DNA from: Gammaproteobacteria bacterium | Lineage (GTDB): Bacteria; Pseudomonadota; Gammaproteobacteria; Arenicellales; JAANXG01 | Length of the DNA stretch: 64,000 bases | Reading direction: 5' to 3' | Assembly (NCBI GenBank): GCA_024639325.1 | Contig: JAHEIO010000001.1 | Span: 54,404-118,403, forward strand | Shown: in pieces, positions 1-64,000 of the stretch | Numbering within the stretch: position 1 is the stretch's first letter | Layout: every line of letters starts with the position of its first letter | Position numbers and translations under genes: made by a program | The notes under the pieces: generated by a model | Seen by the model: the letters and a program-made list of their open reading frames with translations, nothing else | What the model was told of the DNA's origin: nothing | Databases searched by the model: none

Positions 1-461
1 AGGCGGGAATTTACGTTACCTCGCAGGTTTTCGAACCGCAGCGATGGGTACGCCGATCGCAGTTGGGCCTGGCGTCTCAGGCTGCAGGTGCCAACCCTGC
101 CGCCGTTCGGCAGATGATCCAAAGCTGGATACTCATTGGAGACAAACGCGTCGTGAGGGTCTTCTCTTTCACAGATCGCGCTGATGATGAATTGATCAGG
201 CAGGTGCACAACGACGTCTTTCATGGAGTGCACCGCGATATCCGCGCGTCCCCGTAACAGGCTTACCTCCAGTTCCTTCATGAACAGGCCTTTGCCGCCG
301 ACATTGGCGAGCGGTGCCTCCAGCATTCGGTCCCCCGTGGTCGTCACCTCGACAAGCTCCACGGCCAGGCCGGGGTGATGCATGGTTAGCCGTGATTGAA
401 CGAATCTTGCCTGCCACAGGGCCAAAGGGCTTCTGCGGGTGGCGATTCGAAGCGTCCCCAT
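1..461 (-). CDS. hemC: porphobilinogen deaminase (hydroxymethylbilane synthase), 5' part; runs off the window edge
   Basis: Absent from the ORF track because it is open at the window edge. My minus-strand translation from the ATG (complement of 459-461) reads [83 protein letters not shown]. This is the canonical HemC N-terminus. It lies directly downstream of algR, as in Pseudomonas. Confidence 0.9.
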
Positions 462-519
462 TCCGCGTATTTCGATCAGTGTCGACGCGGCAGAAGGCGA
501 TACGCAGGCATACGGAAAA

Positions 520-1251
520 TCAACGCCTGGTCCAGCGGCGAACCTCGGGTGTGTGCCGCCTGCTTACGTCGAGTTTGTCGTCGATCTCCCTGAGCAGAAC
601 GCGCCAGCGCCCCGACGGTTGTTTTTCTATACCCCGGATGTAGTCGACAGCCACGAGTGCGTTGCGGTGAATTCGAAGGAAGCGCTCCGAGAATTCTTCC
701 TCCAGACTGACTAGAGAATCCTCGATGAGGTGCTGCTCGCTGGTGGTGCGCACCGTGACGTATTTATTGTCCGCCATGAAGTACACGATGTCCTGAACCG
801 GAATCAATGTGATCTGACCTCGCATGTGCACACTGATATGGCTCCGTGAGTTGGATTCGTTCTGGGCTTTGCTGACCTCGCGCAGCTGCTTCGTGCTGAC
901 CTGCTTCGCTTTCTGCAGAGCGGCTGACAGACGATCCTTGCGGATGGGCTTGAGCAGATAATCGATTGCGTTGACCTCAAACGCTTCCAGGGCATGCTGA
1001 TCATAAGCCGTGGTAAAGATTACTGCAGGGGGTATTTCCATCGATTGCAGGTGCATGGCCGCTTCCAGTCCGTCCATTACCGGCATGCGGATATCCATGA
1101 GCAGGCACTCCGGCTTGAGCTCCATGGTTTTCTCGATCGCCTCATTGCCATTCATGGCTTCTCCTACGATCAGGTGTTCACCTTCTTTTTCGATCAGCTC
1201 GCGCATCCGGGCACGCGCAAGCTTCTCGTCATCAACGACCAGAATCTTCAT
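520..1251 (-). CDS. algR: LytTR-family response regulator (AlgR type)
   Basis: 243 aa. It has a receiver domain ([18 protein letters not shown]) and a C-terminal LytTR DNA-binding domain. It lies between an AlgZ-type kinase and hemC, and overlaps the kinase stop by 4 nt. Confidence 0.85.
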
Positions 1252-2381
1252 AGTGTTACACCTCCAAAGGCCGGGTGTTTTATCTCGACCGAAAAATGCT
1301 GCTGCGTCTGTTCGATATTGATGCTCGCATCATCTCCATACAGATCTTTAAGTCTCAATCGGATATTGTCCAGTGATACCTCACGCTCCTGGTCTCGCCC
1401 AGTTTTTTCGGAAAGCACGGGATTTCGCACGAATATCCTCAGGTTTTTATCTTCCATGCTAATTTCAATATCGATTTCTCCACCCTCAGGGAGATGCTCG
1501 ATGCCGTGTCGAATGGCATTCTCCAGCAATAGTTGAAGCATGAGCACGGGCGTTTTCGCCTGGCGCGTTACTCCACTTACTTTCCAGTTCGTGTTCAATC
1601 TTTGTTCAAGACGAAGCTTTTCCAGCTTGAGGTACTTCCTGGCGACTTTAACCTCGTTTTGAACAGGCACCAGATCTTTCCGCTCATCCAGCATCAACCT
1701 GAACAGGTCGGCCATATCCTCGATCGCGGCTTCGGCTTTTACCGGTGCACGTTGGGTCAGGCTGGCAATGATGTTCATGCTGTTGAAGAGAAAGTGAGGC
1801 CGTATTCTATGCTTCAGGATCTGGGCGCGCGCCCGCTCCGTAGCCAATGTCGTCTTGCGAAGCTGATCGCGCGCCACGAAGTAGCGGAGCGCCATGGCGT
1901 TGATGATGGCGCTTACGATCAGGTTCCTCGCATGAAAATTCAGGTACCATTCGGGTCGATATGCGAACACATAGTCGAACGCGGCCAGGAGCCACAAGGA
2001 GAGTTCACCTACGAGCCATGTTATACACAACAGCATGGCGTAGGTGAATAATAGTGCACGATTGCCCGGAAGGCGATTCAAATGTGGCCTTGCCAGGCAT
2101 AGCGCGCAGACGCTGAGCAGCGCGATCCACTGCATAAACAGCGAAATCAGCAACAAATCGTGGAAGATGTTGGCGGTTATCGGCGGAATGACGATTGTAA
2201 ATATAATTGCCAGGAATTCCGCAAGCACCGCCGTGTTCAACACCATTTCCCCCCGGCAAAAATCCGGCAGCAAGCCTGAATCCGGAAGGGATTTCCCCCA
2301 GTCGATATCCCCGTTAGGTCCGACTCTCTTTGTCGCCCGGTGAAGATTCAATATGGATTGCATAGTTTGCGACTCAACCAC
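1248..2381 (-). CDS. algZ: AlgZ/FimS-type sensor histidine kinase (LytS-like His_kinase family), copy proximal to algR
   Basis: 377 aa with a multi-pass N-terminus carrying an LPDFC motif as in AlgZ. It has the H-box HRIRPHFLFNSMN and the N-box LLLENAIRHG. The start is either GTG 2381 (8-nt overlap with the upstream kinase) or ATG 2363. Confidence 0.75.
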   Translation of the reverse strand: MVESQTMQSILNLHRATKRVGPNGDIDWGKSLPDSGLLPDFCRGEMVLNTAVLAEFLAIIFTIVIPPITANIFHDLLLISLFMQWIALLSVCALCLARPHLNRLPGNRALLFTYAMLLCITWLVGELSLWLLAAFDYVFAYRPEWYLNFHARNLIVSAIINAMALRYFVARDQLRKTTLATERARAQILKHRIRPHFLFNSMNIIASLTQRAPVKAEAAIEDMADLFRLMLDERKDLVPVQNEVKVARKYLKLEKLRLEQRLNTNWKVSGVTRQAKTPVLMLQLLLENAIRHGIEHLPEGGEIDIEISMEDKNLRIFVRNPVLSEKTGRDQEREVSLDNIRLRLKDLYGDDASINIEQTQQHFSVEIKHPAFGGVTL

Positions 2382-3459
2382 GGACGATGGGCATTCTGAT
2401 TTTTACGTAGTAGTTTCCCTGCTGCTCCAGGTTTTGCAAGGTTGCCCTTCCCCCAAAGTGCCGGGACAGCCTCTCACGGACGTTGTCCATAGCGATGCGG
2501 TTTCCCCTCCTGGTATGGTTTGGATTAGCGACTTCCGGTACTGGATTGCTGATCATGATATTCAGGTCCTCGCCCTCGGACCATAGCTGGATATCCACAG
2601 TGCCTCCATCAAAACTCGGTTCAATTCCGTGGTAAACGGCGTTTTCCAGCAGTGGTTGTAACGTCAGGGAAGGTATCAGCGCGCTGCGGGGGACGTTGGA
2701 CGCCGTCCACTTGACCTGCAGGCGCTCCCCGAGACGCAACTTCTCGATGTCGAGATACTGCCTGGCCAGCTCCCCCTCCGCTGTAATGGGGACCATTTTT
2801 CGGGCATCGGCGAGCAGCACGCGAAAAACGTCAGCCAGGTCCTGCAGTGCCTTCTCGGCCAGATCCGGATCGGATCGAATCAGACTGGCTACGCTGTTCA
2901 TGCTGTTGAAAAGAAAATGGGGTCGAATGCGGGACTGCAGGGCCTGCAAGCGATCCTGCTGTTGTGATTCACTCCTGGTCTGAGCTCGCTGGTGGATGAA
3001 TATGTATCTGAGGGTCATCGCGATGATCAGGACGCTGATGATGATCAGGCGAGCCAGGGTCGTATCGTGGTCGGGGGGCCATCGCTGTGCAGTGATCTCT
3101 GTGAGGTATAGGATGAATAGTATACCCTCGTAAACGCCTACCACGATAAGCAGTAATACGACGAAGGTAACGGCTGTTTTGGTGACTACACCAAGGTTTG
3201 GCAGAGCGTTAGCGATTATTTTCAACGCGACGATGCTGAGCAGCGCCACCGTCTGGGTGAATGCGGTCAGAAGCAGAAAATCGTTCCAGGCTCCAGGGTT
3301 CGGATCATCGTTGCGTGCTACCGCTAGGATGGTAGCGATAACCTGGGCGCCTATGAAGAAGCGTAACGTAATCGACGGGCTGGACAGGTCCAGGGAGAAT
3401 CGTTCTTGGGGCCGTCGGTTTTCTCGCATATATGAATAGCCAGGCGTAGTCGACGTCAA
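2374..3459 (-). CDS. second AlgZ/FimS-type sensor histidine kinase (paralogue)
   Basis: 361 aa with the same architecture, including SRIRPHFLFNSMN and LLENAVYHG boxes. The membrane domain differs from the downstream paralogue. The start is TTG at 3459 or ATG at 3429. Confidence 0.7.
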   Translation of the reverse strand: MTSTTPGYSYMRENRRPQERFSLDLSSPSITLRFFIGAQVIATILAVARNDDPNPGAWNDFLLLTAFTQTVALLSIVALKIIANALPNLGVVTKTAVTFVVLLLIVVGVYEGILFILYLTEITAQRWPPDHDTTLARLIIISVLIIAMTLRYIFIHQRAQTRSESQQQDRLQALQSRIRPHFLFNSMNSVASLIRSDPDLAEKALQDLADVFRVLLADARKMVPITAEGELARQYLDIEKLRLGERLQVKWTASNVPRSALIPSLTLQPLLENAVYHGIEPSFDGGTVDIQLWSEGEDLNIMISNPVPEVANPNHTRRGNRIAMDNVRERLSRHFGGRATLQNLEQQGNYYVKIRMPIVRG

Positions 3460-3540
3460 TGATAACCCGTCGGGATTCTGGGGCGCGCTCCGGCCAAGTG
3501 TATCAGTATTGTTGATTTGCCCCGATTTTCGGGGAGCGGC

Positions 3541-3568
3541 AAAAAAAAACCCCCCGTAAACGGGGGGT
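3541..3568 (-). terminator. intrinsic terminator on the minus strand
   Basis: The minus strand reads CCCCCC-GTTTAC-GGGGGG followed by T9, a perfect 6-bp GC stem plus U-tract. It lies 82 nt upstream of the kinase operon start codon. Confidence 0.7.
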
Positions 3569-3664
3569 CAGGTAACCTGATTCGGATACAGGTGGGGGTG
3601 TCTGAGGAAGGTGTCCCGAATCAGGGTATTCTTTAAACGCTTAAATCAGTGTTATGGACCGTTG
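3541..3664 (-). ncRNA. candidate ~120-nt sRNA or terminating 5' leader
   Basis: The unit is bounded by a sigma70-like promoter (3671-3699) and the intrinsic terminator (3541-3568). It contains a perfect 10-bp helix, CCTGATTCGG/CCGAATCAGG, that encloses a 30-nt C-rich loop including CACCTTCCTC. No ORF is present. Confidence 0.4.
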
Positions 3665-3670
3665 GAAGTT

Positions 3671-3699
3671 AGTCTAGGTCAGCCGTCGCGGAGGTGCAA
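3671..3699 (-). promoter_or_regulatory. sigma70-like promoter, TTGCAC-17 nt-TAGACT on the minus strand
   Basis: The hexamers were read directly from the sequence: complement of 3694-3699 for the -35 and of 3671-3676 for the -10. The spacer is 17 nt. Confidence 0.4.
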
Positions 3700-3798
3700 T
3701 GCGCCGTAGATAAGCGGGTTGCGGCGGCGGATAAACGGCCGCTTCTGGTGTAAATTGCAGGCTAAGTTATACTGCCGATTTTTCAGAAGGTTGAGCCG

Positions 3799-5187
3799 AT
3801 GGCAACGACGAAACCCTGGGGAGGGAGGTTCTCCGAGCCCACCCACGAACTGGTCGAGCGATTCACCCAATCCTTGGATTGGGACCGAAGACTGTACAAG
3901 TATGACATAACCGGTTCGATCGCGCATGCCCGTATGCTGGCGAGATCCGAAATTCTGAGCGTCGATGAATGTGATTCCATCGTGGCAGGCCTCGAGTCGA
4001 TCGACGCGGAGATCGTTGATGGTGGCTTTCCATGGTCGTCGGCGCTGGAAGACGTCCACATGAACATCGAAGCCGAGCTCACCGCGAAAATTGGCGAGCC
4101 TGGAAAGAAGCTGCATACCGGCCGATCCAGAAATGACCAGGTTGCAACGGATATGAGGTTGTTTCTCAGAGATGCCGTCGATGAACAAATTCATCTGCTG
4201 CTGGTGCTACAGGGCCTATTACTGGATGTCGCGGAGCGCGAGGCGGAAACCCCGATGCCCGGAGTGACTCATCTGCAGGTCGCCCAACCCGTAACCTTTG
4301 GTCATCATATGATGGCGTGGTTCCAGATGCTGGACAGGGACCGGCAACGATTGGTCGATGCGCGCCGCCGGATCAACATCTCACCTCTGGGGTCGGCGGC
4401 CCTTGCCGGAACGTCTTTTGGGATAGACCGGGAGTTTACCGCGCGGGAACTCGGTTTCGATGCCCCGAGCGAAAATTCCCTGGACGCCGTTTCCGACAGG
4501 GATTTCGTCATCGAATACTGCAGCCACGCGGCATTGTTGGCGGTGCATCTTTCCAGGATGGCCGAAGAACTCATATTGTGGGCGTCGGAGCGCTACCGTT
4601 TCATCGAAATCGGAGACGCGTTCTGCACCGGATCTTCCATCATGCCGCAGAAAAAAAATCCTGACGTGGCGGAACTGATCCGGGGGAAAAGCGGGGGCGT
4701 AGTCGGAAATCTAGTCAGTATGCTGGTTCTTGTGAAGGCACAGCCGTTGGCCTATAACCGCGACAACCAGGAGGACAAATCGCCCATGTTCGACACCGTC
4801 GATGCGGTTACCGGGAGCTTGCAGATATTCAGCGCCATGCTCCCGAGCATAGAGGTCGACAGGGAACAAATGCGAAGCGCCGTGGAGAACGGATTTGCCA
4901 CGGCCACGGATCTGGCTGAGTATCTTGTTGGCAAGGGCGTTCCGTTTCGGGATGCTCATGAAATCGTTGGTAAATCGGTCCGCTATTGTATCGACAACGA
5001 TTTACGGCTCGGCGATCTGTCCATGCATCAATTTCGGCAGTTCAGCGACGAAATTGGGGATGATGTGTATTCGGTATTGACCGTTGAGGGATCGATCCGG
5101 GCGCGCAATCATATCGGCGGCACCTCTCCGATGCAGGTCCGGGCCGCTATCAGCCGTGCACGTAAAAGACTGGAAGCGAGTAAATAA
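3799..5187 (+). CDS. argH: argininosuccinate lyase
   Basis: 462 aa. The N-terminus WGGRFSEPT and the fumarate-lyase signature [12 protein letters not shown] are present. The position next to algZ/algR is conserved. Confidence 0.95.
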
Positions 5188-5257
5188 ATGGAGCGATCTG
5201 CACGGCAACGGGTTAAACTGTGCGGGCTTCCGGGGAATATTTTGAGGGTTAACTGGT

Positions 5258-5485
5258 ATGTTTGTTCGTTGTCGTAGGTTGATGTTCGACTTGGCGTTGA
5301 TGGGTGTTGTAATGCTTGCGCTCTCCGGCTGCGGTCAAAAAGGACCGCTTTATCTTACCGATGAAATGGGCCAGGATCCCCAACCGCTGGAGGTAAGCGA
5401 GCAGGAGCTGCGAGATATACAGGATGAGGAAGCGCTGCAAGCTCAGCCCTACGACGGCAGCCTGATTCCTTCTACCAGAAGGTGA
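5258..5485 (+). CDS. lptM: small lipoprotein LptM (YifL family)
   Basis: 75 aa. A lipobox LALSGC is followed by GQKGPLYL. The gene lies immediately upstream of lysA, and the true start may be an internal Met. Confidence 0.65.
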   Translation: MFVRCRRLMFDLALMGVVMLALSGCGQKGPLYLTDEMGQDPQPLEVSEQELRDIQDEEALQAQPYDGSLIPSTRR

Positions 5486-5510
5486 GCGTCGCGGATCAGG
5501 CGACGAAACC

Positions 5511-6773
5511 GTGGTGGATGCTTTCAGCAGGCAGGGCTCCGAGCTGTACGCTGAAGACGTTGCGCTCAGCGCCATAGCCACACAGGTAGGGACGCCCTGC
5601 TATGTCTACTCCCGCGCGATAATCGAGTCGAACTGGCGCGAATACGATCTCGGATTTGGCGGTCACCCCCATGCGATCTGCTATGCCGTCAAGGCCAATT
5701 CCAATCTCGAGGTGCTGCGGCTTCTAGCTGATCTGGGTTCGTGGTTTGACATCGTGTCCGGTGGGGAGCTGGAACGGGTGTTGCTCGCCGGAGGCTCTGC
5801 CGGCCGGGTTGTTTTTTCCGGGGTAGCGAAGACCGCCGAAGAAATGGAAAGGGCGATCGGCGTCGGCATCCATTGCTTTGATGTCGAGTCAGTTGCCGAG
5901 CTCGAGAGGCTGAGCCGTGTTGCGGCGCGACTTGGAAAAGTTGCACCGGTTGCGCTCAGAATCAATCCGGACATCGACGCCGGAACCCATCCGTACATCG
6001 CCACCGGGCTGAAAGAGACCAAGTTTGGGATAGCTATCGACGACGCCATCACGACCTACCGCATGGCTGCTGATACGGCCAATATACAGATCACCGGCAT
6101 CGCGGCGCATATCGGATCACAGATTACCGAATCAGGCCCGTTCATCGATGCACTCGTGCGGATGTTGGAACTGATCGGGGAACTGGAAAACGAAGGCATC
6201 ACCATCCGCCACCTGGATATCGGCGGTGGTTTGGGCATCCGCTACCGGGACGAGTCCCCCCCGGCAGCGCGTGAATTTATCGAGACGCTCGTTGATCGGG
6301 TGCGGGATCACCGCGCAGATCTCACGTTGTATATAGAACCCGGGCGATCCGTCGTAGGTAACGCCGGTGTCTTGCTCACCGGTGTGGAATATCTGAAATC
6401 CAACGGCGACACGCATTTCGCGGTGGTCGATGCCGGCCTGAACGACATCCTTCGTCCGGCACTCTACAATGCGTGGCAAAACATCGTTCCGTTGCAGGAC
6501 AACCCCGAGTTGCGCTCCTGTATTTATGATGTGGTGGGTCCGGTTTGCGAAACCGGAGACCGGCTTGGATCTCAGCGTGAGCTCGCTATCGAGGCTGGAG
6601 ACGTTCTAGCAATCATGGACGCGGGTGCGTACGGGCACGTCATGAGCTCCAACTACAACAGTCGGCCCCGGCCTCCGGAGGTTCTGGTGGATGGCGGCAA
6701 ATTTCATATCGTGCGCAGGAGGGAAACCATCTCGGATATGACCGCTGCTGAATCTGCCCCACCGCAGGATTAG
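5511..6773 (+). CDS. lysA: diaminopimelate decarboxylase
   Basis: 420 aa with a GTG start. It has the PLP-lysine region ICYAVKANSN, the EPGRS motif and the CETGD motif typical of LysA. Confidence 0.9.
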   Translation: MVDAFSRQGSELYAEDVALSAIATQVGTPCYVYSRAIIESNWREYDLGFGGHPHAICYAVKANSNLEVLRLLADLGSWFDIVSGGELERVLLAGGSAGRVVFSGVAKTAEEMERAIGVGIHCFDVESVAELERLSRVAARLGKVAPVALRINPDIDAGTHPYIATGLKETKFGIAIDDAITTYRMAADTANIQITGIAAHIGSQITESGPFIDALVRMLELIGELENEGITIRHLDIGGGLGIRYRDESPPAAREFIETLVDRVRDHRADLTLYIEPGRSVVGNAGVLLTGVEYLKSNGDTHFAVVDAGLNDILRPALYNAWQNIVPLQDNPELRSCIYDVVGPVCETGDRLGSQRELAIEAGDVLAIMDAGAYGHVMSSNYNSRPRPPEVLVDGGKFHIVRRRETISDMTAAESAPPQD

Positions 6774-6786
6774 CCCGCATTTCGAT

Positions 6787-8061
6787 ATGCTGTTCCTGGT
6801 TTTTCAGTTGACGGGATTATTGCTGCCTAAGCGCAGATTCCGGTTAGTTTTGTCCGGGCTGTTGATTTTTGCCTCACCCGGCCATGCATTCGACTACGAA
6901 GATCTGGTCGACCTAATCAGCTCGAAAAACATCACCGCCATAGAACAGGTGCTGCCGAACCTGCCCGACGAGTATCTGGAAAGTTACACCCTGGTTCATC
7001 ACAGCCGCAGTCTGCACGGCGCCTCCCATGATTTCCCGCGTGCCATACTTTTTGGAAGGGATGCGAAATTGATGCTCACCTTCAACGGCAGCGCTGGACA
7101 GCGCAGATACAACGATCTCGAGATCATGCAGTTCAGGGACGAAGCATCGGTTTTCGAGCTGCGTTCCGTATCTTTCGAAAACGGGGTCAGGTTTTCACAA
7201 AGGAATCCCGCGCTGTGTCTGGGGTGCCACGGAGCCGATCCGCGGCCGATATGGAGCAGCTATGAATACTCAGAGGACAAGGGGGTGGTTCACTGGCCGG
7301 GCTTCTATGGGTCCACCCACGATGCACCGGTGCTGAACGGGGACGAAAAAGCCGCGTTCGACCGTTTCCGTGCACGTGCAAAGACGCACCCGAGGTATCG
7401 ATTTCTGAAACTCCGGCATCCGGGGTCGCAGTGGTATCCATACGGCGCCGGTCCCTTCAAACACCAGTTCAGACCCAATAACAGGCTGGGTAATCTGCTG
7501 GCTCGACTCAATGCCAAAAGACTGGCACGCCATCTTCGAAGAGGTGCGTTCTATGGTGATTACCCCAGCTTGTCGATGTTGTGGATACTGCAGTGTCCTG
7601 AGATCTCGAACGATCCCTTAATGGATTTCATGGAAGATCGATTTCACCAGCAGTATCCCAACCTTGGAAACGTCCTGCAGCGCCTGTCTGGAGCACGGGA
7701 GCGCGTTGCATTCATGCTCGAGAAACTGCTGTTGGGTCCGACGGTGTTTACATGGAATATGAGCCTCGAGCCGACCATCGATGAGCCCCGTTTTTTTACC
7801 GGCATAGTGCATATCGACGAACTGGTCGCGGCCGAGCTGCTGGGCGGTATGCCCAGGGATCACTGGTTGCAGGATTTTTATATACCGTGGACCCAACGCG
7901 AGTTGTACGACACCTTCAAACCCGGTTACTACGATGCGAATGTGGCACCGGGCGGCGTCGGTGAGGAGTACGATTCAGTCGGCCTATTCTACGACCGCGA
8001 TCACGCTCGAGGGGCATGCCAGGAGCTGCTGCGGCATGCCTCGTCGGAGCTCGATTACTGA
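6787..8061 (+). CDS. secreted hypothetical protein with a single CXXCH haem-c motif
   Basis: 424 aa. The N-terminal signal-like segment is KRRFRLVLSGLLIFASPGHA. A CLGCH motif sits near residue 153-157. I recognise no family. Confidence 0.55.
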   Translation: MLFLVFQLTGLLLPKRRFRLVLSGLLIFASPGHAFDYEDLVDLISSKNITAIEQVLPNLPDEYLESYTLVHHSRSLHGASHDFPRAILFGRDAKLMLTFNGSAGQRRYNDLEIMQFRDEASVFELRSVSFENGVRFSQRNPALCLGCHGADPRPIWSSYEYSEDKGVVHWPGFYGSTHDAPVLNGDEKAAFDRFRARAKTHPRYRFLKLRHPGSQWYPYGAGPFKHQFRPNNRLGNLLARLNAKRLARHLRRGAFYGDYPSLSMLWILQCPEISNDPLMDFMEDRFHQQYPNLGNVLQRLSGARERVAFMLEKLLLGPTVFTWNMSLEPTIDEPRFFTGIVHIDELVAAELLGGMPRDHWLQDFYIPWTQRELYDTFKPGYYDANVAPGGVGEEYDSVGLFYDRDHARGACQELLRHASSELDY

Positions 8062-8070
8062 GCACGACAG

Positions 8071-8922
8071 ATGTCCGATATCTTCGATTTCGACAGACCG
8101 CCACCGCTGTACGCGGTGATGGGAAATCCGGTGGAGCACAGCAGGTCGCCTGAAATTCATCAGATGTTTGCACGACAGTGTTTGCTGCAAATCGACTATC
8201 GGAAAATCCATGTTGAAGTTGGTGGGTTTCAGCAGGCGGTGAGCAGTTTCCAGGCCAGCGGGGGACGTGGACTGAACGTTACGGTTCCCTTCAAGATGGA
8301 AGCACGCAGATTGTGCGATGCGTGCAGTGACCGGGCGGCGCTTGCCGGCGCGGTTAACACGCTGTGGTTCGATGACGCCGTAATTCACGGCGACAACACG
8401 GACGGCATTGGAATTTGCAACGATATCACCTTGAATATCGGTCAAACCATCACCGGCAGTCGCTTGTTGCTGCTGGGTGCCGGTGGCGCCGTGCGCGGGG
8501 TGCTGGGACAGATACTGGGCCAGCGCCCGTCGTGCGTGGTGGTCGCAAACCGCACCGTGGATAAGGCGATAGAACTGACCAGTCATTATCAGGCTCATGG
8601 CGCAATCCGCGGATGCGGGTTCGATGAGCTGGAAGGTGCGTCCTTCGATATCGTGATAAATGGCACCGCGGCAAGCCTGTACGGAGACATGCCCGATTTA
8701 CCGGCCATGGATCTTGCCGAAGAAACCCTGGCTTACGACATGATGTATTCCGACGAGGCCACCGTATTCATGAACTGGGCGTTGGAGCGCGGCATGACGC
8801 GAGTCTACGACGGTATCGGGATGCTGGTAGAGCAGGCGGCGGAATCGTTTGCTATCTGGCACGGGGTCCGGCCGGAAACCGGGCCGGTGATTCACTCGAT
8901 GAGGAAGCCGGGCACGGACTGA
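8071..8922 (+). CDS. aroE: shikimate dehydrogenase
   Basis: 283 aa. It carries GNPVEHSRSPEIH, NVTVPFK and GAGGA motifs. Confidence 0.9.
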   Translation: MSDIFDFDRPPPLYAVMGNPVEHSRSPEIHQMFARQCLLQIDYRKIHVEVGGFQQAVSSFQASGGRGLNVTVPFKMEARRLCDACSDRAALAGAVNTLWFDDAVIHGDNTDGIGICNDITLNIGQTITGSRLLLLGAGGAVRGVLGQILGQRPSCVVVANRTVDKAIELTSHYQAHGAIRGCGFDELEGASFDIVINGTAASLYGDMPDLPAMDLAEETLAYDMMYSDEATVFMNWALERGMTRVYDGIGMLVEQAAESFAIWHGVRPETGPVIHSMRKPGTD

Positions 8923-8928
8923 GATCGA

Positions 8929-10281
8929 CTATCCCAACGTGACCAGCTCTTCCGCTGCCGTCGGGTGTATCGCCACGGTGTTGTCGAAGTCGGCCTTGGT
9001 CGCGCCCATTTTCACCGCGACAGAGAAACCCTGGATGATCTCGTCGGCGAATTCACCGGCGATATGGCAACCGACTATCTTCTCCTCCGCGCCCGTAGTC
9101 ACGAGTTTGGCCACCGTGGGCACCTTGTGCTCCAGGGTAGCGTAGTACATGTTCACGAACTGACTGCGGTATACACGCACCGAGTCCCTGCCAAACTTTT
9201 CGATAGCCTCGTTTTCCGTTAGACCGACCGTGCCGATTGGTGGATGGCTGAATACCACACTCGCCACGTTGTCGTAATCGAGACGGGCGCGCGGCTCGCC
9301 GTTGAACAGTCTGTCGGCGAGGCGTCTTCCGGCGGCGATGGCGACCGGCGTAAGTTCGATGCGGCCGGACACATCGCCCAGGGCGTAGACATTTTCGACA
9401 TTGGTGTTCTGAAACGGATCGGTTGCGATATAGCCCCGGTCATCCAGGGAGATGCCCGCACGATCCAGGCCGAGACCGGAGGTGTTCGGCTCGCGTCCCA
9501 CCGCCCAAATAACACAGTCGAGCCGTTCGATGCGGCGGCCGTCCTCCGCGTGCAGCGTCAGAGAACCGCAGTCTTCCCGGCTCAAGGCACTGACCAGGAA
9601 TCGGGTTTCGAAATGCACTCCGGATAATTCCATCTGCTGCATTACCAGCTCATGCAGGTCGTGGTCGAACGGTCTCAACACCTTGTCCTTCCGAAGAACC
9701 TGCACGACTTCGCTGCCAAGGGCGTTCATGACGCCGCTGAACTCGGTCGCAATGTAGCCCGCGCCTACTATGGCGAGCCGCCGTGGCTGCTCTTCGAGCT
9801 CGAAAAAGCCGTCGCTGTCGATGGCAAGCTCCCCGCCTGGAACGACCGCGACGACGGGGCGACCTCCGGTTGCAATCAGGACGTGGTCGGCCCGATAAGA
9901 TGTCCCATCCACCTCGACCGTGTCGGCCGCGGTGAATTGGCCATGGCCGATGATTTTTTCGATCCCCGAAGCATCGAGATTGCGGTGGTAGATGCCGTTG
10001 AGGCGTAAGACATAGGCGTCCCGGGCTTTCTTGATGGTGTTCCAGTCAAATCCCTTCAGTTCGACGTCGAAGCCGTAGCCTTTGGCGTGATGAAGCACTT
10101 CCCCGATCCTGGACGCGTTCCACATGACCTTCTTCGGGACACAGCCCACGTTGACGCAGGTGCCGCCCATACGGTTGCCTTCGATCAATGCGACACCGGC
10201 GCCGTGTTTTGCGGCGCGCCGGGCCGAGGCAATGCCGCCGCTGCCGCCTCCGATCACGACATAGTCGTAGCGCTTGGTCAT
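8929..10281 (-). CDS. gor: glutathione-disulfide reductase
   Basis: 450 aa. It has GGGSGG FAD binding, the redox-active [13 protein letters not shown] and the C-terminal HPTAAEE interface motif. Confidence 0.8.
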
Positions 10282-10380
10282 CTTGTTTCAATAATGGTGG
10301 GATGCGGAACTGTACAGCATAACTCGTATCCGTGATACTTCACGAATTCCTCCAACCACGCTCGATCCCGACGCCTCCCG

Positions 10381-12459
10381 ATGGTCAAAATCCGAAACCC
10401 GTTACTCGATATGAAACGCCTGCCGGTATTCAGCGAGATCAGGCCCGAACATATTCAGCCCGCGATCGATTGCGTGCTCCTCGAGAACCGGCGGTGTATA
10501 GAGAAGCTGCAGTCAAAATCAGGTAAGGCGACCTGGGATTCTTTTGTTCGGCCCCTGGAAGAGCTAGAGGATCGATTGTCCAAAACCTGGTCGCCGGTAT
10601 CTCACCTTAACTCGGTCAAGGACAGCGAGGCGCTCCGCCGGGAGTACGAGGCGTGCTTGCCCAAGCTGGCGGCATACGAAACGGAACTCGGCCAGAATCA
10701 AGACATATTCGCGGCCTTTCAAGCTATCAAGGCCGGCCCCGAATTCGAGTCTCTGGATCAGGCCCAGCGGATGACCGTTGACCACGCCTTGCGGGACTTC
10801 CATTTGTCGGGCGTGGATCTGCCGACGCGGAAGAAACTGCGATTCAAGGAGATTCAAGAGCGACTGTCCATCCTCGGCAATCAGTTCGAGCGCAACCTGC
10901 TGGATGCCACCCATGCGTGGCAGCTGGACATCCGCGATAGCGGAGATCTTCGTGGCATTCCCCCGACGTCGCTGGATATGGCTCGGCAAATGGCGCGGGA
11001 ACACGAGCAGGAAGGTTGGCGATTTACACTCGACATGCCTTCTTATCTGGCGTTCATGACTTATGCGGACGACCGCTCCCTGCGCGAGACGATGTACGAG
11101 GCCTACGTCACGAGGGCAAGCGAACGGGGCCCCAACGGCGGCAAGTACGACAATGCCGACGGTATGCTCGAAATCTTGGAATTGCGTCGGGAAATGTCAC
11201 GGTTGCTTGGATTTGAAAATTACGCCGAGGTTTCGATGGCGACGAAAATGGCTGATGCCCCGGGGCAGACGATCGAATTCCTGCTTGATCTCGCCCGGCG
11301 CGCCCGGCCCACGGCCGAATCGGAGATCGAGGAATTGCGTAGATTTGCGGCTGACGAACTGGATATCACGCGGCTTGAAGCGTGGGACGTTCTGTATGCC
11401 TCCGAAAAACAGAAACAGTCGCTGTACGATTTTACCGAAGAAGAAATCCGGCCTTATTTCCCCGTGAACCGCGTGTTGAACGGCATGTTCAGCGTCGTCA
11501 GCCGATTGTACGGGCTGGAAATCGAGCGTATACCGAATGTGGATGTGTGGGACCCGGGGGTTCGGTTCTATCAGATTCTGGATTCCAAGGGTGAGGTACG
11601 CGGCCAGTTCTATGTCGATCTTCATGTACGTTCGAACAAGCGCGGCGGCGCATGGATGGACGCGTTTTCGAACCGGAAGCGTATTGGCAACTCGGTGCAG
11701 ATCCCGGTTGCCTATCTGACCTGCAATTTCACCATTCCCACGGTCGACAAACCCGCCCTGCTGACCCATGATGATGTAATTACGCTGTTTCATGAGTTCG
11801 GTCATGGTCTGCACCACATGCTGACCAGGGTAGACTACCTCAGCGTCTCCGGTATCAACGGTGTTGCATGGGATGCGGTTGAGCTGCCGAGTCAGTTCAT
11901 GGAGAACTGGTGCTGGCAGAGCGAGGCCCTCGAGCTGATCGGCAGCCATTATGAGAGCGGTGAATCGTTGCCGGATGATCTGCTGGCAAAAATGAAACAG
12001 GCCCGGAATTTTCAGTCCGGAATGCAGTTATTGAGGCAGATCGAGTTCGCGCTGTTCGACATGCGGCTGCACTCGGATTTCGGAGGCCGGGATAGTAGCG
12101 ACATTCAGGCACTGCTCGACGAGATACGGGATGAAATCGCCGTGATCGTGCCGCCCGCTTACAACAGATTCCAGAACAGCTTCTCGCATATATTCGCCGG
12201 CGGGTATGCGGCGGGTTACTACAGCTATAAATGGGCGGAAGTGCTCTCGGCCGATGCGTTCAGCCTGTTCGAGGAACGGGGAATTTTCGACCGGGCGACC
12301 GGGCGGTCGTTTCTATCCAAAATCCTTGAGACGGGTGGTTCGGTGGACCCGCTCGATGCATTCATTTCGTTTCGCGGTCGCGGGCCTAAGATTGATGCCC
12401 TGTTGCGCCACAGCGGCCTGGGTGGCGCCGGTGTGCCCGAAAATCAGGCCGCAAGGTGA
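10381..12459 (+). CDS. prlC: oligopeptidase A (M3 metallopeptidase)
   Basis: 692 aa. The zinc motif HEFGHGLHH is present, along with an NPLL...LPVFSEIRPEH N-terminus as in PrlC. Confidence 0.9.
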   Translation: MVKIRNPLLDMKRLPVFSEIRPEHIQPAIDCVLLENRRCIEKLQSKSGKATWDSFVRPLEELEDRLSKTWSPVSHLNSVKDSEALRREYEACLPKLAAYETELGQNQDIFAAFQAIKAGPEFESLDQAQRMTVDHALRDFHLSGVDLPTRKKLRFKEIQERLSILGNQFERNLLDATHAWQLDIRDSGDLRGIPPTSLDMARQMAREHEQEGWRFTLDMPSYLAFMTYADDRSLRETMYEAYVTRASERGPNGGKYDNADGMLEILELRREMSRLLGFENYAEVSMATKMADAPGQTIEFLLDLARRARPTAESEIEELRRFAADELDITRLEAWDVLYASEKQKQSLYDFTEEEIRPYFPVNRVLNGMFSVVSRLYGLEIERIPNVDVWDPGVRFYQILDSKGEVRGQFYVDLHVRSNKRGGAWMDAFSNRKRIGNSVQIPVAYLTCNFTIPTVDKPALLTHDDVITLFHEFGHGLHHMLTRVDYLSVSGINGVAWDAVELPSQFMENWCWQSEALELIGSHYESGESLPDDLLAKMKQARNFQSGMQLLRQIEFALFDMRLHSDFGGRDSSDIQALLDEIRDEIAVIVPPAYNRFQNSFSHIFAGGYAAGYYSYKWAEVLSADAFSLFEERGIFDRATGRSFLSKILETGGSVDPLDAFISFRGRGPKIDALLRHSGLGGAGVPENQAAR

Positions 12460-12491
12460 GGTAAACGGGAGTTTCGTCTATACTTATTCCG

Positions 12492-13139
12492 ATGAGCAGA
12501 TTCGCTATATTGGTGTTCAGCACGATTCTCGTGGCCGCCTCGGCCCAGGGCCAGAATTTGTACAAGTGGGTGGACGAGGACGGCAACATCACCTACCAGG
12601 ACAGTCCCCCGCCCGGGGCCTCGAATGACGCTAAACCCTACGCCGAGGATCCGGAAGTGGCCGCCGAACGCTCCGATGCCGCGGGCCCCGACGTATCGGT
12701 GACTCTGTACACGGTGCCCGTTTGCGATGCCTGCGACCTGGTGCGCAACCTGCTCGAAAAAAATCGGATTCCATTCGAGGAAAAAGACGCCGGCAGCAGC
12801 GTATCCGTGCAGGACGAACTCATGGAAATTGCCGGCCAGTTGTCGGTTCCGATGCTGGCGATCGGTGACGGCCTGGTCAGCGGTTACAGCTCGAACGCGA
12901 TCAATACCGCGCTAAGCAGCGCGGGATTCGTTCTCGGGGATAGTGCACCCGTTGACGATGACGCGGAGCCGCCGTCGGGTGCCGCACTGTCCGAGGACGA
13001 AGTCACGCAACAGGCCGCGGACGCGGCTGCCGAGCTCACCGCGGACCTGGAAGAGCTGGGTAACGATCCCGGCCTCCTCGAAGATGTCGTCGAGGAGATC
13101 CCCGAGGAAGAGCAGATCAAGGTCCGAGTCGGCGAGTAG
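12492..13139 (+). CDS. DUF4124-like / glutaredoxin-fold protein with an acidic C-terminal tail
   Basis: 215 aa with a signal peptide. A LYKWVDEDGNITYQDSPP (DUF4124-like) motif is followed by a Grx-like segment, VTLYTVPVCDACDLVRNLL, and a tail very rich in Asp/Glu. Confidence 0.55.
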   Translation: MSRFAILVFSTILVAASAQGQNLYKWVDEDGNITYQDSPPPGASNDAKPYAEDPEVAAERSDAAGPDVSVTLYTVPVCDACDLVRNLLEKNRIPFEEKDAGSSVSVQDELMEIAGQLSVPMLAIGDGLVSGYSSNAINTALSSAGFVLGDSAPVDDDAEPPSGAALSEDEVTQQAADAAAELTADLEELGNDPGLLEDVVEEIPEEEQIKVRVGE

Positions 13140-13207
13140 CTGTTCGAAGCGCGCCTCGTTCGAGCCTGGCGGGAAGCAGGTTACACAGTTCCCAACCTCC
13201 GCACCGG

Positions 13208-13975
13208 ATGAAAATAGCAACCTGGAACGTCAATTCGCTGAGGGTTAGGCTGCCTCATGTGCTGGATTGGGTAGTCGATAACCAACCCGAAATTCTCTGT
13301 CTCCAGGAAACGAAGATGGTGAACGAGGATTTTCCAGAGGCGGAGATCCGGCAAGCCGGGTACAACGTGGTGTATTCAGGCCAGAAAACCTACAACGGTG
13401 TGGCGATACTGAGCAGGATGCATGCACGAGACGTCTTTGCCGGCATTCCGGGTAACGACGATCCACAGCGGCGGGTAATGGCCGCAACCGTGGGCAAGGT
13501 GCGTGTGGTTAACGTCTACGTCCCGAATGGACAGGAGGTCGGTTCGGAAAAGTACCGATACAAATTGGATTGGCTGGTAAAACTGGAGGAATACATTCAG
13601 ACCGAACTCGGCGAACACCAGGAACTGGCCCTGCTCGGAGACTTCAATATCGCGCCGACGGATAGGGACGTACACGATCCGGTATTGTGGCGGGGCAAGG
13701 TATTGTGCAGTGAGCCGGAGCGCAAGGCTTTGCAAGCGCTTGTGGACGTGGGTCTCAACGACAGCTTTCGAAAGTTCGAGCAGGAACCGGAGAGCTTCAC
13801 ATGGTGGGACTATCGGGCGGCGGCTTTCAGGCGCAATCGTGGCCTGCGGATCGACCACATCCTCTGCAGTGACTCCCTCTATACGCGATGTCTTGCCTGC
13901 CACGTGGACAAGGGGCCGAGGAAGCTGGAACGGCCATCGGATCATGCACCCGTGATGGCGGAGTTCGAAGGCTGA
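13208..13975 (+). CDS. xthA: exodeoxyribonuclease III
   Basis: 255 aa. It has MKIATWNVNSLRVR, LCLQETK and the C-terminal SDHAPV motif. Confidence 0.9.
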   Translation: MKIATWNVNSLRVRLPHVLDWVVDNQPEILCLQETKMVNEDFPEAEIRQAGYNVVYSGQKTYNGVAILSRMHARDVFAGIPGNDDPQRRVMAATVGKVRVVNVYVPNGQEVGSEKYRYKLDWLVKLEEYIQTELGEHQELALLGDFNIAPTDRDVHDPVLWRGKVLCSEPERKALQALVDVGLNDSFRKFEQEPESFTWWDYRAAAFRRNRGLRIDHILCSDSLYTRCLACHVDKGPRKLERPSDHAPVMAEFEG

Positions 13976-14152
13976 ATCAGGTCGTCGTAGGAATCTGAAC
14001 GTCGATATGGTGTGAGGCGGGTAACAGAGCTGGCGGAGGCCGGGAGCCGAAATTGAACAGATGGGACGCGTTTGGCGTGTCGGAGGCGCCAAAGCCGAAT
14101 AGCGGGATGGATGCCTGCTCACTTTGCAACCTGTCCTGGTGAAACATGCGGT

Positions 14153-15004
14153 CTAATCGCGGGCGACCGGCACTTGTCCGGCGGTTACTCGGGGATGGCC
14201 CGAGTGGTCCTGATTGCAAACGATCCGGTGCAATCCGCCCCGTTCGAATATCTGCCTCACTGCCTGCTGTTGGTTGAAACCATGTTCGACAAGAAGCCAA
14301 CCGCCGCTGCGCAGATGTCTCGAAGCTCCTGTGCCGATGTCACGCAGCGCGTCGAGGCCCTCCGGTCCCGCTTTCAGCGCGCTTACGGGTTCATGTGCGA
14401 GATCATCATGCAGCAGGCACGAATCACCATCTGCGATATAGGGCGGATTGGAAACGATCACATCGAAGTCGAGCCCCGCCAGCGGTGCGTACCAGTGTCC
14501 GCACAGAAATCTTATGTTTTGGATTTCCAGCCGCCTGGCGTTGCTTTCCGCGACGCGCAGCGCCTCGAGGGAAATGTCGGTGGCCGTCAGTTTGCTGGAC
14601 GGTCGTTCACGGGCAATGGCCAGGGCCACCGCGCCGCTCCCCGTCCCCAGATCGGCGATACGGTAATGCGCATGCTGCGGAATCAACCTCAGCGCGTGCT
14701 CGACGAGGTGTTCGGTTTCAGGCCGGGGAACCAGTACCGAGCATTCGACCTGCAGGTGTAGGGACCAGAATTCTTTCGAGCCGGTGATGTACGCAACGGG
14801 CTCGCCGCGCCTGCGCTGCTCTATCAGCGTCCGGTAGCGTTCCAGCTCATCGCGGTGGACTGTATCGTTGCCATGGGCGAGCAACCAGGCGTGCGTCCGT
14901 GACAGGCTGTGTTCGAGCAGGACGCGAGCATCGAGGTTCGCCGTGGCACTGGTGTTCTCCAGTATCCGCGCGGCCCGCGCCAGGGCGTCGTCGATGCTGA
15001 TCAC
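14153..15004 (-). CDS. prmC: release-factor glutamine N5-methyltransferase
   Basis: 283 aa. The SAM motif DLGTGSG and the NPPY motif are present, and the gene lies downstream of prfA. Confidence 0.9.
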   Translation of the reverse strand: MISIDDALARAARILENTSATANLDARVLLEHSLSRTHAWLLAHGNDTVHRDELERYRTLIEQRRRGEPVAYITGSKEFWSLHLQVECSVLVPRPETEHLVEHALRLIPQHAHYRIADLGTGSGAVALAIARERPSSKLTATDISLEALRVAESNARRLEIQNIRFLCGHWYAPLAGLDFDVIVSNPPYIADGDSCLLHDDLAHEPVSALKAGPEGLDALRDIGTGASRHLRSGGWLLVEHGFNQQQAVRQIFERGGLHRIVCNQDHSGHPRVTAGQVPVARD

Positions 15005-15024
15005 CGGTTTTGCGTCCAGCTGAT

Positions 15025-16113
15025 TCAGGTGCCGGCCGAGAGCGCCGCCAGTTGATTCATCTGGTGTTCGTTCAGCAACGGCCCGATGACCTGGTCCAGA
15101 TCTCCCGACAGCACCTCATCCAGTTTGTAGAGGGTGAGATTGATGCGATGGTCGGTAACGCGGCCCTGCGGAAAGTTGTATGTGCGTATTCTTTCCGAAC
15201 GATCCCCGCTGCCTACCAGGGATTTTCTGGTTTGCGCTTCTTCGGCAAGCTGCCTGTTCCTCTCCGCCTCGAGCAGGCGTGACCTCAGAACGGTCATCGC
15301 TCGCGCCCTGTTCTTGTGCTGAGAGCGCTCGTCCTGGGATTCGACGACCATCCCGGTCGGCAGGTGCGTGATCCTGATGGCGGAGTCCGTTTTGTTGACA
15401 TGCTGGCCACCGGCGCCGGACGCGCGAAAGGTGTCAATACGCAGGTCCTGTGCATTGACCTCCACGTCATCGATTTCGTCGGCTTCCGGCATTACCGCCA
15501 CCGTGCAGGCGGAGGTGTGAATTCGCCCCTGCGCCTCGGTCTCGGGAACGCGCTGCACCCGGTGGGCGCCAGACTCGAACTTGAGACGCGAGTAGGCGTT
15601 CTTGCCCACAATCCGGCTGATGATTTCTTTGTAACCCCCGTGCTCACCCTCGCTCTTGCTGATGATCTCCACCTTCCAGCGCCGCCGCTCCGCGTAGATG
15701 GCGTACATGCGAAACAGGTCTCCGGCAAACAATCCCGCCTCGTCACCCCCCGTTCCGGCCCTGATTTCCAGCAGGATGTTGCGCCCGTCGTTTGGGTCCC
15801 TCGGTACGAGAAGTTTCTGGATCTCCCGTTCCTGATCGGACAGCCGGGCCTCGAGGTCTCTGATCTCCTCCTGGACCATCGTTCTGATTTCACTGTCGCT
15901 TTCCGCCAGCATCGAGTGGGCGGCCTCCAGTTCGTCCCGGGTAGCCTGAAGCGCCCGGTACTGTCGAACCACGGGTTCGATATCGGACAGTTCGATGGAC
16001 AGGTTCCTGAACCTATCCTGGTCCTTGATTGTTGCCGGATCGACCAGAAGTCCATTGATTTCCGACCGCCGCTCTGCCAGCTGATCCAGCTTGTCCTGTA
16101 TGGATGGATTCAT
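15025..16113 (-). CDS. prfA: peptide chain release factor 1
   Basis: 362 aa. The GGQ motif ([14 protein letters not shown]) and the RF1-type PxT tripeptide (VPET) are present. Confidence 0.95.
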
Positions 16114-16125
16114 GAAAGTCCCGAT

Positions 16126-17400
16126 CTACGGCTCCAGTTTGAACAATCTTCGCACGGCGTCGTTCAAGGTGCCGTCGTTGTCGCTCCTTGCCAGCTGCTC
16201 GGTGGGATTGTGGGTGAATTTCCTCGACAGGCTGCCGGCGAGCTGGCGGACTACTTCATTCGCGTCCGCACCGGCCTGCAGTTTTTTCTGCGCTCGTTCC
16301 ACTTCGGTTTCAACCATACGGTCGAACGATTCCCGAAGCGCCTTGATCGTGGGCACCGCATTCAGGCTGTTTAGCCAGCCCATGAACTCGTCGGTCTGGG
16401 TATCGATGATCTGCTCCGCTTCGCGGGCGGCCTGTCTTCGGGCCTGGAGGTTTTCTTCTATCACCCCCTGCAGGTCATCTACCGTGTAAAGAAAGACATC
16501 GTCGAGTTCGGCCACTTCGGTCTCGATATCGCGGGGCACGGCAAGGTCCACCATGAAAATAGGACTGCGTCTGCGCCTCTTCAGGGCACTTTCGACCGCA
16601 CCCTTGCCCAGTATCGGCAGCGTGCTTGCGGTAGAGGAGATGACGATGTCGCCATCGCTCAAACGCGCCGGAAGTTCGTCCAGAGAAATGGCTTCCGCAC
16701 CAAAGGTTTCGGCTAGCCGGCGGGCGCGCTCCAGGGTGCGATTGGCCACGATCAGGTGTTTTACGCCGTTTTCCTTCAAATGCCGTGCCGTAAGTTCGAT
16801 AGTCTCACCTGCTCCGATCATCAGCACCGTCTGCTGCGACAGGTCGGAGAAGATCTGTTTGGAAAGCGATACCGCCGCGAACGCCACGCTTACCGCGCTG
16901 GAACCAATGGCCGTGTCCGTGCGCACCCGCTTCGCGACCGAGAAAGTCTGCTGGAATAAGCGGTTCAGTATTTTGCCGGTGACGCCGGACTTGTGAGCAA
17001 TCGCAAATGCCTCTTTCATTTGCCCCAGAATCTGCGGTTCGCCCAGTACCATCGAATCCAGGCCCGAGGCGACCCGGAACGCATGCCGGACCGCCTGTTC
17101 ATCCGGAAATCGGTACAAATAGGGTGAAAGGTCCGATTCCGGGACGCCATGAAAAGCACACAACCACGAAATGAGCTGTTCTTCGGAGTTGTCCTGCTGA
17201 TGGCAGTAAATTTCGGTTCGGTTGCAGGTGGAGAGAATGGCCGCCTCCCTAACCTGGTTTCGCTTCGCCACCTCGTGCAGCGCTTCCACCAGCCGTTCCG
17301 CCGTAACCGCGACCCGCTCCCTGACGCCAATGGGGGCGCTGTCGTGGTTCAGTCCAATTGCAATCAGACGCACTAGTGTGGTGTAACCTGGTTTTGCCAA
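16126..17400 (-). CDS. hemA: glutamyl-tRNA reductase
   Basis: 424 aa. It has GLNHDSAPIGVRE, ILSTCNRTEIY and GAGE NADPH motifs. The start is TTG 17400 or GTG 17373. Confidence 0.9.
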   Translation of the reverse strand: MAKPGYTTLVRLIAIGLNHDSAPIGVRERVAVTAERLVEALHEVAKRNQVREAAILSTCNRTEIYCHQQDNSEEQLISWLCAFHGVPESDLSPYLYRFPDEQAVRHAFRVASGLDSMVLGEPQILGQMKEAFAIAHKSGVTGKILNRLFQQTFSVAKRVRTDTAIGSSAVSVAFAAVSLSKQIFSDLSQQTVLMIGAGETIELTARHLKENGVKHLIVANRTLERARRLAETFGAEAISLDELPARLSDGDIVISSTASTLPILGKGAVESALKRRRRSPIFMVDLAVPRDIETEVAELDDVFLYTVDDLQGVIEENLQARRQAAREAEQIIDTQTDEFMGWLNSLNAVPTIKALRESFDRMVETEVERAQKKLQAGADANEVVRQLAGSLSRKFTHNPTEQLARSDNDGTLNDAVRRLFKLEP

Positions 17401-17407
17401 TAACGGT

Positions 17408-19129
17408 TCATGGGGCGCCGGTTGACGCTGATGCGGTGCCCAGCCGCCGCCGCTCTCTCACGAACGCCTTGATAGCGGCGATCGCGGTGGCAACCGCCAG
17501 CAGACCCCCCGCAGACGCCATCACCAGCAGTGCCCAGTGCCCGGAATTCCACCAGTCCAGTAACAACCAGAACAATCCCCATGTCGCGCATAGCAGCACG
17601 AACAATCCCGGCACAAATACAAACGTCATTCCTCTGGAATGCTTGAACAGGATCAGGCTGAGCATCAGCATTACGGCCCCGGCAAACAGCTGGTTGGTCA
17701 ATCCGAGGAACAACCAGTGATTCAATCCAAGGTCTACCTGAAGCGCGAAACACGTTGCAACAAAGACGATGCCCGTCGCAATACGTGCCCTGTTCTTCCT
17801 GCCTCGCAGCCGCTGCACCGAAAAATCCTCAGCGAATTCCTCGACGCCGAATGACAGGGCCCGAAGAGTGGATTCCAGCATGGTCAGCGCCATGGATGCC
17901 ACAATTGCCGCGACCATAGTCACCGCCAGGTGCAACGGCACGCCGAGAGCAGCCACGAATCTCCCCATTTTCGTGACGGCCAGGTCGAGCCAGGCAAACA
18001 CCTCGGTTCGATGCGGCAAGGATCCGTACATAGACGACCACTCCCCTGTCTCGGAAAAGCCGGCGCAAAGGACGGCCAGCACCACGACAGCCAGCGCCCC
18101 GTTGATCATGGCGCTGCCAAAAGTGATCAAGGAGGCGTCTTTGTGCTGATTGATCTGACGCATGGTCGGGCCGGTAGCAATCAGCGCAGTGACACCCGAT
18201 ATGGAACCGGCGCTTATCGCCAGAAACAGTAAAGGAAACAGATCGGGCAGCGTCGTTTCGACATTGAACTCAGGCGCCACGATGGTCGGGGCCGACAGCA
18301 CCAGTCCGGAAACGGTGAGCAACATAACGAGTGCCAGCAATATACCTACGACGACACCCCTTGGTCGGCCGATTGCCGATATGGGCGCATCGATGGATCG
18401 AAACGCCACCGCGAGTGCCACCGCAACCCACGGGGTCTCGTTCGGTATTTTTAGCACTTCATCGCCGTTGATATCGAGCGCCAATTCACCGCCAATGCTC
18501 AGTGGGAATATCTGTCCCAGAAACATCCCCGTAATCAGCAGGCCGGTGGTCACCGCAACCCACATCAATCTGGCCAGTCCGGAATGGGATGAGAGCATAC
18601 GGCGGAGCGGCCAGGCGGAGGCCGCGAGTGAGAGAAAAAACCAGGTCGCGTCCGGATGTGCCTGCAGCAACTGTCCCAGCAGCACAGCCGTCAGTGTGCA
18701 CATCAACACCAGCAGGGCGACCCCCAGCAGAAAAACGGGTAGCGCGGCCCACGCCCCCGCCGCTTCGAAAATAACCCCCGCCATACTGTTGCCGCCGTCT
18801 CGCAGGCTCGACCACAAGCTCGCCATAGCGTAGATGCCGCCGGCGACCAGTGTGCCTACGACAATCCACAAAAATGCCGGTACCCAGCCCCACGCTACGC
18901 CGATACCGACACCGGTAATCGACACCAGTCCGACGCTGGCTGCGGCGTGGTATCCCAATAGCAGCCAGCGGTTGCAGGCGCTGTAGTCATGCGGATCCGC
19001 CTGCTGGTGAGCGGGTGTGGTTACATCCTTGCGTGGCCGGAACACCCCGAGAACAAGAAATTTTGCGTAAAAACGATAGCCCATGACGAACACGCACAAA
19101 ACAATCACAATCAGAAAAATCGCGTTCAT
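17408..19129 (-). CDS. CstA-family (carbon starvation protein A-like) transporter, divergent member
   Basis: 573 aa polytopic membrane protein. The N-terminus GYRFYAKFL and the block LLGYHAAASVG...GWVPAFLWIVVGTLVAGG resemble CstA/BtsT. It ends 7 nt upstream of hemA. Confidence 0.55.
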   Translation of the reverse strand: MNAIFLIVIVLCVFVMGYRFYAKFLVLGVFRPRKDVTTPAHQQADPHDYSACNRWLLLGYHAAASVGLVSITGVGIGVAWGWVPAFLWIVVGTLVAGGIYAMASLWSSLRDGGNSMAGVIFEAAGAWAALPVFLLGVALLVLMCTLTAVLLGQLLQAHPDATWFFLSLAASAWPLRRMLSSHSGLARLMWVAVTTGLLITGMFLGQIFPLSIGGELALDINGDEVLKIPNETPWVAVALAVAFRSIDAPISAIGRPRGVVVGILLALVMLLTVSGLVLSAPTIVAPEFNVETTLPDLFPLLFLAISAGSISGVTALIATGPTMRQINQHKDASLITFGSAMINGALAVVVLAVLCAGFSETGEWSSMYGSLPHRTEVFAWLDLAVTKMGRFVAALGVPLHLAVTMVAAIVASMALTMLESTLRALSFGVEEFAEDFSVQRLRGRKNRARIATGIVFVATCFALQVDLGLNHWLFLGLTNQLFAGAVMLMLSLILFKHSRGMTFVFVPGLFVLLCATWGLFWLLLDWWNSGHWALLVMASAGGLLAVATAIAAIKAFVRERRRLGTASASTGAP

Positions 19130-19480
19130 CGCGTGTTAAACCGCGTATTGCACCGGGCCGGCGCCCAGCCAAAGCGGCCCTGCGTCGTCATTCGGGATCC
19201 TGATGCAATATGCAGACTGACCCTGGTTATGTTTTGATACACAATCTTTCTGGCGCTTTGTCAGAGCAATAGGTTATCGAATCAACCCGGCACCCAATGA
19301 TGCAATATGCGGGCTGGGGATAAGTGCCTATAATAATGTATGAAAACCGAAGACGGAGTTAAAATGACCTATATTCGGATTTTGTTGTCTGATCAGTGAG
19401 GTGAATGGAGGGCGGGTGTCCTCCTGCAAGAGTCTGAATGTTACCGCGACAAGCAAGCTAGAAAACTCCTTATATTCCCG

Positions 19481-21244
19481 GTGAAGCTACCCAATATCGT
19501 TGACATATCGAAAGATCGGCGTCGTCTGGGCGTCGTTTTGTGCGCGCTGGCGATGTTATCGGGCTGTGCGTCGGCGCCGCCTGTTGCCGATGGAACGGCA
19601 GAACAGACCGAGGCGGGCGAAGCGGAACCTGCGGATACCGCCGGCCTGCCGGCTGTCGAACTGGATTCCGAACTGTTGTACCAGCTGCTGCTGGGGGAGC
19701 TGGCGCTTCAACGAGGTGATTTCGACACTGCTGCCAGTGCACTGCACAATGCCGCCGGGCAGGCCCGTGACTACCGCCTGGCGGAGCGGTCTACCCGGGT
19801 GGCGCTGCGGGCCAGGGACTTCAGGCGAGCCAAACAGTCGGCCCGTATTTGGGCGGAACTGCGGCCTCAAGATACCGAGCCATTGGAAATCGCAGCTATG
19901 GCGCTGGTGGAAGAAGGAAAAACGGACGAGGCCGGGGCAGTTGTAGAGGAACTTCTGACACGCGATCCCGAGGGCCGGACCCGCACCTATCGCAGACTGG
20001 CCGAACTGTTGAGCCGCCAGCCCAACCGGGCAGGCGCGTTGGTGCTCATGTCAGAACTAGTGGCACTCGATCCGGATAATGCCGAAGTCCATTACGCGCG
20101 GGCATACCTCGCCGATCGTCTGGATGAGGCGGACCTCGTTGTCGAATCGCTGGACAGAGCTCTCGAATTGAATCCGGCTTCTGAGGATGCCGCGCTGGCA
20201 AAGGCCGCGCATCTGGCAGGAATCGAGGGGCAAAAAGAATCGGTGATCGAGTTCTGTGAGACATTCCTTGACCGTTTTCCGGAGTCGAAAAGGCTCAGAC
20301 TTTATTTTGCCCGTTACCTGGTCGACCAGGATGAACATGCGCGCGGATACGACCAGTTCACGGTGCTTGCCGATCAGGAACCGGGCAACGCCGACGCGCT
20401 TTACGCCGCCGGGCTGCTGGCCATAGAGCTCGATCGTCTCGAAGACGCCGAGCGATATCTCAAGGCTAATCTCGAACTGCGGCCGGGAAACGACCAGATC
20501 AGGCTTTATCTGGGCCAACTGGCCATCGAACGCGAGAGCTACGAAGAGGCCATGCAGATATATCGGGCCGTGCAGTCGGAGTCCTACTATTTCGAGGCTC
20601 AGTTGTCGATAACCGACCTACTGATGGAAACCGACGGCACCGAGGCCGCATTGGCACACCTGGAGACGCTGCATCCGGTCAATCAGGACGAATACGTGCG
20701 GTGGATCCTTACACACGAACAGGTATTTCGTAATTCGAAACAGCTGGATGATGCCAAGGCTGTTCTCGATTCAGCGGTCGCGCGATATCCGGAAAATACC
20801 GAATTGCTCTACGCGCGCGGGCTGATCGCGGCACAGCTCAACCTGCTCGAGGTCCACGAGACCGACATGCGCAAACTTCTCGTCAAGGATCCGCAAAATG
20901 CGCACGCGCTTAACGCTCTGGGCTATACGCTGGCGGACACCACGGACCGGTACGAGGAAGCGCAGAACCTCATCGAACAGGCGCTTTCTATCAGGCCCGA
21001 GGATCCGTTTATTCTGGACAGCATGGGCTGGGTCCAGTACAGGCTGGGTAATCATACCGATGCCATCGAGTACCTGGAACGGGCGCTGACCAAACGCGAG
21101 GATGCAGAAATTGCGGCTCATCTGGGAGAGGTGCTGTGGGTGCACGGGGATCAGGAGCGGGCTACGCAAATTTGGCAGCGCGCACTGGAAAAAAATCCTG
21201 AGAACGACGTTCTTCTGAATACCCTGAAAAAATTCAATCAATGA
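19481..21244 (+). CDS. TPR-repeat lipoprotein
   Basis: 587 aa with a GTG start and a lipobox LSGCAS. TPR-like repeats occur throughout. The position upstream of lolB is conserved, as in Pseudomonas. Confidence 0.7.
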   Translation: MKLPNIVDISKDRRRLGVVLCALAMLSGCASAPPVADGTAEQTEAGEAEPADTAGLPAVELDSELLYQLLLGELALQRGDFDTAASALHNAAGQARDYRLAERSTRVALRARDFRRAKQSARIWAELRPQDTEPLEIAAMALVEEGKTDEAGAVVEELLTRDPEGRTRTYRRLAELLSRQPNRAGALVLMSELVALDPDNAEVHYARAYLADRLDEADLVVESLDRALELNPASEDAALAKAAHLAGIEGQKESVIEFCETFLDRFPESKRLRLYFARYLVDQDEHARGYDQFTVLADQEPGNADALYAAGLLAIELDRLEDAERYLKANLELRPGNDQIRLYLGQLAIERESYEEAMQIYRAVQSESYYFEAQLSITDLLMETDGTEAALAHLETLHPVNQDEYVRWILTHEQVFRNSKQLDDAKAVLDSAVARYPENTELLYARGLIAAQLNLLEVHETDMRKLLVKDPQNAHALNALGYTLADTTDRYEEAQNLIEQALSIRPEDPFILDSMGWVQYRLGNHTDAIEYLERALTKREDAEIAAHLGEVLWVHGDQERATQIWQRALEKNPENDVLLNTLKKFNQ

Positions 21245-21897
21245 CAATGCGGAATCTTGCGGCCGGCATTTCGATTCTGGCCGCCGCGTTGTCGGGATGC
21301 GTCAGTACCCCATCAATCCCCCCCGCCGGCGATCCGGCAGCGGTGTGGGAGAAACGGGTCGAAGAACTCTCGCGTATCGACTCGTGGGAGGTCAGAGGAA
21401 AGCTCGCGGTGAAGACTCACAAGCGGGGCGGGCAGGCAAATATGCTGTGGAAGCGGGACGGTGAGGATCACAACATCAACCTGTACGGGCCGCTTGGCGG
21501 AGGCAGGGTGGTGCTGATGCGGGATCGAGACGGTGCAACCCTGCGTGACAACAAGAAAAGAACCTACCACGCAACAACGGCGGAGGAACTGCTCTACCGG
21601 GTTGCAGGCTGGCAGGTGCCCTTCCAGGCCATGCGTTACTGGGTGCTTGGAGTGCCCAATCCCGCACAGGAGTACGAGCAGTCTGTGGACGACTGGGGCC
21701 GGCTGCAAAACTTGAAACAGGCGGGCTGGGAGGTGGAGTTCATCGAATACAGGGAATTCGAGGGACGCGAACTGCCGCGGAAATTTCATATGAAGGCCCT
21801 GCCGGGGAAGCAGCATATCGTCGAGGACGAGTTCAACGAGAGTGATCAGGTAAGGGTCAGGGTGATCATAAAAAGCTGGCGCTTTCTATCCTCCTGA
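21241..21897 (+). CDS. lolB: outer-membrane lipoprotein LolB
   Basis: 218 aa. It has a lipobox LSGCVS, an ATGA overlap with the TPR gene, and WEVRGKLAV...MLWKRDG...YGPLGGG blocks typical of LolB. Confidence 0.8.
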   Translation: MTMRNLAAGISILAAALSGCVSTPSIPPAGDPAAVWEKRVEELSRIDSWEVRGKLAVKTHKRGGQANMLWKRDGEDHNINLYGPLGGGRVVLMRDRDGATLRDNKKRTYHATTAEELLYRVAGWQVPFQAMRYWVLGVPNPAQEYEQSVDDWGRLQNLKQAGWEVEFIEYREFEGRELPRKFHMKALPGKQHIVEDEFNESDQVRVRVIIKSWRFLSS

Positions 21898-22125
21898 TCT
21901 CTCTTGGGGGATTCAATATCGGCATCCCGACCGCCACCGATCTCCCGGTCGGGCGCCGGGCCCGGGCGTGGCTGCGGAATAGCCTGGAGTTTCGATTGAC
22001 AGCACCTGACGGTGTTGCGCAAAATACGCCGTTTTTTCACGGGCGCGGTAATTCTGGGCATGCGGAACCAGACCTGCCATCGCCTTGATATTCTTACGTT
22101 TATTGGTGTTTTCGGTTACAACGAT

Positions 22126-22200
22126 TGGGGTGTAGCCAAGCGGTAAGGCACCGGATTTTGATTCCGGCATGCGCAGGTTCGAATCCTGCCACCCCAGCCA
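22126..22200 (+). tRNA. tRNA-Gln (anticodon TTG)
   Basis: 75 nt. The sequence TGGGGTGTAGCCAAGCGGTAAGGCACCGGATTTTGATTCCGG...CACCCCAGCCA forms a cloverleaf with a 7-bp acceptor stem and an encoded CCA. It is near-identical in pattern to E. coli tRNA-Gln. Confidence 0.92.
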
Positions 22201-22212
22201 GGACAAGACTGG

Positions 22213-22441
22213 CCCGCATTTCTCACCAGGCGGCTTTAACTTCTTGCTAAGGACTTACCATGCTAGGTTATTTGGTTTTAACTGAAAAACGGTCTGTATC
22301 GGCAACGCCTATCCCGGTGCTGGCTGGTCCAGGCCCCGCTGAAATTGGGCTTCATTCGATTCATAGCACCGGCTATGCATCTCACCGCAGCCCGTCGTTC
22401 ATCGGCACCTGGTCTGCGCCATCGCTCGGGATCCTGGTGAC
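22213..22441. repeat. dispersed intergenic repeat, copy 1 (core 22213-22387, tail 22389-22441)
   Basis: The core aligns over its full length with 36846-37021 at about 90% identity, and the tail aligns with 37090-37140. An 8-nt terminal inverted repeat is present (TCACCAGG ... CCTGGTGA). The repeat fills the tRNA-Gln/prs spacer. Confidence 0.8.
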
Positions 22442-22443
22442 AA

Positions 22444-23415
22444 ATGCGAGCTAGAGGAAGCTCAGTGACTACCGAAAATCTGGCCATTTTCACCGGCAAT
22501 GCAAACCCGAAACTGGCCGAGGACGTGGCGCGGTATCTTGGATTGCCGATGGGGCGTGCCCTGGTGGGCCGTTTCAGTGATGGCGAGGTCAATGTGGAGA
22601 TCCTCGAAAACGTTCGCGGTTTGGACGTTTTCGTCATTCAGCCCACATGCGCTCCGACCAACGACAACCTGATGGAGCTGCTGATCATGATCGACGCGCT
22701 GCGTCGCGCATCGGCCCAGCGTATCACCGCGGTCATGCCGTACTTTGGTTATGCGCGTCAGGACCGCCGGCCCCGAACGGTGCGGGTCGCCATCAGCGCC
22801 AAGCTCGCGGCCAGTATGATCGACCGGGCGGGGGCTGACCGGGTTGTGACCATGGATTTGCATGCCGACCAGATCCAGGGATTTTTTGATGTGCCGTCGG
22901 ATAATATCTATGCCTCCCCGGTGTTGTGGGGAGAGCTGTGGCGGCACGGCGCGGAGGATCTGCTGGTTGTGTCACCCGATGTTGGCGGTGTGGTCCGGGC
23001 ACGGGCAATGGCCAAGCAGCTGGGCGCCGATTTGGCTATCATAGACAAGAGGCGGCCCAAGGCAAACGAGTCGAAGGTAATGCACGTCATCGGTGAAGTG
23101 GACAGCAAGGTTTGTGTCCTCATCGACGACATGGTGGATACGGCTGGTACACTGTGCGAGGCGGCAGCGGCAATGAAGGTGGAAGGCGCAAAGCGAGTTC
23201 TTGCGTACTGTACGCACCCGGTGCTGTCGGGAGGAGCGGTTGCGCGCATCGCGCAGTCACAATTGGACGAACTGGTTGTCACGGATTCCATCCCGCTGAC
23301 GGAGGATGCCAAAGCCTGTGACAAGATCCGGCAGTTGAGCATTGCCGAACTGCTGGGTGAATCGATCAGGCGCATCTCCACGGGAGATTCGGTCAGTTCT
23401 ATTTTTATCGAGTAG
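22444..23415 (+). CDS. prs: ribose-phosphate pyrophosphokinase
   Basis: It has [11 protein letters not shown], the [10 protein letters not shown] motif and the [11 protein letters not shown] motif. The start is more likely GTG 22465, which lies behind a GAGGAAG Shine-Dalgarno, than ATG 22444. Confidence 0.95.
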
Positions 23416-23463
23416 GTTTTCTATGGCGGTATATGAAGCGCCACGAGTAATTGGAGATAAGCA

Positions 23464-24138
23464 ATGAGTACGCAGTATCAGATACAGGCATTTCCCAGGA
23501 GCGGTACGGGCAAGTCCGTGAGCCGGGGCTATCGCCGCAACGAAAAGGTGCCTGCCGTGATCTATGGCGCCAACAAGGACAACGAGAATCTTTTGTTGAA
23601 CCACAACGAGATCATGCACAACCTGGAAACAGAAGGGTTTCAGGCCGCGGTCATCGAAATCAGGACCGACAAGGGCACCGAGCAGGTAATCCTGCGCGAC
23701 ATCCAGATGCATCCCTACAAGGCGCGGGTTTTGCACGTCGATTTTCAACGGGTCAGTGCGACGGAGAAGATCCGCATGGCCGTACCGCTGCATTTTATCG
23801 GGGGCGAAGAGTGCCCGGGTGTGTACAATGAGGGCGGCATCGAGTCCCATCTGATCAACGAGGTCGAAGTCGAATGTCTTCCCGCGGACCTACCCGAGTA
23901 TCTTGAAATCGACATCTCCGATCTGGAGCTGCACGAATCCGCAAAGCTCACCGACGTCAAGGTTCCGGAGAATGTAATAATTACGGCACTGGCTCACGGC
24001 GGCGAGGATATGACCGTGGCTACCATCATGGCTCCGCAGCGTGAGGAGCTGGAGGAAGTCGAGGGCGAGGAAGAGCTGGAGGCTGTCGAAGGTGAGGCAC
24101 CCGAGGCCGAGGAATCCGAATCGGGCGACGAGGAATAG
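23464..24138 (+). CDS. rplY: 50S ribosomal protein L25 / general stress protein Ctc
   Basis: 224 aa with an L25 N-domain, a Ctc C-domain and an acidic tail. It sits in the conserved prs-rplY-pth order. Confidence 0.9.
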   Translation: MSTQYQIQAFPRSGTGKSVSRGYRRNEKVPAVIYGANKDNENLLLNHNEIMHNLETEGFQAAVIEIRTDKGTEQVILRDIQMHPYKARVLHVDFQRVSATEKIRMAVPLHFIGGEECPGVYNEGGIESHLINEVEVECLPADLPEYLEIDISDLELHESAKLTDVKVPENVIITALAHGGEDMTVATIMAPQREELEEVEGEEELEAVEGEAPEAEESESGDEE

Positions 24139-24195
24139 GCCGGACTTCTATCCCGGCCGGGACTCTGCCCGCTTACCGTATCAGAGCCGTATCGG

Positions 24196-24750
24196 GTGGC
24201 GTCGCCGGTAAGTCTGCTCGTCGGGTTGGGTAACCCGGGAAAGCGCTACGAACCCACTCGTCACAACGCGGGCTCACGATTTGTGTGTGAAGCGGCTCAC
24301 GGAGCCGGGTCCACGCTGCGTGACGAAGCAAAGTTCGACGGTCGCATCGGCAGTGCGCGCATTGGGTCCCGCAAGATTTATCTATTCATACCTGCAACTT
24401 TCATGAATGTATCTGGCCTTCCGGTTGCCAGGGTGGCGCGATTTTACAAGATTCCCGTAGAGGAGATTCTGGTCGCACACGACGAGCTGGAACTGCCACC
24501 CGGGGAAGTCCGGCTCAAAGTCGGAGGAGGGCACGCGGGGCACAACGGATTGCGCGACTTGATCAAGCACCTCGGCGGCAGTGAGTTTTCCAGGCTGCGC
24601 ATCGGGGTAGGGCATCCGGGGACCGGTAAAGGAGTCGCCGACTACGTTTTAAAGAAACCGTCGACCACCGACGCAGGCCTAATTGAGCGGGCCATCGATG
24701 CCGCGCTGAGGGATCTGCCCTGCGCAGTGGCGGGCGAGTCGAACTTGTGA
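24196..24750 (+). CDS. pth: peptidyl-tRNA hydrolase
   Basis: 184 aa with a GTG start. GLGNPG, TRHNAG and GHNGLRD motifs are present. Confidence 0.9.
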
Positions 24751-24760
24751 GGCACGGTTA

Positions 24761-25852
24761 ATGGGTTTTCGCTGCGGTATAGTCGGGCTCCCCAACGTGG
24801 GCAAATCGACGTTGTTCAACGCGCTGACCAGTTCCGCGATCGAGGCCAGGAACTATCCATTTTGCACGATCGAACCCAATGTCGGCATCGTGCCGGTGCC
24901 CGACGAACGCCTGCACCGTGTGGCGCGGATCGTCAACCCGAAGCAGGTCATTCCGACCACCATGGAATTCGTCGATATCGCGGGACTTGTCGAAGGGGCT
25001 TCACAGGGAGAAGGTCTGGGCAACAAGTTTCTGGCGCACATCCGTGAGGTCGACGCCATAGCCCAGGTCGTTAGGTGCTTCGACGACCCCAACGTTACAC
25101 ATGTCGCCGGGAAGGTGGATCCGGCATCGGATATGGAAACCATTTCTACGGAGCTGATGCTGGCGGACATGGAAACCATGGAACGCGCGGTCGAGCGTGC
25201 GGAGAAGGCGTCGAAAGCGGGGGACAAAAAAGAGAGGCAAAAACTCGAGCTTTTTACACGAGTGCGGGATCAGCTCGACAGCGCCGTTCCCGTTCGATCG
25301 ATGGATATCATGCCTGAGGATGGAGCGCTGTTGAAGCCGCTGTGCCTGTTGACCGCGAAACCCATGCTCTACATTGCCAATGTCGCGGAGGACGGGTTCG
25401 ATAACAATCCCTACCTGGACCAGGTCGAGACATTCGCTGCCCGCGAGGAGTCCGTGGTGATCCCGATTTGCGCGTCCATAGAGGCCGAACTGGCCCAGCT
25501 GGATGAGGAAGACAAGCGGGAGTTTCTTGCCGATCTGGGTCTGAGTGAGCCCGGCCTCGACCGGGTAATACGCGCCGGCTACCGGTTGCTGAATCTTCAG
25601 ACCTTTCTGACCGCCGGTCCCAAGGAGGCCCGCGCCTGGACGGCCCCCGCCGGTTCCACCGCGCCCCAGGCGGCGGGCGTGATACACACCGATTTTCAAC
25701 ACGGATTCATCCGGGCCGAAGTCATCTCCTATGAGGATTACATCAACCTGGGTGGAGAACAGGGGGCCCGGGACGCCGGCAAGATGCGGCTCGAAGGCAA
25801 GCAATACGTAGTCCAGGACGGGGACGTGATGCATTTCCGTTTCAACGTCTAG
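24761..25852 (+). CDS. ychF: redox-regulated ATPase YchF
   Basis: 363 aa. It has the P-loop [15 protein letters not shown] and a C-terminal TGS-like domain ([14 protein letters not shown]). Confidence 0.95.
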
Positions 25853-25980
25853 GCAAGTTCGTGCCTATCCGTCACCTCGTCTTGGGTCAGGGCCGACGAA
25901 TGCGTCAGCGGTGTATCAGGCAATTGCCCTTTTCAACGGAGTCTTGTATCTTTCCGCTCCCCTCCAGAATTTACCCATGT

Positions 25981-26057
25981 GGCTATGTAGCTCAGCTGGT
26001 TAGAGCACGGCACTCATAACGCCGGGGTCGGTGGTTCAAGTCCACCCATAGCCACCA
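25981..26057 (+). tRNA. tRNA-Met (anticodon CAT), elongator type
   Basis: 77 nt. GGCTATGTAGCTCAGCTGGTTAGAGCACGGCACTCATAACGCCGGGGTCGGTGGTTCAAGTCCACCCATAGCCACCA. The G1-C72 pair and the lack of a GGG/CCC anticodon stem rule out an initiator. Confidence 0.85.
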
Positions 26058-26165
26058 CATTGGATTGCACCCGCGTAATGCAATTGACGAGTAAATCTGG
26101 ATATCATCGGGCCCAGCCCATCTATGCAGCATCACAACAGTTGCCACCGCACCAAAGGTAAGCCG

Positions 26166-27062
26166 ATGACCAATAAAGAACTCAATGGCCGAGCCATTGC
26201 AGCGGACATGCAGTTAGAAATTGCGGAAGACGTCAAGAAGCTGAAAGGCGCCGGTTGGACGCCGAAACTGGTTTCGATCAAGATAGGTGACGATCCCGCG
26301 GTGGAGCTTTATATACGAAACCAGCGGCGTAACGCTGATAGGGTCGGCATTGAGTTCGTCGAGAAGCAATATGCTGCGGACATTTCGGAAAGCGAAATGC
26401 ATGCCGCCATCATCAAGCACAATGTCGATCCGTCTGTCACGGGCATCATCCTGCAGAGGCCGGTACCCGAACATATCCCCGTGAAGGCGTTGCAGGCTAC
26501 GATCCACCCGCTGAAAGATGTCGAGGGTATGCACCCCGCGTCGATTGGGAACATAGTCTACAACGAGTTGGAACTGGGGCCCTGCACTGCGATTGCCTCG
26601 GTGGACCTGCTCAGGAGTACCGGTGTTTCACTCCAGGGGCTGGAGGCAACGGTCATTGGCCACTCGGAGATCGTCGGCAAGCCGATCGCTTTCCTGCTGA
26701 TGGCCGAGGGCGCAACGGTCACTGTCTGCCACCACATGACGCGGGAAGTCGCGGTGCACTCGCGACGGGCGGACGCGGTGTTCGTCGCCGTAGGCAAACC
26801 GGGATTGTTGAGTGGCGCAATGCTCAAACCGGGGGCCGTTGTCATCGATATTGGCATCAACCAGGTCGAGGGCCCCGGGGGTAAACGCAAAGTCGTAGGC
26901 GACTGCGACTATGACTCCTGCCACGAGGTGGCCGGGTGGATCACACCGGTGCCGGGCGGTGTGGGGCCGGTAACGGTTGCCGTGCTGATGCGAAATACCG
27001 TTGTCGCTGCCCGCCGCCTGCAGACGCAGTATGAGAGGCGATTTCTAGATCACCTGGCTTGA
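26166..27062 (+). CDS. folD: bifunctional methylenetetrahydrofolate dehydrogenase/cyclohydrolase
   Basis: The FolD pattern is present (LNGRAIA..., ILQRPVP, GHSEIVGKP, TPVPGGVGPVT). I prefer ATG 26166 over the ORF-track start at 26124. Confidence 0.9.
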   Translation: MTNKELNGRAIAADMQLEIAEDVKKLKGAGWTPKLVSIKIGDDPAVELYIRNQRRNADRVGIEFVEKQYAADISESEMHAAIIKHNVDPSVTGIILQRPVPEHIPVKALQATIHPLKDVEGMHPASIGNIVYNELELGPCTAIASVDLLRSTGVSLQGLEATVIGHSEIVGKPIAFLLMAEGATVTVCHHMTREVAVHSRRADAVFVAVGKPGLLSGAMLKPGAVVIDIGINQVEGPGGKRKVVGDCDYDSCHEVAGWITPVPGGVGPVTVAVLMRNTVVAARRLQTQYERRFLDHLA

Positions 27063-27156
27063 GCCCCTTGATCCAGGGCGAGGGGCGGACGAGCATGTGA
27101 ATGAAATGCGGTAGTCAAATCTACCATCATCCGGGATCGAACCTGATAGCAAAGGA

Positions 27157-27705
27157 TCAACACGATGAGCGGATCGAAAAATTAGGCGTCAAAGAACTTG
27201 TCGCCTCGGATAGACCCGTGATGTAACCCACGAAGTTCGGATCCTCCCCGACCAGCAGATCCGGAAGGTGCTCCCGGAAATCCTCGCGCTGGCACCATTC
27301 CCGCATGTAGTCATCCCAGGAGCGCCAGCGACGCTGCTGATCGTCTGTCAGGTCCTCGTCGTATAGGATGAGAAAGGCGCGCTCGAACAGGGACACCGCC
27401 ATGCTGAAGATGATTAGCATGCGCTCGTGCTGATCGTCTGTCAGGTCGGGGGTGGGATCGTGCGAGAACAGCTTGAGGTCCGGATTGTCCAGCGCGGTCT
27501 CAAGGAACTCCTGATAGTTATCCGACAGGCGTCGGTACATTTCCTGTTCCGCGGCATTTCGCTCGCGGGTCTTTTCGTAGACGAACACGAAGATAGCCAT
27601 TGGCAGGCCGATGACCGTCACCACGTAGCTCAGCAGCTCCCAGGTTTCCGTCGACATGTGGATATTGTATACCCAGCGCCGGATCCCGCCGAAGAGTGCC
27701 GCCAT
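27157..27705 (-). CDS. hypothetical membrane-anchored protein
   Basis: 182 aa, or 166 aa from Met17. It has one N-terminal TM helix (LLSYVVTVIGLPMAIFVFV) followed by a helical acidic domain. I recognise no family. Confidence 0.45.
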   Translation of the reverse strand: MAALFGGIRRWVYNIHMSTETWELLSYVVTVIGLPMAIFVFVYEKTRERNAAEQEMYRRLSDNYQEFLETALDNPDLKLFSHDPTPDLTDDQHERMLIIFSMAVSLFERAFLILYDEDLTDDQQRRWRSWDDYMREWCQREDFREHLPDLLVGEDPNFVGYITGLSEATSSLTPNFSIRSSC

Positions 27706-27774
27706 TCTGCCTATTTCAGTCGCGGCCCGTGCGGTTGGACGAATTCATCGCTGCCACACACGTCCGCGCGATGT

Positions 27775-28767
27775 ATGGTATACAAGCACCACCTTACCCC
27801 GCTCCCGCACACTGTGACCGAGTTCGACAAAAAAGACGCATTACTCTCCTTGGCGCGGATCCGAAAGACGCTGGGCGGCCAGGTCGTTCTCGATGGAGTG
27901 GATGCATTGGTAGGCGCGGGTGAGATCGTGGTGTTGCTGGGGCCGAACGGTGCCGGCAAGACGACACTGCTGGGTACGGCCTGCGGACGAATCGCGCCGG
28001 ATTCGGGTTCTGTCACCGTGTGCGGCGGTGATCCGCGCCTGCGTCCGGAAATCCGCAGGCATCTCGGCTTCGTGCCCCAGGGGCTGGCCCTGTATCCGTA
28101 CCTGAGCGTCAAGGAGAATCTGCAGACCTTTGGACGCATGATGGGCGTTACGAAACACGATCTGCCCTGGCGAATCGACCAGGCGCTGGAGCGGGGGGCG
28201 CTTGCGGAGCTCGCTGACCGCCGGGTGGAGACGCTGTCCGGCGGCATGCGGCGAAGACTCAATATCGTGGCCAGTCTGTTGCACGATCCGAAGCTGTTGC
28301 TGCTTGACGAGCCCACGGTCGGGGTCGACGTCAATGCCCGAAAGCGTATCCATGAACTATTACGGCAACTGCGAGCGAAAGGCATCGGCATACTGATTAC
28401 CACGCACGATCTGGAACAAGCCGCGTCGCTGGCGGATCGGGTCGTATTTCTCTCGGCGGGCCGTGTCCGTCTGCAAGGGGCGCCGCGAGAGCTGATCCAG
28501 CACTGCTACGGTCGCGGCAGGGAACTGATCGTAACGCTCGGACAGCAGGCTGATATCGAGCAATCGAAGGCACTGACCGAACGCGGTCTGACCGCATTGC
28601 ACGGGGGGCTCGCCTGGATCGGCGCCGTGGACGGCAGCTACACCGACGCCGCCGGTTGGACTCAGGATCTGGATGCGGCGGGGTTGAGTGTTCGGGAAAT
28701 ACGGGTACGGGAACCGGACCTCGAGGGTGTGTTTCTCCGCGTCACCGGCGAAGAACTCCACCTGTGA
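27775..28767 (+). CDS. ABC transporter ATP-binding protein (ABC-2/DrrA-like exporter)
   Basis: Walker A GPNGAGKTT, signature LSGGMRRRL and Walker B LLLLDEP are present, with an extra C-terminal domain. The start at ATG 27775 was chosen inside the longer ORF 27427-28767. Confidence 0.85.
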   Translation: MVYKHHLTPLPHTVTEFDKKDALLSLARIRKTLGGQVVLDGVDALVGAGEIVVLLGPNGAGKTTLLGTACGRIAPDSGSVTVCGGDPRLRPEIRRHLGFVPQGLALYPYLSVKENLQTFGRMMGVTKHDLPWRIDQALERGALAELADRRVETLSGGMRRRLNIVASLLHDPKLLLLDEPTVGVDVNARKRIHELLRQLRAKGIGILITTHDLEQAASLADRVVFLSAGRVRLQGAPRELIQHCYGRGRELIVTLGQQADIEQSKALTERGLTALHGGLAWIGAVDGSYTDAAGWTQDLDAAGLSVREIRVREPDLEGVFLRVTGEELHL

Positions 28768-29996
28768 GTGCCGCCATTCTTCGGGCCATGCTGCTCGGAT
28801 TGTTGCGCGATCGTGGCGCGCTCCTGATGGCATTTGTTCTGCCCGTCATCTTCTTCGTGATCATGGCGGAGATCTTCACGGCGACAAGCGGCGCAAACCT
28901 CGATCTTACCGTCGTGGTGCTCGATGAGATCAAGAGCGACGTGTCGACGCGCCTCGTTGCCGCCCTGGAAAAAGACGATTCGATTACCCTGCGCGCGGCC
29001 GGCGACACGGACAGCGAAGCCCTGCGCGCCCTGGTCCGGTCCGGTTCGGCCGACATCGGGCTGATTCTGCGAAGCGACGCCGAACCCCTGGATGAGGCCG
29101 GCGGGTTCGGCCCGGCGCCGCTCCTGGTCGTCTCCGATCCTTCGAGAGGTTTTGTGGAACCCGTGCTGATGGGCCGGCTGCGGCGGGCATATTTTTCGGC
29201 TCTGCCCGATGTCGCCATGGGCAACGTCGTGGCCGAACTGGAAAACCAGTTCCTGACCCTGACCGACGAACAACGCGACGAACTCGCCGCCGGCCTCAGC
29301 GAGATGCGAGCCGATGCGGAGGCTGGGCGCGAGGTGGGCTGGTCGTTCGAGGACCTGATCGCGCATGAGCGCGTCGCCGGCGGCGAGACGGTCAATCTCG
29401 TGGCCTATTCCGCGGGCGCGGTTGCATTCTTGTTTCTGCTCTTCGCCGCAGTCCACGGGGCGGTGTCCCTGCTCGAAGAGAGCGAATCGGGTGTGCTCGA
29501 TCGTATACTCGCCGGCCCCGGGGGCATCGGTGTGCTGGTGGACGGAAAGTTTCTGTACGTGGCGGTGCAGGGGTTCGTGCAGGTCAGCGTGATCTTCGTT
29601 ATCGCCTGGCTGTTCTACAGTGTCGACCTGCCGTCCCGCTTCTTTCCGTGGCTGATCGTCACCGCCGCCGCCTCGTTGTCCGCCGCCGGGCTCGCCATGC
29701 TGCTGGTCGCCGCGTGCCGCACCCGGCGACAGGCGCAAACCGTTGCGAACACCGTGATCCTGATCATTTCGGCCATCGGCGGCAGTATGGTGCCTCGAAT
29801 CTTCATGCCTGATCTGCTGAAAAACCTGGGCTGGCTCACCCCCAACACCTGGGCGCTGGAAGCGTACAGCGGCATTTTATGGCGCGGCGAAGGCCTCGGC
29901 GGCGTGATTCTGCCGGTCGCGTTGTTGCTATCGAGCGGACTGATCGGATGGTATGTGGCGCGGCTGCTTGCCGAACGGCGTGTGTCTCGCTACTGA
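28764..29996 (+). CDS. ABC-2 type transporter permease
   Basis: The GTG start overlaps the ATPase stop (GTGA). It has an N-terminal TM helix, a large loop and five C-terminal TM helices, typical of ABC-2 permeases. Confidence 0.75.
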   Translation: MSAAILRAMLLGLLRDRGALLMAFVLPVIFFVIMAEIFTATSGANLDLTVVVLDEIKSDVSTRLVAALEKDDSITLRAAGDTDSEALRALVRSGSADIGLILRSDAEPLDEAGGFGPAPLLVVSDPSRGFVEPVLMGRLRRAYFSALPDVAMGNVVAELENQFLTLTDEQRDELAAGLSEMRADAEAGREVGWSFEDLIAHERVAGGETVNLVAYSAGAVAFLFLLFAAVHGAVSLLEESESGVLDRILAGPGGIGVLVDGKFLYVAVQGFVQVSVIFVIAWLFYSVDLPSRFFPWLIVTAAASLSAAGLAMLLVAACRTRRQAQTVANTVILIISAIGGSMVPRIFMPDLLKNLGWLTPNTWALEAYSGILWRGEGLGGVILPVALLLSSGLIGWYVARLLAERRVSRY

Positions 29997-30520
29997 GTCC
30001 GAACCAGCCGCTCGAGATCGACACGCAGTGCTTCGAACCGCGCGGATTTATATTTCCCGGCATGGCGCGCGACGAGCTCGCCGGTGGTGTCGAAAACGAG
30101 CACGTTGGGTACCCGGGTGTCCAGGGCGTACTCGCCGCTCCAGCGGCCATCCAGGTCGATCAGCACATTAATGTCATCCGGCAGACGCTTGCGCAACTTT
30201 GCCGCCACCGCCTCGTATTCGACCTTTGTGGTGCGCGGCACGTCCGCGACCCGCAGAAGTGGGACGGTATCGTAGTGCTCGCGCAGTGCCCGTTCCCATG
30301 GCTTGATTCGCCGCAGTCGTTTGGCCGAAACGACGATGACAACCTGTACACTACCGAGGTGATCACCAAGCTGACCAACAGCGCCGAACTGGTCCGGCAG
30401 CGGCGGCGGTTGTCCATGCGACGCGAAGGTCAGAAAGATCAGGCAGGCCGCAAAGCCTTTGGCGACGTTAAATCCCGGTCGCAATACGGTTGATTTTTTT
30501 TGGTTCAATATGCGCGTCAT
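29990..30520 (-). CDS. hypothetical exported protein, possibly thioredoxin-like fold without CxxC
   Basis: 176 aa with a signal-like N-terminus (FAACLIFLTFASHG). There are no catalytic cysteines. Its 3' end overlaps the convergent permease gene by 7 nt. Confidence 0.4.
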   Translation of the reverse strand: MTRILNQKKSTVLRPGFNVAKGFAACLIFLTFASHGQPPPLPDQFGAVGQLGDHLGSVQVVIVVSAKRLRRIKPWERALREHYDTVPLLRVADVPRTTKVEYEAVAAKLRKRLPDDINVLIDLDGRWSGEYALDTRVPNVLVFDTTGELVARHAGKYKSARFEALRVDLERLVRTQ

Positions 30521-30547
30521 TCACTTACTCACGGTAATCTTAGCAAC

Positions 30548-31642
30548 ATGACGGCAGGCCCGCAGCTGGCAATCATCGTGCCCACGTTCAATGAGGCGGC
30601 CAACGTCGGGGTTTTGGTCGAGCGGTTGCATGCTGCGCTCGGCAATACGCGATGGGAGGTGGTGTTCGTCGACGACGATTCCCCGGACGGCACCGCGGCG
30701 GAGGTACGCAGACTGGCCCGGCAGAATCCCGCTGTGCGCTGCGTGCAGCGGATTAGGCGCCGAGGGCTGGCCTCCGCCTGCATCGAAGGCATGTTATCCA
30801 CCAGCGCGCCCTACATTGCGGTCATGGACGCGGATCTGCAGCACGACCCATCACTGTTGCCCGCCATGCTGAGTCTGCTCGAAAACGAAAACCTGGACGT
30901 GGTGATCGGGAGCCGGTACGCCGAGGGCGGGGATGCCAGCAGCTTTGCCACCGATCGCGCGGCAAAATCAGCACTCGCCACCCGCCTGAGCCGAAGGCTG
31001 GTGCCGGCGGATCTCAAGGATCCCATGAGCGGTTTCTTCATGATGACCCGGGATGCCCTCGAGGGCGCCGTGCGCCACCTCTCGGGCACCGGCTTCAAGA
31101 TTCTGCTGGATCTGTTCGCGTCCTCGCCGCGACCTTTGGTGTTCAGAGAACTTCCCTATAACTTCGGCAAGCGCTATGCGGGCGAGAGCAAGCTGGACAA
31201 TCGGGCGCTGTGGGACTACGGCATGCTGCTGCTGGACAAGCTCGTCGGGCGTTTCGTGCCGGTGCGGTTCGTGGCCTTCATCATGGTCGGGGGGTTGGGC
31301 ATCTTCGTACACATGGCGATATTGGCGGCGCTGCACGAGGGCCTGGGGCAGAGTTTTGTGGCGAGCCAGGCGTGGGCAACCCTGGTGGCCATGACTGCGA
31401 ATTTCATGCTCAACAACATCGTCACCTATCGCGATCTCGCGCTCAAAGGCTGGGCATGGGTGCGCGGCTGGTTTTCGTTCGTACTGGCCTGCAGTGTGGG
31501 CGCGGTGGCCAACGTCGGCGTGGCGACCTGGCTTTTCTCACAGGAATCCGACTGGTTCTTGGCGGGTTTCGCCGGGATACTCGTCGGCGCGGTCTGGAAC
31601 TATGCCGTGACTCGAACCTACACATGGCACGCGAATGGCTAA
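30548..31642 (+). CDS. GT2 polyprenol-phosphate glycosyltransferase fused to a GtrA-like membrane domain
   Basis: The GT-A signature is present (LAIIVPTFNE, VFVDDDSPDGT, VMDADLQHD), plus four C-terminal TM helices of GtrA type. The start is ATG 30548. Confidence 0.8.
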   Translation: MTAGPQLAIIVPTFNEAANVGVLVERLHAALGNTRWEVVFVDDDSPDGTAAEVRRLARQNPAVRCVQRIRRRGLASACIEGMLSTSAPYIAVMDADLQHDPSLLPAMLSLLENENLDVVIGSRYAEGGDASSFATDRAAKSALATRLSRRLVPADLKDPMSGFFMMTRDALEGAVRHLSGTGFKILLDLFASSPRPLVFRELPYNFGKRYAGESKLDNRALWDYGMLLLDKLVGRFVPVRFVAFIMVGGLGIFVHMAILAALHEGLGQSFVASQAWATLVAMTANFMLNNIVTYRDLALKGWAWVRGWFSFVLACSVGAVANVGVATWLFSQESDWFLAGFAGILVGAVWNYAVTRTYTWHANG

Positions 31643-33164
31643 TCCGCTGGCGAAACCCGCCTGGTCCGCCTGGATCTTCTGTGTCTTGGTGAAGCTGGCC
31701 GTTTTTGCCCTAGCCGGAAGGCAGTACGGCTACCTTGCCGACGAACTCTATTTTCTGGATGCGTCGGAGCGGCTGGCGGCGGGTTATGTGGACTTTCCCC
31801 CGGCGATAGCCTGGATCATTGCCGGGGTAACGGGCCTCTTCGGCAAGGATCTCCTGGTGCTGCGCACTCTAGCCTGCCTGGTCGGCATCGGGGTGACGCT
31901 CGTCGCCGTCGACGTGGCGCGTTTGCTGGGCGCGCGGGGTGCGGCTCAATGGATCACGGGCATCGTGGTGCTGTTCGCACCGGCTTTTTTGTCGGTGCAG
32001 TCGATACTCACCATGAACGTCTTTGATCAGATGTGGTGGGTTGCCGGCTTCTGGTTTGCGATCCGTTACCTCGAAGAGCGGCGTCCCGCTCACATGCTCG
32101 CGCTCGGGGTCGTATTCGGATGCGCCCTTCTGACCAAGTTATCGATCCTGGCCTGGTTCGCAGCGCTCGCCGCCGGTGCGCTGATATACGCCCGATGGGT
32201 GTTCGCCCGCCGGGAGACGTGGGCGGCCGCCGGCATCGCGCTGGTCTTCGCATCGCCGTTCGTTTACTGGCAAATCGCCGAAAACTGGCTGTTCCTCGAA
32301 TTCGTCCGGGCCTACAACGATCGTCCCCCGGAAGCTCTGGTAGTCGCGCAGCCGGTGTTCGGCCTGTTCGCCACCATGAATCCCCTGTTCGTGATCATCT
32401 GGCTGCCCGGTCTGGTATATGGGTTGATTGCGAAAAGCGCAACCGTCCGCACGTTCGGCACCGCGTCGGCGATCTGTCTGGTACTTTTTCTCGCAGCGGG
32501 GGTGAAGTTTTATTTCGCGACCCCTTTATTCGTGTTGTTCACCGCCCAGGGATCGCTACTCTGGGAACGATGGCTGGAGGGCCGGCGACGGATCCGCGCC
32601 GCGCTGATTGCCGCACTCGCCGTATCCGGGGTCATGGCCGTTCCGATCGCCGCGCCGGTGCTGCCGCCGGACGCCTTGCAGCGATTGGCCGACTTTATCC
32701 GGGACGGCGAGCAGGGGCATCGCGGCGAAGAGCCGGCGGCGGTTGGCAGATACTTCCCGCATTTCGCGGAGATGCACGGCTGGCCAGAACTGGTCGCCGA
32801 GGTTTATCGCCACTACGCGGAAATCGCGCCGGACGAGCGCTCGCGTGTGCAGATCGTTGCGGCCTATTTCGGCCAGGCCGGCGCATTGAATCAGTTGGAC
32901 GATGGAGATCGTCTTCCAACGGCTCATTCGGGCCATAACAACTATCACCTCTGGTCGCGTGAGGCCGAGTTCGGGGACGTGCTGTTCGTCGGTTTCCAAC
33001 AGGAGGAAATCACCCCGTTGTACGAAGACGTCCGCGTTCTGGGTCGTTTTCACTGTCGTCGGTGCATGGCGAGGGAAAACGGTATTTACCTGCTGCGCGC
33101 CAGATCGCCGGTGGTGGATTCCGACAAAGTACGTGAACAGATCAAGCGTTTTTACTTTTTCTGA
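31635..33164 (+). CDS. GT-C (ArnT/PMT, family 39-like) membrane glycosyltransferase
   Basis: 509 aa polytopic protein. An early DE motif (YLADELYFLD) in the first loop resembles ArnT/PMT enzymes. The gene overlaps the GT2 gene by 8 nt. Confidence 0.7.
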   Translation: MANPLAKPAWSAWIFCVLVKLAVFALAGRQYGYLADELYFLDASERLAAGYVDFPPAIAWIIAGVTGLFGKDLLVLRTLACLVGIGVTLVAVDVARLLGARGAAQWITGIVVLFAPAFLSVQSILTMNVFDQMWWVAGFWFAIRYLEERRPAHMLALGVVFGCALLTKLSILAWFAALAAGALIYARWVFARRETWAAAGIALVFASPFVYWQIAENWLFLEFVRAYNDRPPEALVVAQPVFGLFATMNPLFVIIWLPGLVYGLIAKSATVRTFGTASAICLVLFLAAGVKFYFATPLFVLFTAQGSLLWERWLEGRRRIRAALIAALAVSGVMAVPIAAPVLPPDALQRLADFIRDGEQGHRGEEPAAVGRYFPHFAEMHGWPELVAEVYRHYAEIAPDERSRVQIVAAYFGQAGALNQLDDGDRLPTAHSGHNNYHLWSREAEFGDVLFVGFQQEEITPLYEDVRVLGRFHCRRCMARENGIYLLRARSPVVDSDKVREQIKRFYFF

Positions 33165-33196
33165 GTCGGCGGGTTCCGTGTGATATTGTGCGCCCC

Positions 33197-34360
33197 ATGA
33201 GCACACCGGATCTGATACTGGTAGGGGGAGGCCTGGCCAATACCCTGATCGCCTTGCGGCTTGTCGATACGCAGCCGTCGCTGAAGGTGGTGCTGTTCGA
33301 GCAGGAGTCGCGCATCGGTGGCAATCACACCTGGTCTTTTCACGGTGCGGACGTCCCGGATGGCAGTCGCGGCTGGCTCTTGCCTCTTGCCGAGCAAAAT
33401 TGGGATACCTATGCGGTACGCTTTCCGCACTACCAGCGCACCCTGCCCGGATCCTATCACAGCATCTCCTCTGCCCGGCTGGCAAGTGTCGCGGATGAAC
33501 GACTCGGCGACCGTGTTCGCACCGGGGTCGGGGTAAAGGGTGTGCAGCCCGACAGCGTCGTTCTGGAAGACGGCAGCCGGCTCGACGCCCGGTCCGTAAT
33601 CGACGGGCGCGGCCCGTCGCCCAGCCCGCATCTCGACATACGTTTTCAGAAATTCGTCGGCTGGGTCGTGGAACTCGAAAACCAGCACACCCTGCAGGGA
33701 CCAATCATCATGGACGCGGACATCCGCCAGGACGACGGATACCGCTTCTTCTATACACTGCCGTTCACTCCCCGTATTCTGTTGATCGAGGATACGCGCT
33801 TCAGCGACGGACCGGACATTTCGAATGATGAATACGGCGCTGAGATAGCGCGCTATGCCGACGGCAAGGGTTGGCGCATTGCGCGACGGTTGCGAGTCGA
33901 AGAAGGCGTACTGCCTATTACGCTTGGAGGCGACATCGAAGCCTTCTGGGACGATGCGGACGCGCCGGTGGCCCGCTCCGGGCTCCGCGCGGCGCTGTTC
34001 CATCCGGCCACCGGCTACTCGCTTCCAAACGCGGTGAGGCTCGCCGATCAGCTTGCGCTTCAGCGCGACTGGTCCGCCGGGGCCGTCTTCGAGCGAACGC
34101 GAAAACAGAGCGTCGCGCTGTGGCAGCAGACGGGTTTCTACCGGGCGCTGAACCGCATGCTGTTTCTGGCGGCCGAACCGGATCAACGCTGGCGCATTCT
34201 GGAACGGTTTTACGGGCTCGACGCGGGGTTGATTGCACGCTTCTATGCCGGCGGCAGCACGATCATCGACAAACTGCGCATACTGACCGGCAAACCCCCG
34301 GTCGAATTGAGGCGTGCTATCGATAGCGTTTTCCGCTACCGGCCGCCTGCCGTTACATGA
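33197..34360 (+). CDS. crtY: lycopene beta-cyclase
   Basis: DLILVGGGLANTLIALRL is a CrtY-type FAD motif. The length and the position ahead of crtI-crtB fit CrtY. An alternative GTG start lies at 33188. Confidence 0.8.
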   Translation: MSTPDLILVGGGLANTLIALRLVDTQPSLKVVLFEQESRIGGNHTWSFHGADVPDGSRGWLLPLAEQNWDTYAVRFPHYQRTLPGSYHSISSARLASVADERLGDRVRTGVGVKGVQPDSVVLEDGSRLDARSVIDGRGPSPSPHLDIRFQKFVGWVVELENQHTLQGPIIMDADIRQDDGYRFFYTLPFTPRILLIEDTRFSDGPDISNDEYGAEIARYADGKGWRIARRLRVEEGVLPITLGGDIEAFWDDADAPVARSGLRAALFHPATGYSLPNAVRLADQLALQRDWSAGAVFERTRKQSVALWQQTGFYRALNRMLFLAAEPDQRWRILERFYGLDAGLIARFYAGGSTIIDKLRILTGKPPVELRRAIDSVFRYRPPAVT

Positions 34361-35865
34361 CGCCGGCTTCCTCCCACGACCGCCCACGCGCGGTTGTCAT
34401 CGGCAGCGGATTTGGCGGGCTCGCGCTCGCCATACGCCTGCAGGCCGCCGGCGCGGCCGTGATCGTTGTGGAGGCCCGGGACAAACCGGGGGGACGCGCC
34501 TATGTCTACGAGCAGGACGGTTTCCGCTTCGACGCCGGTCCGACGGTATTGACCGCGCCCACGGTGATCGACGAACTGTTTAAAATCGCCAACCGGGATC
34601 GTGCCGACTACGTCGAGTTGACGGAACTGACGCCCCTTTACCGGCTGCTGTGGCAGGACGGCACCAGTTTCGACTATAGCGGGGACGAGGCCACCCTGGA
34701 AAAGGCGATCGCACACCTGAGCCCGAACGACGTCGAGGGCTACCGGCGCTTTCGCAAATACTCCCGGGCCGTGTTCGCCGAGGGCTATGAGCGGCTTGCG
34801 CATGTCCCCTTTTTGGATATTTGGAGTATGGTGCGCGCGGCTCCGAAACTCGTCAGACTGCAGAGCTATCGCTCCGTCTACGGCATGGTTGCCAAATTCA
34901 TCGAAAACGACAAGCTGCGCCAGGCATTCAGCTACCACACCCTGCTGGTCGGCGGCAATCCGTTTTCGACATCCGCGATCTATGCCCTGATCCATGCGCT
35001 CGAACTGAAATGGGGTGTGCACTTTCCAAAGGGCGGCACCGGCGCGCTCGTTGCCGCGCTGGTAAAACTGTTCCGGGACCTCGGCGGCGACATCAGGTTG
35101 AACGCTCCAGTCGACCAGGTGCTGCTCGAAAGCGACAGGGTTGGGGGCGTGCAACTGCGCGATGGAGAAAAAATCCCGGCCGCGTTTGTCGCCAGCAATG
35201 CCGACGTAATCCACACTTATGCATCTCTTTTGCGCGACGCGCCGACCGCGCGTGCTGCGGCCCGAAAACTGGAAAAAAGCGATCACTCCATGTCGCTGTT
35301 CCTGATTTATTTTGGCGTCAAGGGTGGTTATCCTGATCTTGCCCACCACACCATCCTTTTCGGCCCTCGTTACAAGGACCTGCTCGACGATATCTTCAAT
35401 CGTGGCGTACTGGCCGACGACTTTTCGCTGTATCTCCATTCTCCGTCGGTCACGGATCCGAGCCTCGCACCTCCGGGCCATTCCACGCACTACGTTCTCG
35501 CGCCGGTGCCCCATCTGGGGATCAGCAACGTGGATTGGGGTGCCGCCGGGCCGCGGCTGGCGGAACGCATCCTGGCGGCACTCGAACAGCGCTGCATGCC
35601 CGGGCTGCGAGAGAAACTCGTCACTATTCGGACGTTTGCGCCGCCGGATTTCGAATCCGAACTGAACGCCTGGCAAGGTTCCGCATTTTCGCTGCAGCCT
35701 ACGCTGTTGCAGAGCGCATGGTTCAGAGTGCACAACAGGGACGATCGCATACGGGGCCTGTATTTCGTCGGCGCCGGTACCCATCCTGGGGCCGGCATCC
35801 CGGGGGTCGTGAACTCGGCACGCGCCACGGCGGGACTGATGCTGGCGGATATGGCTATCGAATGA
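34357..35865 (+). CDS. crtI: phytoene desaturase
   Basis: 502 aa. It has VVIGSGFGGLALAIRL and the C-terminal GAGTHPGAGIPGV carotenoid-desaturase signature. It overlaps crtY by ATGA. Confidence 0.9.
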   Translation: MTPASSHDRPRAVVIGSGFGGLALAIRLQAAGAAVIVVEARDKPGGRAYVYEQDGFRFDAGPTVLTAPTVIDELFKIANRDRADYVELTELTPLYRLLWQDGTSFDYSGDEATLEKAIAHLSPNDVEGYRRFRKYSRAVFAEGYERLAHVPFLDIWSMVRAAPKLVRLQSYRSVYGMVAKFIENDKLRQAFSYHTLLVGGNPFSTSAIYALIHALELKWGVHFPKGGTGALVAALVKLFRDLGGDIRLNAPVDQVLLESDRVGGVQLRDGEKIPAAFVASNADVIHTYASLLRDAPTARAAARKLEKSDHSMSLFLIYFGVKGGYPDLAHHTILFGPRYKDLLDDIFNRGVLADDFSLYLHSPSVTDPSLAPPGHSTHYVLAPVPHLGISNVDWGAAGPRLAERILAALEQRCMPGLREKLVTIRTFAPPDFESELNAWQGSAFSLQPTLLQSAWFRVHNRDDRIRGLYFVGAGTHPGAGIPGVVNSARATAGLMLADMAIE

Positions 35866-36815
35866 ACACGATAGCGGTGCAAGAACTTGCGGGGGCGAGC
35901 CGCCGGATCATCCACCAGGGTTCTAAAAGCTTTGCCGCTGCCGCGCGCATGTTCGACAGGGAGACGCGGGACAATGCCTATATGCTGTATGCGTGGTGCC
36001 GATACTGCGACGATCAAATCGACAACCAGGAGCTCGGCTTCGGTGCCAAACCACAGTCGGAGGAATCTACACGGATGATGTTGTCCGCTCTCATCGAGAA
36101 GACGGAAGCGGCCATTGATGAGCAACCGTCGGACGAGCCCGTTTTCGAGGCGTTGCGTTACGTGCTGAGGCGTAACGAGATACCCGGGCGCTATCCCCTG
36201 GAATTACTGGAGGGCTTTGCCATGGACGCCCGCGGCGCCGAATATCCGACCCTCGAAGACACCCTGCAGTACTGTTATTACGTCGCCGGCGTAGTCGGTG
36301 TCATGATGGCGTATATCATGGGTGTACGTAAGCCAGAGCTGCTTCAGCGCGCCGTCGATCTCGGTATTGCTTTCCAGCTCACCAATATTGCACGCGACGT
36401 CGGCGAGGACGCCGAGTTGGGCCGAATCTATCTGCCCGGCGACTGGCTTACCGGAGCCGGCATACCAAGCGGCGAGATCATGGCGCCGCGCCATGCCTCT
36501 TCGCTGAGCGCGGTGGTCGACCGCCTGCTGAACGAGGCGGAGCGATACTACGACTCCGCAAACGAGGGCCTGCGCGCACTCGACTTTCGCTCGGCATGGG
36601 CCGTTGCCGCCGCCCGCGCCGTCTACCGCGAAATCGGGCAAGTCGTGCGTGAGCGCGGTGAAGATGCCTGGCGGGAACGGGTCGTCGTCAGCAAACCGCG
36701 CAAGTTGCTGGGTCTGGCAAACGGCATGCTGGCCGCTTTGCGGTCCTCTTTGTTCGACCGTTACACCGACGCCGAGCGGCGCGACGAGAGCCTGTGGAGT
36801 CCGGTCCTTGAATAG
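35862..36815 (+). CDS. crtB: phytoene synthase
   Basis: 317 aa from ATG 35862, which overlaps the crtI stop (ATGA). It carries YAWCRYCDDQID and NIARDVGEDAELGRIYLP, the squalene/phytoene synthase signatures. Confidence 0.9.
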   Translation: MNTIAVQELAGASRRIIHQGSKSFAAAARMFDRETRDNAYMLYAWCRYCDDQIDNQELGFGAKPQSEESTRMMLSALIEKTEAAIDEQPSDEPVFEALRYVLRRNEIPGRYPLELLEGFAMDARGAEYPTLEDTLQYCYYVAGVVGVMMAYIMGVRKPELLQRAVDLGIAFQLTNIARDVGEDAELGRIYLPGDWLTGAGIPSGEIMAPRHASSLSAVVDRLLNEAERYYDSANEGLRALDFRSAWAVAAARAVYREIGQVVRERGEDAWRERVVVSKPRKLLGLANGMLAALRSSLFDRYTDAERRDESLWSPVLE

Positions 36816-36845
36816 ACGCAGCAGTGCAGAAAGTCTCCGCTCTAA

Positions 36846-37140
36846 CCCGCATATGTCACCAGGCGGCTTTGACTTCTTGCTAAGGACTTACTAACGCTAG
36901 GTTGTTTAGTTTTGACCGAAAAACAGTCTGTATCGACAACGCCTATCCCGGCGCTGGCTGGTCCAGGCCCCGCTGCACTTGGGCTTCATTCGATCCATAG
37001 CACCGGCCATGCATCTCACCGGTTCGACGCATCCTAAGCGCCTCACCCCTTCGGGGCTACCGCGAAAAATCGCTCCCGGCGATTTTTTCAGCCCGGCGTT
37101 CATCGACCCCTGTCCTGCGCCCTCGCGCCGATCAGGAAAC
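36846..37140. repeat. dispersed intergenic repeat, copy 2 (core 36846-37021, ~68-nt insertion, tail 37090-37140)
   Basis: It aligns with copy 1 at 22213-22441. It occupies most of the crtB/crtZ convergent spacer. Confidence 0.8.
37064..37089. terminator. palindrome with A-tract and T-tract (candidate bidirectional terminator)
   Basis: GAAAAATCGC-TCCCG-GCGATTTTTTC sits between convergent crtB and crtZ. The stem is mostly A-T, so the hairpin is weak. A CCCC-TTC-GGGG hairpin lies just upstream. Confidence 0.3.
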
Positions 37141-37156
37141 CTGCCGCTGGGCCGCT

Positions 37157-37663
37157 TCAGGGCTGGGAGGGCGTGCTCTCTCGAGGGGGCGTGCGGTGCT
37201 GCGGGCGTTTCCGTTCCGACAGCAGGACATCCACCGGCCGCGAATAAAGAAATCCGAACGATATGGCGCCCGCTTTGGTCCTCGTAGCGTGGTGGATCCA
37301 GTGCGCCCTGACGATACGTCCCATATAACCGCTTTTCGGCTTGTAACGCGTGCGTATACGGCGGTGTACGATCACGTCATGGAACACGAAGTATGCAAGC
37401 CCGTACAGCGCGATGCCGATACCTATCCAAAGCAGCCTGGGATTGCCGTTGGTGCCGAGGTAAATCATCGCAATGGATGGCAGCGCGAATATCGCGGCGA
37501 AGAGGTCGTTTTTCTCGAAGATGCCCTGCCTCGGGCTGTGGTGGGACTCGTGCCAGCACCACAGGAAGCCGTGCATGACGTATTTGTGGCTCAGAATGGC
37601 CACTCCTTCCATGGCGGCAAAGGCACCCGTGAGCAGCAGCAGATTGATAACGGAATCCGGCAT
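37157..37663 (-). CDS. crtZ: beta-carotene 3,3'-hydroxylase
   Basis: 168 aa. The histidine boxes HKYVMHG, HESHH, HDVIVHRR and HWIHH, and the FGFLY motif, are typical of CrtZ. Confidence 0.85.
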   Translation of the reverse strand: MPDSVINLLLLTGAFAAMEGVAILSHKYVMHGFLWCWHESHHSPRQGIFEKNDLFAAIFALPSIAMIYLGTNGNPRLLWIGIGIALYGLAYFVFHDVIVHRRIRTRYKPKSGYMGRIVRAHWIHHATRTKAGAISFGFLYSRPVDVLLSERKRPQHRTPPRESTPSQP

Positions 37664-37670
37664 AACGCTC

Positions 37671-38588
37671 TCAGTTCACTGTTTGCTGAGCCGGTGCCAT
37701 GCCGCCGATCAGACTGATTACCAGGTTTTCGAGCGGTTCCATTCCAGGTCCCAGGGGTTGCAGCGCCGCCATCGCCGCGGTAATCATGTTCCTGGCGTAG
37801 TCCGCGGCGCTGTCCTCGCCGAGCACGCCCACCAGCGTCGGCTTGTCTAAATCCTTGCGCACGTCCTTACCGGTTGTTCTGACCGATCCCTGCGCGTCCA
37901 GAAGGTCATCCAGGGTCTGATAGGCAAGGCCCAGCCGCGCGGCGAACTGACGGATAGGAATCATCTGGTCGCCTTCGAGTCCGGCTATGGTGGCGCCGGA
38001 TTCCGCGGCGGCAATGAACAACGAACTCGTCTTGAGTTCATGAATGCGCGACACGCAATCGGTATTGGTAGCCGAATCGTCTCCTTTCTGGAGCGCCGCC
38101 AGATCCAGATCCTGGCCGCCGATCAGACCGTTGACGCCAACCGCGCGCGCCAGGACCTGCACCAGCCGCATTCGACGTTCGGCGTCGACACCGGGGGCCT
38201 CGCTCATCACCCGATATCCGAGACTGAGAAGTTCCAGTGCGGCGAGAATGGAGGTAGCCTCGCCATAGCAGCGATGGCAGGCGGGCAGACTGCGGCGCAT
38301 TTTTGCATCGTCCATGCACGGAAGGTCATCGACGATCAACGATGCGGTATGGATCATTTCAATGGCGCAAGCGGGGTCCAGCGTCTGCTCCAGGGAACCG
38401 CCCAGACAATGGGACGACATCAGGCAGATCAATGGCCGTAACCGTTTGCCCGGCGCCAACAGCGAATAGCGGATGGCCTCCGTCAGCGCGTCATTGGAAC
38501 TTGCGTTGTCGATCAACTCGTCGAGGCGGTGGTTGACGCTGGCGCGAAACTCCCGCGAAAACAACTGAATGTCGGTTTTCGTGTTCAT
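37671..38588 (-). CDS. crtE: geranylgeranyl diphosphate synthase
   Basis: This is a polyprenyl synthase with first and second Asp-rich motifs (LIVDDLPCMDD, DDLLD). The start is ATG 38588 (track start 38618). It ends 7 nt upstream of crtZ. Confidence 0.8.
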   Translation of the reverse strand: MNTKTDIQLFSREFRASVNHRLDELIDNASSNDALTEAIRYSLLAPGKRLRPLICLMSSHCLGGSLEQTLDPACAIEMIHTASLIVDDLPCMDDAKMRRSLPACHRCYGEATSILAALELLSLGYRVMSEAPGVDAERRMRLVQVLARAVGVNGLIGGQDLDLAALQKGDDSATNTDCVSRIHELKTSSLFIAAAESGATIAGLEGDQMIPIRQFAARLGLAYQTLDDLLDAQGSVRTTGKDVRKDLDKPTLVGVLGEDSAADYARNMITAAMAALQPLGPGMEPLENLVISLIGGMAPAQQTVN

Positions 38589-38692
38589 TGCTTCGCCGCC
38601 CAACTTACCGGGCCACACACCAATATCACCGTGTCATACCCCGCGCCCCCAGGCAAGATTTGCCGGAATCCGTGCCGCGACGGGCTCCGTGT

Positions 38693-39484
38693 TCAGACGT
38701 TTTCACGGACATGTCGGTGCCGAAGAAAATCGTAGGCTTGCTCCATTTCATCCGTGCCCATCACCCGGTCCCAGAATCTGAAGTACAACGCGAAATTTTT
38801 CCGGAAGTTCTGGTGATGCAGATTATGGTGCGTCGCCGAGATCCAGTGGCGGCCAATAATTCCGCGAACCCAACTGTCGGGCAGAAGCTCGAAACCCGAG
38901 TGGTTGGTGACGCTAGTTACGCTCATGACCACCAGTAGAAAAATCAATGCGCCGATGTGGATGGGCACCAGGAAAACGAGCAGCGGCAAAACGAGCGCGC
39001 CCACCAGGGATTCCCAGGGATGGAAAGAAAATCCGGCCCACGGTGTAGGTTGCCTCGATTCGTGGTGCACTTTGTGCATCACGCGGAACAGCTTACGGTG
39101 GTGCATTATACGGTGCGTCCAGTAAAACCACGTGTCGTGCAGAAACATGTATATCGGGACGCTGAGCAGAAGGTACGCCACGCCATAGTCGGATACGTCG
39201 AAATAGATGAGCGTGTGGCCGTTGCGCCAGGCGTCGATGATGATCGCGCCGGCGAAAGCGTAAATAACCGAGGCAATCAGCGACCACCGAATTTCATGCC
39301 GGATAAGGCGTCCCGGGGGCTGGATATTGGTCAGCCGCCGCGCGTGCAGCGGATTACCGGGCCGTTTCCATAGGGCCCAGTAAAAAAACCCGGCGATGGC
39401 TAGATAGCGCAGAGTGATGAAGACGCTGAGCAAACCGGTCGTGAACAGAAGGCTTGCCATGCTGAAAGGGCTATACTCCGGCAT
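38693..39484 (-). CDS. fatty-acid-hydroxylase / sterol-desaturase superfamily di-iron membrane enzyme (possible carotenoid 2,2'-hydroxylase CrtG-like)
   Basis: 263 aa. It has the histidine boxes HDTWFYWTHRIMHH, HKVHHES and HHNLHH, and is co-oriented upstream of crtE-crtZ. The family call is solid; the substrate is inference. Confidence 0.65.
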   Translation of the reverse strand: MPEYSPFSMASLLFTTGLLSVFITLRYLAIAGFFYWALWKRPGNPLHARRLTNIQPPGRLIRHEIRWSLIASVIYAFAGAIIIDAWRNGHTLIYFDVSDYGVAYLLLSVPIYMFLHDTWFYWTHRIMHHRKLFRVMHKVHHESRQPTPWAGFSFHPWESLVGALVLPLLVFLVPIHIGALIFLLVVMSVTSVTNHSGFELLPDSWVRGIIGRHWISATHHNLHHQNFRKNFALYFRFWDRVMGTDEMEQAYDFLRHRHVRENV

Positions 39485-39646
39485 GCCCTGACAATACAGT
39501 TTTCAATGTCATATTGAAGAGCGTATCACATCGGCCTTAAGGTTCGCTGAAGACGCCTCACTTCGAAGTCCGAACTTTTTGCCGAGGCGCAATAAAGCGG
39601 CCTTCGTCGATCCGGCCCGGGATGACCTCCGGGGTGGGCCTTCGGA

Positions 39647-40009
39647 TCAATCTTGCTTTGCGCTATCAGGGTCCTCAGTGCGCTGCCAGTCGATGCCCAG
39701 CACCAGGCAACCTTCCTCGGTGCGGCTGTAGTGGCGGGTTCCGGGCTCCATGATCACGTAGTCGCCGGGCGTCAGAACGGTCCCGTCGTCCTCGATCAGG
39801 CTGCCCTCCAGAATGATGTAATCTTCCTGCTGCCGGTGGGTGTGCGTTTCGAACCGTGCACCGGGTTCCATGCGCACCATGTACGCCCCTTCACCTGTTT
39901 TTCGGTTATAACTCAACGGCAGCAACGACATGTCGTGCTGCACCGGTCCCTCCATATCGTAGGTTTGGAACGGCACCGACCGCGTTTTCACTATTCGCCG
40001 ACCTTGCAT
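39647..40009 (-). CDS. cupin-domain protein (ChrR-like cupin)
   Basis: 120 aa. It shows the cupin pattern ETHTHRQQEDYIILEGSL...PGDYVIMEPGTRH. Confidence 0.55.
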   Translation of the reverse strand: MQGRRIVKTRSVPFQTYDMEGPVQHDMSLLPLSYNRKTGEGAYMVRMEPGARFETHTHRQQEDYIILEGSLIEDDGTVLTPGDYVIMEPGTRHYSRTEEGCLVLGIDWQRTEDPDSAKQD

Positions 40010-40085
40010 CTTTCCCTCGCGTCAGTTGAATCGAGCGACCCGGATAATAGACTGTCGCACGACCCGGTGTCATCATCTCGGAGGC

Positions 40086-40114
40086 TTGACACTGGTACAG
40101 CACGGCTTTAACTT
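40086..40114 (+). promoter_or_regulatory. sigma70-like promoter, TTGACA-17 nt-TAACTT, upstream of the FMO gene
   Basis: The hexamers were read directly at 40086-40091 and 40109-40114. A GGAGGA Shine-Dalgarno precedes ATG 40163. Confidence 0.35.
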
Positions 40115-40162
40115 GAGCTGGTAATATTCAGTTTGTAAAAAAAACACAATCGGAGGAGCCTA

Positions 40163-41506
40163 ATGTCTACTCGTGTTGCTGTAATCGGCGCGGGCCCCAG
40201 CGGTCTTGCACAATTGCGGGCGTTCAAATCGGCCCAGGACAAGGGTGGGGCAATCCCGGAAATCGTGTGTTTCGAACGTCAGGAAGACTGGGGGGGCATC
40301 TGGAACTACACCTGGCGGACCGGGACGGACGAGTACGGTGAACCCGTTCACTGCAGCATGTATCGTTATCTTTGGTCGAACGGACCAAAGGAATGCCTCG
40401 AATTTGCAGATTACTCGTTCGAGGAGCATTTTGGAAAGCCCATCGCATCTTACCCACCACGAGAAGTGCTTTTTGACTATATTCAGGGCCGGGTGGAGAA
40501 GTGCGGCGTCAGGCCGTGGTGCCGCTTCCGTAGCCCCGTCCGGCACGTGGATTACTCTGACGACACCGGCAAATTTACCGTCACGGTCAACGATCTCAAA
40601 GCCGACACGCTGTATTCAGAGGAGTTCGACAACGTGGTTGTGGCTTCCGGCCACTTCTCCACGCCCAACGTTCCACAGTTCGAAGGTTTCGAGAGCTTCA
40701 ACGGCCGCATCCTGCACTCCCATGATTTTCGCGACGCGCTGGAGTTCAAGGACAAGGACATCCTGATTATCGGAACGAGCTACTCGGCCGAGGACATCGG
40801 CTCCCAGTGTTACAAGTACGGTGCACGCTCGATCACCTGCAGCTACCGAACGGCGCCCATGGGTTTCCACTGGCCGGACAACTGGCAGGATGTGCCCATA
40901 TTGACCCGTGTCGAGGGTAAGACGGCGCACTTCAAAGACGGCAGCAGCAAGCAGGTCGACGCTATCATCCTGTGCACCGGATACCTGCACCACTTCCCTT
41001 TTCTTACCGACGATCTCCGTCTCCAAACAGACAACCGGCTGTGGCCCCTGGGGCTGTACAAGGGCGTGGTCTGGGAAAAGAATCCCAAGCTGTTCTACCT
41101 TGGCATGCAGGATCAGTTCTATACATTCAATATGTTCGATGCACAGGCATGGTTCGTACGCGATGTTATCCTCGGGCGGATCTCGCTTCCCTCTGCCGAA
41201 GAAATGTCCAAACACAGCCAGGCCTGGCGTGACCGGGAGGAAAAACTGGAGGACGATGAGCAGATGATCTGGTTCCAGGGAGACTACACGCAGGATCTCA
41301 TCAACGACACCGACTACCCGAGTTTCGACGTGGAAGGCGTGAACAAAACATTCATGGAGTGGGAGCACCACAAGCACGATGACATCATGGGCTTCCGTAA
41401 TAATGCCTACAAGTCCCTGATGACCGGCAATATGCAACCCAAGCATCACACCCCGTGGCTGGAGGAAATGGATGATTCCATGGAGACCTACCTTGGATCG
41501 AAGTAA
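40163..41506 (+). CDS. tmm: flavin-containing monooxygenase, trimethylamine monooxygenase type
   Basis: 447 aa. It has FAD motif GAGPSG, FMO motif [11 protein letters not shown] and NADPH motif GTSYSA. The N-terminal block [19 protein letters not shown]...[23 protein letters not shown] matches my recollection of bacterial Tmm. Confidence 0.75.
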
Positions 41507-41509
41507 TAA

Positions 41510-41538
41510 TGAAGGTAACCCTGATTACTTCAGTTTTT
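41510..41538 (+). terminator. candidate intrinsic terminator after the FMO gene
   Basis: TGAAGGTAA-CCCTGA-TTACTTCA forms a stem with one bulge, followed by GTTTTT. Confidence 0.4.
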
Positions 41539-41597
41539 CGTCACTGCGAACGAAGTCAGGCGAACGCCCTGGATTGCCGCGTCGCTACGGGATGACG
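41539..41597. repeat. REP-like imperfect palindrome (CGTCAYTGCGAACGA ... GGATTGCCGCGT ... ATGACG type)
   Basis: The arm motifs are shared with 42982-43072. The element sits in the intergenic region upstream of the binding-protein gene. Confidence 0.4.
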
Positions 41598-41660
41598 CTT
41601 AAGCAAAGTTTCCCGAAGTACCAGACAGGGTAAACATAAACATCTTTGGAGGACATAGTA

Positions 41661-42956
41661 ATGACTAAAACACCGACGTCTGTTTTCAGGCAGCGCTTTA
41701 GCCGCCGCCGCTTTCTGGGCACCACCCTGGCCGGCATGGGGGCGGCTCTGACAACCGGACTACCGAAGGTCGGCCTTGCGGATGCCAAGACCGTCAGGCT
41801 CGGTATGAATATCCCGATGACCGGCGACTATGCCCCCTGGGGACTCCCCGGCTTGTACGGCTGCGAGATCGTCGCCGCCAATATCAACGCGGCCGGCGGC
41901 GTCAAGATCGGCAACGATACCTACATGATCGAGATGGCATCCTATGACCACGGTTACGACACCGAGAAATCGGTGCAGGGTTTCAAAAAGCTCGTGCTCG
42001 AGGACGACGTCAAGATGGTTATGATGCTGGGTGGATCGACGGTTGCCTCGATCATCCCGTGGGCCATGCGCAAGAAGATGCTGACCACCACGCTCCTGCC
42101 CAGCGATATCACGCCCGACACGGAGTATCTGGTCGCCACTTGTGAATCTCACCCACTGTACAACGTGACCGGCGTCGAGTGGCTCGCGGACAAATTTCCT
42201 GAAGCCAAAACGGCGGCGATCATTACCACCAATGACATCGAATACGGCAAGCAATCCGCCGCGACCTACAATGCGGCATTCGAAGTGGCCGGCATAGACG
42301 TCGTGGATGTCAATTTCCACGGTTTCGACGTGGCCGATTTTGCACCCATCGTCAGCTCGCTTTTGTCGAAGAAACCGGACGTATTCTGCATGGCCACCGA
42401 CGTGTATACCACGCCGATCATCGAACAGCTGTTTCATCAGGGATTCAAAGGCAAGATCGTATCCTGCACCTGCGACGGTTATCTGGATGTCATTGCCAAG
42501 ACGAGCAAGGAGTTCGTCGAGGGCCTTACCTTCCAGTTCCCCGATTTCGATGATCCTGCGCTCACCCCGGACAAAGCGGATTTCCCGGATCCGGCCGGTT
42601 TCGACGCCGCCTTTAACAAGGATCATGCCGGCGAATGGTCGGCGGTGGCATGGGAGTACCCCTCCATTCTGCTGAATTGGATCGAGGCGGCGCAGGCCGC
42701 CGGAAGCATCGAGCCCGAGCCGGTGTTGAGTGCCATGAAGGCCAATTCCTCGCCGGCACACACCTTCGGCCCCGGCAAATGGTGGGGCGCGGATCTCTGG
42801 GGGCTGGACAACGCGGTAGTCGGCAACTGGCCGGTGGTTGCGATCAATGACGGCAAGGCTCGCATCCAGGAGTACCGAAGCGTGTACGACTGGCTGCAGA
42901 ACAACGCCGGCGTCCTGAAGAAGCATATGCAGGCGCTGGACCTTCGCACCGTTTAA
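41661..42956 (+). CDS. ABC transporter substrate-binding protein, Leu/Ile/Val-binding (type I PBP) family, with a twin-arginine signal
   Basis: ATG 41661 follows a GGAGGA Shine-Dalgarno. It has a Tat motif SRRRFLGTTLAGMGAAL. The mature domain is Liv-type (VRLGMNIPMTGDYAPWG). Confidence 0.75.
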   Translation: MTKTPTSVFRQRFSRRRFLGTTLAGMGAALTTGLPKVGLADAKTVRLGMNIPMTGDYAPWGLPGLYGCEIVAANINAAGGVKIGNDTYMIEMASYDHGYDTEKSVQGFKKLVLEDDVKMVMMLGGSTVASIIPWAMRKKMLTTTLLPSDITPDTEYLVATCESHPLYNVTGVEWLADKFPEAKTAAIITTNDIEYGKQSAATYNAAFEVAGIDVVDVNFHGFDVADFAPIVSSLLSKKPDVFCMATDVYTTPIIEQLFHQGFKGKIVSCTCDGYLDVIAKTSKEFVEGLTFQFPDFDDPALTPDKADFPDPAGFDAAFNKDHAGEWSAVAWEYPSILLNWIEAAQAAGSIEPEPVLSAMKANSSPAHTFGPGKWWGADLWGLDNAVVGNWPVVAINDGKARIQEYRSVYDWLQNNAGVLKKHMQALDLRTV

Positions 42957-42981
42957 GGAAAATCTGACTCGTAAATTAGTT

Positions 42982-43072
42982 CGTTATTGCGAACGACGTG
43001 AAGCAATCCAGAATCGTTGTCATTCAAGGGCTTCCGGATTGCCGCGTTACTCCGCTCCATATACGCAATGAC
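42982..43072. repeat. REP-like imperfect palindrome, second copy
   Basis: The left arm is CGTTATTGCGAACGACGTGAAGCAATCCAG and the right arm is CCGGATTGCCGCGTTAC...CGCAATGAC. It is related to 41539-41597. Confidence 0.4.
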
Positions 43073-43152
43073 ACAATTGGTCGGATGTTACGGGATCAAG
43101 GCGGCGCCTGCCGCCTTGATCCCGGACCCAGCGGGGTCAGGAGCGCCTGATT

Positions 43153-44022
43153 TTGGAGCTATTTCTCCAGTCCGTCGTTAACAGTTTCATTCAGGGTGGA
43201 TTCTTCAGCCTCTGGGCGGTTGGCCTCGTCCTCGTGTTCGGGGTCATGGGCGTGGTCAATTTTGCCCATGGCGAGCTGGTCATGGTGGGCGCCTATTCGA
43301 TCTGGGTGCTCCACGCGCAGTACGGCCTTCCATACATCCCGGCACTGTGCATGGCTGTTTTGCTGGTGACGACCATCGGTGTTCTCATGGAACGATTTTT
43401 GTTCCGGCCCAAGCGGGAGGACCCGCTCGGCGGGCTCATCAATTCTCTCGGCGTATTGTTCATCCTGCAGGTGGCGGCCCACGTCGTGGGCGGTACCGGT
43501 CCGGCAAAGCAGGTGGCGCCGCCGTTCTCGGGCACGTTCGTCATCGAGGAGTTCCTGCGCGTTCCCTACCAGAGACTGTTCGCCGTTGCCGTCTCCGTCG
43601 CAGCGCTGGGACTTTTATGGTTCTTTCTGACCCGTACCCGGCTGGGGTGGTCGCTGCGCGCGATGGCGCAGGACCGGGAGGCAGCCGCTCTGCAGGGTAT
43701 CAACATCAACCGCACGTCGATGATTGCCATTGGCGTCAGCGGAGCACTGGCGGGCCTCGCCGGAGCCCTGATGGCGCCCATGACGAGCATCCACCCGCAC
43801 ATGGGCCACAATGTGATCATCACGGCGTTCATCGTCACTATCGTCGGCGGCATAGGCAGCCTGTCCGGCGCGGTTCTGGCCGCGGTTCTGTATGCCTTTC
43901 TGCACACGTTCGTGACCGCGTACATCAGCGGTACGGTAGCCACCATGTCCGGACTGCTCATCATGGTGCTGGTGCTGATAGTCAAGCCCACCGGCATCAT
44001 GGGCAAGCGCGTGTCGGAGTAG
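43153..44022 (+). CDS. branched-chain-amino-acid-type ABC permease (LivH-like)
   Basis: 289 aa polytopic protein of the BPD_transp_2 type (NFAHGELVMVGAY). The start is TTG. Confidence 0.8.
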   Translation: MELFLQSVVNSFIQGGFFSLWAVGLVLVFGVMGVVNFAHGELVMVGAYSIWVLHAQYGLPYIPALCMAVLLVTTIGVLMERFLFRPKREDPLGGLINSLGVLFILQVAAHVVGGTGPAKQVAPPFSGTFVIEEFLRVPYQRLFAVAVSVAALGLLWFFLTRTRLGWSLRAMAQDREAAALQGININRTSMIAIGVSGALAGLAGALMAPMTSIHPHMGHNVIITAFIVTIVGGIGSLSGAVLAAVLYAFLHTFVTAYISGTVATMSGLLIMVLVLIVKPTGIMGKRVSE

Positions 44023-44025
44023 GCC

Positions 44026-44979
44026 ATGGGCGCGAACAAGCTCACCCACGTTGCCGGCACCGCCGCACTGCTGATTGCGCTGGTAATCCTGCCAGGTCAC
44101 CTCAAGTACCATCACCAGGATTTCATCATCTTTCTCACCATCAATGTTCTGGTCGTCGTCAGTTACCGCCTGATGACGCTGACCGGCGAGTGGTCACTGA
44201 TACATATCGTCATGATGGGGGTGGGTGCGTATACCAGCGCCCTTCTTTCCAAGAATCTGGGGGTCTCGGTCTGGCTTTCCATACCGTTGGCCGGTGTCAG
44301 CGCCGGTGCCGTGGCGGCGCTGTTGAGTTTTCCACTGTTTCGCATGACCCAGTTCTACTTTCTCATCGGATCGTTCGCGGTGGGGGAGGCCATCCGGCTG
44401 GCCTGGGTATATTTCGTTTATCCGTTCGGTGGATCCAGCGGCATCAATACCATCCCATCGCCGGAGCTGTTCACTATAGACTTCATGGAACCCATACCCT
44501 ATTTCTACCTCGTTCTGGCCGTTGTAACCCTGTGCTTGCTCATCCTGCACCGCATAGAGAACTCTCGCATCGGGCTGACGCTGCACGCCGTGCACTGGAA
44601 GTCCCCGCTGGCCGAGTCGGTGGGGGTGAATGCGTGGAAATACCGTACCCTGGCTTTCATCATTGCCTCGATCTTCGTGGGCGTAGCGGGTGCGTTGAAA
44701 GTGCACTACCTTGGCAACGTGACGCCGCATCAATTCGGCGTGGGGACGATGGTTTTCGTGCTGATCTGGGTTATCGTAGGCGGATACAACACATTTTACG
44801 GGCCCATACTGGGGGCGATCGTCCTTTCGATCCTGGATGAGGCATTCCGTGCATTCGAGGCTATCAGGCCAGCGATTTATGGTGTGCTGCTGATCGCCGC
44901 CATCATGTTCATGCCCAGAGGGCTGGAGAGCGTGCCCGGTTGGTTTCGTGAACGCCTCTTCCGCAAGACGGCGGAATAG
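44026..44979 (+). CDS. branched-chain-amino-acid-type ABC permease (LivM-like)
   Basis: 317 aa polytopic protein. It is the second permease of the operon. Confidence 0.8.
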   Translation: MGANKLTHVAGTAALLIALVILPGHLKYHHQDFIIFLTINVLVVVSYRLMTLTGEWSLIHIVMMGVGAYTSALLSKNLGVSVWLSIPLAGVSAGAVAALLSFPLFRMTQFYFLIGSFAVGEAIRLAWVYFVYPFGGSSGINTIPSPELFTIDFMEPIPYFYLVLAVVTLCLLILHRIENSRIGLTLHAVHWKSPLAESVGVNAWKYRTLAFIIASIFVGVAGALKVHYLGNVTPHQFGVGTMVFVLIWVIVGGYNTFYGPILGAIVLSILDEAFRAFEAIRPAIYGVLLIAAIMFMPRGLESVPGWFRERLFRKTAE

Positions 44980-44995
44980 CTAAAGACGATGTTCC

Positions 44996-45757
44996 ATGCC
45001 TCTGCTCGAAATCAGTAAACTCACCAAGCACTTCGGCGGCCTGACCGCATTGAACGACGTGAGTTTCAGCGTCGACAGGGGAGAGATCCGCGGGCTCATC
45101 GGCCCGAACGGGGCGGGCAAGAGCACTATGTTCAAGAACATCGCCGGATTCTATACACCCAGTGCGGGTGACATCCTGTTGGACGGGGAATCGATCCGTG
45201 GGCATGCACCACACGAGATCGCGGGCCGCGGCGTGGTTCGCACGTTCCAGGAAACCACGCTGTTCCAGGAACTGTCCGTGTTCCAGAATGCGCTGGTAGG
45301 CTGCCACCTGCGGGCCAGGACCAACATCGTGTCGGCGGTACTCGGCCTGGACGGCGCAAGGCAGCGGGCGGCGAGACAGAAAGCCGCTGAGGTCCTCGAA
45401 TTCATGGGCTTGTCGGAGCGCCGTGATCAACTCGCTTCCGAATTGCCGCTGGGATCCCAGAGGGCGCTGGCGGTGGCCATCGCCCTGGCCTCATCACCGC
45501 GGCTGTTGTTGATGGACGAACCTTTCGCAGGGATGAACCCGGAGGAAACCCGGCAAATGATGGATCTGACCCGAAAGGTCAACGACTCCGGCGTTACCGT
45601 GGTGCTTGTCGAGCACGACATGAAGGCGGTGATGGGATTGTGCCGACAAATTACGGTGCTGAACTTTGGCACGCTGCTGACTGAGGGGTCTCCGGAGGAG
45701 ATCAGAAACGACGAGCGCGTGGTGCGCGCCTACCTCGGAGGAGGGCACCGGCTTTGA
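44996..45757 (+). CDS. ABC ATP-binding protein (LivG-like)
   Basis: Walker A GPNGAGKST and Walker B LLLMDEPFAGM are present. Confidence 0.85.
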   Translation: MPLLEISKLTKHFGGLTALNDVSFSVDRGEIRGLIGPNGAGKSTMFKNIAGFYTPSAGDILLDGESIRGHAPHEIAGRGVVRTFQETTLFQELSVFQNALVGCHLRARTNIVSAVLGLDGARQRAARQKAAEVLEFMGLSERRDQLASELPLGSQRALAVAIALASSPRLLLMDEPFAGMNPEETRQMMDLTRKVNDSGVTVVLVEHDMKAVMGLCRQITVLNFGTLLTEGSPEEIRNDERVVRAYLGGGHRL

Positions 45758-46464
45758 TGCTGCTGTCGGTCAAAGACGTCCACGTTCACTACAACAAGAT
45801 CGCCGCCCTGCGCGGCGTCTCGATCGACATAGAAGATGGGGATTTTGTCACGCTGATCGGGTCCAACGGTGCCGGAAAGAGCACCACTTTGAGGGCGATC
45901 TCAGGGCTGGAGAGCCCGAGCTCGGGAGAAATCGAGTTCAGCGGGAATCCCATTCACCGCCTGTCGCCCGACCGAATTCTGAAACTGGGCATTGCCCAGG
46001 TACCGGAGGGCCGGCGCGTATTCAAGGATCTTTCGGTACTGGAAAACCTGCGCCTCGGCGCGTTCACCCGACGCGATGAACGAGCGATAAAACGGGATCT
46101 GGATTCGGTGTTTCATCATTTCCCCCGGCTCGAGGAGCGGTCCGGTCAGCAGGCGAGGACGCTTAGCGGCGGAGAACAGCAAATGCTCGCGATAGGGCGC
46201 GCACTGATGTCCTCGCCCAAGCTGTTGTTGCTCGATGAGCCTTCTCTGGGTCTTGCTCCCATCGTCGTGGAGGAAATCGCGAAAATCCTGGTGGACATCA
46301 ACAAGCAGGGCGTTGCTGTGGTGCTAGTCGAACAAAACGCGGACCTGGCACTCGATCTGGCCCGGCATGGCTACGTACTCGAAACCGGTCGCATCGCGCT
46401 GGAAGGCCCGGCGAATCAGCTCGCAGACAACGAACACGTCAAGACGGCCTACCTGGGTATTTAG
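45754..46464 (+). CDS. ABC ATP-binding protein (LivF-like)
   Basis: Walker A GSNGAGKST, signature LSGGEQQML and the C-terminal AYLG motif are present. The gene overlaps the upstream ATPase gene by 4 nt. Confidence 0.85.
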   Translation: MMLLSVKDVHVHYNKIAALRGVSIDIEDGDFVTLIGSNGAGKSTTLRAISGLESPSSGEIEFSGNPIHRLSPDRILKLGIAQVPEGRRVFKDLSVLENLRLGAFTRRDERAIKRDLDSVFHHFPRLEERSGQQARTLSGGEQQMLAIGRALMSSPKLLLLDEPSLGLAPIVVEEIAKILVDINKQGVAVVLVEQNADLALDLARHGYVLETGRIALEGPANQLADNEHVKTAYLGI

Positions 46465-46487
46465 CCCGCATTTCTCACCAGGCGGCT
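46465..46487. repeat. 23-nt fragment identical to the 5' end of the dispersed repeat
   Basis: CCCGCATTTCTCACCAGGCGGCT is identical to 22213-22235. It starts immediately after the livF-like stop codon. Confidence 0.7.
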
Positions 46488-46517
46488 GGCCGGCATGCTG
46501 CACCGGCCCGGAGCAGA

Positions 46518-47756
46518 TCACTGCATTTTCTGCACGATGGAAATGAAAATGCTTGCGAAAATCGCCGATGTGATGACTCCACTGATGCTTGCTCCCAGTG
46601 CGTGCGGCAGGATAACCGCACCCGGGGTCTCCGCCGCGACGCACTTCTGCGCCACTTTGGCACAGGTGGGGACACAGCTCACGCCGGCAATGCCTATGAC
46701 GGGGTTGTACTTTTTTCCGGTCGCGAAATACAGGATATAACCTCCGATCAGGCCGCCGATCCCCGACAGCAGCAGGGCAAGGATGCCGATTACAAGCAGC
46801 GTCACCACCTTGGGGTCGAGAAGGGTATTGGCCTCGCACAGTATGCCCAGCAGCAGGCCCAGAAAGAAGGTGGCGCCGTAGAGAACAGGGCCACCAAAGG
46901 TCTGGACGTAATGTCCCAGATCGCTCTCGCGGATCATGACGCCCAGGAACAAGGACAGAAAAAGCGGTGCAGCCACGGGGAACAACAGACACAACACCGT
47001 ACATGCGACTACCGAAAAAATGATTTTCTCGCGCGAGGAGATGACGCGGGTTTTTTCGGGCGGCATCTGCAGACCGCGGATATGCTTTGGAACCAGCATC
47101 CGGATCAGGTAAGGATAGCCCCCGTAGGTCAGGCCCAGGTATAGATAGGCGACCACCGTTATGGGTACGAACAGATCCGGGGAAAGTAACAGCGCCGTGA
47201 ACAGGATCATGGGCCCGTCAGCGCCGCCGATGGTCGCTACTGCCGCCGCATCGTTGATGGGCAGATCCCACCAGATGGCGAGCGGAAATGCCAGCACCGT
47301 GCCGAGTTCGGCACACAGTGCAATGAACATGCTCTTGAACGGCCGGGCGATCACGAAACCGACGTCCAGAAGCACGCCCACGCCGAGAAGTACCAGACAG
47401 GCGATCAATCCGTTGCTGAAGGTGAATGTATAAATGGGCTGAAGCCAGTCGAACTGCAGGGTGGCCATCAGGGCTTCGGTATCCTCGACCAGTGGATCGA
47501 GAAACAATGTCCCCTGCCGACCGGTTTCCTTGTCCCAGAACAGTACGCTGGCATTGACCACCGACATTCCAAGGCCCATGGGTATCATCAGCAGCGCCTC
47601 CAGCACCCCCTTGCGCCCCAGATAAATAAGAAGAAAGCCGAGCAGGATCAGGAAGATCCTCATGGCCGCGATTTCGGGCTCCGACGCGAGCAGCGTCGCG
47701 ATTCCCTGAAACAAGTCGATGTCGAGGAACTCGACCGGCGCCGCGCCAGATTTCAT
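46518..47756 (-). CDS. Na+-translocating decarboxylase beta subunit (OadB/MmdB/GcdB family)
   Basis: 412 aa polytopic protein. The N-terminus FQGIATLL...ILLGFLLIYLG..G.LEALLMIPMGLGM is as in OadB-family pumps. Confidence 0.85.
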   Translation of the reverse strand: MKSGAAPVEFLDIDLFQGIATLLASEPEIAAMRIFLILLGFLLIYLGRKGVLEALLMIPMGLGMSVVNASVLFWDKETGRQGTLFLDPLVEDTEALMATLQFDWLQPIYTFTFSNGLIACLVLLGVGVLLDVGFVIARPFKSMFIALCAELGTVLAFPLAIWWDLPINDAAAVATIGGADGPMILFTALLLSPDLFVPITVVAYLYLGLTYGGYPYLIRMLVPKHIRGLQMPPEKTRVISSREKIIFSVVACTVLCLLFPVAAPLFLSLFLGVMIRESDLGHYVQTFGGPVLYGATFFLGLLLGILCEANTLLDPKVVTLLVIGILALLLSGIGGLIGGYILYFATGKKYNPVIGIAGVSCVPTCAKVAQKCVAAETPGAVILPHALGASISGVITSAIFASIFISIVQKMQ

Positions 47757-47759
47757 GTT

Positions 47760-48140
47760 TTATTCTATGGTCAGTATGCGCTGTCCGGCGTCGATTGCGT
47801 CTTTTACATTCACCGCCAGGTCTGTAATTTTACCGGTTTTGTGAGCCACCACCGTGGTCTTCATCTTCATCGCCTCGATGACGGCCACCTCCTGGCCCTG
47901 GGTAACCTCCTCTCCCTGCGTCACGGGCAACGCACTAATGACTCCCGCCAGCGGGCTCATCAGGTCATTGGGCCCGTGGTCGGATACCGCGGCTGGTGCG
48001 GGCGCTGGAGCCGATGCAGCGGGAGCCGGGATTTTCATGTCCCCCGGCTGGGGCAGTATATAGCTGGTACCCTCGCTCATATCCTCGACGGTGACATCGT
48101 ACTCCACCCCGTTTACGGTAATCTTGAATTTTTTCTGCAT
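47760..48140 (-). CDS. biotin carboxyl carrier subunit (MmdC/GcdC-like)
   Basis: 126 aa. It has an Ala/Pro linker and the biotinylation motif EAMKM. Confidence 0.85.
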   Translation of the reverse strand: MQKKFKITVNGVEYDVTVEDMSEGTSYILPQPGDMKIPAPAASAPAPAPAAVSDHGPNDLMSPLAGVISALPVTQGEEVTQGQEVAVIEAMKMKTTVVAHKTGKITDLAVNVKDAIDAGQRILTIE

Positions 48141-48152
48141 CAGTCGATCCTG

Positions 48153-48491
48153 TTATTCGCCGGGCAAGCGGTGTGGATGGTGTGGAACGTTGTGTGACAC
48201 ATGATGGGCCGTGCGTCCCTCCGACGTCCACGCGCGATTGCGGCTGCGCTCCTCGATGTGCACGATGCGGTGCGCGCCAAGACAAGCGTATATTGCGGCC
48301 GCGATTGCGGCTACGTGTTGTTGAGGAGGGGCCGCGCCGGCTGCCTGTCTCGGCTGCGGCATGGCCGGTTCGGCATCCGTCCTGCTTACCGCCACCGCCA
48401 ACACGATCAACTTGATCATGACGGCAACCGCCATGGAAATGACAATGGCCAGCGCATAGATCTTGAAGCTCAGCAGCACGAATTCAGACAT
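48153..48491 (-). CDS. small membrane subunit (OadG/MmdD-like)
   Basis: 112 aa. It has one N-terminal TM helix and an AAIAAAI motif as in OadG-type subunits. The C-terminus is His-rich. Confidence 0.5.
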   Translation of the reverse strand: MSEFVLLSFKIYALAIVISMAVAVMIKLIVLAVAVSRTDAEPAMPQPRQAAGAAPPQQHVAAIAAAIYACLGAHRIVHIEERSRNRAWTSEGRTAHHVSHNVPHHPHRLPGE

Positions 48492-48522
48492 GATTTATCC
48501 CTTAATTTCCTCGATCGCTTGT

Positions 48523-50076
48523 TCAAAGTGGAATGGTGCCGTGCTTCTTGGGCGGTCTCAGTTCGCGCTTGGACAGCGTTTTTCGCAAGGCCAGCGCGAT
48601 CACCGAGCGGGTCTCCGAAGGCTCGATAACATCCGTGATGTAACCGCTGGAGGCGGAAAGGTAAGGGCTACAGAACTCCCCCCGATACGCGGCGGCCAAT
48701 TCCGCGGCCCGGCTGCCGGGATCCTCGGCTTCCTTGAGTTCCCGGCTGTAGAGGATTCTCACCGCCCCTTCCGCACCCATGACCGCGATCTCGGCCGTCG
48801 GCCAGGCGTAAACCAGGTCTGCGCCCATTTCCTGGCTGCACATGGCCAGATAAGAGCCGCCGTAGGCCTTGCGCATGATGATGGTGATCTTTGGCACCGT
48901 CGATGCCGCGTAGGCGTAGAGCATCTTGGCGCCGTGACGAATGATACCGCGGCGCTCCTGCTCCACGCCCGGGAGAAAGCCCGGAACGTCCACCAGCGTG
49001 ACCAGCGGAATGTTGAAGACATTGCAGAAGCGGATGAACCTGGCGCCCTTGTCCGCGGCATCGATATCCAGAGCGCCAGCCATCACCATCGGCTGATTTG
49101 CGACTATGCCCACGACCATGCCTTCGATGCGGGCGAAGCCCACGATCAGGTTCCTGGCGAAGCCGGCGTGGACCTCGAGGAATTCGTTGGTATCGACCAG
49201 GTGCTGGATCACCTGATGGGTATCCAGAGGTTGTGCAATATCGTCTGGAATGATGTCGTTGATGCTCTCGTCGCGGGTAAGGGCAACGTCGGCGTCGATG
49301 CGATGGGGCGGATCTTCGGTATTGTTCGAGGGCAAAAAAGTCAGTAATCGGTGAACCAGCGCGATAGCCTGCAGGTCGTCATCAACCAAGAAATGGGCAT
49401 TGCCGCTGACCGTCGCGTGCATGATGGCGCCGCCGATTTCATCCATAGTGGTGTCGCGGCCGGTGACCGTCTTGATGACTGCTGGGCCGGTGATGAACAT
49501 ATGCGCGTTGTTGCGGGTCATGATGACAAAATCCATCAGCGCCGGAGAATACGACGCGCCGCCGGCACACGGTCCCATGATGACCGCAATCTGCGGGACT
49601 ACCCCTGACATCAGAACATTTTGATAGAACACCCTGCCGTACCCGGAAAGCGCGTCTACGCCCTCCTGAATGCGTGCACCGCCTGAATCCTTGAAGGCGA
49701 CCAGCGGCACACCCATCTTCATCGCATAACGCGTTACCTGCACGATCTTATGTGCGTGCATCTTGCCGAGGGTGCCGGCGCTGACGGTGAAATCCTGGCT
49801 GAACGCGGCGACGGGAATACCACCGACGTAGCCCGTGCCGACGACGATGCCGTCGGCTGGCAGGTCTTTTTTATCCATCCCGAAATGGTGCGTCTGGTGG
49901 TGCACATGGGCGCCCATCTCCTGGAATGTGTCCGGCTGGAACAAGGCCAGGAGGCGCTCCCGGGCCGTCAGCAAACCCTTTTCATGGCGCTTGCGGACCT
50001 TTTCCTCGCCGCCCGCAGAGAAGATTTTCTCGCGGCGTGCCTCGAGTTCCGTGATGAATTTTTTTGGTAGGGTCAT
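48523..50076 (-). CDS. acyl-CoA carboxyltransferase subunit (methylmalonyl-CoA decarboxylase alpha-like)
   Basis: This is a Carboxyl_trans family protein. The N-terminus ELEARREKIFSAGGEEKVRKRHEKGLLTARERL resembles MmdA/PccB. I prefer the start at ATG 50076; alternatives are 50136 or the track start 50271. Confidence 0.85.
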   Translation of the reverse strand: MTLPKKFITELEARREKIFSAGGEEKVRKRHEKGLLTARERLLALFQPDTFQEMGAHVHHQTHHFGMDKKDLPADGIVVGTGYVGGIPVAAFSQDFTVSAGTLGKMHAHKIVQVTRYAMKMGVPLVAFKDSGGARIQEGVDALSGYGRVFYQNVLMSGVVPQIAVIMGPCAGGASYSPALMDFVIMTRNNAHMFITGPAVIKTVTGRDTTMDEIGGAIMHATVSGNAHFLVDDDLQAIALVHRLLTFLPSNNTEDPPHRIDADVALTRDESINDIIPDDIAQPLDTHQVIQHLVDTNEFLEVHAGFARNLIVGFARIEGMVVGIVANQPMVMAGALDIDAADKGARFIRFCNVFNIPLVTLVDVPGFLPGVEQERRGIIRHGAKMLYAYAASTVPKITIIMRKAYGGSYLAMCSQEMGADLVYAWPTAEIAVMGAEGAVRILYSRELKEAEDPGSRAAELAAAYRGEFCSPYLSASSGYITDVIEPSETRSVIALALRKTLSKRELRPPKKHGTIPL

Positions 50077-50226
50077 ATATCGGCCTTTGAATACATTGTC
50101 ATATCGACCGAGGTCGAATTGCTTGATTGAGGTCATTTTAGCCCACCGATGCCCTCCGAGGATATCGTCGAGGTCGACTTGATGCCTGTCAACCCGCGCC
50201 GCCGTCAAGGGTGTTACAAAAGGTCC

Positions 50227-50928
50227 ATGTGGCAGCCGCCCAGCAATGTCACCGAGGATCCGGACCTGCACAACCGATGTCCCGTGTTTTCGGACAGATC
50301 GATGGCCGGGGCGGGGCTGGCGAAGATAATGAGCGAAAGGGAGGACTGCGGCGCCGTTGTTTGCGCCATTCCTGCCGGGGGTGTCCCCGTGGCTGCCGCA
50401 TTAGCCGCGGCGCTTCGTCTGAGCCTGGACCTACTGATCGTAAGCAAAATGACACTGCCCTGGAACACCGAGGCGGGCTTCGGGGCCGTAGCCGCCGACG
50501 GCGCCATCGAAATCAATCGGCCGATGGTGAATGCCATGGCTCTGGATCTTGATACGATCGACAAGAGCATCGAAGCAACCTCGAAAAAAGTCGCGCTAAG
50601 AGAACGACACTACCGCCGATTGATCGACAAACAGACTCTGACCGGTGCTGCCGTGATACTTGTCGATGACGGGCTTGCGTCCGGATTTACGCTGCGCGTC
50701 GCCATCAAGTCCGCCAGGGCCCAGGGTGCCGGAACAATCGTGGTTGCGGTGCCGACCGGTCACAGCGATTCCGTTGCCGGCATCGCACCCCTGTGCGACC
50801 GGTTGTACTGTGCCAATGTACGCGAAGGCATGCGCTTTGCGGTGGCTGCTGCTTACGCGACCTGGTCAGACGTCAGCGAGAGTGAGGTCATGCAGCAACT
50901 CGCTGACTGGCATCGGATGAAAGCATAG
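50227..50928 (+). CDS. phosphoribosyltransferase-family protein
   Basis: The PRT fold motif VILVDDGLASGFT is present. The start is uncertain; Met27 of the track ORF was chosen so that the conserved F.DR..AG N-terminal block is retained. Confidence 0.55.
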   Translation: MWQPPSNVTEDPDLHNRCPVFSDRSMAGAGLAKIMSEREDCGAVVCAIPAGGVPVAAALAAALRLSLDLLIVSKMTLPWNTEAGFGAVAADGAIEINRPMVNAMALDLDTIDKSIEATSKKVALRERHYRRLIDKQTLTGAAVILVDDGLASGFTLRVAIKSARAQGAGTIVVAVPTGHSDSVAGIAPLCDRLYCANVREGMRFAVAAAYATWSDVSESEVMQQLADWHRMKA

Positions 50929-51013
50929 TCAACGACCCGGTTACATCACCCATAACCGTGGGATGTCCGTAAAATTTGTATGTTCGACAATCGTTTGCGG
51001 GCCCTGCCGTAAT

Positions 51014-51523
51014 TCACTGCAGCGCGGACGGTTTTACCAGGTGCAGCAGCCGGGCGCTTCCTTCGGACAATGATTGCCAATCGTCGGGCATGGTCAGGCA
51101 GGCCAGGGCGGCGGTAGGCATGAGTTTTCCATCATCGGGAAGCATGGGCGGTGCGGGCACCAAATACAGCAGCAAAGTCTCGAGACCGGGGTTGTGACCG
51201 ACCAGAAGTACGCGTTTGGCCTCGGGTGAACAATCGCGCAGAACATCCAGCAGCTGTTCCAGGGACGCATCGTATACCCGCTCATCGGTGTGTATCTCCG
51301 CACTCTCCAAAGCCATCGCTTGCAGCACCCTGCGAGTTGTATCGATGGCCCGGGTGGCGGGCGAACTTACGACGTAATCCGGAGTGAGCGCCCGGTCCTG
51401 CAGCCACTTCGCAATCACCTGTGCGCCACGTTTTCCGCGCTTTTTGAGCGGACGATTGTAGTCATCGGTACCGGCACTCCAATCTGATTTCCCGTGCCTG
51501 AGTATGAGAAGTTCTCTGGTCAT
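51014..51523 (-). CDS. sixA: histidine phosphatase, SixA-like
   Basis: It has LILRHGKS (catalytic RHG), a later VGHNPG motif, and a SixA-like size of about 170 aa. The start is ATG 51523. Confidence 0.65.
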   Translation of the reverse strand: MTRELLILRHGKSDWSAGTDDYNRPLKKRGKRGAQVIAKWLQDRALTPDYVVSSPATRAIDTTRRVLQAMALESAEIHTDERVYDASLEQLLDVLRDCSPEAKRVLLVGHNPGLETLLLYLVPAPPMLPDDGKLMPTAALACLTMPDDWQSLSEGSARLLHLVKPSALQ

Positions 51524-51752
51524 ATTTCGTTTTCGTCCGTTACGCCTGGTCGCCGGTCTTGGCAACACTTAATCGAATTTGACTCCTATGTACAATTATG
51601 TCCGAATACTGCAGGTTTATGCTACCGGTCAGTGCACCGACTGAGCGCTCTTGGGGCTGGATTGACGCTAGGTGTAGTGCACGGGAATCGGGCTGTCCAT
51701 CCTTACCGATACAGGAGGAAGCCCCATTCAATTTTGCGAGGAATCGTCTTCA

Positions 51753-53345
51753 TTGACTGAATTTAAATCGAGAAAACAAAGGCTTAGAGAATTCTTGCTC
51801 CCCGAGGGTAAGACAGCGGCTTCGTTCGTCAGATCCTTGCGCAAGCTCGCCGGAATCCGCCGGGCGTCGGCCGGTAAATACGACTGCGTTCTCTACGACA
51901 GCTTCGACGGACGAGCTTATGCCCAGAATGTGCTGCTGAGTTGGGTGGATCGCGAAGGCGGCGGCATATTGCAGGCGTTGTCGGCGCGGGACACGGCATT
52001 GCTCTGGGAGCAGCCGATGAAGAAGCCACCGCCGCGATTCGGCTGGACCATCGACCGGCCTGACAAGGCCGCGTGGCTCAAACGGTGTATGGGTCTGCGT
52101 GCGCTGTTGCCCGCAATCAAGCTGTCAGTGAAGCGGCAGACCTTCCGATGGACCGACGACGAGGACAAGACGCGGGCATGGATACATGTGGAAGACACGG
52201 AGATATCGACCGGCGGTGAATGGGCCCACGCCGGGGTTCGGTTGGTAATCGAACCGCTGCGCGGTTATGCGAGTTCCGTGAAGCGGCTGGAAGACAGAAT
52301 AGTCCATGATACCGGCGCCCGGATCGATCCCGAAGGCTTGTTCGTAAGGCTCATGGAGCGCCATAGTATTGAGTTCGCGCGTCGCAGCGCCAGGCTCAAC
52401 GTGATTCTCGAGCCCGAGATGGAGCCGCGTGCGGCCATAGTCAAGGTGCTGACATTTCTTGCGGACGTGATGGAAGTCAACGAGGAAGGCGTCATGGCCG
52501 CATGGGATACGGAATTCCTTCATGACTTGCGGGTCGCGATTCGAAGAACGCGTTCGCTTCTCGGGCAGCTCAAGAAACAGTTTTCCGCGGAGGACATACA
52601 GCCGTTTCGAGATGAGTTCGCCTGGTTGGGACAGGCTACCGGACGAATGCGAGATATCGATGTCTATTTGCTGGAAATCCCCGAGTTCCAGAAAATGCTG
52701 CCAACGCGCTTTCGCGGCGATCTGATGCCGGTCAGAGACCTGCTGCTGAAACAACAGAAGGCCGAGCACAAGAAGCTCAAAGCTGTGCTGAGATCGAAGA
52801 AATATCGCGACCTGATGACACGATGGCGTGCATTTCTCGAACAGCAACAGCCGGAGCCATCGGCGCCGTCGGGAAATGGCGCCACGGTTGCGATGGTGGC
52901 GAGGAAAAGGATACGCGCGTTGTACAAGCGGGTATTGAAAGAGGGCTGGGCGATCGACGACGAATCGCCCGCGGAAGACCTCCACGAACTGCGTAAATCA
53001 TGCAAAAAGCTGCGTTACCTGATTGAGTGCTTCCAGAGCCTGTTTCCGGCCGATCAGATTGGGGCGGTCATTCGTAAAATGAAGCAGCTCCAGGAAAACC
53101 TCGGCGAATTCCAGGACCTCGACGTTCAGATCGACGGTCTGCTGGAATTCGCCGAACAGCTGGATATCGATAGAGAGGATACGCCGAAAAATCTGCTGGC
53201 GATGGGCGCCATACTCGGAAACCTGGAACATCGAAAGCGCGAGGTCCGGACAGAGTTCAAAGGTCGCTTTGCCGCATTCTCATCCAGTGAGAATCGGGAC
53301 CGTTTCAACAACTTGTTCAGGTATGCACAACGACAGGCCGCATAG
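51753..53345 (+). CDS. CHAD-domain protein with a degenerate CYTH-like N-terminal half
   Basis: 530 aa with a TTG start. A CHAD helical region begins near FLHDLRVAIRRTRSLL, with a second HELRKSCKKLRYL repeat. The N-terminal ~230 aa resembles a CYTH barrel (VLYDSFDGRAY) but lacks the ExExK motif. The extreme N-terminus is basic (KSRKQRLR). Confidence 0.7.
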   Translation: MTEFKSRKQRLREFLLPEGKTAASFVRSLRKLAGIRRASAGKYDCVLYDSFDGRAYAQNVLLSWVDREGGGILQALSARDTALLWEQPMKKPPPRFGWTIDRPDKAAWLKRCMGLRALLPAIKLSVKRQTFRWTDDEDKTRAWIHVEDTEISTGGEWAHAGVRLVIEPLRGYASSVKRLEDRIVHDTGARIDPEGLFVRLMERHSIEFARRSARLNVILEPEMEPRAAIVKVLTFLADVMEVNEEGVMAAWDTEFLHDLRVAIRRTRSLLGQLKKQFSAEDIQPFRDEFAWLGQATGRMRDIDVYLLEIPEFQKMLPTRFRGDLMPVRDLLLKQQKAEHKKLKAVLRSKKYRDLMTRWRAFLEQQQPEPSAPSGNGATVAMVARKRIRALYKRVLKEGWAIDDESPAEDLHELRKSCKKLRYLIECFQSLFPADQIGAVIRKMKQLQENLGEFQDLDVQIDGLLEFAEQLDIDREDTPKNLLAMGAILGNLEHRKREVRTEFKGRFAAFSSSENRDRFNNLFRYAQRQAA

Positions 53346-54085
53346 TGAAAGTCATTGCCAGTTACAATATCAAGGGGGGCGTGGGGAAAACGGCGGCCGC
53401 TGTGAACCTGTCCTACCTGGCAGCCGGAGAAGGTGCCTCGACACTCGTCTGGGACCTGGATCCTCAGGGCGCCGCGTCTTTTTACTTCCGCATCAAGCCG
53501 AAAATTCAAATGGGCGGCAAGGGCCTTTTTCGCCGTAAACGTGCATTGGAGAGAGTGATCAAGGGGACCGACTTTCCCAATCTGGATCTAATACCCGCCG
53601 ACTTCTCGTATCGGAACATGGATCTGATTCTGGAGGGTCTTAGAAATCCGCAGAACCGGATACGTAAATTGCTAAAACCGATGGCGAGAGAATACGACTA
53701 CGTGTTCATCGACTGTCCGCCCAGCATATCCCTGGTGTCGGAAAATGTATTCAAGGCGGCAAATGTTCTTTTGGTTCCAACTATTCCAACCACGCTCTCC
53801 CTGCGCACCCTCGACCAGCTGGTTACATTCATCGCGAAGAGAGGTTACAGGAATTTCACGCTCCTGCCGTTCTTCTCCATGGTCGACAGGAGAAAAAACA
53901 TTCATCGGCTGATCACCAAGCACCGGCCCATGGGTATGGGAAAGTTCCTCGACAGTACGATCCCTTACGCCAGTATCGTGGAACGGATGGGTACCGAGCG
54001 CGCCCCCCTCGAAGTGTATGCCCGCAGCAGTCCCGCCGCCGGGGCCTTTAGGTCGCTCTGGCTGGAGCTCAAAACGAGGCTCTGA
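53345..54085 (+). CDS. orphan ParA/MinD-family ATPase
   Basis: 246 aa. It has the deviant Walker A IKGGVGKT, Walker A' (WDLDPQG) and Walker B (VFIDCPP). There is no N-terminal HTH. The GTG start overlaps the CHAD stop (TAGTG). Confidence 0.85.
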   Translation: MKVIASYNIKGGVGKTAAAVNLSYLAAGEGASTLVWDLDPQGAASFYFRIKPKIQMGGKGLFRRKRALERVIKGTDFPNLDLIPADFSYRNMDLILEGLRNPQNRIRKLLKPMAREYDYVFIDCPPSISLVSENVFKAANVLLVPTIPTTLSLRTLDQLVTFIAKRGYRNFTLLPFFSMVDRRKNIHRLITKHRPMGMGKFLDSTIPYASIVERMGTERAPLEVYARSSPAAGAFRSLWLELKTRL

Positions 54086-54150
54086 TCGGACGGTATTTAT
54101 TGTCCGGGGCACTGAGGGGATATCCGAGCCGGTCCGAGTGCGCCAGGGTG

Positions 54151-55134
54151 TCAGATCTTGGGTTCGAGATACTGTGCCTGGGTACAAATAAAATCCAGGA
54201 TCAGGCTTGCCCCGGCGAGTGCCGTGATGTCGCCGACATCGTAGGCAGGTGCCACCTCCACCAGGTCCATCCCGTGAATATTCAATCCGCCGAGTCCGCG
54301 TATGATCTCCTGCGCCTGGGCTGTGGTCAGGCCGCCGCAAACCGGAGTCCCGGTGCCGGGTGCATAGCAGGGGTCGAGACAATCTATGTCGAACGTCAGA
54401 TAGGCACTCGTGTCGCCGACCAGACGCCGGATCTCCGAGATCGTTTTCTTCGGGCCATTGTCGTGGACCCATTGTGCGTCGAGCCAGGTGAAACCGAGCG
54501 GATCACTGTTGTGGGTTCTGATGCCGATCTGGGCTGAGGTCGAGGGATCGACGATCCCCTCCTTCACCGCATGATAGAACATGGTGCCATGATCGACTCT
54601 CCCCGCTTCGTTGTCGGCCTTCCAGGTATCGGAATGTGAGTCGAAGTGGATGAGCGAGATTTTGCCGTGTGTTTTTGCGTGGGCGCGCACAATCGGCAGG
54701 GTGATGAAGTGGTCTCCTCCGAGTACGATCGACCGGGCACCTGCGTTCAGAATCCGATCGATATGCGCTTCGATGGACCCGGGTATGCTTTCCGGCCGCC
54801 CATGGTCGAAATCGCAGTCGCCGTAATCGATGACGGCCAGCCGGTCGAAGGGGTCGAATCCCCACGGCCAGGGCGCTCCCCAGGCCAGGTTGACCGACGC
54901 GGAGCGTATTGCCTGCGGCCCGAAACGGGCGCCCGGCCTGTGCGTGGTCGCGCTGTCGAAGGTCACGCCCGTCACCGCGAAATCGCAGCCGCTGAGATCT
55001 TTGCTGTAGAACCGCCGCATGAAACTCAATGCCCCCGAGAACGTATTCTCGTGCACCGTGCCGTAGACTTCCTTGCGCACGAAAGCCTGGTCAACGGTTT
55101 CCGTGTCGGGCGATTTTGAACTGTTTTCGGTCAT
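54151..55134 (-). CDS. ureohydrolase (agmatinase / guanidino-acid hydrolase family)
   Basis: 327 aa. The Mn-binding motifs LGGDH, FDSHSD and DIDCLDP are present. Confidence 0.75.
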   Translation of the reverse strand: MTENSSKSPDTETVDQAFVRKEVYGTVHENTFSGALSFMRRFYSKDLSGCDFAVTGVTFDSATTHRPGARFGPQAIRSASVNLAWGAPWPWGFDPFDRLAVIDYGDCDFDHGRPESIPGSIEAHIDRILNAGARSIVLGGDHFITLPIVRAHAKTHGKISLIHFDSHSDTWKADNEAGRVDHGTMFYHAVKEGIVDPSTSAQIGIRTHNSDPLGFTWLDAQWVHDNGPKKTISEIRRLVGDTSAYLTFDIDCLDPCYAPGTGTPVCGGLTTAQAQEIIRGLGGLNIHGMDLVEVAPAYDVGDITALAGASLILDFICTQAQYLEPKI

Positions 55135-55667
55135 TGCTCGGAGTTCGTCTGGATGGCTGGATCGGGGTCTTGGGGGCCCAATCGTACGATATCCTCGAGC
55201 CGCTCCCCCACCAGTTCATAAGCCCTTCCGAATCCGCTAACGAACCGACCCGATCTCGGGGTGAGCCTGAACAGCACGAAGTCGGGCAACGATCGGAGCA
55301 GGTCCATCACGTTTCCGAAGCGCCTAGTGAGGAGCGTCAATATCGAGTCGTAACCGGCGTCATCGCGGTCAATGGTTCGGGATTCGCACAGATAGGTCAA
55401 GCGCTTGCGCGCGAAAATCTGGCTGGCCGCCGCCTCGTCTTCGATCAACAGCACGGACACGACGGGATTTTCGATGAGCTCCAGGGTGTGTTCCGACAGG
55501 CGGCTCAGGTAGATGTAAAAGAACCCCGAATCGAGCACGAAGGGCGCGTAGCTCGCGCGCGGTAGCGCATTCTCTCCGACGGTGGCCATGGTCAGGCTTC
55601 TTGCCCGATTGCGCAGCACCTCGAAATTTTCTCGATCCTTGGTCAGCTGTTCAGCCTTCTCGTTCAT
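55131..55667 (-). CDS. pyridoxamine-5'-phosphate-oxidase-like FMN-binding split-barrel protein (HugZ-like)
   Basis: 178 aa. The call rests on pattern resemblance only (ASYAPFV...FYIYLS...). It overlaps the ureohydrolase start by 4 nt. Confidence 0.4.
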   Translation of the reverse strand: MNEKAEQLTKDRENFEVLRNRARSLTMATVGENALPRASYAPFVLDSGFFYIYLSRLSEHTLELIENPVVSVLLIEDEAAASQIFARKRLTYLCESRTIDRDDAGYDSILTLLTRRFGNVMDLLRSLPDFVLFRLTPRSGRFVSGFGRAYELVGERLEDIVRLGPQDPDPAIQTNSEQ

Positions 55668-55751
55668 CTGAGGTCCATGTAAACTTATCGCTACTCACCT
55701 GATCTAACTAGCCGGATCCGATCAGGAATCCTGACCCAACGTTACAAACGC

Positions 55752-56540
55752 GTGTCCCATTCTATGAAGAATTGGTTGCTAGTGATTATAACCGTGCTGA
55801 CCGCGACCGGTGTGCAGGCCGACCAGATCGAGATCATCCAGTTGCGGAACCGTTCGGCTGCGGAAATCATTCCTTTAATACGCCCGGTGATGAAATCTGG
55901 GGAGGCGCTGTCGGGAACCGGCTTCAAGCTGATACTGCGGGCCAGCCCCGAAACCATAGTAGCAGTCCGGCAAATACTGTCACAGATCGATTCGGGGCTG
56001 AAAAACCTGGTGATTTCCGTGGGCCTTGCCGGATCGTCTCGGGGAGAAGAAAGCGCGGCGGGGGGCGGCATTCGTTATGGCACGGAAAAAGGCGGCTCCG
56101 TGTCGGGATATATAGAACACGGCGAATCGACCGATCAATCGACGGGGACCCAGCGGATTCGCGTGCTCGAAGGTCAGCCGGCGTGGATAAACGCCGGGAA
56201 GACGCTGTTCGCGCCGGGAGTCGTCTATTCACCAGGGCGCGGGGTGGTTTATGGCCCGGTTCGGCACGATTTCGGCACCGGTTTTTACGTGGTCCCGAGG
56301 ATAGTCGGCGACCGGGTCAATCTCGAGATCAGTCAGCATCGAGAGACGCTATCTGGAACGGGGGCGGCGATAGACGTGCAAAGCGTCACCACGGTAGTGA
56401 CCGGATCACTGGGAGAGTGGATCGATATCGGCGGGGCTGTACAAAGCGAACAGCGGAAGCGGAGGGGCGTTCTCAGCGGGGCGCGTTCAGACATTGATCA
56501 GGAACACAGCGTCAGCGTCAGGGTCGATATCGTCGAATGA
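55752..56540 (+). CDS. small secretin-like exported protein (NolW/secretin-N domain plus a truncated secretin-like C-part)
   Basis: 262 aa with a signal peptide (LLVIITVLTATGVQA). The N-domain pattern is IEIIQLRNRSAAEIIPLIRPVM...GFKLILRASPETIVAVRQILSQID. The C-part has RVLEGQPAWI and VVPRIVGDRVNLEISQ blocks reminiscent of secretin cores. It overlaps yejA by ATGA. Confidence 0.45.
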   Translation: MSHSMKNWLLVIITVLTATGVQADQIEIIQLRNRSAAEIIPLIRPVMKSGEALSGTGFKLILRASPETIVAVRQILSQIDSGLKNLVISVGLAGSSRGEESAAGGGIRYGTEKGGSVSGYIEHGESTDQSTGTQRIRVLEGQPAWINAGKTLFAPGVVYSPGRGVVYGPVRHDFGTGFYVVPRIVGDRVNLEISQHRETLSGTGAAIDVQSVTTVVTGSLGEWIDIGGAVQSEQRKRRGVLSGARSDIDQEHSVSVRVDIVE

Positions 56541-58507
56541 CTCCGAACGGCCGATTTATTGGCGCCGCCTGCATAATCGGGTGGTTGTCCGTGCTAAGCG
56601 ATTCGCCGGTCTACGCCGATATCAGCGTCAGCCACGGTATCGCGATGCATGGAGAGCCGAAGTACGATGACGGTTTTTCCCATTTCGACTACGTCAATCC
56701 GCGGGCACCCAAGGGCGGTGAATTGAGGCTGGCAAGTCAAGGGACCTTCGACAGCTTTCACGCTTATATTCCCAAGGGCAATCCCGCTGCCACCGGCTCC
56801 GTCGAGACCCTGCTGACTTCCAGCGCCGACGAACCGTTCACCGAGTACGGGTTGATAGCCGAGACCATCGAGTATCCCGAGGATCGTTCGTGGGTCATAT
56901 TCAATCTGAGACCGGAAGCGCGCTGGCACGACGGCGTGCCCATCACCGCCGACGATGTGGTGTGGTCGTTCGAAACCCTGACCACCATGGGGCCGCCATC
57001 CTACCGATTTTATTACGGCGGGGTCGAATCCGCCGAGGTGCTCGGCGAACGCCGCGTCAAATTCACCTTCAGCGAAAAAAATAACCGCGAGCTGCCCCTT
57101 ATCGTGGGGCAGCTGCCGATTCTTCCAAAACACTATTGGCAGGGCCGGGACTTTCAAAAGACAACGCTGGACCCGCCGCTGGGAAGCGGACCCTACAGAA
57201 TCGCCGGATTCGAGGCCGGCCGCTATTATATTCAGGAACGGGTCAAAGATTACTGGGGCACGGACCTGCCCGTGAACGTGGGCATGCATAACTTCGATCG
57301 CATCCGGATCGATTTTTATAGGGACGATACCGCAATTCGCCTCGCGCTCAAATCCGGCGTCGTCGATTTTCGCTCGGAGAATCAGGCCAAGGCGTGGGCG
57401 CTCGATTTCAACGTGCCGTCGGTGGAAAAGGGCTGGCTGAGAAAGGAGCTGATCCGCAACCAGCGGCCGACCGGCATGCAGGGTTTCGTCATGAACAGCC
57501 GACGCGCGGTGTTCAGCGATGCCAAGGTGCGGGACGCGCTGGCGTACGCGTTCGATTTCCAGTGGACCAACAAGAATCTGTTCTTCAGCCAGTACACACG
57601 AACCGAGAGTTACTTTTCGAATTCGGAGCTCGCGTCTCGCGGGCTGCCCGAAGGGGAGGAGCTCGAGATTCTGGAGGCTTACCGTGGGCGTATACCCGAG
57701 CGGGTATTCACATCGCCGTTCCGCGCGCCCGCCACCGACGGCAGCGGCTGGGCCAGGGAAAATTTGCGCACCGCCTTCGCGCTGCTCGAAGAGGCCGGTT
57801 GGGAGGTGCGTGATATGAAACTCGTCGATACCGGGGGCGGTGAACAAATGTCGTTCGAGATCCTGCTGGTGAGCCCCGCATTCGAGCGCATCGTACTGCC
57901 GTTCACACGGAACCTTCGTCGACTCGGTATCGATGTCAGCGTGCGTCTCGTGGACCAGACGCAGTACATCAACCGGCTGCGCAGTTTCGACTACGACATG
58001 TTCATCTTTACCTGGGGCCAGTCGGAATCTCCGGGGAACGAGCAGCGAAACTTCTGGAGTTCCGCCGCCGCCGACAACCCGAGCAGCCGAAACTTCGCCG
58101 GCATCCGGGATCCGGTCGTGGATGAGTTGATAGAGCTCGTCATTTCGGCGCCGTCAAGGGAAAGCCTGGTGGCCCGGACGCGTGCGCTGGACCGCGTACT
58201 GCTGTCCGGTCATTACGTCATACCCAACTGGCACATCAGATCCGATCGGGTACTTTACTGGGACAAGTTTTCGCGTCCATCGAGGCCGGTCCGGGATGGC
58301 GTAATGGTCCAGCGCTGGTGGTTCGACGCCGAGAAGGCAGCGCGGCTCGAGCAGGCGAAGAATACCGATGCATCGCTGTTGGACCGCGGCGCCGATGGTG
58401 AGGACCGATGGGGCCTTGGGTGGGTGCTGGCGGCGCTGGCCGGCATGCTGTTGATCGGCTGGTTCGTGTTCCGGCGTGCCTGGCACTCGACGGGCGCCAA
58501 GGTATGA
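56537..58507 (+). CDS. yejA: family-5 ABC substrate-binding protein, YejA (microcin C/peptide uptake) type
   Basis: 656 aa. The N-terminal block is HGIAMHGEPKY...FDYVNPRAPKGGELRL. It is followed by yejB/E/F-type genes. An extra C-terminal TM segment is present. Confidence 0.7.
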   Translation: MTPNGRFIGAACIIGWLSVLSDSPVYADISVSHGIAMHGEPKYDDGFSHFDYVNPRAPKGGELRLASQGTFDSFHAYIPKGNPAATGSVETLLTSSADEPFTEYGLIAETIEYPEDRSWVIFNLRPEARWHDGVPITADDVVWSFETLTTMGPPSYRFYYGGVESAEVLGERRVKFTFSEKNNRELPLIVGQLPILPKHYWQGRDFQKTTLDPPLGSGPYRIAGFEAGRYYIQERVKDYWGTDLPVNVGMHNFDRIRIDFYRDDTAIRLALKSGVVDFRSENQAKAWALDFNVPSVEKGWLRKELIRNQRPTGMQGFVMNSRRAVFSDAKVRDALAYAFDFQWTNKNLFFSQYTRTESYFSNSELASRGLPEGEELEILEAYRGRIPERVFTSPFRAPATDGSGWARENLRTAFALLEEAGWEVRDMKLVDTGGGEQMSFEILLVSPAFERIVLPFTRNLRRLGIDVSVRLVDQTQYINRLRSFDYDMFIFTWGQSESPGNEQRNFWSSAAADNPSSRNFAGIRDPVVDELIELVISAPSRESLVARTRALDRVLLSGHYVIPNWHIRSDRVLYWDKFSRPSRPVRDGVMVQRWWFDAEKAARLEQAKNTDASLLDRGADGEDRWGLGWVLAALAGMLLIGWFVFRRAWHSTGAKV

Positions 58508-59604
58508 CGGCCTACATCGTTCGCCGGCTGCTGCTGATGATCCCGACGCTGTTCGCGATCATGGTGATCAATTTCGTGGTGATCCACGTGGCCCCCGGTG
58601 GCCCCGTCGAGCAGATCATCGCACAGATAACGGGCGAGGGTGCCGACATCACCGAGCGCGTCACCCGCAGCGGAACCGGGGAGACCACGGTCAGGGTGGA
58701 CCCGGGACTGGCAACGACCAGCAAGTACCGCGGTGCGCAGGGGCTCGACCCCGAATTCATAGCGGAGCTGGAAAAGCGTTTCGGCTTCGACAAGCCGCTG
58801 CACGAGCGGTTCTTCGGAATGATGAAGAACTACCTCGTGTTCGACTTCGGTGACAGCTTCTTCCGGGACCGCAGGGTGGTGGACCTGGTGCTGGACAAGA
58901 TGCCGGTGTCGATCTCGCTTGGACTCTGGACGACACTCCTCGTTTACCTAATATGCATTCCGCTGGGCATCGCCAAGGCCGGCCGGGACGGCAGCCGATT
59001 CGACGTCTGGACCAGTGTCGTGATCGTCATCGGCACCGCGATACCGAGCTTCCTGCTGGCGGTGTTCCTTCTGATCCTGTTCGCCGGCGGCAGCTACCTG
59101 GACTGGTTCCCCCTCGGCGGGCTGGTATCCGAAAACTGGTCGGAGTTGTCCTGGCCGGATCGAATACTGGACTATTTCTGGCACCTTGCCCTGCCGATCA
59201 TCGCCATGACCATCGGTGGTTTCGCCACCTTGACCATGCTGACCAAGAACTCCTTCCTCGACCAGATCCATCAGCAGTACGTCTTAACGGCCCGGGCCAA
59301 GGGGCTCAGCGAAAGGCGCGTCATGTATGGACATGTGTTTCGCAACGCAATGCTGATCGTAATTGCAGGTTTTCCGGGCGCTTTCGTCGGTATCCTTTTC
59401 ACGGGATCGCTGCTCATCGAGATCATCTTTTCTCTGGACGGACTGGGTCTGCTTGGGTTCGAGGCGGCGTTCAATCGTGACTATCCGGTCATGTTTGCGA
59501 CGCTCTACTTCTTTTCACTATTGGGTCTTTTGATGAATCTGCTGGGCGATCTCATGTACACCATCATCGATCCCCGCATCGATTTCGAGGCTCGAGGGGC
59601 ATGA
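58504..59604 (+). CDS. yejB: ABC permease (YejB-like)
   Basis: ATG 58504 overlaps the yejA stop (ATGA). It begins MTAYIVRRLLLMIPTLFAIMVINF, the DppB/OppB-type start. Confidence 0.8.
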   Translation: MTAYIVRRLLLMIPTLFAIMVINFVVIHVAPGGPVEQIIAQITGEGADITERVTRSGTGETTVRVDPGLATTSKYRGAQGLDPEFIAELEKRFGFDKPLHERFFGMMKNYLVFDFGDSFFRDRRVVDLVLDKMPVSISLGLWTTLLVYLICIPLGIAKAGRDGSRFDVWTSVVIVIGTAIPSFLLAVFLLILFAGGSYLDWFPLGGLVSENWSELSWPDRILDYFWHLALPIIAMTIGGFATLTMLTKNSFLDQIHQQYVLTARAKGLSERRVMYGHVFRNAMLIVIAGFPGAFVGILFTGSLLIEIIFSLDGLGLLGFEAAFNRDYPVMFATLYFFSLLGLLMNLLGDLMYTIIDPRIDFEARGA

Positions 59605-60632
59605 CGCTGTCACCGCTGACACATAGAAGAATCGAAAGCTTCAAGTCGAACAGGCGCGGCTACTGGTCGATGTGGATATTCCTGGTGCTTTTCCTGTTCA
59701 CTCTTTTTGCCGAATTCGTCGCCAACGACAGGCCGTTCCTGGTCTATTTCAAGGGCGATTTTTACAGCCCGGTTATCAACGCCTATCCGGAGACCACCTT
59801 CGGTGGGGAGTTCGAAACCGAAGCGGACTATCGAGATCCCTATGCCGCTAACCTGATCAGCCGTGACGGCTGGATGCTGTGGCCCCTGATCCGCTACGAT
59901 CATCAGACCGTGGCGTGGGATCTGCCCGTTCCCGCCCCCTCGCCTCCCGACGGAGAGCACTGGCTCGGTACGGATGACCAGGCCCGGGATGTGACGGCGA
60001 GACTGATCTATGGTTTCAGGATATCGGTTCTTTTCGGGTTCATCCTGACCCTGGTGAGCGCGGCCATAGGCGTCGCGGCCGGTGCCTTACAGGGCTACTT
60101 CGGCGGCTGGCTGGATCTCATCTTTCAACGATTCATCGAGGTCTGGTCGGGACTGCCCACACTCTATCTGCTGATCATCCTCGCCAGTATCGTCGAACCC
60201 AATTTCTGGTGGTTGCTGGGTCTACTGCTGCTGTTCAGCTGGATGGGATTCGTCGGGGTGGTACGCGCCGAGTTCCTGCGCGCCCGGAATTTTGACTATG
60301 TCAGGGCCGCCCGCGCCCTGGGAGTGAGTGATTTTACGATCATCTTCCGGCACGTGCTTCCCAATGCGATGGTCGCGACGCTGACCTTCATGCCCTTTAC
60401 ACTGGCCGGATCCGTGACCGTCCTGACCTCGCTGGATTTTCTGGGCATCGGCCTGCCCCCGGGATCGGCGTCACTGGGCGAATTGCTTGCCCAGGGCAAG
60501 GCAAACCTGCAGGCACCCTGGCTGGGGTTGACCGGATTTTTTGTGATCGCGCTGATGCTGAGCCTGCTGATCTTCTTCGGCGAGGCGGTCCGCGATGCAT
60601 TCGATCCGCGCAAGACGCTGGCCGATCGATGA
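59601..60632 (+). CDS. yejE: ABC permease (YejE-like)
   Basis: 343 aa DppC/OppC-type permease. It has HWLGTDDQARDV and overlaps yejB by 4 nt. Confidence 0.8.
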   Translation: MTLSPLTHRRIESFKSNRRGYWSMWIFLVLFLFTLFAEFVANDRPFLVYFKGDFYSPVINAYPETTFGGEFETEADYRDPYAANLISRDGWMLWPLIRYDHQTVAWDLPVPAPSPPDGEHWLGTDDQARDVTARLIYGFRISVLFGFILTLVSAAIGVAAGALQGYFGGWLDLIFQRFIEVWSGLPTLYLLIILASIVEPNFWWLLGLLLLFSWMGFVGVVRAEFLRARNFDYVRAARALGVSDFTIIFRHVLPNAMVATLTFMPFTLAGSVTVLTSLDFLGIGLPPGSASLGELLAQGKANLQAPWLGLTGFFVIALMLSLLIFFGEAVRDAFDPRKTLADR

Positions 60633-62269
60633 GCCCGGAGCCGAACAAAGCGCTGCTCGAGATCGACGACCTGGCGGTCGGTTTCCACTCCGCGCAAGGG
60701 GACTCGCTGGCGGTCAGAGATCTCACCCTGCGCATCGATCACGGTGAAACCGTGGCGCTGGTCGGTGAGAGCGGGTCCGGAAAATCCGTAACGGCCCTTT
60801 CCATCATGCAGCTGCTTCCCTACCCATCGGCGTTTCATCCCGGCGGCAGCATCCGGTTCCAGGGTATGCAGCTCATCGGTGCGGACAACGCGCGCCTGCA
60901 AAAGGTGCGCGGTGATGGAATAGGCATGATTTTCCAGGAGCCGATGACGTCGCTTAATCCGCTGCATACGGTCGAGAAGCAGATCAACGAGACTCTGATC
61001 CTGCACAAGGGCCTGGACCCATCCGCGGCCAGGATCCGCACGCTCGAACTGCTGGATCGCGTTCGTATCAATGATCCGGAGAGCCGCCTGGAATCCTACC
61101 CTCACCAGCTTTCCGGCGGTCAGCGACAGAGAGTAATGATAGCCATGGCGCTCGCCAACGAACCGGATCTGCTGATTGCGGATGAGCCAACGACAGCCCT
61201 GGATGTCACCATCCAGGCGCAAATCCTAAAACTGCTCAACGAGCTTCGGCAGGAGCTCAGGATGTCCATGCTGCTGATTACGCATGATCTCGGAATCGTC
61301 AGGAAAATCGCCGACCGCGTGTGCGTGATGCGAAACGGGGAAATTGTCGAGCGTGGCGAGGCTGAGCAGGTTTTCAACCGGCCCCGACACGGTTACACCC
61401 GCGAACTCCTTGGCGCCGAACCCGGAGAGCGCGTCCCGCCGCCCGATGATAAAGCGGCCGAGGTCATGCGCGCTGAAAACGTGCGCGTCTGGTTCCCGGT
61501 GCGAAGAGGTGTAATGCGACGAACGGTCGACCACATCAAGGCCGTGGACGACGTGTCACTCGCTATCCGTGAAGGTCGTACCGTTGGCGTGGTGGGGGAG
61601 AGCGGGTCCGGAAAGACAACACTGGGTCTGGCCCTGCTCAGGCTGATCAGCAGCCGGGGTGCAATATGGTTCGATGGCAAAGGCATAGATCGGGTTCGTG
61701 CCAGCCGTCTAAAACCCGAACGCAAACACATGCAGATCGTATTTCAGGATCCTTACGGGAGCCTGAGTCCGCGCATGTCCGTGGGTCAGATCATTGCCGA
61801 GGGTCTGGAGGCGCACGGCCTCGTGCCCTCGGTCTCCGAGCGGAACGACCTTGTCGTGGCTGCGCTGCAGGAGGTCGAATTGGACCCTGCGTTCCGCTTC
61901 CGCTATCCGCACGAATTTTCCGGCGGTCAACGGCAGCGTATCGCCATTGCCCGGGCGGTGATACTCAAGCCGAAGCTGATGGTGCTGGACGAGCCGACGT
62001 CGGCGCTGGATCGCTCGGTACAGGTGCAGATCATCGAGCTGCTCACCAGGCTTCAGCAGGAACACGGCCTGGCATACATGTTCATAAGCCACGATCTGCG
62101 CATCGTCAGGGCGCTGAGCGACGACCTCGTCGTATTGCGACAGGGCCGGGTCGTCGAGCAGGGGCCGGCGAATGATATCTTCGAGAATCCCCGGCAGCCT
62201 TACACGCGAGCGCTGCTCAAGGCCGCGTTTGATCTCGAGGCGGTGGAAAGCGCCGACATGGCCCAATGA
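60629..62269 (+). CDS. yejF: double-cassette ABC ATPase (YejF-like)
   Basis: 546 aa. It has two Walker A motifs ([16 protein letters not shown]) and two LSGGQRQR signatures. Confidence 0.85.
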
Positions 62270-62345
62270 AATACGACTAAACCACCGTACGCAAGGATCT
62301 ACGCCTCGGCTAAAAGATGCGCTATGGTGTTACAACGACGGCGGA

Positions 62346-63485
62346 ATGTTGACGGGAGACGGGCGGAAAGTGGCGCCAGCGAGGGAAAAAGTGGATACGG
62401 TTGTTGTCGGGGCCGGTGTTGTGGGTCTGGCGATCGCACGAGCACTCGCCCACCGCGACCACGAAGTTGTCGTGCTCGAGTCAGCCGCGCAGATCGGCAG
62501 CGGCATCAGCTCCAGAAACAGTGAGGTCATTCACGCTGGTATTTACTATCCTCGAAACACTCTGAAGGCGCGACTGTGCGTCGATGGGAAACACGCTCTG
62601 TACGCGTATTGTGCGGATTACGGTATCCCCCATGAGCGCTGTGGCAAGCTCATCGTCGCCGTGTCCGAAGACGAAAAAGAGTTCCTCGACGGCATGCAAG
62701 ACAGAGCCAGGAACAACGGTGTCGACGACCTGCGGGTTCTGACACGGGCCGAGGTATCGGCAATGGAACCCGAGATCGAGTGTGCAGCAGCGCTGTTGTC
62801 GCCCTCCACGGGTATTGTCGACGGCCACGCGTTGATGTTGTCGTTGACGGGCGACATCGAAAATGCCGCGGGATCCGTGATCCCCGCCACGGCGGTGACC
62901 GGGATCCAGCCGGTAGACGGCGGGTTAATCGTCTTCACCGATGAATCGTTGGACATGGAGCTGGCGGCAAATCTGGTCGTGATCGCGGCCGGTCTGGGTT
63001 CCTGGAAAATGGCGGCGCATACCGAAGGATTTCCCGGTAAACTGATTCCACCCAAGTATTATTGCAAGGGAAGCTATTTCGTTTTGCAGGGTGCGCGTCC
63101 CTTCTCGCGGTTGATCTACCCTGTCCCCGAGAAACACGGGCTGGGGATACATGCCACCCTGGACCTGAACGGATCTGTGCGATTCGGTCCGGACACCGAG
63201 TGGGTGGAAAACGAGGATTATCAAGTGGATGCATCCAGGGCCGAGGTTTTTTACCGGGCCATACGCAGGTATTACCCCGGTGTTGGAGACGATCGCCTTT
63301 CTCCCGGATACGCGGGGATTCGTCCGAAGACCTCGGGTCCCGCGGGCGGGGGACAGGATTTTCAGATCCTGGGACCACGGGCACACGGAATTCCGGGTTT
63401 GGTCGCGCTGTTCGGGATCGAGAGTCCGGGCCTGACCTCGTGTCTGTCCATTGCGGCGTACACGACCGAACTGCTGGGAGCCTGA
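62346..63485 (+). CDS. FAD-dependent oxidoreductase, L-2-hydroxyglutarate oxidase/dehydrogenase-like (DAO family)
   Basis: It has VVVGAGVVGLAIARAL and the SSRNSEVIHAGIYY motif typical of LhgO-type enzymes. The start ATG 62346 was chosen inside the longer track ORF. Confidence 0.55.
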   Translation: MLTGDGRKVAPAREKVDTVVVGAGVVGLAIARALAHRDHEVVVLESAAQIGSGISSRNSEVIHAGIYYPRNTLKARLCVDGKHALYAYCADYGIPHERCGKLIVAVSEDEKEFLDGMQDRARNNGVDDLRVLTRAEVSAMEPEIECAAALLSPSTGIVDGHALMLSLTGDIENAAGSVIPATAVTGIQPVDGGLIVFTDESLDMELAANLVVIAAGLGSWKMAAHTEGFPGKLIPPKYYCKGSYFVLQGARPFSRLIYPVPEKHGLGIHATLDLNGSVRFGPDTEWVENEDYQVDASRAEVFYRAIRRYYPGVGDDRLSPGYAGIRPKTSGPAGGGQDFQILGPRAHGIPGLVALFGIESPGLTSCLSIAAYTTELLGA

Positions 63486-63509
63486 CGACAAATTGAGGCG
63501 GTGGACGAA

Positions 63510-63677
63510 ATGACTACTTCAGAATATCCCAAGAAAAAGATCGAAGTACGTGGCAAGTCGATGGCTTATGTCGAGATGGGCGAATGCGCCGTCGACGCCG
63601 CAACCGGTTATCATCGACCGCGTCGGATAGGGTGCCCGACGGCAAAATCCGGATGTTTGTTGGCAAATCAGGACTGA
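63510..63677 (+). pseudogene. relic of a haloalkane-dehalogenase-like alpha/beta-hydrolase gene (N-terminal ~25 codons only)
   Basis: My translation is MTTSEYPKKKIEVRGKSMAYVEMGE, followed by unrelated sequence and a stop. It matches the KK.IE..G..MAY...G N-terminus of LinB/DmbA-type dehalogenases. The expected HGNPTSSYLWR block is absent in all frames. Confidence 0.4.
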
Positions 63678-63750
63678 ACCACTATCATCGCCACGAGTTG
63701 ATTTGTTTGCAAATAGCACCCACCACCCTTTTGTATCAGGAGAATTAGCA

Positions 63751-64000
63751 ATGAACAAAGTCATACTGGCCGCGGTTGTGTCCACGGTGATGTCAACCGC
63801 CGTGGCCGCCGACGACATGAAGGTCGGCGTCATTCTCGGATTTACCGGCCCGATCGAATCGCTCACCCCCGGGATGGCCGATTCCGCCGAACTCGCTATG
63901 AAGGAAGCGTCGGATTCCGGCAAGTTTCTCGGCGGCAAGAAGGTCATGCCAGTGCGTGCCGATTCCACCTGTGTGGACTCTGCTGCCGCCAGCGCGGCGG
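63751..64000 (+). CDS. Leu/Ile/Val-binding-type ABC substrate-binding protein, 5' part; runs off the window edge
   Basis: Absent from the ORF track because it is open-ended. An AGGAGA Shine-Dalgarno precedes ATG 63751. The translation is MNKVILAAVVSTVMSTAVAADDMKVGVILGFTGPIESLTPGMADSAELAMKEA, which gives a signal peptide plus a Liv-type start. Confidence 0.7.
   Translation, partial: MNKVILAAVVSTVMSTAVAADDMKVGVILGFTGPIESLTPGMADSAELAMKEASDSGKFLGGKKVMPVRADSTCVDSAAASAA

Follow-up and report, generated by a model that had tools for sequence, protein, structure and literature searches.

A conserved pair of a CHAD protein and a ParB-less ParA-type ATPase is a candidate organiser of polyphosphate granules

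In the McdA-McdB system of carboxysomes a small ParA-type ATPase without ParB is encoded beside the gene of its cargo adaptor, and the cargo is a cytoplasmic body that is neither DNA nor bound by a membrane. The adaptor gene lies downstream, and its product McdB is largely disordered. For polyphosphate (polyP) granules, 2025 reviews and a 2026 paper name AlgP of Pseudomonas as the sole factor for granule spacing, while the mechanism is undefined elsewhere. The same sources know of no ATP-dependent polyP granule system and list the use of energy in spacing as unknown. AlgP of Pseudomonas aeruginosa is a histone-H1-like DNA-binding protein for which no ATPase partner has been described. The phosins, CHAD proteins such as PptA and PptB of Ralstonia eutropha or PptA of Streptomyces (6RN5), decorate polyP granules. 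A ParA partner has not been described for them and their deletion was reported to have little effect on granule formation, as was the deletion of CHAD proteins in other species (2026 paper). Binding of polyP by such a domain is known from CtCHAD of Chlorobium tepidum (Q8KE09; 6QV7, 6QVA, 3E0S). That study covered the CHAD half (residues 207-522), and the paper mentions neither the N-domain nor a ParA neighbour. YgiF of E. coli (5A60) is a CYTH-CHAD tripolyphosphatase; its ExExK tunnel is active, and its short CHAD domain lacks the central pore. Two papers on Acidithiobacillus (one of them PMC6416229) draw a ppk-parA-CHAD cluster and leave the function of the adjacency uncommented. Our literature search found no published description of a ParA-CHAD system that organises polyP granules.

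The stretch of 64,000 nucleotides analysed here (the window) carries overlapping genes for a CHAD protein and a ParA/MinD-type ATPase. We propose, with a probability of about one half, that they are one copy of a widespread module dedicated to polyP, which acts as an ATP-driven organiser of polyP granules. The features of the locus are as follows.

51014..51568, minus strand: SixA-like histidine phosphatase gene, divergent from the CHAD-ParA pair (His_Phos_1, E 5e-13)
51569..51752, no strand: divergent intergenic region with presumed promoters (sequence read)
51753..53345, plus strand: CHAD partner gene, 530 aa, TTG start, TAG stop at 53343-53345 (ORF and sequence read)
51753..52397, plus strand: predicted N-terminal TTM/CYTH-fold domain, residues ~1-215, without the catalytic ExExK
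52398..53342, plus strand: long CHAD domain, residues ~216-530
53343..53347, plus strand: TAGTG stop/start overlap of the CHAD and ParA genes (TAG 53343-53345, GTG 53345-53347)
53345..54085, plus strand: ParA/MinD-type ATPase gene of the CHAD-associated clade, 246 aa, GTG start
53372-53392, plus strand: Walker A motif of ParA, K10-T16 (NIK10GGVGK15T16)
54151-55134, minus strand: agmatinase gene, convergent, downstream of ParA (domain/family search)

The first-pass annotation of this DNA had described a GTG start overlapping a TAG stop between a 530-aa CHAD gene and a 246-aa ParA gene, and all of this is read in the sequence at these positions. The overlap is consistent with translational coupling of both genes. 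The convergent ureohydrolase claimed downstream turned out to be an agmatinase, and the divergent SixA-like phosphatase claimed upstream was recovered as a His_Phos_1 gene. Its score with TIGR00249 (sixA) is 62.5 bits, below the cut-off of 74.5, and its true start is likely the ATG at 51523. Of 75 pair loci, 5 have a SixA-like homologue beside the pair, and 9 of 21 long-CHAD loci without ParA have one beside the CHAD gene; it is also present in the locus L174. The SixA-like gene recurs next to this CHAD family but is facultative. Nine nt ahead of its TTG start, the CHAD gene has GAGGAA (51738-51743). In the intergenic region 51569-51752 neither a sigma-70 consensus site nor a Pho box (up to 3 mismatches allowed) was found. 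Centromere-like repeats were not found near the pair either, since positions 50900-54400 hold only short two-copy chance repeats.

Like the McdAB-type systems, this ATPase has a dedicated partner gene that adjoins it and is inherited with it. Relatives of the window ParA form a discrete clade of ~454 clusters at 50% identity, which share 39-98% identity with it and score 151-537 bits in phmmer searches, compared to at most 98.6 bits for ordinary ParAs. Of 19 clade loci with ≥47% identity, 16 have a CHAD gene of ~520 codons whose end meets the start of ParA, compared to none of the 58 ordinary ParA loci (Fisher p = 7e-14); the adjacency is not due to chance. The CHAD gene is upstream and on the same strand in all 16, and the clade loci belong to Gammaproteobacteria, Actinomycetota, Planctomycetota, Calditrichota and Alphaproteobacteria. 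Nitrosomonas, Chlorobaculum and two chromosomes that are complete or nearly so carry the pair as well. Most of the census loci come from metagenome-assembled genomes (MAGs) and metagenomes. Within the genome set only the CHAD and ParA genes recur in the flanks, and the chromosomal settings of the pair are non-origin and vary between genomes. A reverse census, starting from the CHAD family, found a clade ParA directly 3' of the CHAD gene in 53 of 74 long-CHAD loci, with a 4-nt overlap in 32 of the 53 pairs and a spacing within 17 nt in most others. Roughly one in four of the long-CHAD genes sampled has no adjoining ParA gene; 17 of these 21 loci fall into one tight subclade. Conversely, the clade ParAs of L018, L022 and L028-31 have no adjoining CHAD gene. 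Pairwise distances of CHAD and ParA proteins are correlated (r = 0.82, 66 pairs). A loss of the adjacency in relatives had been named beforehand as a possible refutation; the adjacency is instead kept across phyla and in unrelated flanks.

The ParB HMM matched at 55 of 58 ordinary ParA loci, but at 0 of 31 clade ParA loci and 0 of 80 CHAD loci. The absence of ParB and of a repeat array near the pair, as reported at first pass, was borne out. Grouping with chromosome or plasmid partition ParAs had been the second genomic condition for a refutation, and the proposal survived this as well. The clade is separate from the ordinary ParAs, and at least one MAG contains both a clade locus and a canonical partition locus (L024 with the CHAD-ParA pair, L087 with ParA-ParB).

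The sequence of ParA retains an intact set of ATPase motifs. The deviant Walker A motif KGGVGKT of the first reading is present as NIKGGVGKT in a protein without an N-terminal extension. Its residues K10, G11, G12, G14, K15 and T16, including the signature lysine, are invariant among 30 clade members, and the stretch W36-D37-L38-D39-P40-Q41 (DLDPQ) and the Walker B aspartate D123 (FIDCPP) are likewise invariant in the clade. Pfam assigns the protein to AAA_31 (E 1.7e-34), and the AF2 model (pLDDT 87.6) has the SIMIBI/ParA fold. The closest solved structures are Soj/ParA proteins, such as ParA of M. xanthus (8RAY, also found by sequence at E 4e-23) and Soj of T. thermophilus (1WCV), with Foldseek TM scores of 0.86-0.91 at 27-28% identity. 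Deviant Walker A, DLDPQ and DCPPS are common to these proteins and the window ParA. McdA of Cyanothece follows with TM 0.77-0.84, although identity is just 20-21%, and MinD with ~0.78. All matches to the NCBIfam families ParA_partition, RepA, BcsQ, MinD, SopA and PrgP stayed under the cut-offs (best ParA_partition, 79 bits versus 180).

Unlike ParABS systems, the window pair has no ParB, no centromere-like repeats and no IPRNVRLSEAP arginines. R238 of M. xanthus ParA, which lies in this motif, is required for non-specific DNA binding. The equivalent column holds I211 in the window ParA and is basic in 0% of the clade, compared to 93% of ordinary ParAs. The Soj-type arginines are replaced by Y208 and I211, and are missing clade-wide, while the clade has conserved basic residues of its own (R49, K51, K53, K73, R90, R154, K184, R219). 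Therefore, nucleoid binding by this ParA cannot be assumed, and the initial claim that the system acts on the nucleoid finds no support.

The partner protein belongs to a family with thousands of members of ~517-530 aa. Pfam CHAD (PF05235) covers its residues 235-461 (E 1.4e-56, 192 bits versus a gathering cut-off of 25.6), and the AF2 model (pLDDT 88.4, pTM 0.84) matches CtCHAD with TM 0.91-0.93, full-length YgiF (5A60) with E 1e-10, TTM enzymes, and the Streptomyces phosin structure 6RN5 with TM 0.73. A profile of the CHAD family finds 6QV7, 6QVA (the polyP complex) and 3E0S at E ~2e-95. CtCHAD is a member of the same family with 36% identity, and its mutants in H253, R256, R260, R296 and R418/Y419 have a lowered affinity for polyP (PMC6537752). 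Counterparts of the polyP-contacting residues are H257, R260, R264, R300, R421 and Y422 of the window protein, all in invariant columns. The CHAD half is therefore related to the crystallised CtCHAD and predicted to bind polyP.

The N-terminal half is predicted to be an eight-stranded TTM/CYTH tunnel fold and a pseudo-enzyme. Sequence searches did not detect it, with no Pfam CYTH match at E < 0.01 and no match in the PDB profile search. Foldseek recovers the tunnel fold from the AF2 model (7NS8, 2GFG, 3BHD and others, E 4e-5 to 1e-3), with TM scores to TTM enzymes of 0.55-0.69 when normalised by target length, and the model is confident in this region. ExExK is missing in 30 of 30 family members checked, which agrees with the degenerate CYTH-like half proposed earlier. 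Invariant columns of the family alignment in this domain are D49 and D52 (YDxFDWRL), R116, K139-T140 and R170-G171-Y172. The order of domains, TTM then CHAD, is the same as in YgiF at 13% identity, but in the window protein ExExK is lost and the CHAD domain is of the long form, while YgiF has an active tunnel and a short CHAD domain. Unlike the largely disordered McdB, the partner is a folded protein, and its gene lies upstream of and overlaps the ParA gene. The Lys/Arg-rich N-terminus noticed at first pass exists (MTEFKSRKQRLR, 5 K/R among 12 residues). As a conserved ATPase-stimulating peptide of the kind found in McdAB-like adaptors it did not survive, since it is confined to close relatives; the family tail ahead of the first strand has a median of 5 residues with 1 K/R. 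No other activator motif was identified in the CHAD partner.

A link of the ParA module to polyP is well supported by its genomic context. Among 75 pair loci, 7 have ppk1 in the flanks, 10 a PstS-like gene and 5 a SixA-like gene, 19 loci altogether. The ppk1 gene is directly upstream of the pair in L024 and L151, and in L174 genes for a Na/Pi cotransporter and PPK2 adjoin the CHAD gene and a gene for a ParA-CYTH fusion. Chlorobaculum has the order ppk1-orf-CHAD-ParA; its full-length CHAD protein is 98% identical to CtCHAD, with the same TTM-like N-domain, and the clade ParA is encoded immediately downstream. A C-terminal extension of ~260-310 aa is present in 13 of the best 150 clade ParA representatives. 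Pfam CYTH was detected in the extension of 3 of 5 scanned ParAs (P0368, P0370, P0389), with ExExK intact in P0370 (ELEFK) and P0389 (EIEFK). Paracoccus aestuarii has a CHAD-ParA-CYTH-NUDIX operon, the CYTH protein of which bears EIERKF. In ~11 loci the gene directly after ParA encodes a helix-hairpin-helix protein. In the metagenome set, further neighbours of the pair occur only in particular lineages. ParAs fused to CYTH domains that look active, and NUDIX genes nearby, are as compatible with an enzymatic or regulatory complex as with granule positioning.

We propose that the CHAD protein takes the place of ParB as the partner of ParA. It would coat polyP granules and serve as their tag, with the long CHAD domain binding polyP chains behind a catalytically dead triphosphate-tunnel domain. 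ATP-bound ParA dimers would bind a polyanionic matrix, which may be the nucleoid or possibly polyP itself, and the granule-bound partner would engage these dimers and turn them over. We favour its TTM-like domain as the contact for ParA. ATP-driven cycling of ParA could then keep granules apart, set their number and size, and share them out to daughter cells, comparable to McdAB and carboxysomes, although the cargo here would be a granule of an inorganic polymer. The outcome would be the same as that attributed to AlgP, which has no sequence relation to the window pair: even spacing and size control of granules. Of the system first suggested, a ParA with a CHAD adaptor that spaces or segregates polyP granules, the conserved unit, the separate clade and the polyP link stand, while the N-terminal peptide and the nucleoid as the site of action are not supported. 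A bolder version, which we consider unlikely, is that the clade ParA uses polyP instead of DNA as its matrix; this would be the first case of an inorganic storage granule organised at the expense of ATP. The DNA-binding arginines are lost, the clade has its own invariant basic set and some lineages carry fusions to a CYTH domain that binds polyP or triphosphate, and therefore ParA-ATP dimers could gather on the surface of the granule, where the CHAD protein would turn them over. They would form a coat that organises itself and determines the size, number and separation of granules.

The same data can be read without any movement of granules. ParA may be a regulatory or assembly subunit of a polyP-processing complex with the TTM-like/CHAD protein, joined in some lineages by a NUDIX hydrolase and a CYTH triphosphatase that is active. 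Through dimerisation that depends on ATP, ParA would turn polyP nucleation, chain-end processing or PPK recruitment on and off. The CYTH-fused ParAs with intact ExExK, the Paracoccus operon, the ppk1 and PPK2 genes beside the pair and the missing canonical DNA-binding arginine are in line with such a role. BcsQ and FlhG of the ParA/MinD superfamily are assembly or localisation factors rather than segregation motors, and both are structural neighbours in Foldseek. However, the module consists of two genes only in the window and in most loci, and its TTM-like domain has lost ExExK; then no enzyme is present for ParA to regulate. Moreover, ppk and the other enzymes are facultative (19 of 75 loci), and the closest structural relatives are segregation ParAs. 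We regard a regulatory subunit as doubtful, though deserving serious weight. The granule could also be a landmark instead of the cargo, if CHAD anchors a ParA that positions a chromosomal region or another complex, or if the granule sequesters ParA. PolyP granules sit within the nucleoid, and in Caulobacter their location is linked to chromosome segregation (reviews); some ParAs are known to be sequestered by scaffolds, and a helix-hairpin-helix fold, as encoded after ParA in some loci, is typical of non-specific DNA binding. Against this, no third conserved component that could be the cargo was found, and in the genome set nothing beyond the pair recurs, which makes a landmark role quite improbable.

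The two remaining readings treat the genes as unrelated neighbours. An enzymatic role of the CYTH-CHAD protein, as a class IV adenylate cyclase like 'ACAci' of Acidithiobacillus or as a YgiF-like tripolyphosphatase, could be argued from the shared architecture with YgiF and from the adenylate-cyclase role published for the Acidithiobacillus CYTH-CHAD protein beside ppk and parA (PMC6416229). Since ExExK is missing throughout the members checked, Pfam CYTH fails to detect the domain, and tight coupling and co-inheritance argue against an unrelated ParA, we hold this to be very unlikely. It is barely credible that the window ParA is an ordinary partition ParA of a chromosome or plasmid which came to lie beside a CHAD gene by chance, with ParB and centromere elsewhere. 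Its best solved relatives are indeed chromosomal ParA/Soj proteins, the Paracoccus homologue carries the GO term 'chromosome segregation' in RefSeq, and some clade copies reside on large plasmids. The census contradicts this reading by the ParB and CHAD counts, and so do the gap in phmmer scores, the MAG with both types of locus, the differing non-origin contexts, the missed NCBIfam partition cut-offs and the lack of a repeat array.

The CHAD-ParA pair is the best current candidate for an ATP-driven organiser of polyP granules, and gives the study of their spacing and inheritance a concrete candidate whose parts are defined. The module is found in the cultivated organisms Chlorobaculum, Paracoccus aestuarii, Nitrosomonas marina and Lutimaribacter, and according to the literature in Acidithiobacillus. 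Since these carriers are in culture and a crystal structure with polyP exists for the CHAD half of one member, the question is directly testable. The pair also suggests a possible role for the CHAD 'phosins' and for the catalytically dead TTM domain. If our proposal is true, the cargo range of ParA/MinD ATPases would be widened to an inorganic polymer.

The first-pass annotation described a CHAD-protein gene overlapping a gene for an orphan ParA/MinD-type ATPase. The gene pair, its overlap and its neighbours were recovered at their coordinates by ORF calling, sequence inspection and Pfam searches:

51014-51568, minus strand: His_Phos_1/SixA-like gene, upstream of the pair and divergent
51753-53345, plus strand: CHAD-protein gene, 530-aa ORF with a TTG start and GAGGAA 9 nt upstream of it
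53343-53347, plus strand: stop/start overlap TAGTG, one base common to the CHAD stop and the ParA start
53345-54085, plus strand: ParA gene, 246-aa ORF with a GTG start
54151-55134, minus strand: agmatinase gene, downstream of the pair and convergent

Pfam assigns residues 235-461 of the 530-aa protein to a CHAD domain (E 1.4e-56) and finds AAA_31/CbiA/ParA-type domains in the 246-aa protein, which carries the deviant Walker A motif NIKGGVGKT and no N-terminal extension. At the protein level the window is 98% identical to L010, a locus of the MAG 'uncultured Gammaproteobacteria bacterium FCS_Gamma_070'. No centromere-like repeat array was detected in 50900-54400. A sigma-70 promoter scan returned 0 promoters, the three terminator-like sites of an intrinsic terminator scan did not exceed shuffled sequence, and the Pho box (CTGTCATAWAWCTGTCAY, up to 3 mismatches) had 0 matches in the whole window. 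None of the large window ORFs tested encodes a polyphosphate (polyP) enzyme; a 692-aa ORF (10381-12459) considered as PPK1 proved to be an M3 peptidase. The SixA-like ORF as called mechanically starts at GTG 51568, but ATG 51523 is the more likely start since homologues begin near MTRELLILRHG, which would widen the divergent intergenic region to ∼229 bp.

Two other regions of the window deserve mention. Translations of 46518-50271 (minus strand) reveal a candidate biotin-dependent decarboxylase or carboxyltransferase cluster with a 582-aa carboxyltransferase-like ORF, a small hydrophobic 112-aa ORF, a 126-aa biotin carrier (EAMKMK) and a 412-aa ORF. Since the 582-aa ORF as listed overlaps a phosphoribosyltransferase gene (50149-50928), its start is probably over-extended. 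The first gene at 55752-58507 (plus strand) encodes a short 262-aa protein whose Secretin_N and Secretin matches are near the Pfam thresholds. This gene overlaps the beginning of the gene for a 656-aa solute-binding protein, and genes for an ABC permease and an ATPase come next; a Secretin-like protein would be an unusual companion of an ABC importer.

The adjacency of the two genes is retained among relatives. Of the 19 loci at 47% identity or more, 16 have a long CHAD ORF that shares the strand of ParA and terminates where ParA begins, while none of 58 ordinary, partition-type ParA loci has a CHAD ORF (Fisher p = 7e-14 versus the clade of relatives of the window ParA). These loci belong to Gammaproteobacteria, Actinomycetota (Iamiaceae, Streptosporangiaceae, Microlunatus), Planctomycetota, Calditrichota and one alphaproteobacterium. 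An HMM built from four Pfam-verified ParBs matched in 55 of the 58 ordinary loci, in 0 of 31 clade loci and in 0 of 80 CHAD loci. One Calditrichota MAG contains both the pair (L024) and a ParA-ParB locus (L087), so the pair exists besides a canonical partition system. Look-ups of single homologues added further copies of the pair, always with different flanks: from Nitrosomonas marina, from two more gammaproteobacterial contexts and from sequences of chromosome scale (3.7 and 3.5 Mb). When every flanking ORF from the genome set was clustered, only the ParA and CHAD genes recurred and no third conserved gene was found; in the metagenome set the further neighbours (PstS-like, HhH, CNNM/CorC, SixA-like and ppk1) are restricted to single lineages.

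A census in the reverse direction, for which metagenomes were scanned with the CHAD family, gave a similar picture. Among its best 80 loci, a clade ParA lies directly downstream of CHAD in 53 and is missing in 21, with 6 loci too short downstream to be scored. The two genes overlap by 4 nt in 32 of the 53 pairs and most others lie within 17 nt, with ORFs read stop-to-stop and starts approximate. Both censuses depend on the seed peptides and the best 80 loci, mostly MAG or metagenome contigs. Across 66 pairs the pairwise distances of the CHAD protein and ParA correlate (r = 0.82), ParA being the more conserved. For clade ParAs without an adjacent CHAD gene (L018, L022, L028-L031) no alternative partner was apparent among the neighbours, which either encode unrelated proteins (histidine kinase, RsgA, ferritin, hydrolase) or lack a Pfam match.

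Seventeen of the 21 CHAD loci without ParA form one tight subclade of the long TTM-like/CHAD family (L136, L137, L140, L143, L147, L150, L163, L165, L166 and relatives), with divergent PstS-like (PBP_like_2) and SixA-like genes alongside and a BON-domain gene downstream. A long CHAD gene of this family without ParA is also present on the 417-kb plasmid pTs417 of Candidatus Thiodictyon syntrophicum (L178, 400687-402273), ∼3 kb downstream of pstB and pstS. Of two near-identical loci, L004 has an intact 525-aa CHAD gene (4426-6004) and L005 has it split into 131-aa and 402-aa ORFs (4427-6004), most likely by an assembly frameshift error.

The ParA of the pair belongs to a separate group, as judged by score gaps, identity to solved structures and gene context, and this discrete, ParB-free clade bears out the first-pass view of an orphan ATPase. 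In a scan of one genome per species the loci fell into two groups without intermediates: L010-L031, with 98-39% identity to the window ParA, and L032-L089, with at most 38% over the best segment. The phmmer scores were 537-151 bits for the clade versus at most 98.6 bits for ordinary ParAs. An exhaustive HMMER search returned 454 clusters (50% identity) at E <= 1e-30, within a wider superfamily of 7110 clusters at E <= 1e-10. The window ParA reaches the curated cut-off of none of the NCBIfam ParA-like families that it matches. Its nearest solved relatives are chromosomal ParA/Soj proteins (27-28% identity; TM 0.86-0.91 for the predicted structure, modelled like the others as a single-chain monomer), whereas McdA, MinD, FlhG and BcsQ share only 15-21% identity with it.

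The partner belongs to a family of thousands of ∼517-530-aa proteins that align over nearly their full length. With the family profile, the CHAD half matches the Chlorobium tepidum structures 6QV7, 6QVA (polyP complex) and 3E0S (E ∼2e-95). In this crystallised domain, CtCHAD (residues 207-522 of Q8KE09), mutation of H253, R256, R260, R296 or R418/Y419 lowers polyP affinity (PMC6537752); the family shows no variation at the window counterparts H257, R260, R264, R300, R421 and Y422. The AF2 model of the 530-aa protein (pLDDT 88.4, pTM 0.84) superimposes on CtCHAD with TM 0.91-0.93 and matches full-length E. coli YgiF, a CYTH-CHAD tripolyphosphatase, at E 1e-10. The fold of the N-half was resolved only by structure prediction, where it matches TTM/CYTH enzymes (E 4e-5 to 1e-3); Pfam, NCBIfam and PDB profile searches gave no CYTH match. 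Since the ExExK motif is also missing in all 30 family members inspected, the modelled N-half appears to be a tunnel-fold pseudo-enzyme. A few of its residues stay invariant, namely D49, D52, R116, K139 and R170-G171-Y172.

The genomic context points to polyP as well. The full-length Chlorobaculum protein (522 aa) is 98% identical to CtCHAD and is encoded in the order ppk1, 265-aa ORF, CHAD, ParA; this ParA has the clade motifs and 49% identity to the window ParA. Of the 75 non-redundant pair loci, whose flanks span only 3.5-10 kb, 19 have at least one of three such genes: 7 have ppk1 (directly upstream of CHAD in the case of L024 and L151), 10 a PstS-like gene and 5 a SixA-like gene. Two papers on Acidithiobacillus drew a conserved folD-ppk-parA-CHAD cluster and left the role of ParA undiscussed. 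In two Chlorobiaceae loci, homologous ORFs of 265 and 368 aa without significant Pfam match lie immediately upstream of CHAD (L172:5183-5977 and L173:4866-5969, both plus strand), in the ppk1-CHAD gap of one genome and the phoU-CHAD gap of the other, and may represent a lineage-specific third component.

Some clade ParAs carry additional domains. Among the best 150 representatives, 13 are long (504-561 aa), and of five scanned with Pfam three consist of ParA followed by CYTH (P0368, P0370, P0389), one is joined to a sucrose-phosphate-phosphatase-type domain (P0380) and one has an extension without domain match (P0413). ExExK is intact in the CYTH parts of P0370 (ELEFK) and P0389 (EIEFK), and ParA-CYTH fusions still follow a long CHAD gene. 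In L174, Na/Pi cotransporter and PPK2 genes on one strand precede CHAD and ParA-CYTH, which overlap by 4 nt, and then His_Phos_1; the order in L176 is NUDIX, CHAD, ParA-CYTH. A plasmid of the cultured Paracoccus aestuarii DSM 19484 has CHAD, ParA, CYTH (EIERKF) and NUDIX as separate genes, its ParA being 43% identical to the window ParA. The C-terminal sucrose-6F-phosphate phosphohydrolase/HAD domain of P0380 (L177:67-1752; Pfam S6PP, E 1e-65) lies on a contig of only 2.3 kb. In P0481 (710 aa) a partial CHAD (251-376) and a clade ParA (463-699) share one polypeptide, an arrangement that may be a genuine fusion or else a deletion or assembly artefact.

The mechanism suggested in the first-pass annotation fared less well. 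A basic N-terminal peptide of the CHAD protein as activator of the ATPase has to be rejected as unconserved: the Lys/Arg-rich N-terminus occurs only in close relatives of the window, and the tail before strand 1 has a family median of 5 residues, 1 of them basic. Nucleoid binding is likewise unsupported by homology. When 43 members of the clade are compared with 58 ordinary ParAs, the two arginines of IPRNVRLSEAP correspond to Y208 and I211 of the window protein and are never basic in the clade; I211 is the counterpart of R238 of Myxococcus xanthus ParA, whose R238E variant lacks non-specific DNA binding. A different set of basic residues is conserved in the clade itself (R49, K51, K53, K65, K73, R90, R100, R154, R182, K184, R188, R219). 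Nucleoid binding is therefore possible but not deducible by homology, and ParA itself might bind polyP. In one lineage the gene immediately after ParA encodes a ∼130-aa helix-hairpin-helix (HhH) protein (Pfam HHH_5, E 1e-13; L102:5820-6221 and L107:5959-6354, both plus strand, and about 9 more metagenome loci); a PstS-like gene comes next, and a divergent CNNM/CBS/CorC transporter gene lies upstream. The HhH protein could provide a DNA link that ParA itself may lack.

There is good support for the pair forming one functional unit linked to polyP. An ordinary partition ParA is contradicted by the census and hardly credible, and the same census speaks against a ParA that is simply an unrelated neighbour of an enzyme, which we consider very improbable. 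Since ParA/MinD ATPases have known roles in positioning, CHAD is granule-binding in nature, the minimal two-gene form holds no enzyme and the ParA is close to segregation ParAs, we propose with a probability of roughly one half that the pair is a ParA-plus-adaptor system organising polyP granules. The main rival is that the pair helps to regulate or assemble a polyP-processing complex. Fusions to CYTH and neighbouring NUDIX and ppk genes suggest this reading, which we regard as rather unlikely though a serious contender. It is more doubtful still that the granule serves as a landmark marking position for some other cargo.

Full-text searches of openly accessible literature found no ParA-type system for polyP. 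PolyP goes unmentioned in a 2024 review on the cargos of ParA/MinD, a 2025 review lists AlgP as the sole entry for polyP granules with its ATP dependence marked unknown, and a 2026 paper describes the mechanism as undefined in E. coli and Caulobacter and the function of CHAD proteins as unknown. As a granule-organising system, the pair would be a ParA/MinD cargo system with a new type of partner and a new cargo.
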